The notes under the pieces are model-generated. The model ran no database searches. It was not told the DNA's origin and saw nothing but the letters and a program-made list of their open reading frames with translations. From Bacillales bacterium UBA6331 (GTDB taxonomy: Bacteria; Bacillota_I; Bacilli_A; RF39; UBA660), in the NCBI GenBank assembly GCA_002438065.1, contig DJSP01000093.1, positions 4,937 through 49,583 on the forward strand: a stretch of DNA of 44,647 bases. The letters run 5' to 3'. Made by a program: the position numbers and the translations under genes. Shown here piece after piece: positions 1 to 44,647 of the stretch. Numbering within the stretch: the first letter of the stretch is position 1; the number at the start of each line of letters is the position of its first letter.

Positions 1-501
1 GGAGAAATGGAAGTTTGGGCATTATATGCATATGGTGCTGCTCATGTATTACAAGAAATCATGACAATTAAATCAGATGATGTAGTTGGACGTGTTAAAG
101 TATATGAAGCCTTAGTTAAGGGGCAAATTCCAAGAGGTGCAGGAATGCCTGAATCATTCAGAGTATTAATTAAAGAATTCCAAGCATTAGGACTTAATGT
201 TGAAATGATTGATCAAGATGGCGTTGCTCATGAATTAAAAGAATTAGAAGCCGAAGAAGATGCTGCATCAGATGCAATTACTATTGATGAAATAGATGCA
301 AAAACTGGTGATATAGTCCATAAAAAAGATGCACCACTTCCTGAAAATTTTAGAAGACCTGAAGTAAATGCAGATTTAAATGATAATCTAGAAGATGATT
401 ATTCAGATGATGATGAAGAAGATGAAGATTTCGATAATGAAGAACCTGATTTTGAAGAATTAAAAGACATCGAAAACGGAAATCTAGAAGTGGAGGAATA
501 A
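1..501 (+). CDS. rpoB: DNA-directed RNA polymerase subunit beta, C-terminal end (5' part lies upstream of the window)
   Basis: The frame is open from base 1. [38 protein letters not shown]...[17 protein letters not shown] is the conserved RpoB C-terminus. The stop lies 2 nt before the rpoC start. The tail is acidic (D/E-rich). Confidence 0.95.
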
Positions 502-503
502 AA

Positions 504-3500
504 ATGTTGGAAGTTAATAATATTAAAGGTATTCGTATTAGTATTGCTAGCCCTGAAAAGATAAGAAGTTGGTCTTTTGGTGAAGTAAAAAAACCAGAAA
601 CAATTAATTATCGTACATTAAAACCAGAAAGAGATGGATTATTCTGTGAAAAAATCTTTGGACCTACAAAAGACTTTGAATGTTCATGTGGTAAATATAA
701 AAGATTAAGATATAAAAACGTAGTTTGTGATAGATGTGGTGTAGAAGTTACTCGCTCTAAAGTACGTCGTGAACGTATGGGACACATAGAGCTTGCTGCA
801 CCTTGCTCTCACATTTGGTTCTTCAAAGGTGTTCCATCAAAAATGGGATTAGTACTAGATATGTCTCCAAGAGAACTTGAAGAAGTATTATATTTCGTTT
901 CATACGTAGTAATTAATCCTGGAACAGCTCCACTAGAGAAAAAACAAACCCTATCAGATAAAGAATATCGTGCATATTATGAAAAATATGGTAATTCATT
1001 TGAAGTAGGTATGGGTGCTGAAGCAATCCAAAAATTATTAAAAGAAGTAGACGTTGATAAAGAAATTGAAAAATTACGTGCTGAATTAGACGGAGCAACT
1101 GGTCAAAAACGTATCCGTTTAGTTAAGAGATTAGACTGTTTAGTAGCGTTCCAAACATCAGGAAATAAACCTGAATGGATGGTATTAGACGTAATTCCAG
1201 TAATTCCACCAGATTTAAGACCAATGATTCAATTAGATGGTGGTAGATTTGCAACATCTGACTTAAACGATTTATATCGTCGTATCATTAATCGTAACAA
1301 TCGTTTAAAGAAATTATTAGAGCTTGGTGCTCCATCAATAATTGTTCAAAATGAAAAACGTATGTTACAAGAAGCAGTTGATACATTATTTGATAACGGT
1401 AGACGTGGAAGAAGTGTAAGCGGCGCTGGTAACCGTGCATTAAAATCATTATCTTCTATGTTAAAGGGTAAACAAGGACGTTTCCGTCAAAACTTATTAG
1501 GTAAACGTGTTGATTACTCTGGACGTTCAGTTATCGTTGTTGGACCAAATTTAAAAATGTATGAATGTGGTCTTCCAAAAGATATGGCTTTAGAACTATT
1601 TAAACCTCATGTAATTAATGGTTTAGTAGAAAGAGGCCTAGCTCATAACATTAAAGGAGCTAAAAAATTAATAGATAATAAAGATGACTGTGTTTGGGAC
1701 GTAGTTGAAGATGTAATTACTGAACATCCTGTTATGCTTAACCGTGCTCCAACATTACATAGACTTGGTATTCAAGCATTCGAACCAAAATTAGTTGGTG
1801 GTAAAGCTATCAGATTACACCCATTAGTATGTGCTGCATTTAATGCCGATTTCGATGGTGACCAAATGGCAGTTCACGTACCAATTAGTGAAGAAGCTAA
1901 AGCTGAAGCAAGAATCCTAATGTTAGGTGCTAATAACATCTTAAAACCATCAGATGGTAAACCAATCGTTACTCCATCACAAGATATGGTATTAGGAAAC
2001 TATTACATTACATTAGAGTATGCTGGAGAACCAAACGAAGGTAAAGTTTATAAAAATTCAAATGAAGCATTAATGGCTTATGAAAGAAGAGATATTACAT
2101 TACACACAAGAATTGCTCTTCCCGTTAAATCATTTAAATATAAAATATTTGCTGATGATGTTAAAGATAAATATTTAGTTACAACAGCCGGTAAATTATT
2201 ATTTAATGAAATCTTACCAGATACTTATCCATACATCAATGAACCAACTAAAGATAATATTGAAGGATTAACTCCAAGTAAATATTTCTTAGAAATGGGT
2301 ACAAATATTCCTGAAGCAATTAAAGCTATGCCTTTAACACCAGCGTTTGCTAAAAAGACATTACAACAAATAATTGCTCAAATATTTAAACGTTATAAAA
2401 CAACTGAAACATCTATGATGCTAGATAGATTAAAAGATTTAGGATTTAAATATTCTACAATTTCAGGTATCACATTCAGTATTATGGATATCATGACTAG
2501 TCAACATAAACAAGAATATATTGCTGCTGGTCAAGAAAAAGTTAATAAAATAAATAAACAATTCCAAAGAGGTTTAATTACTGATTTAGAAAGACATAAT
2601 TCAGTATGTGCCGTATGGAATGAAGTAAGAAGTCAAGTAGAAGCAGAATTAAAAGAAATTGCTGCAAATAATCCAACTAACCCAATATTCATCATGATGT
2701 CATCTGGTGCTCGTGGTTCATTAAACCAATTTACTCAAATGGCAGGTATGCGTGGATTAATGGCTAAACCAAACGGAGATGCAGTAGAAATTCCTATTTT
2801 AACATCACTTTATGAAGGACACTCAGTTAACGAATTCTTCGTTAATACTCACGGTGCTCGTAAAGGATCAGCCGATTCAGCTCTTAAGACAGCCGATTCA
2901 GGTTACTTAACGAGAAGACTTGTAGATGTTGGTCAAGATATAATTATTAAAGAAGAAGATTGTGGTTGTACATCAGGCTTAGTAGTATCAGACTTTATTA
3001 ATGATAATGATGGATCAGTTATTGAATCAATGGCTGAAAGAATTGTTGGTAGATATGCTGCTAAAAAAGTTATCAATCCTAAAACTAAAGAAGTTATTGT
3101 TGATAAAGGTGAAGCAATTACTGAAAGTATTGCAAATAAGATTGTTAAAGCGGGTATTACAAAAGTTGAAATTAGAAGCATATTAACTTGTAAGAGTGAA
3201 CATGGAATTTGTCAAAAATGTTATGGTTACAACCTAGCAACTGGTAACTTAGTTGAAACAGGTGAAGCTGTAGGTATTATGGCTGCTCAATCAATCGGTG
3301 AGCCAGGTACACAGTTAACACTTCGTACATTCCATGCCGGTGGTGTTGCTTCAGAAGAAGATATCACTCAAGGTTTACCAAGAGTTGAAGAAGTATTCGA
3401 AGCACGTCGTCCAAAAGGAAAAGCAACAATTGCTGAAATTACAGGTAAAGTATCTAAAATTGAAGATGCTTCTGGTAAATGGAAAGTAACTGTTATGAAC

Positions 3501-4226
3501 GATAACGAAGCTAGAGAGCATACAACAAGCTATGGTGCTAAATTAAGAGTCGAAGTAGGATCAGAAGTTAATGCTGGTGATAGATTAACTGAAGGTATTA
3601 TTGCACCTAAAGAATTACTTGCAGTTACCGATCCAATTACTACACAAGAATATATCTTAAAAGAAATTCAAAAAGTATATAAATCACAAGGTGTTGATAT
3701 CGCTGATAAACACGTTGAAGTTATTGCATCAAGAATGATTAATAAGATCAGAATAACTGATGCTGGTGATACTGATATGGTAGCTGGTTTAACAGTTAGT
3801 ATTAGAGAATTCGCTAAGAAGAATAAACCAACTATTCTTGAAGGTAAAGTTCCTGCTAAAGGTTATCCAATTATCTTAGGTATTACAAAATCAAGTTTAG
3901 AAACTGATTCATTCTTATCAGCTGCATCATTCCAAGAAACAACGAGAGTATTAACAGATGCTGCTATTAAAGGAAAAGTTGATGAATTAAGAGGCTTAAA
4001 AGAAAATGTTATTTTAGGTAAATTAATTCCGGCTGGTACTGGTGCTAGACAATATGCTGATGTAGAAATAACATTAGAAAAAGAATTTTTATCAGATGAA
4101 CCAAGTGAGGTATTGGAAGAAGAATTCTTAGATAATGAAGAAAAAACAAATATCGAAGTTAATGAAGTAGAAGAAAATGCTCCAGAAAATAACAAAGAAA
4201 CTACTGAAACTAACGATAGCGAATAA
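504..4226 (+). CDS. rpoC: DNA-directed RNA polymerase subunit beta'
   Basis: 1240 aa. N-terminal Zn finger [23 protein letters not shown], catalytic [14 protein letters not shown] motif, conserved C-terminal GKLIPAGTG, and an acidic tail. Confidence 0.98.
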
Positions 4227-4232
4227 AATAAG

Positions 4233-4262
4233 AAACTAAGATAGAAATATCTTAGTTTTTTT
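4233..4262 (+). terminator. Rho-independent terminator after rpoC
   Basis: Stem aactaagata (4234-4243) pairs with tatcttagtt (4248-4257). GAAA loop, followed by a T-run to 4262. Confidence 0.8.
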
Positions 4263-4304
4263 GCTATATATCTAAACATATGTACATAATTTTATAATAA
4301 ACAT

Positions 4305-4333
4305 TTTACATTTTATAGTCAATTTGATAGAAT
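4305..4333 (+). promoter_or_regulatory. Sigma-A-type promoter (TTTACA-17-TAGAAT)
   Basis: -35 tttaca at 4305-4310, 17-nt spacer, -10 tagaat at 4328-4333. Lies upstream of the small ORF and the metG remnant. Confidence 0.5.
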
Positions 4334-4347
4334 ATATTTGTGATTTT

Positions 4348-4443
4348 ATGAAGAAGTATCAAAGATGGATATACATTATATCTGCCATTATAATTTTTAT
4401 TTTAATTATAGCAATGCTTATAATTCACACATTTAGTTATTAA
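4348..4443 (+). CDS. Possible 31-aa hydrophobic peptide (MKKYQRWIYIISAIIIFILIIAMLIIHTFSY)
   Basis: ATG-to-TAA ORF found by hand and not in the supplied track. It has one predicted TM helix and no convincing SD. It occupies the place where the metG 5' end should be. Confidence 0.3.
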   Translation: MKKYQRWIYIISAIIIFILIIAMLIIHTFSY

Positions 4444-4450
4444 AAGGAGA

Positions 4451-5853
4451 TTAGATAATAATATTGGCTTTAATTATGATTTATATACTGCAACAATGAA
4501 GAATTATTATAAAAAATATGTTCAAAATGCTTTTTTAAAAATGATTAATAATGGATATATTTATGAAAAAGCAATTGAACAAGACTACTGTGATACATGT
4601 AATAAATTTGTATCAGATCGTGAAATAGTTGGAACATGTCCAAATTGTGGTGGAGAATCTACTGGTGATCAATGTGATAATTGTTTAGCATCATTAGACC
4701 CAAGTCAAGTATTAAATAAACATTGTAAAACATGTGGTAGCTTGTTAACAACTAAAATAAATAAACATTTATATTTTAAATTACCAGATTTAAAGAAGAA
4801 TTGCAAAAACTATTAGATAAAAATAAAGATAAATGGCGTAAAAACGCTATTGGAGAAACTCAAAAATATATTGATGGTTTAGTAGAAAGAGCAACAACTA
4901 GAGAACTTGACTGGGGTGTTGAAGTACCAGTAAAAGGCTACGAAAACAAAAGAATATATGTATGGATTGAAGCTGTTTTAGGTTATTTAAGTACAGCCGA
5001 TAAGGTATTACGTGAAAGAGGATTAAATCCCGATGATGTATTATCAGATAACAATCAAAATCTAAGAGTTTATATGGTTCATGGCAAAGATAATATTCCA
5101 TTCCATACAACAATTTTTCCAGCCCTTGAATTAGCAATAGGTGATAATTATAGATTACCTGATTATATAATTTCATCAGCATATGTTAATTTAAATAATG
5201 AAAAAATGAGTAAAAGTAAAGGAAACCTAATATCAGTTAACGAATTATTAGAATTATTTAATAAAGATACTTTAAGATTCTACTTTATTTTTAACGGACC
5301 TGAAGTTAAAGATATAAGTTGTTCAATTGAAGAAATGATAACTGTTCATAATAAATTCTTAGTTGGAACACTAGGAAACTTTATTAATCGTAACTTCTCA
5401 TTTATAAATAAAAAATTTGAAGGTATTATTGCTGAAGGAACAGTTGATTCTAAAATAAAAGAAACAACTTTAAATACTTATAAAGAAGTTGGAGAACTAA
5501 TTGAAAAAGGAGAATTAAAGTCAGCGTTATCAAAAGTAATGGATTACATTTCTTTAGGCAACAAATATTATGATGAAAATACTCCATGGATTAAAGTAAA
5601 AGAAAATATTAAAGAATTTAACGATATAACTTATACTTGTACATATATGACAGTAAATATAGCTAATTTAATTAGACCGTTCTTAAGTGAAACTTCAGAT
5701 AAAATTCTTAACATGCTAGACATATCTAAAGAAAGTAACTGGCAAGAAAAAGAATTAACCGGAAACATTAAAATAGTAAATAATGAACTATTATTAAATC
5801 GCATCGATGATGAAGAAACTAAAAGTATTATGGATAAATTAAATAACAAATAG
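4451..5853 (+). pseudogene. metG: Methionine--tRNA ligase remnant: N-terminally truncated and frameshifted
   Basis: ORFs 4496-4816 and 4801-5853 are one MetRS frame broken by a 1-nt deletion at the A-run 4792-4794 (KLPDL | KEELQKLL). Zn knuckles CDTC/CPNC/CDNC/CKTC and KMSKS (NNEKMSKSKGN) are present. The frame only opens at 4424 and similarity starts near LDNNIGFNYDLYTAT. About 85 N-terminal residues, including the HIGH motif, are therefore missing. Confidence 0.8.
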
Positions 5854-5861
5854 TTTAAAAT

Positions 5862-5897
5862 AAAGTCTTACAATGATAATAGTAAGGCTTTTCTATT
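5862..5897 (+). terminator. Probable terminator after the metG remnant
   Basis: aaagtcttac (5862-5871) pairs with gtaaggcttt (5882-5891) with one G-U pair. 10-nt loop and a weak T-rich tail. Confidence 0.45.
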
Positions 5898-5924
5898 GAT
5901 TTAATAACAAATGTTTGCTATAAT
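5896..5924 (+). promoter_or_regulatory. Sigma-A-type promoter (TTGATT-17-TATAAT)
   Basis: -35 at 5896-5901, 17-nt spacer, -10 tataat at 5919-5924. Lies 30 nt upstream of the AGGGGG SD and the ATG at 5955. Confidence 0.55.
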
Positions 5925-5954
5925 ATATCACATGTAACCAAAGGGGGAATTTAT

Positions 5955-7358
5955 ATGTCAAGAAAAACACAGACAATTTATGAATATTTTGAAGAATATC
6001 CTGAAGAAATGATAGATAAGGTCATATCAAAATTAAACACTGCTGAAAAAGAATTATTAACTATTAGATATGGAGAAGATTTGCATAATCCATGTCCAAA
6101 AGAAGAATGGAGTAATAATAAATATCGTTATCAATTTTACAAAATATTACTTCCTAAAATTAGAACTTTATTAGAAGCAGAAAAAGAAAAAGAAAATGAT
6201 ATAGTTAAAGAAAATGAAGAAGAAAGTAAAGATATTGTTCAAGAAAGTATAAAAGAATATCCTAAAGAAGTAGAAATATCTTCAATTTCAACTTATACAA
6301 CTTACGATTTAAATGATTATAAAGTATTAATTGATTTAATAAATAAAAATGTATCAAATACAGATATATGTAATAAGCTAAATATTACTTTTTCTGAATT
6401 AACAGCAAAGTTATTAGAACTTAAGAATTCAGGTGTATCATATCAAAGAAAATATTATTCAAATGGTATGATCCAATATGTACCTATTTCAAGAATATCA
6501 TGTTTAAAAAATAATGCTAAGCAAAGTCAAGAAGAAACAATTATAACTGATAAATTTGAAAACGAAATAAGAATTGTAGCTTCATCAGATTTCCATTATG
6601 GAAACAGTGAATGTCGTCAAGATCTAATTGAGAAAGCATTTAATTATTGTGTTCAAAATGGAATTCATATTATTATGTGTGGTGGTGACTTACTTGATGG
6701 TGTTTTTACTAAGGGGACACAAATAATATCAGATCCTTATGAGCAAGTTAAATATTTCCTAGAAAACTATCCTCACGATGATTCAATTTTAACATTCTCT
6801 GTTGGCGGAGATCATGATTTATCAATACTAAATAGTGCTTGCATAGATTTATCACTAATTACATCAAATTATCGCCCTGATGTTATAATTCCAGGATATA
6901 ATAATAGCTTTATAAATCTTAAAAATGATAAAATTCATTTATATCATCATATAGATAATGCTATGAAGTTTACTAGCGATGCTGCAATTATGTTGCACGG
7001 ACACTCACATAATTATAGTATTAGAACAAGTTATAATGGTAAATCATTAGATATATGTGTTCCAAGCTTGTCAAATATATTACAATCAGTACCTACTATT
7101 TTAGATATGACATTAAAATTTAAAAATGGTTTTATAAGTGAAGTTTGTGTTAAACAAATTTTGTTAGAAAATAAACCGATAGTTTTAGGCGAATTTAATT
7201 ATTATAAAGATAATAATATAGTAGGTACAATAAATAATACTGAAAATTATAAAAGTACAAGTCAGATAAAAGCAAATACCGAAAATAAATACGTAGATGA
7301 TGTATGTGGAACGTCAATGTCTCAAATCGAAAAATTCAATAAAAGATATAAATTATAA
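5955..7358 (+). CDS. Calcineurin-like metallophosphoesterase with N-terminal HTH (sigma-70 region-4-like) domains
   Basis: The C-terminal half carries metallophosphoesterase (MPE) motifs: SSDFHYG, CGGDLLDG, VGGDHD, LHGHSH. The N-terminus (TAEKELLTIRYGEDL) and the middle region (NVSNTDICNKLNITFSELTAKLLELKNSG) look like HTH modules. Confidence 0.6.
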   Translation: MSRKTQTIYEYFEEYPEEMIDKVISKLNTAEKELLTIRYGEDLHNPCPKEEWSNNKYRYQFYKILLPKIRTLLEAEKEKENDIVKENEEESKDIVQESIKEYPKEVEISSISTYTTYDLNDYKVLIDLINKNVSNTDICNKLNITFSELTAKLLELKNSGVSYQRKYYSNGMIQYVPISRISCLKNNAKQSQEETIITDKFENEIRIVASSDFHYGNSECRQDLIEKAFNYCVQNGIHIIMCGGDLLDGVFTKGTQIISDPYEQVKYFLENYPHDDSILTFSVGGDHDLSILNSACIDLSLITSNYRPDVIIPGYNNSFINLKNDKIHLYHHIDNAMKFTSDAAIMLHGHSHNYSIRTSYNGKSLDICVPSLSNILQSVPTILDMTLKFKNGFISEVCVKQILLENKPIVLGEFNYYKDNNIVGTINNTENYKSTSQIKANTENKYVDDVCGTSMSQIEKFNKRYKL

Positions 7359-7368
7359 AAATATAAAG

Positions 7369-7392
7369 ATCCTTTAGATAAGGATTTTTTTA
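7369..7392 (+). terminator. Weak terminator
   Basis: atcctt/aaggat 6-bp stem, tagat loop, 7-T run. Confidence 0.45.
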
Positions 7393-7425
7393 ATTTGTTT
7401 AAAAAATTAAAAAATTTTGACAAAT

Positions 7426-7453
7426 TTAGCACTCATGTATTGACAAGTGCTAA
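7426..7453. promoter_or_regulatory. CIRCE-like HrcA operator 1, overlapping the -35 box
   Basis: TTAGCACTC-N10-AAGTGCTAA. Compared with the consensus TTAGCACTC-N9-GAGTGCTAA it has one extra spacer nt and one mismatch. Confidence 0.7.
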
Positions 7454-7468
7454 GCATAATATTATAAT
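7440..7468 (+). promoter_or_regulatory. Consensus sigma-A promoter of the hrcA operon (TTGACA-17-TATAAT)
   Basis: ttgaca at 7440-7445 lies inside the spacer of CIRCE 1. tataat at 7463-7468. Confidence 0.75.
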
Positions 7469-7472
7469 GGTA

Positions 7473-7499
7473 TTAGCATTCAAGAAAAATGAGTGCTAA
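7473..7499. promoter_or_regulatory. CIRCE HrcA operator 2
   Basis: TTAGCATTC-N9-GAGTGCTAA, with one mismatch to the consensus. It lies between the -10 box and the GGGAG SD of hrcA. Confidence 0.85.
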
Positions 7500-7516
7500 T
7501 AAAAGGGAGTGATTAA

Positions 7517-8506
7517 ATGAATAATCGCCAAAATGAACTTTTAAAACTGATTGTCGAAACATATATCAATACAATTAGACCTGTTGGATCAAAAAGCTTA
7601 GTAAAAAAGCTTAAATGTTCTAGCGCAACGATTCGTAACGATATGGCATTCTTAGAAAGTTTAGGTTATTTAGAAAAGACTCACACATCAAGCGGACGTA
7701 TTCCTTCAGAAGCAGGATACAAATATTATGTTGATAATTTAATGAAACCAAAAGAATTAACTGGAGAAGAAGTATTAAAATTACAAACTATTTTAAATAA
7801 TAAAAATTTGCCTGTAAGTGATTGTATCGTAAAATGTATGGAAATCATTAGCGATATTACTAACTATACAACCGTCATATTAGGTAAAGAGAGTGAAAAT
7901 AATACTTTAAAACAAATAAGTATTATTCCATTAGATACAAATAAAATAGTAGCAGTAGTTGTTACATCTTCCGGACATGTTGAAAATAAACAATTCATTA
8001 TTCCAAACAATATAAGTGTAAATGAATTGGTTAAAACAAGTGAACTTATTAATAAAGAATTATTTGGTACCAAATTATCAAACATTAATGAAAAGCTAGA
8101 ATTTGAAATAAAACCGGTAATTGCCAGAAAAATTAAAGAACATGAGGCAATTATGAGATTATTTAAAGAAGCTTTTGAAGATTTCACTGTAAAGAATTCC
8201 GATGTATTATTTCAAGGTAAAACTAATATTTTAAAGCAACCAGAATATGATGAACCAGATAAAATAAAGGGAATGATTAGTAAACTTGAAAATATTGAAT
8301 TAGTCAAAAAGATAGAAACAGATGATGAAGAAATCAATATATACATTGGCGAAGAAAACGAATTTGATCCAAACGTAACTGTTATTAAAACAAGTTATAA
8401 TATTGATGGAGAAGAGGGAACTATTGCTATAATAGGTCCAAAAAGAATGGAATACGATAAAGTAGTTACGCTTCTTAACTACTTAAAAAGTTACATAGAA
8501 AGGTGA
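7517..8506 (+). CDS. hrcA: Heat-inducible transcription repressor HrcA
   Basis: N-terminal winged-helix region RQNELLKLIVETYINTIRPVGSKSLV...SSATIRNDMAFLESLGYLEKTHTSSGRIPS. Preceded by CIRCE elements and followed by grpE-dnaK. Confidence 0.95.
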   Translation: MNNRQNELLKLIVETYINTIRPVGSKSLVKKLKCSSATIRNDMAFLESLGYLEKTHTSSGRIPSEAGYKYYVDNLMKPKELTGEEVLKLQTILNNKNLPVSDCIVKCMEIISDITNYTTVILGKESENNTLKQISIIPLDTNKIVAVVVTSSGHVENKQFIIPNNISVNELVKTSELINKELFGTKLSNINEKLEFEIKPVIARKIKEHEAIMRLFKEAFEDFTVKNSDVLFQGKTNILKQPEYDEPDKIKGMISKLENIELVKKIETDDEEINIYIGEENEFDPNVTVIKTSYNIDGEEGTIAIIGPKRMEYDKVVTLLNYLKSYIER

Positions 8507-9057
8507 TTCAAGTGGAAAAAGAACATAAAAAGAAAAATGTAGTTGAAGAAGAATCAAAAGATAAAAACATAAAACATGAAAATAAACATAATGAACTGCA
8601 AAAAGAAATAGAGGAATTAAAAATAAGATTATCTGAAGAACAAGCTAAATCAATGCGAATTCAGGCTGAAATGATGAACTTTAAAAGAAGAAAAGAGGAT
8701 GAAATAGCAAATATTTATAAATATTCAAATGAAGAATTAATTGAAGATTTATTACCAACTATTGATAATTTTGAAAGAGCATTAAAAGCTGAAGTTTCAG
8801 ATGAAGCAAGTGATGAAGTTAAGAAATACCTTGAAGGTTTTAAAATGATTTATACAAATTTAATTAAATTGCTTACTGATTTAGGTGTTAAAGAAATAGA
8901 GGCATCTGGAATTGAATTTAATCCAAATTATCATCAAGCAGTTTTAACCGAAAAAGATGTGAATAAACCTTCGAATGTAATATTAGAAGTATTACAAAAA
9001 GGATATCTTTATAAAGATAAAGTTATTCGTCCTGCAATGGTTAAAGTTAATGAATAG
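8503..9057 (+). CDS. grpE: Nucleotide exchange factor GrpE
   Basis: Contains RIQAEMMNFKRRKEDE...LLPTIDNFERAL...FNPNYHQAV. The track start GTG 8503 overlaps the hrcA stop. GTG 8512 has better SD spacing (AAAGGTGA). Confidence 0.93.
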   Translation: MIQVEKEHKKKNVVEEESKDKNIKHENKHNELQKEIEELKIRLSEEQAKSMRIQAEMMNFKRRKEDEIANIYKYSNEELIEDLLPTIDNFERALKAEVSDEASDEVKKYLEGFKMIYTNLIKLLTDLGVKEIEASGIEFNPNYHQAVLTEKDVNKPSNVILEVLQKGYLYKDKVIRPAMVKVNE

Positions 9058-9071
9058 TATTAGAGTTAAAT

Positions 9072-9389
9072 ATGAAGATTGGAAAGGCTATTCAAAGAAT
9101 AATTTTAGAAGATCAATCTGGTTTTAGTGAAGAATATTTGTTATGTTTTGAATTGTTATTAGAAATGCGAGGCATAATGGAAGATGATAGCTTATATAAT
9201 AAGGCATATTATGCATTTGCAGGTTTGTTTTCTAAACTAACTGAAAAAGAACAAATATCTATAAGAAATATATATGAATTAGATGATATAATTTTTGAAG
9301 AAATCGCAAAATCAGATGATTTACAATATGATTATGATTTAAAAAATAAAATAAAAAGGGAAAAAATTAATTCTGCTCACAGAATATAA
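9072..9389 (+). CDS. Hypothetical 105-aa acidic protein inserted between grpE and dnaK
   Basis: ORF only. I recognise no motif. It sits in the tight gap between the two operon genes. Confidence 0.45.
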   Translation: MKIGKAIQRIILEDQSGFSEEYLLCFELLLEMRGIMEDDSLYNKAYYAFAGLFSKLTEKEQISIRNIYELDDIIFEEIAKSDDLQYDYDLKNKIKREKINSAHRI

Positions 9390-9406
9390 TATAAGAAAGG
9401 AAATGA

Positions 9407-11230
<1,824 letters not shown>

Positions 11231-11242
11231 TTAGTAAAGCAA

Positions 11243-11270
11243 AAAAGTTCTAGTTATTGCTAGAACTTTT
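11243..11270 (+). terminator. Terminator after dnaK
   Basis: aaaagttctag (11243-11253) pairs with ctagaactttt (11260-11270). 6-nt loop. Confidence 0.7.
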
Positions 11271-11302
11271 AACTAATTACAATATAATATAAAAGGTAAT
11301 TT

Positions 11303-13105
11303 ATGAAAAAACAAAAACTAAGAAATAAAATAGATGATAAATATAAATGGGATTTATCCGCCATATTTAAAAATGATGAAGAATTTTTAAACGAGTTTGA
11401 AAAATGTAAAGATATTATTTATGGACTTAATAAATTCAAAGGTCATATTTTAGATAGTACTAATTCACTTTATGATTATTTTAAAACAAGTGAAAAGATA
11501 GAAAGAAAATTATATAAATTATATTATTATGCAAATCTTAAACATGATGAAGATACAACAAATCCAAAATATCAAGAATATTATCAAAAAATTCAAAAAA
11601 TATTAACAGCATATTCTGAAGAAACATCTTTTGCAGCACCAGAAATGATGAAAAAAGACTATAATTATGTTAAAAAGCTAATTGAAAAAAATAGCAAGTT
11701 AAAAGATTATGAACATAATCTAGAAGATTTTTATCGTTATAAAGATCATACATTAACCGATAGAGAAGAAAAAATATTAAGTACTTTATCAGATGTATTA
11801 GGTAAAAATGCTGAAACTTTTGAAGCATTAACTGATAGTGATTTAAAATTTGGTAATATAAAAGATGAAAATGGGAAAATAATTGAATTCACTGAAAGTA
11901 ATTGGAGTAAAATTGCTAGATCTCCATCAAGAAATGTTCGTAAGAAAGGATTCAAACTATTATATAAAAGATATGCGGAATTTAAAAATACTTTAGCAAG
12001 TACCTTTTCTGGCAATGTTGATGTATTAATAAACTTAGCTAAAATAAGAAATTTTCCATCATCCTTAGAAGCATCCTTATTTGATGATGCAATTAGTAAA
12101 GATGTATATATAAATGTTATTAACACAGTTAAAAATAATTTAGAACCACTTTATAATTATTATAATTTAAAGAAAGAATGTTTAGGATTAGATAAAATGC
12201 ATTTATATGATATATACGTTGATTTAAATCAAGATTATAATCGTGAATTTACATTTGAAGAAGCAAAAGATTTAGTGTTAAATGCATTAAAACCATTAGG
12301 TGATGATTATATAAATATTCTACAGAAAGCCTTTGATGAAAAATGGATTGATATATATAATAATGTAGGGAAAAGAAGTGGAGCATATTCAAGTGGATTC
12401 TATGATACATATCCTTATGTACTCCTTAATTTTGAAGGAAAATTAGATGATGTATCAACACTTGCTCATGAATTAGGTCATTCTGTTCATACTTATCTAT
12501 CCTGTCATAATAACACATATAATAATTCAAGTTATAAAATATTTGTTGCTGAAGTAGCATCAACCGTTAATGAAATGTTATTAAGATTATATCTACTTAA
12601 TAATTCTAAAAATGATAATGAAAAATTATATATATTAAATCAAATAATGGAACTATTTAAATCTACAATATATCGTCAAACTATGTTTGCTGAATTTGAA
12701 ATGAATATGCATGAGTTAAGAAGTAATGGGGAAGCATTAACTTATGAATTATTATGTCAGAAATATTATGATTTAAATAAAATATATTTTGGAAAAGATG
12801 TTGTAGTTGATAAAGAAATAATGTATGAATGGGAAAGAATTCCTCACTTCTATTATGATTTTTATGTTTACAAATATGTTATTGGTCTTGCATGTGCATG
12901 TAAGATCGCCAATGATATTTATAATAATGTACCAAATGCATTAGAAAATTATAAAATATTTTTAAAAAGTGGCGGATCAAATTATCCAAGTGAAGAACTA
13001 AAATATGCAGGAATAGATATTACTAAACCTGATGTATTAATAGATGCAATAAATTTCTTTAATGAAACAGTTAAAGAATATCAAAAAATATTAAGAAAGA
13101 GGTAA
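11303..13105 (+). CDS. pepF: Oligoendopeptidase F (M3B metallopeptidase)
   Basis: 600 aa. HELGHSVH zinc motif and family-typical N-terminus ([14 protein letters not shown]). Confidence 0.9.
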
Positions 13106-13109
13106 TAAA

Positions 13110-14249
13110 ATGGCTAAGAAAGATTATTATGAAATATTAGGTGTATCTAAAAATGCAACCGATGCTGAAATTAAAAGTGCTTTTAGAAAAATGGCTAAAC
13201 AATATCATCCCGATGTAAATAAAGAGCCAGGTGCCGCCGAAAAATTTAAAGAAATATCTGAGGCTTATAGTGTATTATCAGATGAAAGTAAGAGAAAGAT
13301 GTATGATCAATATGGAGCAGATGCTGTAAATAATGCTGGTCAAGGTGGAACCGGAGGTTTTAGCGGTTTTGGTGGATTTCAAGGTGGATTTGGTGATTTT
13401 TCAGGATTCGGTTTTGGTCAAGATGATTTAGAAGATATTATTAGTTCATTTTTTGGTGGTGGATCATCTAAATCTAGAAAAGCAGGAGCAACTAAAGGTG
13501 AAGATGCATTAGTAAGAATCAATTTAACGTTTGATGAAGCAATATTCGGTTGTGAAAAATCCTTTAAAATAAGTTTAAATACGACGTGTCCTGATTGTAA
13601 TGGCAAAGGTGGATTAAATCCTCATACATGTTCAAAATGTAATGGTAAAGGACGCATTATTTCTCAACAAAGAACACTATTTGGTGTAACAAGTGTTCAA
13701 ACTATTTGTCCAAATTGTCGTGGTACTGGAGAAGAATTTGCCAAAACATGTTCAACATGTCGTGGAACTGGAAGATGCAAGAGTGAAAAAACAATTACAT
13801 TAAGAGTACCATCAGGTGTTGCAACAGGTGATCAAATGCGTATGTCAGGAAAAGGTTCAGCCGGAACAAATGGCGGACCAAATGGTGATATTTATATCGA
13901 ATTTGTAGTTAAAGATCATCCATTATTTGTTAGAGATGGACGAAACATCATTTTAGAAGTACCATTAACTATAACCGAAGCAGTATTAGGTTGTGTTATA
14001 GAAATCCCAACCATAAATGGTAAAACTAAAATAGAAATAGATGCTGGCATTCAAAATGGTGAAGAGTTAAAGCTTCGTGGTAAAGGAATAAAGGAAGAAC
14101 GTACTGGTAAAACTGGTGATATGATTATTAAAGTCAAAGTTTTAATACCCAAAAAACTAGACAGAAATCAAAAATCATTATTTAAAACCTTAGCAGATAC
14201 TGATTTGAAAACAAATGAAGAATTTAAAAAGTTTAATAAATATTTATAA
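13110..14249 (+). CDS. dnaJ: Co-chaperone DnaJ
   Basis: J domain (DYYEILGV...HPD), G/F-rich linker, and four CxxCxGxG zinc repeats. Confidence 0.97.
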
Positions 14250-14301
14250 TCATTGTTTATTAAACTTTTTCTTTTTGATATAATTTAGTAGTACAAGAAA
14301 G

Positions 14302-14814
14302 TTGGCGATAAACAATATGGGAAAAATAACAAAATGGCTTAAAGAAAATATCGTATTTTTAATTATTTTAACAGCAATCATTATAACAAGAATATTCTTT
14401 TTCTCCCCAATAAGAGTAAATGGAACTAGTATGTATCCAACCTTACAAGATAAAGAATTTATGATATTAAATAAAATAAGTTTAAAACAAGGAATTAATA
14501 GATTTGATATAGTTGTTGTTCAAGAAAATAATAAATATATTATAAAAAGAGTAATTGGGCTTCCTGGTGAATCAGTTATGTATAGTGATAATAAATTATA
14601 TATTAATGGCAAAGTAATTGAAGATAATTACAGTAAAACTACAACTAATGATTTCGACAATGTTATTTTAGGAGAAAATGAATATTTTGTTTTAGGCGAT
14701 AACAGAACAGTATCAAAAGACAGTCGTGTAATAGGACCAATAAATATTAAAAATATAAAAGGAAAAACTAATTTAATAATTTTTCCCTTTAATAAAATAG
14801 GAACTGTCGAATGA
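14302..14814 (+). CDS. lepB: Signal peptidase I
   Basis: N-terminal TM helix, catalytic GTSMYPTL, KRVIGLPGE, and GDNRTVSKDSR. TTG at 14302 or ATG at 14317 could be the start. An extended -10 box TGATATAAT lies at 14276-14284. Confidence 0.85.
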   Translation: MAINNMGKITKWLKENIVFLIILTAIIITRIFFFSPIRVNGTSMYPTLQDKEFMILNKISLKQGINRFDIVVVQENNKYIIKRVIGLPGESVMYSDNKLYINGKVIEDNYSKTTTNDFDNVILGENEYFVLGDNRTVSKDSRVIGPINIKNIKGKTNLIIFPFNKIGTVE

Positions 14815-15713
14815 AAAATTATATTTTAAATATATATTCAAACTATTTATTAGAAGAGGAAATGAATAAAATAATAGCAAAAGATGACAATATAATTAAT
14901 TTAAATTATGATGATTTAAAAATAGATAATATTATTTTAGAATGCTCATATTACTCCTTAATTGATACTTCTAAATGTGTAATTGTTAAGAATTTTAAGT
15001 TAAATGAAGATGCTAGAAAACTGATAAATTACCTAGAAAATCCCAATAAAGATGTCAAACTAATATTAATATGTAATAACTATGACAAACGAAATAAAAT
15101 ATATAAAGATATAAAAGATAAGATAAACATTATCGAAATAAAAGCATTGAAGTCTAATGAAATTATAAATAAAATAAATTCCTACTGTAAAGAAAAGCAA
15201 GTTAAAATAGGCTACAACGAAATAAATTATTTATTAGATAAAAATCGAAATGATATAGATTTAGTAATAAGTGAAATAACTAAATTAAATATAATATCGA
15301 ATAATATTAATACAGATATAATTAATACTTATGGTTCATTTATTCCAAATGATGATAGTTTCGAATTATGTGATGCAATTGTTGAGAAAAAAAACAAGGA
15401 AATACCATCTCTATTAAATGAATTTATAGAAGCTAGAAAAGAGGTAATTCCTTTTGTTGCTTTGCTTGCTATGCAATATAGATATATTTATGCCTGTATG
15501 ATAATTAATAGATCGTCTGATTATTTAATGAAATTATTTAACGTAAGTAGTGATTATCCTTTTATTAAAGCAAAAGGTCGCATTAGTAAATATAGCAATC
15601 AAGAATTAAAAGACATACTTATTAACTTAGCAAAAGTGGATTTAGATTTAAAATCAACTGATAAAGATAAATATAATATTTTAAAAACATTTATTAGTAG
15701 TGTTATAGTATAA
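14811..15713 (+). CDS. holA: DNA polymerase III delta subunit (HolA)-like
   Basis: 300 aa. The length and pattern match HolA: N-terminal Rossmann-like part, middle EITKLNI, C-terminal FELCDAI...VIPFVALLAMQYRYI...DLDLKS. ATGA overlap with lepB. The sequence is divergent. Confidence 0.6.
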   Translation: MKNYILNIYSNYLLEEEMNKIIAKDDNIINLNYDDLKIDNIILECSYYSLIDTSKCVIVKNFKLNEDARKLINYLENPNKDVKLILICNNYDKRNKIYKDIKDKINIIEIKALKSNEIINKINSYCKEKQVKIGYNEINYLLDKNRNDIDLVISEITKLNIISNNINTDIINTYGSFIPNDDSFELCDAIVEKKNKEIPSLLNEFIEARKEVIPFVALLAMQYRYIYACMIINRSSDYLMKLFNVSSDYPFIKAKGRISKYSNQELKDILINLAKVDLDLKSTDKDKYNILKTFISSVIV

Positions 15714-15727
15714 AAAGGATGGTTAAT

Positions 15728-15868
15728 ATGGAAACACAAGAAATAGAATTAGATGGTAAAAAAATAGATATTGTAATTAAATTAAATGGAGAATATCCTA
15801 CCGATATTGATACTGATGATAATTATGGTAAAGATAATAATATAAATAATGGTGAAATACATGAATAA
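15728..15868 (+). CDS. Possible 46-aa acidic protein (METQEIELDGKKIDIVIKLNGEYPTDIDTDDNYGKDNNINNGEIHE)
   Basis: ORF found by hand. AAGGA SD lies 8 nt upstream. The stop overlaps the next ATG (ATGAATAA). Confidence 0.35.
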   Translation: METQEIELDGKKIDIVIKLNGEYPTDIDTDDNYGKDNNINNGEIHE

Positions 15869-17630
15869 TCCAGTAGAAATAGAAGAATTTTTAAAATATT
15901 ATGCAAGAATATATAACCAAAATCCGAATTTACCAATTGTTAGAGATACCATTTATCATGGTTTAACAACTTATGGAATAAGTGATGAGGAAAAGAAAAA
16001 CAAAAGTATTAAATATATGTTTCCTAAATGGATAAATTATTTTAAAAATAGTAATTTACATGTTTACGAAAGTGATATGCAAAAACATTTTCTTCAGTTT
16101 CACACATCTGATGGAAGAACAACTGAAGGTCATGTAAAAATTTATGCAACATTTGCCAAAGAAGATATGGAATCTTGCGTAATTCGTATATTTGATTATA
16201 TTAGTAAAAATAACTTTGCAACATATTCAAAAGTATCAGATGTCGTTAGAGCTGATTCTATAGTTTTAAGAATGGTTAATCCAAAAGAAGCAGATAAAGT
16301 TATCAATTTTATTAATAATGATCAATATTTATCTGGTAAAGCCCGTAAAACAAATCCATTTTTAATGAAAGTTGGAGTTGTTGGAATAGCAAGCGATAAA
16401 AATTTAAGTTATAATTCTTCAGTTGCCTTTCTCATAACCAGATATTTTAAGGAAACAACAAATTATGATAATGTAAGTTTTAATGATTTTAAGCAGTTTA
16501 CTAATAAATATTTTAATGATGTTTTTATAAATCAAACTAAATTACAAGATTTTATTTATGATGAAGAATTTCTTGTTAACAAAAAACGTTTTAATACTGA
16601 TGGAGAAGCTTTAGCAAATTTTTATGAAGTATTTAAATTAATAAATATGTCATTAAATAAATATACAAATATGAATGATTTTTATAATCATGTTTTAATG
16701 ACACAAAATGAAGAATCATCTCAAAGATTATTAAAATATTACGATATAAGTATTCGAAATATTGAAAACAAATTAGTAGCAAATAGCATAAATAAAAAAG
16801 AATTACTTGATGAGTACATTAAATATGCTATAAAAAAATATAATGGTGTTGATACCACGTTAAATTATTTAAAAATGTATATAAATGGTTATCAAAACGC
16901 AATTACAAGAGATAATAATTTTAGAACTAATTTTACTAAGTACCTTTCTCTAAAAGAGATTATAAACATAGCAAATGGAAATATCGAAGATTATGTTCAA
17001 AGTTTTATGCCAAATATGGTAAAAAATAATGATAATCTTTATGAACTATTTATAGCAGCAGTTACTGCAACTTACAATAAATATGGTTTTAATCATACCA
17101 AAGTTGCGTTAACATTATTTATTACCAAAAATGATACATGTCTTATCACCAATGGCAATCAAAACTATCGTAATAGATTGCTAAAGTATAGTCATGAAGA
17201 AATATTAAATGAATTTAAAGACCTTACTAAAAACTACACTCTAAATAATAATCAAGACGTATATAGTTATGTATTACTAACTATATTAAATAAAAAATAT
17301 AATAATGAAAATCAAGAAGAAAATATTCCAAATGGCTTATCTGCAAATAAACTTCCATATTATTTGCAAAAAGTAATTCAAATAATAACTCAAAATAGTG
17401 ATATTAATTTAGTAAATAGGCTGGTTCAAGAATTTTTTCAAGGAAATATAAGCAGTATTAAAAATATTCATGATGAAGACTTTGAAGTATTAAAAAGTTA
17501 TTCACAAGTAGAAATTCAAAACGCAATGTACACCTTAACAAAAGGATATAATCATGACTCAAATCAAAGTCTAATAAACTATATATGTACACTAAATCTA
17601 GAATCAAAAATTTCTAATAAACACATTTAA
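15861..17630 (+). CDS. Hypothetical 589-aa protein with no recognisable family
   Basis: Long intact ORF. The track start GTG 15849 is less likely than ATG 15861, which is coupled to the small upstream ORF. Nothing in it can be assigned to a known motif. Confidence 0.7.
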   Translation: MNNPVEIEEFLKYYARIYNQNPNLPIVRDTIYHGLTTYGISDEEKKNKSIKYMFPKWINYFKNSNLHVYESDMQKHFLQFHTSDGRTTEGHVKIYATFAKEDMESCVIRIFDYISKNNFATYSKVSDVVRADSIVLRMVNPKEADKVINFINNDQYLSGKARKTNPFLMKVGVVGIASDKNLSYNSSVAFLITRYFKETTNYDNVSFNDFKQFTNKYFNDVFINQTKLQDFIYDEEFLVNKKRFNTDGEALANFYEVFKLINMSLNKYTNMNDFYNHVLMTQNEESSQRLLKYYDISIRNIENKLVANSINKKELLDEYIKYAIKKYNGVDTTLNYLKMYINGYQNAITRDNNFRTNFTKYLSLKEIINIANGNIEDYVQSFMPNMVKNNDNLYELFIAAVTATYNKYGFNHTKVALTLFITKNDTCLITNGNQNYRNRLLKYSHEEILNEFKDLTKNYTLNNNQDVYSYVLLTILNKKYNNENQEENIPNGLSANKLPYYLQKVIQIITQNSDINLVNRLVQEFFQGNISSIKNIHDEDFEVLKSYSQVEIQNAMYTLTKGYNHDSNQSLINYICTLNLESKISNKHI

Positions 17631-17662
17631 AAAAGTTATTGCAAAATTACGCAATAACTTTT
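17631..17662. terminator. Bidirectional terminator between the orphan ORF and rnhC
   Basis: Perfect 12-bp stem aaaagttattgc/gcaataactttt with an 8-nt loop. A-runs or T-runs on both sides. Confidence 0.75.
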
Positions 17663-18626
17663 ATTCATTTTCTAATATATTTTTAATCTTCTCAGTATTT
17701 TTAAAATTTAATTTGGCAATTTTGCTAAGTTCATTCACTCCATATTTTTTAGCTATCATAGCAGCTTGTTTATCAACTTCTGGTCCAGCACCTTTTTTAA
17801 TAAATATTTGATATTTTTCTTCAATCTTTTTCATTTCCATTAAAAATACATATCTACATATAATTGAAGAAACAGCAACTGCGTAGCATTTATCTTCCGC
17901 CTTAGTAGTAAAAGTGATATTTCTATAAATCTCTTTAGCATCTTTAATATATTCGAAATAATTTTTAGGAAGACAAAACTGATCAACAACCACGTATTTA
18001 ACATCATCATAATTATTCTTAACCATATTAATAAGAACCTTATTATGTAAAATAGCCTTAATCTTATTCATATTAGTAGGATATTTATTATAAGTTTGAT
18101 TATCTAAAATATAAGTAGAGTGGGGAATAGTTTTAATTAATTTAGGTCCAATTTTAAGAATAATATCATCCGTTATTTTCTTACTATCTTTAACTCCTAA
18201 ATTCATTACTTCCTTAATATTTTCTTTACTTACATATGAAGCCGTAACAACAATAGGTCCAAAATAATCACCAGTTCCAACTTCATCTGATCCAATAGTA
18301 GCAACATTTCTAAATCTTAAATCAGTTTCTTCTTTTACTTTATCTTTCTTTTTATTCTCACTATTTTTAAGTTCACTATCAATATTTCGATTATTTAAAC
18401 TCATTTCTAATTCTTTCCAAATTTGAGCCTCGATATCTGCACTATTTCCTTGAAAAACAACCTTTCCTGAATTATAAAGAGTTATGTTAGTATCTGCATC
18501 ATTGGCTTGAAATATAGCATAAGGAGGAGTTTTTTGTCTTCTTTTATCAGCATAAAAACTAATCATTCTATTTTTTACATTATCACTTACAGTAAATACA
18601 ATTGCCATAAACATCACCAACTTCAT
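17661..18626 (-). CDS. rnhC: Ribonuclease HIII
   Basis: N-terminal TBP-like domain (YAIFQANDADTNITLYNSGKVVFQG). RNase H catalytic core IGSDEVGTGDYFGPIVV. The true start may be an internal Met. Confidence 0.9.
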   Translation of the reverse strand: MKLVMFMAIVFTVSDNVKNRMISFYADKRRQKTPPYAIFQANDADTNITLYNSGKVVFQGNSADIEAQIWKELEMSLNNRNIDSELKNSENKKKDKVKEETDLRFRNVATIGSDEVGTGDYFGPIVVTASYVSKENIKEVMNLGVKDSKKITDDIILKIGPKLIKTIPHSTYILDNQTYNKYPTNMNKIKAILHNKVLINMVKNNYDDVKYVVVDQFCLPKNYFEYIKDAKEIYRNITFTTKAEDKCYAVAVSSIICRYVFLMEMKKIEEKYQIFIKKGAGPEVDKQAAMIAKKYGVNELSKIAKLNFKNTEKIKNILENE

Positions 18627-18700
18627 AATACCATAACTTTTTAATTATTTCTTTACTTTTTTTAAGTTATTATAATATAATTAATCTAGGAGTGTAAAAA

Positions 18701-19438
18701 ATGAATATATTAGACTATTTAATATTAATAATTATTATTTTAGGTGCTTTATATGGATATAAAAGAGGATTTATTGGTTCATTAATAAATTTTGTTGGAA
18801 CAATAGTAGTAATCATTCTGGCATTTTATTTAAAAAATCCCATATCAGTATTCTTGTATGAACATTTTCCATTCTTTAAAATTAGTGGTTTTTATAGCGG
18901 TATAAGTGTTTATAATATTTTAATTTATGAAGGTATAAGTTTTCTTATCACACTATCAATATTAAGTTTTGTCTTTAAAATTATTTCTAAAATAACTGGA
19001 TTAGTTGGTAAACTAACACTAGGAATATTTTCTGAAGGTTTAATTGGTAAACTACTTGGTTTAATATTTGGCTTTTTTCAAGGATTTTTAATTGCTTTCT
19101 TCATATGTTTCTTATTTAGTACTTTTGCAAACACGGCTAAAATATATCAAGATTCAAAATATGGCAATCGAATTGTCTCTAAAACGCCATTCTTATCTAA
19201 TATTGTTGAAAAAACATATTTATCAATTAAAAACGTGTATGATATCACATTAGAATACCAAAATAGTAGTGATAAAGAAGAAGCTAACAAAAAGTGCTTG
19301 GAAGTATTATTAAAATATGAAATAATTTCTAAAGAATCAGCTGAAAAACTAAATAATAATGGAAAATTAAATATTAAAGATATAAAAGGTGTTATAAATA
19401 ATAGTTTAAATATTGATAATAATAATGAGGAGGAATAA
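18701..19438 (+). CDS. cvpA: CvpA-family membrane protein
   Basis: MNILDYLILIIIILGALYGYKRGFIGSL... with four TM helices. The rnhC-cvpA-trxA neighbourhood is as in Bacillus. Confidence 0.75.
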   Translation: MNILDYLILIIIILGALYGYKRGFIGSLINFVGTIVVIILAFYLKNPISVFLYEHFPFFKISGFYSGISVYNILIYEGISFLITLSILSFVFKIISKITGLVGKLTLGIFSEGLIGKLLGLIFGFFQGFLIAFFICFLFSTFANTAKIYQDSKYGNRIVSKTPFLSNIVEKTYLSIKNVYDITLEYQNSSDKEEANKKCLEVLLKYEIISKESAEKLNNNGKLNIKDIKGVINNSLNIDNNNEEE

Positions 19439-19440
19439 AA

Positions 19441-19734
19441 ATGGTAGAATATTTAAGTAATCAAAAATTAGAGGATGTTTTAACTGATGAATTAACTATA
19501 GTTGATTTTTTTGCTAATTGGTGTTCACCTTGTAAAATGATTGGTATGGAATTAGAAGAATTACCAAATAAAATAATTAAAGTTGATGTTGATACTCACG
19601 GAGAACTTGCTCAAAGTCATGGCGTAATGAGTATTCCTACAGTTGAAATATATAAAAATAAAAAGATGGTTACTCATTTTGTTGGATATAAAACAAAAGA
19701 TGAAATAGAGGAAATCCTTAAAGAATATAAATAA
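19441..19734 (+). CDS. trxA: Thioredoxin (active site WCSPCK)
   Basis: 97 aa with a thioredoxin fold pattern. CSPC replaces the canonical CGPC, and the cis-Pro context is MSIPT. Confidence 0.88.
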   Translation: MVEYLSNQKLEDVLTDELTIVDFFANWCSPCKMIGMELEELPNKIIKVDVDTHGELAQSHGVMSIPTVEIYKNKKMVTHFVGYKTKDEIEEILKEYK

Positions 19735-19799
19735 ATATTTAGATCAAAATAAATATTTATTTTTTTATAAGTTATATTTAACAAATGTACGGTTTTTCA

Positions 19800-19828
19800 T
19801 TGACTATTATAAACTTACGAAATATAAT
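19800..19828 (+). promoter_or_regulatory. Sigma-A promoter of alaS (TTGACT-17-TATAAT)
   Basis: ttgact at 19800-19805, tataat at 19823-19828. The leader to alaS is about 135 nt and AT-rich. Confidence 0.6.
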
Positions 19829-19968
19829 AATAAACATAGGTTATGAAAAAGAAATATTAAACTTAGTTAAGAATAATTACTAAATATTTGTTTATTAATT
19901 GATTTATTTTCTTTTATAAAAGATGAAAATATGATAATATAAACGTAGTTAAAAGGAGTGCATAAAAT

Positions 19969-21732
19969 ATGAATTTAAAAGATTTATATATCAATTATTT
20001 TGTAAGTAAAGGTCATAAACAAATTCCTTCAGCGCCAGTAGTACCTGAAAATGATGCAAGCGTTTTATTTAACACAGCTGGAATGCAGCCATTAATTCCA
20101 TATTTAATGGGAAAAGAACATCCTTATGGTAGAAGATTAACTGATTATCAAAAATGTATTAGAACTAATGATTTAGATTCTGTTGGAGATGAAACACATC
20201 ATACATTTTTTGAAATGTTAGGAAATTGGTCATTAGGTGATTATTTTAAAAATGAATCAATTGAATATAGTTTTGAGTTTTTAACCAAAGTATTAAATAT
20301 TGATGTTGAAAGATTAGCAATAACTGTATTTGCTGGTGACGATAAAATTCCTAAAGATACTGTATCAGGAAATAAATGGATTGAATTAGGCATTAATCCT
20401 AAAAAGATTGCTTATTTAGGTGAAGAAGATAATTTCTGGATTGCTGGAGAAAGTGGCCCATGTGGCTCAGATACTGAAATATTCTATTTTAGATCAAATG
20501 ATGAAATACCTGACTTTTTTGATCTAAGTGATAATAGATGGGTTGAAATTTGGAATAACGTGTTTATGCAATATTTTAAAGATGAAAATGGAAACGTTAC
20601 TGAATTGCCTAAAAAGAATGTTGATACAGGTATGGGGGTTGAAAGAGTAGCTGCTATATTAGAAGGTGTTAATGACAACTATTTATCATCAGTTTGGATA
20701 GATGTTATTAAATTAATTGAACAAATTTCTAATAAAAAATATGAAGAAAATAAAAAAGATATTAGAATTATAGCTGATCATATTAGAACTGCTACATTTA
20801 TCTTAGGAGATAACGCTAAAATAGTCCCTTCAAATACCGATAGAGGATATATTTTAAGAAGATTAATTAGACGTGCAATTAGATGTGCTAGAAACCTAGG
20901 AATTGATAATAACACTAACTGGGAAGAACAAATTGCCAATCTAATTATCGAAAAATATGCTAAATATTATGAAGAATTATCTAATAATAAAGAATTTATA
21001 ATTACTGAACTTGCTAAAGAGAAATCTAAATTTAGTAAAACATTAGAAAAAGGTTTAAGAGTATTTGAAAAAGAAACTCAAAAAGTCAAAACAATTGATA
21101 AAGATTTAGCGTTCAAATTATATGACACATTTGGTTTTCCGATAGAACTAACAGAAGAACTTGCTAAAGAAAAAAATTTAGAAGTAGATATCGAAGGATT
21201 TAAAGAAAAATTTAAAGCTCACCAAGAATTATCAAGAACTGCTTCAAAAGGTATGTTTAAAGGTGGCTTAGCAGGAGATTCACAAATCGAAACAAGATAT
21301 CATACTGCAACCCATTTACTTAATGCAGCCCTTAAAAAAGTGTTAAATGGAGATGTCCATCAAAAGGGTTCAAATATTACAAATGAAAGAATGCGTTTTG
21401 ACTTCTCATTTGACCGTAAACTTACCAAAGAAGAATTAGATCAAGCTGAAAATCTAGTTAACGAATGGATCCAAAGAGATTTAATTGTTACAGTAGCTGA
21501 AGAAAACAAAATGGATGCAGTACAAAGTGGTGCCGAAGCAATGTTTATCGAAAGATATCCTGATATTGTAACTGTTTATACAATAAGTGATAGAACAACA
21601 GGTGAAGTAATATCTAAAGAAATTTGTATGGGACCACACGTTGAACATACAAGTGAAATTGGCAAATTTAAAATAGTAAAAGAAGAGGCATCATCAGCAG
21701 GTGTAAGACGTATTAAAGCCGTAATTGAATAA
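19969..21732 (+). CDS. alaS: Alanine--tRNA ligase, short form (587 aa, no C-Ala domain)
   Basis: Class II core (FNTAGMQPL, HHTFFEMLGNWSLGDYFK), editing-domain motifs HTATHLL and CMGPHV. The protein ends just after GVRRIKAV. Confidence 0.93.
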   Translation: MNLKDLYINYFVSKGHKQIPSAPVVPENDASVLFNTAGMQPLIPYLMGKEHPYGRRLTDYQKCIRTNDLDSVGDETHHTFFEMLGNWSLGDYFKNESIEYSFEFLTKVLNIDVERLAITVFAGDDKIPKDTVSGNKWIELGINPKKIAYLGEEDNFWIAGESGPCGSDTEIFYFRSNDEIPDFFDLSDNRWVEIWNNVFMQYFKDENGNVTELPKKNVDTGMGVERVAAILEGVNDNYLSSVWIDVIKLIEQISNKKYEENKKDIRIIADHIRTATFILGDNAKIVPSNTDRGYILRRLIRRAIRCARNLGIDNNTNWEEQIANLIIEKYAKYYEELSNNKEFIITELAKEKSKFSKTLEKGLRVFEKETQKVKTIDKDLAFKLYDTFGFPIELTEELAKEKNLEVDIEGFKEKFKAHQELSRTASKGMFKGGLAGDSQIETRYHTATHLLNAALKKVLNGDVHQKGSNITNERMRFDFSFDRKLTKEELDQAENLVNEWIQRDLIVTVAEENKMDAVQSGAEAMFIERYPDIVTVYTISDRTTGEVISKEICMGPHVEHTSEIGKFKIVKEEASSAGVRRIKAVIE

Positions 21733-21821
21733 AAAAGTGTCAAATTAGCGTAAAATTATAAAAAATATAAAGTAAAACAGTGCATGATGGGTAATAAGTA
21801 TATATAGGAGGTAATGAAATT

Positions 21822-22334
21822 ATGAAAAATATAAACTTGCTAAATCCTTATTCATTCCATTATTTATGGAAAAATGAAATAGGTAAAAATTTTATTTGTG
21901 CTTTGGCAAACGAAATAATTAATGATAATGAAGATTATGTACTTTTACCCTTTGTTAATGATAATTTAAATAATGTTAGAAGTTACGTAATACTAGAATC
22001 AGAAACAAAAGTATTATTTATTGATTTTAACTTCAAAGAAAATGATAATTTATTAAAAACTGATTTACTATTAATGAAGTATCTAAGATATACAAATAAA
22101 AAGAATGTTAAATTAATCATAGTTAATGATTATAATGGTTTGAATAATGAAATAGACAATATTATTGATATTTACAATAATGACGATATTAGTTCAAATT
22201 GTAAATTACTTTATGCTAAAAAATATAAAGAACAATCTTTGATCAATAAAGATATAGCTGATATTTTAAATAGTATGAATAATGATGAATATAAAATCTA
22301 TCAGCATGAAAATATGTTAAAAGATAGAATATAA
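21822..22334 (+). CDS. Hypothetical 170-aa protein
   Basis: ORF with an AGGAGG SD. The N-terminus is faintly reminiscent of PD-(D/E)XK/Rpn-like proteins, but I cannot support that assignment. Confidence 0.5.
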   Translation: MKNINLLNPYSFHYLWKNEIGKNFICALANEIINDNEDYVLLPFVNDNLNNVRSYVILESETKVLFIDFNFKENDNLLKTDLLLMKYLRYTNKKNVKLIIVNDYNGLNNEIDNIIDIYNNDDISSNCKLLYAKKYKEQSLINKDIADILNSMNNDEYKIYQHENMLKDRI

Positions 22335-22340
22335 AGGAAT

Positions 22341-24125
22341 GTGATAATAATGCAAAACATCCGTAACTTTTGTATAATTGCTCATATTGATCATGGTAAA
22401 AGCACACTAGCTGATCGAATTCTAGAACTTACCGGAGCAGTATCCAAAAGAGAACTAAAAGAACAAATGCTGGATTCAATGGATATTGAAAGAGAAAGAG
22501 GAATTACAATTAAGTTAAATACCGTAAATTTAAATTATAAAGGCTATGAATTTAATCTAATAGATACACCAGGACACGTTGATTTTTCCTATGAAGTTTC
22601 TAGAAGTTTAGCTGCTTGTGATGGTGCAATTCTTGTTGTAGATGCAACTCAAGGAATTGAAGCCCAAACGCTTGCTAATTTATATCTAGCTTTAAATCAT
22701 AATTTAACAATTATACCTGTAATTAATAAAATTGATTTACCAAATGCCGACGTTCCTAAAGTAACAGCCGAATTAGTTAAAGTTCTTGGCTTTAAGAAAG
22801 ATGAAATTATACCTGTAAGTGGTAAAACTGGTGAAAATGTTAATTTATTACTTGATGCTATAATTGAAAGAATACAGCCACCGCAAGATTTAAAAGAAGG
22901 AACTAAAGCTCTAATTTTTGATTCTTATTTTGATCAATATAAAGGAGTAGTTGCATCAATATGTGTGAAATCCGGTTCTATTAAAATTGGTGATACAATT
23001 ATTATGATGAACAACAACGAAGAATACGTAGTAACTGAAGTAGGAGTAAATACTCCAAATGAAAAATTATTACCTGAATTAAAAGCCGGAGATGTAGGAT
23101 GGGTTGCTGGTGCTATAAAAAGTGTTGAATCAGTACGTGTTGGCGATACAATTACAACTAAACGTGATAGAGCAATAACACCTCTAGAAGGATATAAAAA
23201 AGTTAAATCAATGGTTTATAGTGGAATATATCCAATTGAGCCAAATAAATATAATCATTTAAAAGAAGCACTAGAAAAATTAAAATTAAACGATGCTTCT
23301 CTTACCTTTGAAGTAGAAACATCAGAAGCCTTAGGTTTTGGATTTAGATGTGGATTTTTAGGACTACTTCATATGGAAATAATTGAAGAAAGAATTAAAA
23401 GAGAATTTGGTATTGATATAATTGCTACATCTCCATCTGTTATCTATAAAGTAGAATTAACTAATGGAAATGTAATTGAAGTAGATAATCCATCAAAAAT
23501 GCCAAATAAGGTCAATATTAGTTCAATAAGTGAGCCATTTGTTAAAGCAAGTATATTTGTTCCAAGTGAATACATTGGTGCTATAATGGAACTCTGTCAA
23601 GAAAAAAGAGGTATATATAAAACAACAGAATATATTGATGAGAAAAGAGTTAATATAATATATGAATTACCACTTGCCGAAATTGTCTATGACTTCTTTG
23701 ATAAATTAAAAAGTTATACTAAAGGATATGCTTCATTTGATTATGAATTATCCGATTACAAGGCAAGTGATTTAGTAAAAATGGACATCTTAATTAATGG
23801 TGAAATAGTTGATGCTTTATCTGTTATTGTACATAAAGATGCTGCATATCATCGTGGTTTAGCAATTACAAAAGCTTTAAAAGAACTAATTCCAAGGCAA
23901 CTATTTGAAGTACCTATTCAAGCATCAATTGGTTCAAAAGTAATCGCTAGAGAAAACATTGCTCAAATGAGAAAAAATGTACTTGCTAAATGTTATGGTG
24001 GCGATATATCTCGTAAAAGAAAACTACTAGAAAAACAAAAAGAAGGTAAAAAAAGAATGAAGATGGTTGGATCTGTTGAAGTTCCACCTGAAGCATTCCT
24101 ATCTATCTTAAAGACTGATAAATAA
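22341..24125 (+). CDS. lepA: Elongation factor 4 (LepA)
   Basis: [20 protein letters not shown] and DTPGHVDF motifs, with the LepA-specific C-terminus [25 protein letters not shown]. Confidence 0.97.
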
Positions 24126-24136
24126 TCAAGGATAAC

Positions 24137-24349
24137 ATGATGATAGAAATAGACATTAATAAATTAAAACAGGATTTAAAAGATTATTATGAATCAGCAT
24201 ATTTTACATTAGGTTATGGAGCAGCCCTAATGCAATCATTTGACATTGATAATCTATCAGATGAAGAAATAATAAATAAAGCAATTGATAATGGATTAAA
24301 TATAGAAAATTATATTGTAAATAATTCAAATAAAAAACTTAGTAGATAG
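24137..24349 (+). CDS. Hypothetical 70-aa protein
   Basis: ORF 12 nt after lepA. A hairpin-like terminator follows (about 24330-24366). Confidence 0.4.
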   Translation: MMIEIDINKLKQDLKDYYESAYFTLGYGAALMQSFDIDNLSDEEIINKAIDNGLNIENYIVNNSNKKLSR

Positions 24350-24363
24350 ATTCTATTAAGTTT

Positions 24364-24480
24364 TTAATATACTAAAATATAATAAATTAGTGCACTGATA
24401 GTACTTGCAATAATTGCAAATAAACATACCCACACTAGAATTTTAGATCCAACGCTTTTCTTTTTTGCTCTATAAGCCAT
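24364..24480 (-). CDS. Possible 38-aa membrane peptide (MAYRAKKKSVGSKILVWVCLFAIIASTISALIYYILVY)
   Basis: ORF found by hand. A strong GAGGTGA SD lies 8 nt upstream of the ATG. The peptide has a basic N-terminus and one TM helix. Confidence 0.4.
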   Translation of the reverse strand: MAYRAKKKSVGSKILVWVCLFAIIASTISALIYYILVY

Positions 24481-24561
24481 AATACTTATTCACCTCAAAA
24501 TAATTATACAAAAAATATCATAAAATTAAAAGAAAATAATATGATTAACTAGGTGAAATGA

Positions 24562-25122
24562 ATGAAATTTAATTATATGAAGATTATCCGTAGCCGTTTT
24601 AAGTTTCTCCTTACTTTTTTAACTTTAGGAATAATAATTGGTATAGTAATATATCTTAAATGTACTCCAGATATCAAAAGTACCATTGATTTAACGCTTG
24701 CAACAACTATCAATAATATTGGTGATGTAAAACAAAATCATATTCTAATCCATTTATTAATAATAAGTCTTATAATTATACTATCAAGTTTTATTATAGG
24801 CTTTTTTCCTCTAACAGTATATTATATATACGAAGGAGCATCTATTGGATTTTTATTTTCTGCATTATTACATTATAAAAATATTAAAGGAATTTACTAT
24901 TTTCTTGTATTTACAATTACAAATAAATTAATATATTTAATTCTTTTATCATATATCTTTTATTTAACATATAAATATATAAAAATTTTTATAAATAATC
25001 ATTATAAGATAGTTAATTTAAATGGTTATATGTTAAGAACATCAATTACATTATTAATTATTTTGTTAAATGATATCTTTTTATACTATTATGGTAATAA
25101 AATAATTGACATATTTATTTAA
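24562..25122 (+). CDS. Polytopic membrane protein, possibly SpoIIM/DUF95-like
   Basis: 186 aa with 4-5 hydrophobic helices. The layout resembles SpoIIM-family proteins, but the sequence support is weak. Confidence 0.4.
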   Translation: MKFNYMKIIRSRFKFLLTFLTLGIIIGIVIYLKCTPDIKSTIDLTLATTINNIGDVKQNHILIHLLIISLIIILSSFIIGFFPLTVYYIYEGASIGFLFSALLHYKNIKGIYYFLVFTITNKLIYLILLSYIFYLTYKYIKIFINNHYKIVNLNGYMLRTSITLLIILLNDIFLYYYGNKIIDIFI

Positions 25123-25174
25123 TATTAGCCTATTAATAATCGCAATTTTTTGCTACAATAATTACGTGATGTTT

Positions 25175-26281
25175 ATGGAAAAAGTTGTAATTGGTATGAG
25201 TGGTGGAGTAGATTCATCTGTTGCCGCTTATTTATTAAAAGAACAAGGATATGATGTAATTGGTTTATTTATGCGTAATTGGGATTCTCTAGTAAATGAT
25301 GATATAAAAGGAAATCCTAATTTAAATAATAATATTTGTCCCCAAGAACAAGACTATAATGATGCTCTAGCAGTATGCAACCATTTAGGTATACCACTTC
25401 ATAGAATTGATTTTGTCAAAGAATACTGGGATAATGTCTTTACCTATTTTTTAGATGAATTAAAAAAAGGAAGAACGCCTAATCCCGATTTAATGTGTAA
25501 TAAATATATTAAATTTGATTTATTTAAAAAAGAAGCTAAAAGATTAGGTGCTGACTATATAGCTACTGGTCATTATGCAAGAATTGTTGGCAATAGACTT
25601 TTAAGAGCTGTTGATTTAAACAAAGACCAAACATATTTTTTAGCTCAAGTAAGTGAAGACGCTTTAAAAGATGTATTATTTCCTATTGGAGATTTAACAA
25701 AACCTGAAGTACGTGAAATAGCTAGAATGCAAAATATACCTACAGCTACTAAAAAAGACTCAACTGGAATATGTTTTATTGGTGAAAGAAATTATCAAAA
25801 ATTTGTATCAAATTATTTAAAACCAAATACAGGAGATATTATTGATATTGAAACAAATAAAGTTATAGGAACACACACTGGCTTAATGAATTATACAATT
25901 GGTCAAAGACGTAATGTTGGAATTTCTGGTAATTTAGAAAAACACTTTGTAGTAGGTAAAAACGTTGCTGAAAATAAACTATACGTTGCATTTGGTGAAG
26001 ATAGTGAATATTTATATTCAGATTCATGTATAATTGAAAATGTTAATTTTTTATGTCAAACAAGACATACTTTCTGTACTGCTAAATTTAGATATAGAGG
26101 GCCTGATTATGAAGTAATGCTTGAATACTTAGAAAACAATGAAATATTAGTAAGATATCCTGAAAAAGTTAAAGCTGTTACACCTGGTCAAGCCTGTGTA
26201 TTATATTTAGGTGAACAATGCTTAGGTTCTGGAATAATTAAAACAGTTATGAAAAATGGCGAAAAACTTTGGTATTTATAA
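25175..26281 (+). CDS. mnmA: tRNA 2-thiouridine(34) synthase MnmA
   Basis: PP-loop VVIGMSGGVDSSVAAYLL, with DQTYFL and CFIGE motifs. The start is placed at ATG 25175 rather than the track's TTG at 25106. Confidence 0.95.
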   Translation: MEKVVIGMSGGVDSSVAAYLLKEQGYDVIGLFMRNWDSLVNDDIKGNPNLNNNICPQEQDYNDALAVCNHLGIPLHRIDFVKEYWDNVFTYFLDELKKGRTPNPDLMCNKYIKFDLFKKEAKRLGADYIATGHYARIVGNRLLRAVDLNKDQTYFLAQVSEDALKDVLFPIGDLTKPEVREIARMQNIPTATKKDSTGICFIGERNYQKFVSNYLKPNTGDIIDIETNKVIGTHTGLMNYTIGQRRNVGISGNLEKHFVVGKNVAENKLYVAFGEDSEYLYSDSCIIENVNFLCQTRHTFCTAKFRYRGPDYEVMLEYLENNEILVRYPEKVKAVTPGQACVLYLGEQCLGSGIIKTVMKNGEKLWYL

Positions 26282-26282
26282 C

Positions 26283-26309
26283 AAGATATAAGAAATTATA
26301 TCTTTTTTA
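26283..26309 (+). terminator. Strong terminator after mnmA (left boundary of the accessory island)
   Basis: 9-bp stem aagatataa/ttatatctt with a GAAA tetraloop, followed by a T-run. Confidence 0.85.
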
Positions 26310-26384
26310 TTTTTAAAAAAAGCAAAAAAATATATATAAAAACATATATAAAATAAAAAAATACAACTAAATAATTAAAAAACA

Positions 26385-26413
26385 TTGAAAATAGTATATT
26401 TAATTGCTATATT
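26385..26413 (+). promoter_or_regulatory. Candidate promoter of the island operon (TTGAAA-17-TATATT)
   Basis: ttgaaa at 26385-26390, tatatt at 26408-26413. An AAGGAAAGGA SD precedes the ATG at 26445. Confidence 0.5.
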
Positions 26414-26444
26414 AATTTTAATAAAGGAAAGGATAAGCGATTAA

Positions 26445-27782
26445 ATGAAAAAAACTTTTAATAATAAAAAATACATCGATTTACAAACTAAAAAATTAAT
26501 GGAGAGTATTAATCCTAGATTTGACCATGTATATTTAGAAATTGGAGGAAAATTTTTTGACGACCAACATGCTTCAAGAGTACTTTCAGGTTTTAATCCA
26601 AGCGTTAAATATGAAATAATAAACCAGTTAAATATAGAAAAAGAGTTTATTATTTGTATTAGTACCAAATCAATTAAAAAAAGTAAAAAAAGAAGGGATT
26701 CAAAAAAGTTGTATACTTACGAATGCTTTGAAATTGCAAAAAAGTTAAAAAATGACGGTTATAAGGTCTCAATATGTATAACCGGATATCACTCTTGTGC
26801 AAAAGCAAATTCATTTATAACAAAAATGAACAGTGAAGGATTTAATATATATAAATTATATGAAATGTCAGATTATCCATACAATCAAGAAAAAATCTTA
26901 TCAAAAGAAGGATTAGCACAAAATGATTATATACCTGTCGAAAAAAAACTTATTTGTATCATTGCACCAGGTCCAGATTCAGGCAAATTTGCAGCTGCTA
27001 TTTCACAAATATATCATGAAAATATCCTTCAACGTAAAATTTCTACATATAGAAAATTTGAAACTTTTTTAATACCAGAATTATCTATCAACAATCCAAT
27101 AAATTTAGCTAGCTCCATAGCAATGTGTGACGTTTCAGGTAATGATACAATCGATAAACGTTATTTTAGAAAAACTGGGAAAATATGTTGTTTAGATGAA
27201 AGAGACAATGCTTCATTTGAATTATTATATAAAATAATACCAGATGAAGATAAAGATGAAATAAGTTCCTTTTCTGAAACAATCATAAATTGCATACTTG
27301 ATTGTATATTTGATTTAGAAAGTGCAGAAAATCATGCCATCAAAGAAATAATTCGAAGATACAAAGAAGCAAAAAAAATGTATGATAGTGGTAAATTAAG
27401 TCAAATAGAATACAATGAAGCGCTACGCATTTATAACTTAATAAATTCTAAAATAGGCATGTCTGAAAACGAGATAAATTTTTTTCTTAAAGAAGCTATT
27501 GATTTTTGGGGATATGATTGTCAAAGTAATGTTTGTTTAGAAGAATTAGGAGAATTAATACAAGCAATATGTAAATATAAAAGAGAAGAATATGAAAAAG
27601 CACCACAAAAAATAAAAGACAATTTATTAGAAGAAATAGCCGATGTTCATAATATGATTAATCAATTAGAAATGTATTTTGGATATGAAGAAATTAAAAA
27701 AATTAGAATCAAAAAAATATTTAGAACTAGAGAACTACTAAGACAAGAAATGTTAGAAGAGTCATTGAAAGTAGAAAATTAA
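26445..27782 (+). CDS. DUF1846 (UPF0371)-family N-terminal region fused to a MazG-like all-alpha NTP pyrophosphohydrolase domain
   Basis: The N-terminal ~330 aa match the UPF0371 pattern as I remember it (YLEIGGKFFDDQHASRVLSGF, IIAPGPDSGKF, YRKFETF). The last ~100 aa carry EELGELIQAICKY...LLEEIADVHNMINQL, which is typical of MazG/dCTPase-like domains. Confidence 0.6.
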   Translation: MKKTFNNKKYIDLQTKKLMESINPRFDHVYLEIGGKFFDDQHASRVLSGFNPSVKYEIINQLNIEKEFIICISTKSIKKSKKRRDSKKLYTYECFEIAKKLKNDGYKVSICITGYHSCAKANSFITKMNSEGFNIYKLYEMSDYPYNQEKILSKEGLAQNDYIPVEKKLICIIAPGPDSGKFAAAISQIYHENILQRKISTYRKFETFLIPELSINNPINLASSIAMCDVSGNDTIDKRYFRKTGKICCLDERDNASFELLYKIIPDEDKDEISSFSETIINCILDCIFDLESAENHAIKEIIRRYKEAKKMYDSGKLSQIEYNEALRIYNLINSKIGMSENEINFFLKEAIDFWGYDCQSNVCLEELGELIQAICKYKREEYEKAPQKIKDNLLEEIADVHNMINQLEMYFGYEEIKKIRIKKIFRTRELLRQEMLEESLKVEN

Positions 27783-27783
27783 C

Positions 27784-28239
27784 ATGTACGTTTTTTTAGC
27801 ATCACCATTTTCCCAATTTTGTGAAGGATATGAAGACATTATTATTAAAGACAGATGGTTTTTTGAAGAAATAATTAAAAATTTAAAGAATAATAATATA
27901 GATTATTTTTGTTCTCAAGAACGCGAAGCATGGGGTGAAAAATATATAAGCCCAGATGAGAGTATCAATGAAGACGTGAATGGTATCAAAAAATGTGATC
28001 TATTTATTGGGATTCCAGGAAATCCAATTTCCGGTGGAGTTCATGTTGAAATAGGATGGGCAAGTATGCTAAATAAGAAAATAATTCTATTTTTAGATAA
28101 AAATACAGAATATAGTCCTATGATATTAGGATTACCAAGTTTGTTCAATTGTGATTTAATTTACTACGATAAGTTATTGACTATGAAAACAGTAAAACTA
28201 ATCACAGATGTAATTCAAAAGGAGAAAAAATGTATATAA
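27784..28239 (+). CDS. Nucleoside 2-deoxyribosyltransferase-fold protein (possible nucleotide N-glycosidase)
   Basis: 151 aa. The N-terminus is VFLASPFS, and GIPGNPISGGVHVEIGWASMLNKKIILF carries the conserved Glu. The fold family includes the CMP hydrolases BlsM and MilB. Confidence 0.55.
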   Translation: MYVFLASPFSQFCEGYEDIIIKDRWFFEEIIKNLKNNNIDYFCSQEREAWGEKYISPDESINEDVNGIKKCDLFIGIPGNPISGGVHVEIGWASMLNKKIILFLDKNTEYSPMILGLPSLFNCDLIYYDKLLTMKTVKLITDVIQKEKKCI

Positions 28240-29240
28240 AACTTTTTAAAGATATCTTAGCAAAAAATAAAAATAACAATAGTCCAATATATAGTTTTAT
28301 TTCTGTATCTAACAAATGTAATGCTAATTGTAAATTTTGTGATATCCACGAAAAAAAGGAAATAAATACTTCAATTGATATAAAGAAATTATTAAAGGAT
28401 TTAAAAGAATCCGAAATCAAGTATGTTCATTTTACTGGTGGTGGGGAACCACTAGCAAACAAAGAAATATACTCATATTTTGAGGAAGCAACTAATTTAG
28501 GATTAAATATAGTTTTTATTACGAACGGATATTTTCTAAACGACAAGATAATAGATGAGTTAGGCAAATACAATATAAAAGCTATTTTCTTTTCTATAGA
28601 TAGTCACATAAAAGAAATTCATGACAAAACTAGGAATGTTCCAGGAATATTTGATAAAGCAACTTATTCAATAAATGCTATCAAATTAAAATATCCAAAC
28701 ATAAAAATAATTATAAATCATGTATTAAACAGAGATAACATTGACAATTTAGAAGATTTCATCAAAATGAAAAACAAATATAAATATGATTATTTAAATA
28801 TATTAATAGTTAAAGAATGTCCAGAGTATTATTTTAACAAAGAACAAATTATAAATTATAACAATAAAATAAATAACATAAAAAAATTAATGAAAGCAAA
28901 CAATGTGCAATTATTAGCAGATGAGCTAGATTATTTTTCCTCAAACTGTTACACCGAAGATGGTTCAGATTTAAGAAAAAATGCAATACCATGTCAAATA
29001 CTTAACTATTGTTGTTTTATAGATTGTGTTTCAGGAAATGTTTATCCATGCGATTGCAGTGTTCATAGAGATTATAATTATTATTGTATGGGAAATATAA
29101 AGCAAAACTCAATTAAAGAAATAATGAATTCAGAAAAAGCATCAAAATTACGAAAGGAATTATTAAAATGCAGTAAATGTAAAAGTAAATGTGATTATGC
29201 TAACATGTATTTTAATAAAGTAATAAATGAAAAACAATAA
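28230..29240 (+). CDS. Radical SAM enzyme with a C-terminal SPASM/twitch-like Cys-rich domain
   Basis: CNANCKFC (CX3CX2C) near the N-terminus and a GGGEPL SAM-binding motif. The C-terminus is Cys-rich: CQILNYCCFIDC...PCDC...CSKCKSKC. Confidence 0.85.
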   Translation: MYIKLFKDILAKNKNNNSPIYSFISVSNKCNANCKFCDIHEKKEINTSIDIKKLLKDLKESEIKYVHFTGGGEPLANKEIYSYFEEATNLGLNIVFITNGYFLNDKIIDELGKYNIKAIFFSIDSHIKEIHDKTRNVPGIFDKATYSINAIKLKYPNIKIIINHVLNRDNIDNLEDFIKMKNKYKYDYLNILIVKECPEYYFNKEQIINYNNKINNIKKLMKANNVQLLADELDYFSSNCYTEDGSDLRKNAIPCQILNYCCFIDCVSGNVYPCDCSVHRDYNYYCMGNIKQNSIKEIMNSEKASKLRKELLKCSKCKSKCDYANMYFNKVINEKQ

Positions 29241-30330
29241 TTATGTATTTTTAGCTGATGCTTTTGGTTATGGGCCAATAAATACACTTTGTCAAATAGT
29301 AATCGAATTGAAAAAAAAATTAAAAGGCAATTATATATTTGTTGGACCAAAAATGTGTATATCACAAGCAAAAAAATATAATATTTTCCATGAATTTATA
29401 GAAATGAATTACACAAACAACGAAATTAATCAAAATAAGGAAACATTTTTAAATGCAAATAAAATAATTGCGGTCGAAACAACCGATATATTAATTTATC
29501 TGATAAATCATTACAAAATCAAAAATATATATTTAATTGATAATTTGTTTTGGATGTGGGATTATTTAGAACCAGAATTAAAAGAAATAAAAAAATATTA
29601 TATTTCTAAGGTTATAGATTGTTCGTCTAATATTGAAAGAATAGCAAAAGATTTTAGTAATTTAATGTCAGTTGGTGCATTAAGGCAAATGAACAAGTTT
29701 AAAAAAATCACCAAAAATAATTTAATAATATCTCTTGGTGGTGCAGAATCTTATATGTTTTCAGAAAATGATATTGAAGATTATTACCTAAATACAATCA
29801 AAATAATTTTAGACACAAAATACATTAATAAATTCAGTAAAATATATATTGCTGGTGGCGAAAGTATTATAAAATACTTGAAGAAAAACATCATAAATGA
29901 AAGAGTAGAAATAAAAACCTATAATAATTCAGAATATTTAAATATTTTATATAATTGTTCACACGCAATAATGTCTCCAGGACTAGGAAATTTTAATGAA
30001 GTTATCTCCACAGATATCAAGTGTTTATTTTTACTACCAATAAATTATAGTCAATATTTACAAAGAAATATATATAAGTCACTTAATATAGGTTTTCACT
30101 TTCAAGAAAATAATAAAGAAAAACATATAGCAAAATACTTAAGTGAAGATGAAGGCGTTCAAAAAGTAATAAACAACTTAAAATGTTATGATTTTTATGC
30201 ATTTAAAGAAGAGTTAACGTCGTACTTCGAAGATATTTCAAACACAATGAAAAGAGAAGAATTTTATAATACAATAGATAAAAATGGTATTAAAGAAATC
30301 TGCAACGATATTTTAAAGGAGGAACAATGA
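29227..30330 (+). CDS. GT-B-fold glycosyltransferase-like protein
   Basis: 367 aa. The N-terminus is FLADAFGYGPINTL. The C-terminal half has ISLGGAES...IAGGE...MSPGLGNFNEV...LLPINYSQYLQ, resembling GT1/GT28 donor-binding motifs. The sequence is divergent. Confidence 0.45.
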   Translation: MKNNNYVFLADAFGYGPINTLCQIVIELKKKLKGNYIFVGPKMCISQAKKYNIFHEFIEMNYTNNEINQNKETFLNANKIIAVETTDILIYLINHYKIKNIYLIDNLFWMWDYLEPELKEIKKYYISKVIDCSSNIERIAKDFSNLMSVGALRQMNKFKKITKNNLIISLGGAESYMFSENDIEDYYLNTIKIILDTKYINKFSKIYIAGGESIIKYLKKNIINERVEIKTYNNSEYLNILYNCSHAIMSPGLGNFNEVISTDIKCLFLLPINYSQYLQRNIYKSLNIGFHFQENNKEKHIAKYLSEDEGVQKVINNLKCYDFYAFKEELTSYFEDISNTMKREEFYNTIDKNGIKEICNDILKEEQ

Positions 30331-31457
30331 GAAAAATAAATGAAGATGCATTTTATGGTTTAAATAGAATTAACCTAAGTGAAATAATTGAAGTTTCAAA
30401 AATGCTACGAAACAAAAGCTTATTTAGGTATGACGGTGTAAAAATGCAATATGAAACTGATAAAGTCGAGCAAAAATTAAGTGATTTTTTTAAACAAGAG
30501 ATACTATGTGTTAATAATGGAACATCGGCTTTAAAACTATGTTTACTTGCCAATAACATTGGTTATGGAGATGAGGTCATAGTGCCATGTTTATCATTTA
30601 TTGCAACAGCAGCATGTTGTTTAACAGTTGGAGCAATTCCAGTTTTTTGTGAAATAAACAATACATTTAATATTGATCCGAAAGAAATTGAAAAAAATAT
30701 TACAAAAAAAACAAAAGCTATTATTGTTGTACATTATCAAGGATATCCATGTGAAATGAATGAAATAGAAAAAATAGCTCGAAAACATAACCTAATAATA
30801 ATAGAAGATACTGCACAAGCATTTGGTGCAAAATACAGTAATAAATTACTAGGTACATATGGGCAATCGGCTGCATTTAGTTTTCAATCATGTAAAATTA
30901 TTACATGTGGCGAAGGTGGTGCAGTAACTAGTAAAGTGAATTTTGACTTTATTAAAAGATACGCAGACAATGGTGGATATCGTAAAAAAGATATGATGCC
31001 AGTTTGGGACAAAGATTTTTGCACATATGGAGAAAACTTTAAAATGACAGATTTGCAGAGTGCAATATTAATAAAGCAATTCAAAAAACTTAATAAAATA
31101 ATTCAATATCAAAGATTTCTTTATAATTATATAACTAATAACATAACAAATTATAACCTTAGAAAAAGCGTTGATATCAACGGAAGTATAAATATGAGCT
31201 TATGTGTAATATTTAATAATATGAAAGAATGTAATAAATTTATATCTTATATGAATAAATATGACATTCCATTTGGCAAAAGGACATCAAATTTTTTACC
31301 AAATTATAACGTCTTTAAAAATAAATCTAAAGTAAATAATTGTCAAAAAAGTTACAATTTATTAGATAGAAGTGCCTGGTTAGTTTTAAACTCTAACCTT
31401 TCCAAATCGGATTGTAAGTATATTATTAAAGTAATGGAAGAATATCATGGAAAATAA
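30327..31457 (+). CDS. DegT/DnrJ/EryC1/StrS-family PLP-dependent sugar aminotransferase
   Basis: NGTSALKLCL, GDEVIVPCLSFIATA, IIEDTAQAFGA, and the Schiff-base Lys in FSFQSCKIITCGEGG. GGAGG SD and an ATGA overlap with the upstream ORF. Confidence 0.88.
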   Translation: MRKINEDAFYGLNRINLSEIIEVSKMLRNKSLFRYDGVKMQYETDKVEQKLSDFFKQEILCVNNGTSALKLCLLANNIGYGDEVIVPCLSFIATAACCLTVGAIPVFCEINNTFNIDPKEIEKNITKKTKAIIVVHYQGYPCEMNEIEKIARKHNLIIIEDTAQAFGAKYSNKLLGTYGQSAAFSFQSCKIITCGEGGAVTSKVNFDFIKRYADNGGYRKKDMMPVWDKDFCTYGENFKMTDLQSAILIKQFKKLNKIIQYQRFLYNYITNNITNYNLRKSVDINGSINMSLCVIFNNMKECNKFISYMNKYDIPFGKRTSNFLPNYNVFKNKSKVNNCQKSYNLLDRSAWLVLNSNLSKSDCKYIIKVMEEYHGK

Positions 31458-32274
31458 TTTTACAAACGATATCATTTACAGAAATTCATTATATTATCGT
31501 TTTAATTACAAAAAAATTAAATCTTTGAAAAGCATAGATTTAATAAGATATTATGATGGATTAAATTGCTTTCAGTATTTCGAATTTAATATTACGGAAG
31601 AAGATATTCAAGATTTAATTAAAATAAATAAAAAAAATGACATCAAATTTAGATATATAGATGAAAACTCAAATATTTACAAAATATTATCACAGAGATT
31701 TATAATAAAAAAAACAGATGAATGGTACTCACCCATAATAGAAATTAAGAAAAATAATTTTCAAGATTACGTTCAATCCAAATCCAATAATTTTAAAAGG
31801 TTAATCAAAAAATGTCAATTATATAATAAACAAATAAAAGTAGTTAAATCTAATAAAAATAATATTAATAATTTATTTAAAGATGTATTATTAGTGGATC
31901 AAAAAAGTTGGAAAGCAAGAGAAAAAAGTGATATGTTTAATCTTGATAATGAACAAATAATATATTTATCGATGTTAAAATATTGCGACATTGTAGTAGC
32001 ATATAAGTGTAATACACCAATTGGATACTCATTATTAATACAATATAATAACAAATATTACGCAGCAAAATGGGGAGCAACAAATGATGGACGCAAATTA
32101 AATGCAGGGATAATTTGCTTATTAACTCAAATCAAAAAAATAAGTTCAAATAAAGACTTATATTTAGATTTATGGGGAAGGAGAAATAAAATATATGACA
32201 GAATGGCCACTTCTTATAAAAAAAGATTATATTTTAGCATAATAAAAAATGATAATAAAAAAAGAACAAATTAA
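31447..32274 (+). CDS. GNAT-fold (Fem/CelD-like) acyl- or aminoacyl-transferase
   Basis: The C-terminal half (WKAREKSDMF...IGYSLLIQYNNKYYAAKWGATNDGRKLNAGIICLL) resembles the BioF2-like/Fem-type acetyltransferase fold. Confidence 0.4.
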   Translation: MENNFTNDIIYRNSLYYRFNYKKIKSLKSIDLIRYYDGLNCFQYFEFNITEEDIQDLIKINKKNDIKFRYIDENSNIYKILSQRFIIKKTDEWYSPIIEIKKNNFQDYVQSKSNNFKRLIKKCQLYNKQIKVVKSNKNNINNLFKDVLLVDQKSWKAREKSDMFNLDNEQIIYLSMLKYCDIVVAYKCNTPIGYSLLIQYNNKYYAAKWGATNDGRKLNAGIICLLTQIKKISSNKDLYLDLWGRRNKIYDRMATSYKKRLYFSIIKNDNKKRTN

Positions 32275-40129: not shown

Positions 40130-40157
40130 ACTTCCTATAATATATATTATGTTAACC
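40130..40157. other. dif: dif chromosome-dimer resolution site (XerC/XerD target)
   Basis: ACTTCCTATAA-TATATA-TTATGTTAACC compared with B. subtilis dif ACTTCCTAGAA-TATATA-TTATGTAAACT (from memory) gives 25/28 identical positions. The layout is 11-6-11. It sits in a gene-free gap between convergent genes, 1.4 kb from a Xer-type recombinase gene. Confidence 0.8.
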
Positions 40158-40567
40158 AACACATATTTTAAAAAGAAAAGAACTATTTGTTACCAATCAC
40201 TATATAATATACTTCCCTATCACTATTTTATAATTAAATCTTAATAAGTTAGTTATCAATAAACTATTTTTTTATTTATAAAATCATATTCTCTAATAAT
40301 CTATAATCTTTTTATATATATAAATTTTCGTTATATAAATTTTTTTTTATACTTATAATTAACATTTATTTTTTATTCAAATTATATTTTATACATTATA
40401 TTAATTATATGTTTTTATTTTGTATTATTACCTTATTTTCTTTTTAGGATACATAAAACTTATATTTTTTAATTTATATATAACGATCATTCAATAATGT
40501 AAATTCTCTATTTTGAGCTCCACTATTCTCCTACTATTTTTACTTTACATTTAATTTACATAATAAA

Positions 40568-41311
40568 TTACAACACAAATTCAGTTAAAACAACTACAAC
40601 TAAGCCGAGTAGAGTACCTAAAACAATATTCTTCTTGTTATACTTCTCCACTTCCTTAAATATTTCATTAAAACTAATAGAGACCATAATACCAGACACA
40701 AATAAAAGTATTAAGCTAATTAATAAATTAGATAAAAATCTATATAAAAACAAATACGCAACAACAGCTCCTATTGTTTCAGCAAAGCCACTTATTAAAG
40801 TACAGGTAAATGCCCTACTCTTTTTATTTGTTCCATAATACGTCGGAATAGCAATCGCAATACCTTCAGGTATATTATGAAGCATAATTGCAACACTAAG
40901 TTTAATACCTAAATTAATATTTATAGTAGATGATAAAAAAGTAAGAATTCCTTCCGGCATATTATGAATCATTAATCCTATCATAGATAAAATTCCTATT
41001 TTTTCCAAACTATTAGAGTTATTTTTACTAGTAAACCTATCAATAATCTTAATAATCAAATTTCCTATAACCAGCATTCCCAGTAAAACAATAGTAGCAA
41101 TAAATAAATTATATTCTTTTAACAAATAAAAGAATCCATCTGGTATTAATTCAAATAAAGAAATAAAGAACATAATAGAGCCTGAAAACGCTAAAGAAAA
41201 ACCTATAAATCCATTAATGTTCTTTGGTTTTAAATATATAAAGAAATATCCAATCGTCGTAGATATTCCTGCTAAGAAAGTAATTAAAAATGGTATATAA
41301 AAATTATTCAT
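40568..41311 (-). CDS. zupT: ZIP-family zinc transporter ZupT
   Basis: 247 aa with 8 TM helices. Paired HNMPEGI and HNIPEGIAIAIP metal-binding motifs. Confidence 0.88.
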   Translation of the reverse strand: MNNFYIPFLITFLAGISTTIGYFFIYLKPKNINGFIGFSLAFSGSIMFFISLFELIPDGFFYLLKEYNLFIATIVLLGMLVIGNLIIKIIDRFTSKNNSNSLEKIGILSMIGLMIHNMPEGILTFLSSTININLGIKLSVAIMLHNIPEGIAIAIPTYYGTNKKSRAFTCTLISGFAETIGAVVAYLFLYRFLSNLLISLILLFVSGIMVSISFNEIFKEVEKYNKKNIVLGTLLGLVVVVLTEFVL

Positions 41312-41401
41312 ATTAAACTATATGAAACAATATTAAAAAATAACCATTAATTACCATAATAAACAAAAGAAAAATTACCATACTATTACTAGGAGGTAAT
41401 T

Positions 41402-41521
41402 ATGAGTAGATATAATACAAATGCAAGATCTAATGCAAACAACAGCAAATGTCATTCAAGAGCTAGAGAAAATGCAAGAGAAAATGCAAAATCAAACGAA
41501 AATAACGCTAGATGCAAATAA
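41402..41521 (+). CDS. Possible 39-aa basic N/R/A-rich peptide (MSRYNTNARSNANNSKCHSRARENARENAKSNENNARCK)
   Basis: ORF found by hand. A perfect AGGAGG SD lies 5 nt upstream. Divergent from zupT. Confidence 0.4.
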   Translation: MSRYNTNARSNANNSKCHSRARENARENAKSNENNARCK

Positions 41522-41530
41522 TGATACAAA

Positions 41531-42394
41531 CTATCTAGGAAAGTATTCATCATAGTCCTTCTTAAGAGTTTCATTATCTAAATGAGTATATATTTGAGTA
41601 GTGGCTAGATTTTCATGACCTAGAAGTTCCTGAATTATTCGCAAATCAGCTCCATTTTTAAGTAAATGAGTTGCATAAGTATGTCTTAAGGTATGAGGAG
41701 AAACATTTTTCTTTATACCTTTTTTTTCGCATTCTTGTTTAATAATTCTGAAGATATATTGTCTTGATAACTTATTTCCTAAATTATTTAAAAATATATA
41801 TGTACTATTTTTCTTATTAATAGAAGGTCGATAATTATTTATATAATCATTTAATACATTTTTAGCAATATCTCCAAAAGGAACTATTCTCTCCTTCTTC
41901 CCCTTCCCCATTACTCTAATTAAATTTTCAGCCATATCAACATTAGCCATTTCTAAATTAATAAGTTCACTAATTCTAAGTCCTGAAGAATAAAATAGTT
42001 CAAGAATTGCCTTATTTCGAGCATCATACGGAGTTTTTATTTCAATATCTAATAAAGATGTTACTTCTTCTAAAGAAAGCACTGTAGGCAAGCTTTTATC
42101 TAGTTTTGGAGATTTAAATTTAGTCAAAGGATTATCTTTTATCTTTTCTAATCTTTCTTCATAATTATAGAAAGATTTCAAAGCACTTAAACTATGAGAA
42201 ACACTTTTAGGAGATTTACTACTAATTGCTTTTAAGTATTTTTTAACATCATCATCATTAATTTTAAGCAAATCCTTATTAACATATTCACTAAACATAG
42301 ATAATTCTAAGATATAAGAATTAACCGTATTAACACTATAATTTTTTTCATATCTTAAATAGTTTTCATATTCTTTAATATAATCATCGTTCAT
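41531..42394 (-). CDS. xerD: Tyrosine recombinase, XerC/XerD family
   Basis: N-terminal SAM-like domain (YENYLRYEKNYSVNTVNSY). Catalytic residues are in ARNKAILELFYSSGLRISE, HTLRHTYATHLL and LGHENLATTQIYTH. The start is set at ATG 42394; the track ORF extends to 42466. Assignment as XerD rather than XerC is uncertain. Confidence 0.85.
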   Translation of the reverse strand: MNDDYIKEYENYLRYEKNYSVNTVNSYILELSMFSEYVNKDLLKINDDDVKKYLKAISSKSPKSVSHSLSALKSFYNYEERLEKIKDNPLTKFKSPKLDKSLPTVLSLEEVTSLLDIEIKTPYDARNKAILELFYSSGLRISELINLEMANVDMAENLIRVMGKGKKERIVPFGDIAKNVLNDYINNYRPSINKKNSTYIFLNNLGNKLSRQYIFRIIKQECEKKGIKKNVSPHTLRHTYATHLLKNGADLRIIQELLGHENLATTQIYTHLDNETLKKDYDEYFPR

Positions 42395-42470
42395 ACCATA
42401 ACCTCTACCATAAATTATACATACATCTTTAAAAATAATCAAATTTAATATATAATATAAAGGCAAAGGA

Positions 42471-43676
42471 ATGACTGTAATGGAATTATTAGCAAATGAT
42501 ATTAGACCAATTAAATTAAATGATATATATGGGCAAAATCATCTTATAGGTGAAGGTAAAATTCTAACTAATTTAGTAAAAAATAAAAAATTATTTTCAA
42601 TGATATTTTATGGTAATCCCGGTTGTGGTAAAACAAGTATCGCAAATGCCTTAGTTAATGAATTAAATATGCCATATCGTATGTTAAACGCTGTAATTAA
42701 TAAAAAAACAGACTTTGATATCGTAATTGAAGAAGCTAAAATGAATGGCCAAATGATTCTAATAATAGATGAAATTCATAGAATGAACAAAGATAAACAA
42801 GATATTCTCCTTCCCTATTTAGAAAACGGTAAAATAATTATGATAGGTTTAACAACATCAAATCCTTATCATAGTATTAATCCAGCTATAAGATCAAGAT
42901 GTCAAATCTTTGAAGTAAAATCTCTTAAACCTGAAGATATTGTTAAAATTCTTATCAAAGCTAAAGACAATTTAGAAGGTATTCAAATTGATGACAATTG
43001 TCTAAATATTATCTCATCTTCTTCAAATGGAGACGTCAGAAGCGCTTTAAATTTACTAGAAATGGCTTATTATAGTTCAACAGATCATATCATAACTGAA
43101 GATGTTTTAAAAAGTATTAACGCTAAACCAATAATATATATTGATAAAAATGGTGATAATTACTATAACTCAATCAGTGCCTTACAAAAATCAATTAGAG
43201 GTAGTGACGTTGATGCAGCAGTATATTATTTAGGTGTATTATTAGAAGCACAAGATTTAGATATAATATTTAGAAGATTATCAGTAATTGCATATGAAGA
43301 TATTGGTCTAGCAAATCCATCTATCGGTCCAAAATTAGATGCCGCTATTAATGCTGCAACCAGAGTCGGCTTTCCTGAATGTATTATTCCATTATCCGAA
43401 ATAGTAATTGAAATGGCTTTATCTCCTAAAAGTAATAGTGCTTATCTAGCAATTGATAAAGCTTTAACTACAATTAGAACTAAAAACTGTGGAAGTGTTC
43501 CTAAACATATTCATACCAATAGTAAAGATTATTTATATCCTCATAATTATAAAAATAGTTGGGTTAAGCAACAATACTTGCCAGACAATATCAAAAATGA
43601 AAAATTCTACTATCCTAAAAATAATGCTTATGAAAATAATCTTAATAAAATAGATAGTGAAAAGAAGAAACAATAA
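42471..43676 (+). CDS. rarA: Replication-associated recombination protein A (AAA+ ATPase RarA/MgsA)
   Basis: Walker A GNPGCGKTS, Walker B IIDEIHR, and the MgsA C-terminal region ISALQKSIRGSDVDAAVYYL. Confidence 0.92.
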   Translation: MTVMELLANDIRPIKLNDIYGQNHLIGEGKILTNLVKNKKLFSMIFYGNPGCGKTSIANALVNELNMPYRMLNAVINKKTDFDIVIEEAKMNGQMILIIDEIHRMNKDKQDILLPYLENGKIIMIGLTTSNPYHSINPAIRSRCQIFEVKSLKPEDIVKILIKAKDNLEGIQIDDNCLNIISSSSNGDVRSALNLLEMAYYSSTDHIITEDVLKSINAKPIIYIDKNGDNYYNSISALQKSIRGSDVDAAVYYLGVLLEAQDLDIIFRRLSVIAYEDIGLANPSIGPKLDAAINAATRVGFPECIIPLSEIVIEMALSPKSNSAYLAIDKALTTIRTKNCGSVPKHIHTNSKDYLYPHNYKNSWVKQQYLPDNIKNEKFYYPKNNAYENNLNKIDSEKKKQ

Positions 43677-43684
43677 CCCATAAT

Positions 43685-43715
43685 AAAAATATTAGACGAT
43701 GAATCTAATATTTTT
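43685..43715. terminator. Bidirectional terminator between rarA and tcdA
   Basis: aaaaatattaga/tctaatattttt 12-bp stem with a 7-nt loop. Confidence 0.7.
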
Positions 43716-44382
43716 ATTTGGTAATATCATTAATTACATAACTTGCACATAATAATCCAGCAACACCTGGCATATAACATACCGTACCAAGCACTTTATC
43801 TTTATTCTTAGTAGGAACTTCATTAGAAGAAACAACTTTAAATTTATTTCTAATACGATTTTCTTTAACTTTTTTTCTTAATATTTTAGCAAGAGGATCC
43901 CCGCTAGTTTTGTCAAGAGTAGTAATTGATAATTTAGATGGATCAGTCTTATTTGCAGTCCCCATACTTGAAACTAATTTATATTTATTAGCATGTTTCA
44001 TAAGTAATAGCTTAACTTTAACATCATCACAAGCATCAATAACATAATCATATTTATTAACTAATAAATCGTTAAAATTATCTTCAGTTATAAACTTATA
44101 TATTATTGAAATATTCGCATTTTTATTAATACTCAAAGCTCTTTCGGCTGCTGCTTCACATTTAGATATTCCAATATTTTTATTATTGGAAATAATCTGT
44201 CTATTTAAATTAGATTCTTCAACAACATCACCATCAACAATAGTTATGTTTTTAACGCCAGATCTAACTAATGCCTCTAACGCATATCCTCCTACTCCAC
44301 CAAGCCCAACTACTAGCACCTTTGTTTTTTCAAGTTTAGTAAAGCGATCTTGTCCAAATAACGCTATTAATCTTTCAAACAT
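43714..44382 (-). CDS. tcdA: tRNA threonylcarbamoyladenosine dehydratase (ThiF-family; B. subtilis YrvM homologue)
   Basis: VLVVGLGGVGGYALEALVRSGVKNITIVDGDVVEESNLNRQ. About 220 aa, typical of TcdA/CsdL. GGAGGG SD. Confidence 0.8.
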   Translation of the reverse strand: MFERLIALFGQDRFTKLEKTKVLVVGLGGVGGYALEALVRSGVKNITIVDGDVVEESNLNRQIISNNKNIGISKCEAAAERALSINKNANISIIYKFITEDNFNDLLVNKYDYVIDACDDVKVKLLLMKHANKYKLVSSMGTANKTDPSKLSITTLDKTSGDPLAKILRKKVKENRIRNKFKVVSSNEVPTKNKDKVLGTVCYMPGVAGLLCASYVINDITK

Positions 44383-44399
44383 ATTATCCCTCCAAAATA

Positions 44400-44567
44400 A
44401 AAACCTAACTAGACATCAATTGTGATAAAATCCCGCATTCTCGCAGGTGGGCATCACATAAAGAACTTTAGGATTCTAACTCTTTGAGCTAGCATTCAAC
44501 ACCATCCTTTAATTAGATTCCCTTACATCACACATAGTCGGTTTTATGTAAATCGACATCTATTAGG
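44400..44567 (-). ncRNA. ssrS: Structured small RNA of about 165 nt, candidate 6S RNA
   Basis: GC-enriched island in AT-rich DNA.
- Terminal helix: on the minus strand the 5' arm CCUAAUAGAUGUCGAU (44567-44552) pairs with the 3' arm AUUGAUGUCUAGUUAGG (44420-44404). That is 16 bp with one bulge and three G-U pairs, and the G-U pairs work only for the minus-strand transcript.
- Internal hairpins: CCUGC-GAGAAU-GCGGG and AAAGAG/UUCUUU.
- Flanks: a U-run follows the 3' arm, and a consensus promoter lies just upstream.
- Synteny: it lies upstream of the yrvM homologue, as B. subtilis bsrA does. Confidence 0.45.
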
Positions 44568-44574
44568 TAATTTA

Positions 44575-44603
44575 ATTATATCAAATGTTTTTGTATTTAA
44601 CAA
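44575..44603 (-). promoter_or_regulatory. Sigma-A promoter of the structured RNA (TTGTTA-17-TATAAT, minus strand)
   Basis: On the minus strand, ttgtta is at 44603-44598, with a 17-nt spacer, and tataat at 44580-44575. The terminal helix begins 7 nt downstream. Confidence 0.6.
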
Positions 44604-44647
44604 TTAGATTATAAACGATTTACACTAAATTTATGATTAATTTATGA

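Follow-up and report, generated by a model that had tools for sequence, protein, structure and literature searches.

A probable biosynthetic cluster for a cytosine 4′-amino peptidyl nucleoside in a low-GC anaerobe

Results

The window, a 44,647-nucleotide stretch of DNA, contains a conserved unit of twelve genes at positions 26445-38935, which probably directs, as a single gene cluster, the synthesis of a cytosine pyranosyl (cytosylglucuronate-type) 4′-amino peptidyl nucleoside. The best explanation casts this unit as the counterpart, in a low-GC anaerobe, of the blasticidin S, mildiomycin, and arginomycin pathways. The assignment is based on homology, predicted folds, domain fusions, and the conservation of both active-site residues and gene linkage. 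The original prediction had likened four adjacent genes to the blasticidin and mildiomycin pathways, and this likeness is supported by distant homology and strong context, not by orthology; none of the three observations named in advance as speaking against it was made. As had also been anticipated, the match is one of family and gene set, because no cluster protein reached an equivalog cut-off (BlsE, 80 of 400 bits; cytosylglucuronate (CGA) synthase, 27.5 of 300 bits; APH(3′), 185 of 205 bits), the NCBIfam scores fail to set BlsE apart from other SPASM enzymes, and the DegT similarity is generic.

The four predicted enzyme classes were found exactly as claimed, in adjacent open reading frames of 151, 336, 367, and 376 aa on the plus strand (Table 1), and because the gaps at these frames are +1, −10, −14, and −4 nt, they are translationally coupled. 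The group stands as a core but falls short of the full unit, to which eight further genes belong. The first cluster gene is preceded by a 163-nt gap containing a promoter-like site, whose position fits an operon start, and a terminator-like hairpin likely marks the 3′ end of the unit; promoter-like sites in the region are no more numerous than in shuffled sequence, and terminator-like sites (three in 17.5 kb, this hairpin among them) do not exceed chance expectation. No exporter, UDP-glucose dehydrogenase, or regulator was found in the cassette.

The four core genes are no chance grouping because the same four are conserved in other MAG contexts and in Paenibacillus genomes. They recur in four other MAG contexts at 45-70% identity and, in a different order, in two Paenibacillus genomes at 32-42% identity; overall, unrelated genomes carry the set in at least four different orders, with flanking genes that differ each time. 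One arrangement is the 12-gene cassette (loci L002/L007, L004, L006, and L008), another is a second variant (L011/L012), and the other two are those of Paenibacillus faecalis (L001) and P. periandrae (L005). The cassette is an island at differing chromosomal places and adjoins IS110 in L002. The host of the window cluster is an uncultured low-GC gut bacterium. A literature search found no published description of these clusters, and no product has been observed.

Table 1. Genes and flanking sites of the cluster in the window
Position	Strand	Assignment	Basis
26385..26413	+	Promoter-like site	TTGAAA, 17 nt spacer, TG-TATATT; consensus match only
26445..27782	+	Fusion of UPF0371 (DUF1846) N-terminal domain and MazG-type C-terminal region	
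27784..28239	+	Putative CMP N-glycosidase, MilB/BlsM/BcmB type, NDT fold	PDB relatives, conserved residues
28230..29240	+	Radical SAM/SPASM enzyme, BlsE-like	Pfam Radical_SAM 8e-20, SPASM 2e-8
29227..30330	+	GT-B glycosyltransferase, distant homologue of CGA synthases BlsD/MilC	TIGR04467, fold, fusions
30327..31457	+	DegT/DnrJ/EryC1 PLP sugar aminotransferase, putative BlsH/MilD role	Pfam 1.2e-75
31447..32274	+	275-aa protein, weak C-terminal GNAT (Acetyltransf_6/FemAB-like) signature	
32249..33202	+	orf317, putative Fem-type double-GNAT aminoacyl-tRNA-dependent transferase	AF2 fold, Foldseek
33195..34067	+	Short DegT-like PLP enzyme, 290 aa, divergent C-terminal half	
34042..35511	+	Class I/II PLP aminotransferase-fold enzyme	Pfam, NCBIfam below cut-off
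35537..36406	+	PHP-family phosphoesterase, apparent pseudogene	In-frame TAG 35957-35959
36403..37167	+	APH(3′)-like small-molecule O-phosphotransferase	NCBIfam, Pfam
37268..38935	+	ABC-F ATPase, ribosomal-protection type, without membrane domain	NF000355
38917..38938	+	Terminator-like hairpin followed by T-run	End of ABC-F gene

The NDT-fold product of the first core gene is a member of the CMP N-glycosidase clade (BcmB, MilB, BlsM). Its match to the Pfam Nuc_deoxyrib_tr model is barely above cut-off (29.5 bits), and its best PDB relatives are BcmB (4JEN, 3.7e-25), MilB (4JEM, 9.6e-23), and BlsM (5VTO, 2.2e-20), whereas true deoxyribosyltransferases match at 3e-4 or weaker. Loss of the catalytic Glu or of nucleotide-binding residues would have argued against the predicted role; the protein keeps both the catalytic Glu (E89, equivalent to MilB E103) and all MilB substrate-contact residues (F9, E48, D64, S83, and G85; contacts as in PMC4081090), and all of these are invariant across eight loci. 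At the position of MilB Arg23, where Arg or Lys reads the 5-hydroxymethyl group (PMC4081090), all eight loci carry Ser or Thr. Because Ser stands in place of this residue in the window protein, the predicted substrate is CMP and not 5-hydroxymethyl-CMP. MilB homologues with Arg or Lys at this position are genetically linked to a ThyA/MilA-like hydroxymethylase (PMC4081090), and a ThyA/MilA-like gene was absent from all cluster versions examined.

The radical SAM enzyme carries the motifs C30x3C34x2C37 and G70GGEP, and its best PDB relative is BlsE (7VOB; 2.4e-16 with the single sequence and 2.6e-22 by profile). Clustering with sulfatase or peptide maturases was not observed: by profile, BlsE scored 82.5 bits compared with 50.9 for SkfB and 45.9 for BtrN, and no anaerobic sulfatase maturase was among the PDB profile matches. 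A YxCxCxxHR(D/E) stretch at the C terminus is common to both enzymes, and the CxxxCxFC motif has Phe where BlsE has Met (C31xxxC35xM37C38; PMC3715490). By NCBIfam, BlsE is no closer to the enzyme than are WgkB, AhbD, and the tungsten-cofactor maturase.

The glycosyltransferase has no Pfam or PDB sequence match. Its AlphaFold (AF2) model (pLDDT 92.7) has a GT-B fold, in agreement with the earlier label "GT-B-like," and in Foldseek, the GT1 natural-product and small-molecule UGTs came first, with MurG at rank 22, so that the enzyme does not group with MurG. The only NCBIfam model of the family is TIGR04467 (CGA synthase), which was matched by 28 of 30 members (best 6.8e-15); intermediate and more distant members align with it over its full length at up to 112 bits, compared with 27.5 bits for the window protein. 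Judged by these models, CGA synthase is the sole named relative of the family. Fusions to all three core partners occur in other bacteria: the wider glycosyltransferase family has NDT-GT fusions in seven representative proteins, GT-DegT fusions in two, and a GT-rSAM/SPASM fusion in one. The core aminotransferase scored 255 bits against Pfam DegT_DnrJ_EryC1 and has the motifs D161..Q164 and S185FQSCK190, the latter with the Schiff-base Lys; its PDB relatives are generic sugar aminotransferases.

The AF2 model of orf317 (pLDDT 91.0) has FemX as its top structural match (TMq 0.71), and FemA and MprF were also matched. Amino-sugar antibiotics, streptothrisamine among them, are acylated by Fem-like enzymes, which form an amide bond from aminoacyl-tRNA onto the amino-sugar amine (PMC12945691). 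Among the Fem-type antibiotic peptide synthases compared (Orf11/Sbb17/Sba18 (BD-12, streptothricin-type), PacB, VlmA, and DhpH-C), Sbb17 and Sba18, which are aminoacyl-tRNA-dependent and were solved with streptothrisamine bound, share its modeled double-GNAT fold (TM 0.69-0.76, TMt 0.76) at 12-14% sequence identity. The L004 orthologue exceeds the Pfam Acetyltransf_6 cut-off. On the strength of this model, orf317 would add an amino acid onto the sugar amine by chemistry the same in concept, with acceptor, amino acid, and tRNA dependence all putative. The neighboring 275-aa protein (FemAB_like, E 0.0025; Acetyltransf_6, E 0.012; L004 orthologue, 23.4 bits against a cut-off of 22) is conserved throughout the MAG-type clusters and is possibly a second acyl or aminoacyl transferase; it has no PDB match and no profile similarity to orf317.

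Three further genes may serve tailoring or supply. The short DegT-like enzyme, whose start was placed at 33195 to agree with the genes called in L013-L015, matches Pfam DegT in its N-terminal part only (9.6e-9); D106xxQ109 and S124FSKNK129 are kept in every orthologue, and the enzyme possibly catalyzes a second amination or dehydration. The class I aminotransferase (mechanical ORF start, 34030; Aminotran_1_2, 2.3e-27, and GntC-like, 1.4e-31, both below cut-off) is missing in L008 and L011, thus particular to this cluster variant, and may make or modify an amino-acid side chain. The UPF0371 fusion is the first cluster gene in L002, L004, L006, and L008. Residues 4-324 match DUF1846 (3.7e-72), and PDB 7F00 and 3BH1 align at residues 2-324 only; approximately residues 330-445 contain the all-alpha NTP-pyrophosphatase (MazG-type) ExxE...ExxD signature (E367/E370 and E397/D400, invariant among five orthologues), with a weak MazG Pfam match (E 0.17). 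One possibility is that this fusion supplies CMP from CTP.

The APH-type kinase (mechanical ORF start, 36352; NCBIfam APH_3p, 185 bits, cut-off 205; Pfam APH, 2e-13) is kept in every MAG-type cluster, and we propose that it phosphorylates the product or an intermediate as a self-protection or pro-drug step. The PHP gene of the window species is apparently a pseudogene, its reading frame being split into 140 and 123 aa identically in three independent assemblies, whereas the orthologues in L002, L004, L006, L008, and L011 are intact (284-301 aa); the nearest family is 3′,5′-nucleoside bisphosphate phosphatase (112 bits, cut-off 400). The ABC-F protein, which has a separate promoter-like site (37192-37220), is cluster-linked in five different flanking contexts and is proposed to be a self-resistance factor. 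It passes the ribosomal-protection model NF000355 (463 bits, cut-off 380), as do the cluster-linked L004 and L006 orthologues, rather than EttA (396 bits, below 599), Uup, or YbiT. Like the producer ABC-Fs with which it was compared (TlrC/CarA/OleB/SrmB, along with the resistance proteins Vga, Lsa, Sal, and OptrA), it has no membrane domains and lies within a biosynthetic cluster, but every subfamily score is far below cut-off, placing it outside all named subfamilies.

Discussion

The bls cluster of Streptomyces griseochromogenes (BlsM, BlsD, BlsE, and BlsH) has the same four enzyme classes and the same first four steps as proposed here, with BlsE the best solved relative of our radical SAM enzyme and the glycosyltransferase homologous to CGA synthase, but the sequence relationship is distant and the scores are far below equivalog cut-offs. 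In bls, the amide bond is made by an ATP-dependent ligase, a guanidino methyltransferase is used, and self-protection is by leucylation, whereas in the window cluster, a Fem-type transferase would form the amide bond, and resistance would come from an ABC-F protein and an APH-type kinase. Unlike bls, the window cluster has no arginine 2,3-aminomutase among the genes scanned, and clusters of its kind occur in low-GC anaerobes rather than in actinomycetes. The pathway of bacimethrin, a free pyrimidine, is not known to include a glycosyltransferase, radical SAM, or DegT enzyme. BcmB of that pathway in Clostridium botulinum, also a low-GC Firmicute, comes nearest to the NDT-fold protein among solved structures but carries Lys where the latter has Ser and prefers hmCMP (PMC4081090); BlsM resembles the window protein in having a nonbasic residue there (Met25; PMC4081090).

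In the mil cluster, MilB, MilC (CGA/HM-CGA synthase), MilG, MilD, and MilH map one-to-one onto five adjacent genes here. The earlier parallels with MilB, MilC, and MilG hold as analogous roles but had left out MilD, the DegT partner. MilH is a putative tRNA-dependent aminoacyltransferase encoded next to MilD and MilG (PMC11784345), and its parallel with orf317 is by putative function, not by sequence comparison. Because the MilA-type CMP hydroxymethylase is missing and Ser replaces Arg23, cytosine and not 5-hydroxymethylcytosine is expected in the product; genes for an arginine-derived side chain of the MilM/MilN kind were not seen in the window cluster.

A butirosin-like aminocyclitol or aminoglycoside route, with an inositol or sugar scaffold processed by a BtrN-like radical SAM dehydrogenase and a BtrS/BtrR-like DegT aminotransferase and with the kinase as the classic producer resistance gene, would fit the presence of BtrN among the radical SAM relatives (4e-11 by profile), the good match of BtrR (Gln:2-deoxy-scyllo-inosose aminotransferase; 1.8e-39), and the nearness of the kinase to the APH(3′) family. 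We nevertheless regard it as very improbable: no 2-deoxy-scyllo-inosose synthase, whose absence from the window was originally noted, nor any inositol enzyme, is present in any cluster version, BlsE scores above BtrN by 37 bits, the DegT similarity is generic, and the route leaves unexplained both a dedicated CMP N-glycosidase with cytosine-contact residues and a CGA-synthase-related glycosyltransferase fused to that glycosidase elsewhere. It is also highly unlikely that the genes decorate peptidoglycan, teichoic acid, or capsule with an unusual amino-sugar and peptide. Fem-type transferases and DegT/glycosyltransferase pairs are typical of envelope biosynthesis (cross-bridge formation), FemX is the top match of orf317, and MurG is among the fold matches of the glycosyltransferase; yet MurG ranks below soluble small-molecule GT1 enzymes, Fem-fold enzymes act in antibiotic pathways too, and the cassette, an island at differing locations, contains no membrane protein, flippase, polymerase, or lipid-carrier transferase, whereas the CMP glycosidase, kinase, and ribosome-protection ABC-F, without envelope role, are always present.

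With a nonsense codon fixed in its PHP gene, the pathway in the window species may be altered or decaying, and the cluster could be a silent remnant whose product is no longer made. None of the other eleven genes, however, is disrupted, and all are conserved and tightly coupled; the PHP step, a phosphatase paired with a kinase, is probably peripheral; and PHP and APH are rearranged in L008 with the core retained, which makes loss of the product rather unlikely. An intracellular role, as an antiviral nucleoside analogue (with viperin-like logic) or a signalling or cofactor-like molecule, with the ABC-F protein and kinase as regulatory or housekeeping factors, deserves somewhat more thought but is still unlikely. 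The cassette has no exporter, its hosts are reduced-genome gut bacteria and not classic antibiotic producers, and the radical SAM enzyme resembles prokaryotic viperins in a generic way (PADLOC pVip, 77 bits; NCBIfam, 66 bits). Against this, that enzyme alone matches defence models, and at a general radical SAM level, with no match in a PADLOC scan of nine other cluster proteins (ABC-F and PHP left out); the ABC-F protein passes the ribosomal-protection and not the EttA model; and the nearest characterized pathways all yield ribosome-targeting antibiotics.

For the preferred peptidyl nucleoside pathway, we infer all substrates, the order of steps, which sugar and amino acids are used, and what the product targets, as follows. 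The NDT-fold enzyme would convert CMP to cytosine and ribose 5-phosphate, and the CGA-synthase-related GT-B enzyme would join cytosine to a UDP-sugar, either a UDP-hexuronate or a UDP-hexose and most likely UDP-glucuronate. The BlsE-like enzyme would abstract H at C4′ of the cytosyl-hexose, giving either a 3′-deoxy-4′-keto sugar (BlsE-type dehydration) or a plain 4′-keto sugar (BtrN-type dehydrogenation), and the core DegT enzyme would convert the ketone to the 4′-amine. This amine would be acylated with one or more amino acids from aminoacyl-tRNA by the FemX-fold enzyme, perhaps with its GNAT-like neighbor, and the short DegT-like enzyme, class I aminotransferase, and UPF0371/MazG-like fusion would provide tailoring or precursors. 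Finally, the producer would be shielded by the ribosomal-protection ABC-F protein and by the APH-type kinase, joined in relatives by the PHP phosphatase; this protection implies that the product targets the ribosome, as do the established antibiotics blasticidin S and mildiomycin (PMC11784345). Overall, given that the cluster core corresponds to the enzymes opening the blasticidin and mildiomycin pathways, the host probably makes a new cytosine-sugar-peptide antibiotic and shields its own ribosomes from it.

A translationally coupled four-gene core

The original prediction placed four adjacent, translationally coupled ORFs on the forward strand, encoding a protein of the nucleoside 2-deoxyribosyltransferase (NDT) fold, a radical SAM (rSAM)/SPASM enzyme, a GT-B glycosyltransferase (GT) and a DegT aminotransferase, and all four were found at exactly the positions it had given. 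The core genes are translationally coupled, as their junctions measure +1, -10, -14 and -4 nt. The features of the cluster and its surroundings are collected in the table below.

Features of the cluster and its surroundings, in window positions
Feature	Position	Strand	Remarks
593-aa ORF	15849-17630		no Pfam domain
Alanyl-tRNA synthetase (AlaRS)	19969-21732		only 587 aa, ends after tRNA_SAD domain; same layout in L013
170-aa ORF	21822-22334		separate ORF downstream of short AlaRS, no Pfam match; same layout in L013
lepA	22341-24125		nearest named LepA relatives (74-81% identity) from 'Bacilli bacterium' and 'Mollicutes bacterium' MAGs
UPF0371 N-domain with MazG-type region	26445-27782	+	PDB 7F00 and 3BH1 for N-domain; invariant ExxE...ExxD
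NDT-fold ORF	27784-28239	+	151 aa; Pfam Nuc_deoxyrib_tr 29.5 bits, just above threshold
rSAM ORF	28230-29240	+	336 aa; Pfam Radical_SAM and SPASM
GT ORF	29227-30330	+	367 aa; no Pfam domain
DegT ORF	30327-31457	+	376 aa; Pfam DegT_DnrJ_EryC1 255 bits
orf275	31447-32274	+	weak GNAT signature only
orf317	32249-33202	+	no sequence-level annotation; double-GNAT fold in model, pLDDT 91.0
Short DegT-like protein	33195-34067	+	PLP residues kept
PHP phosphoesterase	35537-36406	+	in-frame TAG at 35957-35959
APH(3')-like kinase	36403-37167	+	NF033068 185.1 bits, cut-off 205
ABC-F ATPase	37268-38935	+	NF000355 463.3 bits, cut-off 380
258-aa protein	39013-39789		weak HTH, directly downstream of ABC-F; window species only, outside conserved cassette
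6S RNA (RF00013)	44398-44572	-	far end of window; 50.3 bits, gathering score 46.4

The window has a G+C content of ∼25%, the cluster has the same value as its flanks (0.249), and the flanks consist of chromosomal housekeeping genes (rpoC, dnaK, pepF, RNase HIII, alaS, lepA and mnmA). The standard bacterial code is used throughout. An alternative code with TGA as a sense codon was considered because alaS and the PHP gene looked split, and was rejected: the PHP interruption is a TAG, and TGA serves as stop at the coupled junctions. In this lineage, the short form of AlaRS seems to be real. One 97%-identical LepA was deposited as 'MAG: ... partial [Bacteroides xylanisolvens]' and probably comes from a contig that was mis-binned into a public MAG, all other close relatives being from Bacilli or Mollicutes MAGs. 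Judged by these relatives and by contigs of up to 1.1 Mb that carry GTs of the same 90% cluster, the host belongs to the uncultured, gut-associated Bacilli and probably has a small genome. In an Rfam scan of the window, the 6S RNA was the sole family recovered, and neither riboswitches nor leaders were seen around the cluster; tRNA genes were likewise absent from the window. The unit as a whole, from the UPF0371 fusion to ABC-F, spans 26445-38935. A terminator-like hairpin follows the ABC-F gene, and the 258-aa protein encoded beyond it might be a local regulator.

The gene set is conserved as a cassette in other genomes

Gene context is the strongest evidence that we obtained. A 12-gene cassette, in the order UPF0371 fusion, NDT, rSAM, GT, DegT, orf275, orf317, short DegT, class I aminotransferase, PHP, APH and ABC-F, was found in a goat-rumen Bacilli MAG (L002/L007), with rpsB/tsf upstream and IS110 downstream; on a 690-kb contig (L004), with VanY upstream and MutS downstream; in an uncultured 'Eubacteriales' MAG (L006); and in an uncultured Clostridia MAG (L008), in which the class I aminotransferase is missing and APH and PHP are inverted. 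A second variant (L011, positions 4452-15166, and L012) runs PHP, NDT, rSAM, GT, DegT, proteins of 280 and 319 aa, a methyltransferase, short DegT, ABC-F and APH, with neither a UPF0371 fusion nor a class I aminotransferase. Both types are common in metagenomes: the window GT belongs to a 90% cluster of 36 member sequences, single members of which occur on up to 70 contigs, and the second variant is much commoner still, with a homologue of orf317 in 88 blocks of the collection.

Two Paenibacillus genomes carry the core genes among other tailoring genes, in the order rSAM, GT, DegT and NDT in Paenibacillus faecalis (L001) and as NDT, further genes and then rSAM, GT and DegT in Paenibacillus periandrae (L005). 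Identity to the window proteins is 45-70% within the 12-gene cassette group and 32-42% for the Paenibacillus loci. The tailoring genes of P. faecalis include a PEP-utilising enzyme and DUF1152, and the extra genes of P. periandrae encode NTP_transf_5, Aminotran_3, an arginase-fold protein, a GNAT protein and a second rSAM enzyme. The four-gene core is therefore present in cultured, experimentally tractable Paenibacillus species. Bagougeramine, a relative of gougerotin, was obtained from a strain of 'Bacillus circulans'.

The NDT-fold protein is a predicted CMP N-glycosidase

When the NDT-fold protein was compared with all PDB sequences, the top matches were three characterised CMP N-glycosidases: BcmB, deposited as 'CMP N-glycosidase' (4JEN, E 3.7e-25), MilB (4JEM, E 9.6e-23) and BlsM (5VTO, E 2.2e-20). 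The best true nucleoside deoxyribosyltransferase (9EMW) reached E 2.8e-4 and DNPH1 E 0.045, and the match to the BlsM/MilB family, which the original prediction had proposed at the level of family, was thereby borne out. In MilB, the base, ribose and phosphate are contacted by Phe22, Glu62, Asp78, Ser97 and Gly99, and E103A was used as a catalytically inactive mutant (PMC4081090). The equivalent residues in the window protein are F9, E48, D64, S83 and G85, with E89 at the catalytic position, and all six are invariant in 8 cluster-linked orthologues; the catalytic Glu and the nucleotide-binding residues on which the proposal hinged are thus present.

The N-terminal motif described for CMP N-glycosidases is F-L-(G/A)-(G/A)-P-F-X-X-L-(L/V/T). 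Arg or Lys at the first X (MilB position 23) occurs only in enzymes specific for 5-hydroxymethyl-CMP (hmCMP), which are encoded in linkage with a ThyA/MilA gene, and the residue is Met in BlsM, which is specific for CMP (PMC4081090). The window protein reads F-L-A-S-P-F-S-Q-F-C, which keeps the P-F core and deviates at three positions (S replacing G/A, F replacing L and C replacing L/V/T). Because the Arg23 position is Ser10 in the window and Ser or Thr in all 8 loci, and because a thymidylate-synthase-like gene is absent from every cluster version examined, the predicted substrate is CMP rather than hmCMP and the predicted product is cytosine. Judged by sequence, the NDT-fold protein is a putative CMP N-glycosidase that would split CMP into cytosine and ribose 5-phosphate.

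The glycosyltransferase is distantly homologous to cytosylglucuronate synthase

The GT has 41 close relatives at 90% clustering, and a profile built from 30 sequences (A1), run against 1.84 billion proteins with a threshold of E <= 0.001, retrieved 1,186 representatives, such that this family without a Pfam entry comprises ∼1,200 representatives at 50% identity. Searched by sequence against the PDB, the single protein had no match and the 30-sequence profile gave noise only (best E 0.006, to an unrelated protein). When 30 family members were scanned singly, the single meaningful NCBIfam match, in 28 of them, was TIGR04467, the hydroxymethyl-cytosylglucuronate/cytosylglucuronate (CGA) synthase family (best 6.8e-15). 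The window GT itself scored 27.5 bits over residues 163-282 and did not reach the equivalog cut-off of 300 bits, and more distant, higher-GC relatives aligned end to end with up to 112 bits. Because these intermediate family members align to the full TIGR04467 model, homology to BlsD/MilC is established, and the GT is best described as a distant homologue of CGA synthase, not an equivalog member.

The AlphaFold (AF2) model of the GT (pLDDT 92.7) has a GT-B fold, and its top Foldseek matches were soluble GT1 enzymes acting on small molecules (OleI/OleD, plant UGTs, YjiC/YojK, GtfB and CalG1). MurG, the cell-wall enzyme against which the original prediction had asked to be judged, appeared at rank 22. 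In the coupled operon, the GT gene is the second one after the glycosidase gene, and in the wider family the GT is fused to NDT in 7 representative proteins, to DegT in 2 and to rSAM/SPASM in 1. An NDT-GT fusion is what a pathway that releases cytosine and then re-glycosylates it predicts.

The radical SAM enzyme and the aminotransferase

The rSAM enzyme contains the cluster motif C30NANC34KFC37 (CxxxCxxC), the SAM-binding G70GGEP and a Cys-rich SPASM/twitch tail; CxxxCxxC and GGEP motifs are described for BlsE (PMC3715490). The best solved relative was BlsE (7VOB, 'cytosylglucuronate decarboxylase'), with E 2.4e-16 for the single sequence, and a seven-orthologue profile ranked it first among solved structures, the scope of this comparison, at 82.5 bits, followed by SkfB (50.9), BtrN (45.9), viperins (∼38) and DesII (24). 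The C-terminal YPCDCSVHRD aligns with YACSCLPHRE of BlsE. At the aromatic position of the CxxxCxxC motif the window enzyme has Phe and BlsE has Met. That the enzyme would match BlsE/MilG held only to this extent, as TIGR04466 (BlsE/MilG/ArgF) scored 80.3 bits against a cut-off of 400, tied with WgkB (87.7), a tungsten-cofactor maturase (83.4) and AhbD (80.9), all far below their own cut-offs, and an NCBIfam scan of 7 orthologues did not separate BlsE from other SPASM enzymes. The rSAM enzyme thus appears to resemble BlsE most closely, but loosely and not as a member of its family, and we use the label 'BlsE-like' because of the PDB ranking together with the gene context.

The DegT protein matched PF01041 with 255.5 bits (cut-off 19.8) and retains D161, Q164 and the Schiff-base (PLP) Lys, K190, in S185FQSCK190. 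The assignment to DegT-type aminotransferases consequently stood, but the relatives found in the PDB are sugar aminotransferases of a generic kind, among them Kdo8N transaminase, perosamine synthetase, QdtB and BtrR; the protein would suit the role of BlsH/MilD. Literature searches on BlsH and cytosinine returned unrelated papers only.

Tailoring and protection genes

The UPF0371 fusion is always the first gene of the 12-gene cassette. In it, the usual C-terminal domain of UPF0371/DUF1846 proteins (∼495 aa; 7F00, 3BH1) is swapped for a region of ∼115 aa with the signature of MazG-type NTP pyrophosphatases, which is recognised by motif only (Pfam E 0.17) and had no match in a PDB profile search. 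The fusion could give a first hint at the function of UPF0371 proteins, which are uncharacterised as a family.

Profiles of orf275 and orf317 gave no real matches to the PDB by sequence. As shown by Foldseek, the orf317 model resembles FemX of Weissella (TMq 0.71), FemA, MprF and Sbb17/Sba18 (TMt 0.76), peptide synthases that depend on aminoacyl-tRNA and whose structures were solved with the amino-sugar streptothrisamine, and the L004 orthologue passes Pfam Acetyltransf_6. K315, near the C terminus, is invariant in 30 sequences and might be the counterpart of FemX Lys305. We therefore predict, from the modelled fold, that orf317 is a FemABX-type aminoacyl-tRNA-dependent transferase. Several antibiotic pathways use Fem-like enzymes of the double-GNAT type to make amide bonds (PMC12945691), and in the mildiomycin cluster the putative tRNA-dependent aminoacyltransferase MilH shares an operon with MilC, MilD and MilG (PMC11784345), much as orf317 lies near the GT, DegT and rSAM genes. 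We also considered orf275 as a Fem paralogue and rejected this, as hhalign revealed no similarity between orf275 and orf317.

The PHP gene is split by a single TAG that is the same in three independent assemblies of the window species (L013, L014 and L015) and is therefore not a sequencing error; its relatives are intact. The TAG represents either a nonsense mutation that has become fixed or a site of read-through. The kinase is, as far as its profile score indicates, an APH-fold protein near the APH(3') family, and the name 'aminoglycoside resistance gene' is unwarranted. The ABC-F protein contains two ABC_tran domains and ABC_tran_Xtn in Pfam and no membrane domain. It scores above the cut-off of NF000355, the curated model for ribosomal protection-like ABC-F proteins, and cluster-linked orthologues also pass this model (L004, 440 bits; L006, 450 bits).

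A proposed pathway and its alternatives

We propose that the NDT-fold enzyme would hydrolyse CMP to cytosine, which the CGA-synthase-like GT would join to a UDP-hexuronate or UDP-hexose, and that the rSAM enzyme would then attack C4'. BlsE is said, in work by Lee et al. in JACS in 2022, to dehydrate the 1,2-diol by a radical mechanism, giving 3'-deoxy-4'-keto-CGA; if the window enzyme acted as a dehydrogenase of the BtrN type, the outcome would instead be a plain 4'-ketone and a gougerotin-like core, and our data fit both equally. Transamination by the DegT protein would give a 4'-amine, acylation by the Fem-type, aminoacyl-tRNA-dependent enzyme would add a peptidyl arm, and the extra PLP enzymes may tailor the product or provide precursors. 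Protection of the producer ribosome would fall to ABC-F and the kinase, in relatives together with the phosphatase. What the analysis shows is homology, conserved active sites, folds, gene linkage and domain fusions; we infer which substrates are used, in what order the steps follow and what the product targets. Overall, we favour cytosine-nucleoside biosynthesis with somewhat better than even confidence, and we are more confident of its first two steps, CMP hydrolysis and cytosine coupling.

The butirosin-like aminocyclitol route, which also featured in the original prediction, deserves hardly any weight: 2-deoxy-scyllo-inosose synthase is absent, BlsE scores above BtrN for the rSAM enzyme, and a cytosine-specific glycosidase and its fusion to the GT would be left unexplained. 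A cell-envelope pathway is similarly improbable, as membrane and lipid-carrier enzymes are absent and the cassette is distributed as an island and holds a kinase and ABC-F. There is a small but appreciable chance that the product is an intracellular or antiviral nucleoside, since the cassette lacks an exporter, but a PADLOC scan of ten cluster proteins detected generic rSAM-viperin similarity only. The broken PHP gene would also fit a pathway that is altered or decaying in the window species, which we regard as unlikely.

Significance

To our knowledge, the CGA-derived peptidyl nucleosides (blasticidin S, mildiomycin, arginomycin and gougerotin) have been characterised from actinomycetes. The searchable literature yielded no account of clusters like these from Firmicutes or gut bacteria, nor of a bagougeramine cluster. 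Although the class of chemistry is already known, three things set the cluster apart as new: its lineage, its gene set, with a Fem-type ligase, ABC-F, APH/PHP and the fusion of UPF0371 to a MazG-like region, and a GT family that has no Pfam entry and here acquires its first functional context.

The cytosine-nucleoside cluster would carry CGA chemistry to strictly host-associated, uncultured low-GC anaerobes. We suggest, tentatively and with rather less than even confidence, that abundant, uncultured Bacilli and Clostridia with small genomes, living in gut and rumen, produce an unrecorded family of blasticidin/gougerotin-class translation inhibitors by a fully anaerobic, tRNA-dependent route (CMP glycosidase, CGA-type GT, rSAM enzyme, DegT aminotransferase and Fem-type ligases), with ABC-F as a natural reservoir of resistance to antibiotics of the peptidyl-transferase centre and the kinase/phosphatase pair as a phospho-prodrug cycle. 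The cluster itself would supply a new scaffold for antibiotics that target the ribosome, a compact enzyme set for aminohexuronate nucleosides under anaerobic conditions, a tRNA-dependent path to the peptide arm and, within gut communities, a circulating ABC-F that is a candidate for a new resistance determinant.

Follow-up and report, generated by a model that had tools for sequence, protein, structure and literature searches.

Window positions 40130–40157 are very probably the dif site in the chromosome of an uncultured gut bacterium of the class Bacilli that has a small, low-GC genome. The window is a stretch of 44,647 nucleotides (C116:4937-49583) taken from contig C116, which is 68 kb long. 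Its source assembly is a MAG of 1,565,952 bp (1.57 Mb) in 117 contigs, with 25% GC, 89% completeness and 3.5% contamination. The case for dif draws on the match to the Bacillus subtilis site, on the single-copy occurrence of the site here and in relatives, on its position at a GC-skew switch, and on three phage-like elements that lie in the orthologous site of congeners. See Table 1 for the coordinates of all features discussed.

Table 1. Coordinates of the dif site, its surroundings in the window, and the inserts at orthologous sites
Feature	Location	Strand	Accession	Size or sequence	Basis or remark
dif site	40130..40157	+		28 bp, ACTTCCTATAA-TATATA-TTATGTTAACC	B. subtilis match, uniqueness, single copy in relatives, GC-skew switch
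Left arm, predicted XerC/CodV-type half-site	40130..40140	+		ACTTCCTATAA	by position and analogy with B. subtilis and E. coli dif
Central region, predicted strand-exchange zone	40141..40146	+		6 bp, TATATA	same as B. subtilis centre
Right arm, predicted XerD/RipX-type half-site	40147..40157	+		TTATGTTAACC	9/11 against E. coli XerD arm
Cumulative GC-skew maximum plateau (+ to − switch, terminus region)	39241..40211	.			within 15 counts of maximum
Strain-variable accessory island	26322..38955	+		12.6 kb	missing from congeners; right edge 1.2 kb left of dif
HTH-domain protein gene	39013-39789	+			left of the dif gap
ZupT/ZIP-family zinc transporter gene	40568..41311	−			between dif and xerD; NF003243 207.7 bits (cut-off 252) and Pfam Zip
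xerD-like tyrosine recombinase gene	41531..42466 (TTG start at 42466)	−			NCBIfam models and 1A0P alignment
rarA/mgsA-like recombination-associated AAA+ ATPase gene	42471..43676	+			divergent from xerD; Pfam MgsA_C, AAA_assoc_2, AAA; NCBIfam RarA-type
G041 insert	L070 (G041:C4) 3618-12290		CANNTX010000004.1	8.6 kb	
G042 insert	L071 (G042:C4:43000-61000) 6866-11773		CAKOMY010000004.1	4.85 kb	
G016 insert	L072 (G016:C24) 1187-6110			4.9 kb	

Sequence of the site, its look-alikes and its conservation

The full 28-mer, read on the plus strand, is ACTTCCTATAATATATATTATGTTAACC. It has an 11-6-11 layout, with two 11-bp arms that form an imperfect inverted repeat flanking the 6-bp centre. The symmetry of the arms lies in the inner ATAA / TTAT and in TT / AA pairs, and six of the 11 arm positions are palindromic. 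We compared the site with the B. subtilis dif, ACTTCCTAGAATATATATTATGTAAACT, the experimentally confirmed seed of Kono et al. 2011 (PMC3025954). The initial annotation had quoted this sequence correctly. Its count of 25 identical positions out of 28 also holds, with differences only at positions 9 (T/G), 24 (T/A) and 28 (C/T), and the central TATATA is the same in both sites, as it had stated. The right arm had been called close to the E. coli XerD arm, TTATGTTAAAT, with which nine of the 11 bases agree. The left arm is the predicted half-site of the XerC/CodV-type partner, by analogy with the two experimental systems.

The B. subtilis site (CodV = XerC, RipX = XerD; Sciochetti et al. 2001 as cited in PMC3025954) shares with the window site its 28-bp length, 11-6-11 layout, single copy and location at the terminus, and both systems have two Xer paralogues and FtsK/SpoIIIE-type translocases. 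Unlike the B. subtilis site, the window site is substituted at positions 9, 24 and 28, and it comes from an uncultured gut organism of the Bacilli whose genome is ~1.5 Mb. The E. coli dif / XerCD / FtsK system also has the same site architecture (dif = GGTGCGCATAATGTATATTATGTTAAAT; Kono et al. 2011, PMC3025954). However, the outer seven bases of its XerC arm are unrelated to ours, and the window centre is TATATA rather than TGTATA, a centre that is present in several congeners.

When the window was searched with B. subtilis dif, allowing up to three mismatches, 40130–40157 was the sole match. No match at that threshold appeared in 100 dinucleotide-preserving shuffles of the window. Furthermore, the rest of the 1.57-Mb assembly contains no second match to the 28-mer within five mismatches. 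The initial annotation had anticipated a single copy in the genome, and the next best match has six mismatches. We also built a log-odds profile from 19 distinct orthologous sites of relatives. The dif site scores 43.3 bits with this profile, against 13.6 bits for the next best position in the genome.

Both runners-up were considered as a second dif and rejected. The six-mismatch sequence at C110:20692 and its partner at C110:22814 are inverted repeats, ACTTCCTATAATATCAA, in a type I R-M locus. These repeats (G000:C110:20692-22841; L023 about 6693-8841) flank a gene for a 267-aa Xer-like tyrosine recombinase, and the locus also carries hsdR, hsdM and hsdS-like fragments. The repeat pair around this small recombinase gene is probably an hsdS inversion switch for phase-variable type I R-M specificity. 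The first 14 bases of the repeats are common to the dif left arm, where ~0.1 such 14-mers are expected by chance; this resemblance may be meaningful or may be due to chance. The profile runner-up, C13:9915 (13.6 bits), was set aside because it falls within a coding ORF close to dnaA. Its sequence, GTTTACCATCAAATATATTATGTAAACC (G000:C13:9915-9942), lies in a lipoprotein-like ORF about 0.9 kb from dnaA, which occupies C13:7642-9000 in this genome. A 16-base core of it, XerD-type arm included, recurs in most genomes of the genus, most likely through conservation of the coding sequence.

Next, we turn to the relatives, 40 of which were searched at up to three mismatches (41 genomes counting the window's own, G000). 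Exactly one match was obtained in 32 of the 40 (33 of 41 with the window's genome) and two matches in none, and a reversed control pattern gave 0 matches in the relatives searched. The eight relatives that lack a match at this threshold may be diverged or incomplete; at least one of them, G035, has no Xer match either. The identical 28-mer is single copy in seven other members of the genus; elsewhere in the genus, the centre is TGTATA or TGTATG and the last base is T. All 19 distinct sequences carry the same base at positions 8-12, 15-16, 18-23 and 25-26. In the left arm this leaves positions 8-11 (ATAA) constant and 1-7 variable, and in the right arm 18-23 and 25-26 are constant. One by-product is a consensus dif for this uncultured gut lineage, ACTTCCTATAA-TRTATA-TTATGTTAACY. 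A further close comparison for the window dif is offered by the sites that Kono et al. 2011 (BMC Genomics 12:19; PMC3025954) predicted in Firmicutes and Tenericutes. Their survey drew on the complete genomes that existed in 2011, with 100 from Firmicutes and one from Tenericutes. Judging by its date, the uncultured lineage of the window is presumably absent from it.

The replication terminus and the neighbouring DNA

GC skew on contig C116 is +0.159 over the 45 kb left of dif and −0.260 over the 23 kb to its right. The base-level cumulative G−C curve peaks at C116:44326 (window 39390), and its plateau, C116:44177-45147, encloses dif at C116:45066-45093. This + to − switch is by far the strongest among contigs of at least 8 kb, with a rise of 1988 and a fall of 1533 (next, 486 and 457). 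Gene orientation changes at the same place: over the whole contig, 34 ORFs on the plus strand and one on the minus strand lie left of dif, and three plus and 16 minus lie right of it. The initial annotation had placed the replication terminus here and had noted the orientation flip, and both observations stand. The skew switch coincides with dif on C116 instead of lying far from the locus, and the sites of closed relatives lie near mid-chromosome.

A whole-genome skew curve is impossible for a fragmented, 89%-complete MAG, and two closed relatives were therefore used instead, sampling twenty 20-kb stretches per chromosome. The orthologous dif lies at 975,370 in G034 (1,966,006 bp, single contig), which is 49.6% of its length, and at 1,181,686 in G038 (2,431,147 bp, single contig), which is 48.6%. 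In G038, all samples are positive before dif and negative after it, and the last sample, near the contig end, is positive again. The same pattern is seen in 19 of 20 samples of G034, the exception being a negative sample at 700 kb, before dif. The terminus call is thus supported by contig C116 and the two closed relatives. As Kono et al. 2011 (PMC3025954) point out, dif indicates the terminus region, and the precise meeting point of the forks may differ from it.

Polar motifs gave no further help. GAGAAGGG and GGGNAGGG are virtually absent, and GAAGAAG points towards dif 41:3 (93%). All 35 permutations of its letters together point the same way 341:48 (88%). As the permutations are nearly as polar, the GAAGAAG bias is not informative beyond purine skew, and we rejected FtsK-guiding polar motifs as added evidence for the terminus. 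We take these three sequences to be the FtsK-type guides of B. subtilis, E. coli and Lactococcus lactis.

Around the dif site, the intergenic DNA is AT-rich and spans 778 bp between two genes that converge on it. Congeners share the order dif-zupT-xer, and zupT is a case of conserved synteny with no part in the recombination mechanism. No known RNA families or terminators were found in the dif intergenic region. A few bases upstream of dif, at 40094-40124, a short hairpin rich in A and T precedes a T-run (GATGGATAATTTATCATC TTTTTAT), and G041 and G042 preserve this element in their left flanks. It may represent a weak terminator that is too AT-rich for the terminator scan.

The accessory island had been placed 1.2 kb from dif, and this distance is accurate, as its ABC-F gene ends at 38935, 1195 bp away. 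The further claim that accessory DNA adjoins the terminus was also upheld, with ~26322-38955 absent from four congeners whose flanks are otherwise collinear. In L001, L004, L005 and L006, window ~26320 is joined directly to ~38955/38990, and therefore the 12.6 kb between is accessory; G041 and G042 have the same deletion joint. The right end of the island carries the ABC-F gene, an APH(3')-like gene and a split PHP gene. The PHP-family phosphoesterase models that the ORF at 35537-35959 matches in their N-terminal part are matched in their C-terminal part by the adjacent ORF at 36035-36406, so the PHP gene is interrupted. L002 (CAKOJQ010000005.1) holds only one piece of the island, 35158-37205, which matches the window at 99.6% identity, against about 93% for the flanks of L002. 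This suggests recent exchange of the piece or a mosaic island. The piece corresponds to the PHP-APH(3')-like segment; no other part of the island occurs in L002, where the ABC-F gene is also largely missing. A conserved HTH gene stands between the right edge of the island and dif. There is no dif-like site at the island edges, and thus the island was not inserted by Xer recombination at the present dif.

Xer recombinases, FtsK and the linkage of xer to dif

A Xer-family gene had been reported beside the site, at a distance of 1.4 kb. Indeed, a Xer-type tyrosine recombinase is encoded at 41531-42466 on the minus strand, and its end at 41531 lies 1374 bp from dif. The protein scores 320.9 bits with the XerD model TIGR02225, 311.4 bits with the XerC model TIGR02224 and 299.7 bits with the general Xer model NF001399, above the cut-off of 279. 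The best solved structure is E. coli XerD (PDB 1A0P; E = 3e-52). The blocks conserved in the alignment with 1A0P, which are GLRISEL, GKGKKER, HTLRH, GH and YTH, hold the catalytic Arg, Lys, His-x-x-Arg, His and Tyr. The 1A0P alignment starts at residue 30, which makes the ATG at 42394 a more plausible start than the TTG at 42466; this favours the start that the initial annotation had chosen.

A second full-length paralogue, G000:C47:4170-5081, scores 292.8 bits with the XerC model and 263.6 with XerD. Both proteins fall just below the NCBIfam equivalog cut-offs (320.9 against 329.6 for the window protein and 292.8 against 335.15 for C47), and their assignments as XerD and XerC are therefore tentative. 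For the recombinase adjacent to dif, the slightly better HMM score tentatively points to XerD rather than XerC. With the XerS model NF003462, it reaches 117.3 bits where the cut-off demands 267. In most genomes of the genus, the number of full-length Xer genes is exactly two. We also found two FtsK gamma domains (PF09397), at 96.9 and 96.8 bits, on C97 and C33. These lie at G000:C97:2403-2582 and G000:C33:14156-14335, in open frames of 746 aa and 439 aa, and two separate gamma domains are reminiscent of the SpoIIIE/SftA pair of B. subtilis. The genome thus encodes all parts of a classical two-recombinase, FtsK-guided system.

The system would then work as follows. The XerC-like recombinase (C47) would bind the left arm, ACTTCCTATAA, and the XerD-like recombinase, encoded 1.4 kb from dif, would bind the right arm, TTATGTTAACC. 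Homologous recombination between sister chromosomes would join them into a dimer, and an FtsK/SpoIIIE-type translocase with a gamma domain would bring the two dif copies together at the septum. The recombinases would exchange strands at the edges of the 6-bp TATATA, and the dimer would be resolved to monomers. The pairing of arms with proteins, the order of strand exchange and the dependence on FtsK are predictions modelled on B. subtilis CodV/RipX and E. coli XerC/XerD.

The linkage between gene and site is tight throughout the lineage. The higher-scoring Xer gene lies 1.2–6.5 kb from dif in all 17 assessable genus genomes, and a Xer gene lies 0.8–4.0 kb from it in five of seven assessable relatives from other families (G025, G027, G033, G034 and G036). 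The exceptions are G032 and G029, in the latter of which dif is at a contig end. Where the distance exceeds ~1.4 kb, there is extra DNA between zupT and xer or at dif itself. Examples of linked pairs are G034:C1:973667-975397, G036:C89:10953-13355 and G025:C4:41160-44063. Kilobase-scale linkage of a xer gene to its site is more typical of single-recombinase XerS/XerH modules than of XerCD. It also differs from B. subtilis, where ripX and dif are presumably far apart, in that the XerD-like gene here lies 1.4 kb from dif and the linkage is kept across the lineage. The tendency described by Kono et al. 2011 (PMC3025954), in which xerC is nearer dif and xerD nearer the origin, is genome-scale only, and the kilobase linkage of a XerD-like gene is thus a lineage peculiarity and no mechanistic novelty.

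Inovirus-like inserts at the orthologous site and the reading of the window dif

Three congeners (G041, G042 and G016) carry inserts of 8.6, 4.85 and 4.9 kb, respectively, exactly in the orthologous dif. In window orientation, the order in G041 is left flank, intact dif, insert, ACTTGTGGCAA-TATATA-TTATGTTAACC and right flank. In G042, it is left flank, ACTTCCTATAA-TATATA-CTAAATTATCT, insert, intact dif and right flank, and in G016, intact dif (ACTTCTTATAATGTATATTATGTTAACT), insert, AGATCTCTAAG-TGTATA-TTATGTTAACT and right flank. Each insert is therefore bounded by one intact and one hybrid dif in direct repeat. The flanks of the congeners align with the window on both sides of the inserts, which identifies the window as the empty site; L001, L002 and L004–L006 have an uninterrupted site as well. 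From the G041 and G042 junctions, the crossover falls within positions 10-17 (AA and the centre), where Xer strand exchange would be expected.

All three inserts encode a Zot-like ATPase (PF05707 / phrog_197) and a rolling-circle replication initiator of the Rep_trans, Rep_OBD or REP_ORF2-G2P type. A Zot-like assembly ATPase is a hallmark of inoviruses. No integrase was matched among the insert ORFs submitted to Pfam and PHROGs, which included all those of at least 132 aa, with several of 60-99 aa left out. The morphogenesis genes of the G042 and G016 elements are 79% and 57% identical, and their Rep modules are unrelated. Since these unrelated modules lie next to attP, we rejected a shared attP for the two elements. 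The reconstructed attP is dif-like only in the XerD arm and centre for G041 and G016, and only in the XerC arm and centre for G042. Furthermore, we looked for the G041 element in metagenomic data. The predicted attP junction of its free circular form had no exact match in IMG/VR and its hybrid 28-mer had none in JGI metagenome contigs. The G041 Rep protein had no relative in IMG/VR. The relevant samples may simply be missing from these collections.

Integrative mobile elements exploiting Xer (IMEX) include CTXphi, VGJphi and TLCphi of Vibrio cholerae and XacF1 of Xanthomonas (e.g. PMC5666396). The congener elements resemble them in being small and inovirus-like, with a Zot-like ATPase, a rolling-circle Rep and no integrase found, and in sitting inside dif, with one intact and one hybrid copy at their ends and the site vacant in related genomes. 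Unlike the Vibrio and Xanthomonas elements, they reside in low-GC Bacilli and not in Proteobacteria, and their attP differ in which arm mimics dif. By gene content and junctions, we classify the congener inserts as putative Xer-exploiting integrative elements of the CTXphi/VGJphi/TLCphi/XacF1 kind. As natural inserts at the orthologous dif, they provide indirect in vivo evidence for the predicted binding and recombination of this site by Xer proteins in the genus. An IMEX inserted in the window itself was considered and rejected. Each half of dif has three matches in the window at up to three mismatches, true site included, against about 1.5 expected. These half-site counts are at chance level, and the window dif is accordingly uninterrupted.

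The elements bear on whether the window site could be a pseudo-dif left by a Xer-exploiting mobile element, with the true dif in unassembled DNA. Such elements, bounded by dif-like sites, do occur at the orthologous locus of congeners, and the MAG is only 89% complete. We nevertheless regard this as extremely unlikely. The window has no second half-site above chance (three against 1.5 expected per half), both flanks are collinear with at least five congeners that have no insert, the identical 28-mer is single copy in seven other genus members, closed relatives have one copy each, and the site sits at the skew switch. The same elements weigh against readings that give the sequence no recombination role, either as an AT-rich near-palindrome arisen by chance or as an operator bound by the neighbouring HTH protein, because the site is the insertion point of phage-like elements without an integrase. 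A 25% GC genome with a very AT-rich intergenic region does offer room for such a sequence, and the HTH protein gene ends 340 bp upstream of dif. However, none of the 100 shuffles matched, three C and one G occupy exact B. subtilis dif positions, and the site is conserved in single copy across several families of the class, at skew switches, which leaves this explanation a next to negligible probability.

A system like XerS/difSL or XerH/difH, run by the adjacent recombinase alone, would account for the tight linkage of gene to site (0.8–6.5 kb in 17/17 genus genomes and 5/7 other-family relatives). Yet the layout of the site is the classical 11-6-11, its two arms differ from each other as in B. 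subtilis dif, the XerS model gives just 117 bits against its cut-off of 267, and almost every genome of the genus has a second full-length, XerC-like paralogue. We therefore judge it very unlikely. Our preferred reading remains a chromosomal dif served by two recombinases.

As a canonical dif, the window site is a housekeeping element of an ordinary and very well-known type. It locates the replication terminus on C116 and, together with dnaA on C13, provides an anchor for ordering the fragmented MAG. The neighbouring island, truly accessory in that at least four congeners lack it, is thereby placed in the terminus region, which is plastic. The conserved xerD-dif linkage is a by-product of the analysis. 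Going beyond the window, we consider it moderately likely that inovirus-like phages of at least two families, none with an integrase, repeatedly use dif of this genus for attachment and rely on the host XerC/XerD. In attP they would imitate only the centre and a single arm of dif, on the XerD side for two elements and on the XerC side for the third. The window would be an empty attB, and dif, zupT and xerD would form a small recombination module through their tight linkage. If this is true, the congener phages would, to our knowledge, rank among the earliest Xer-exploiting phages known from outside Proteobacteria. The three inovirus-like insertions support the role of the site as a Xer substrate, and they also lead to filamentous phages of gut Bacilli that are as yet unstudied.
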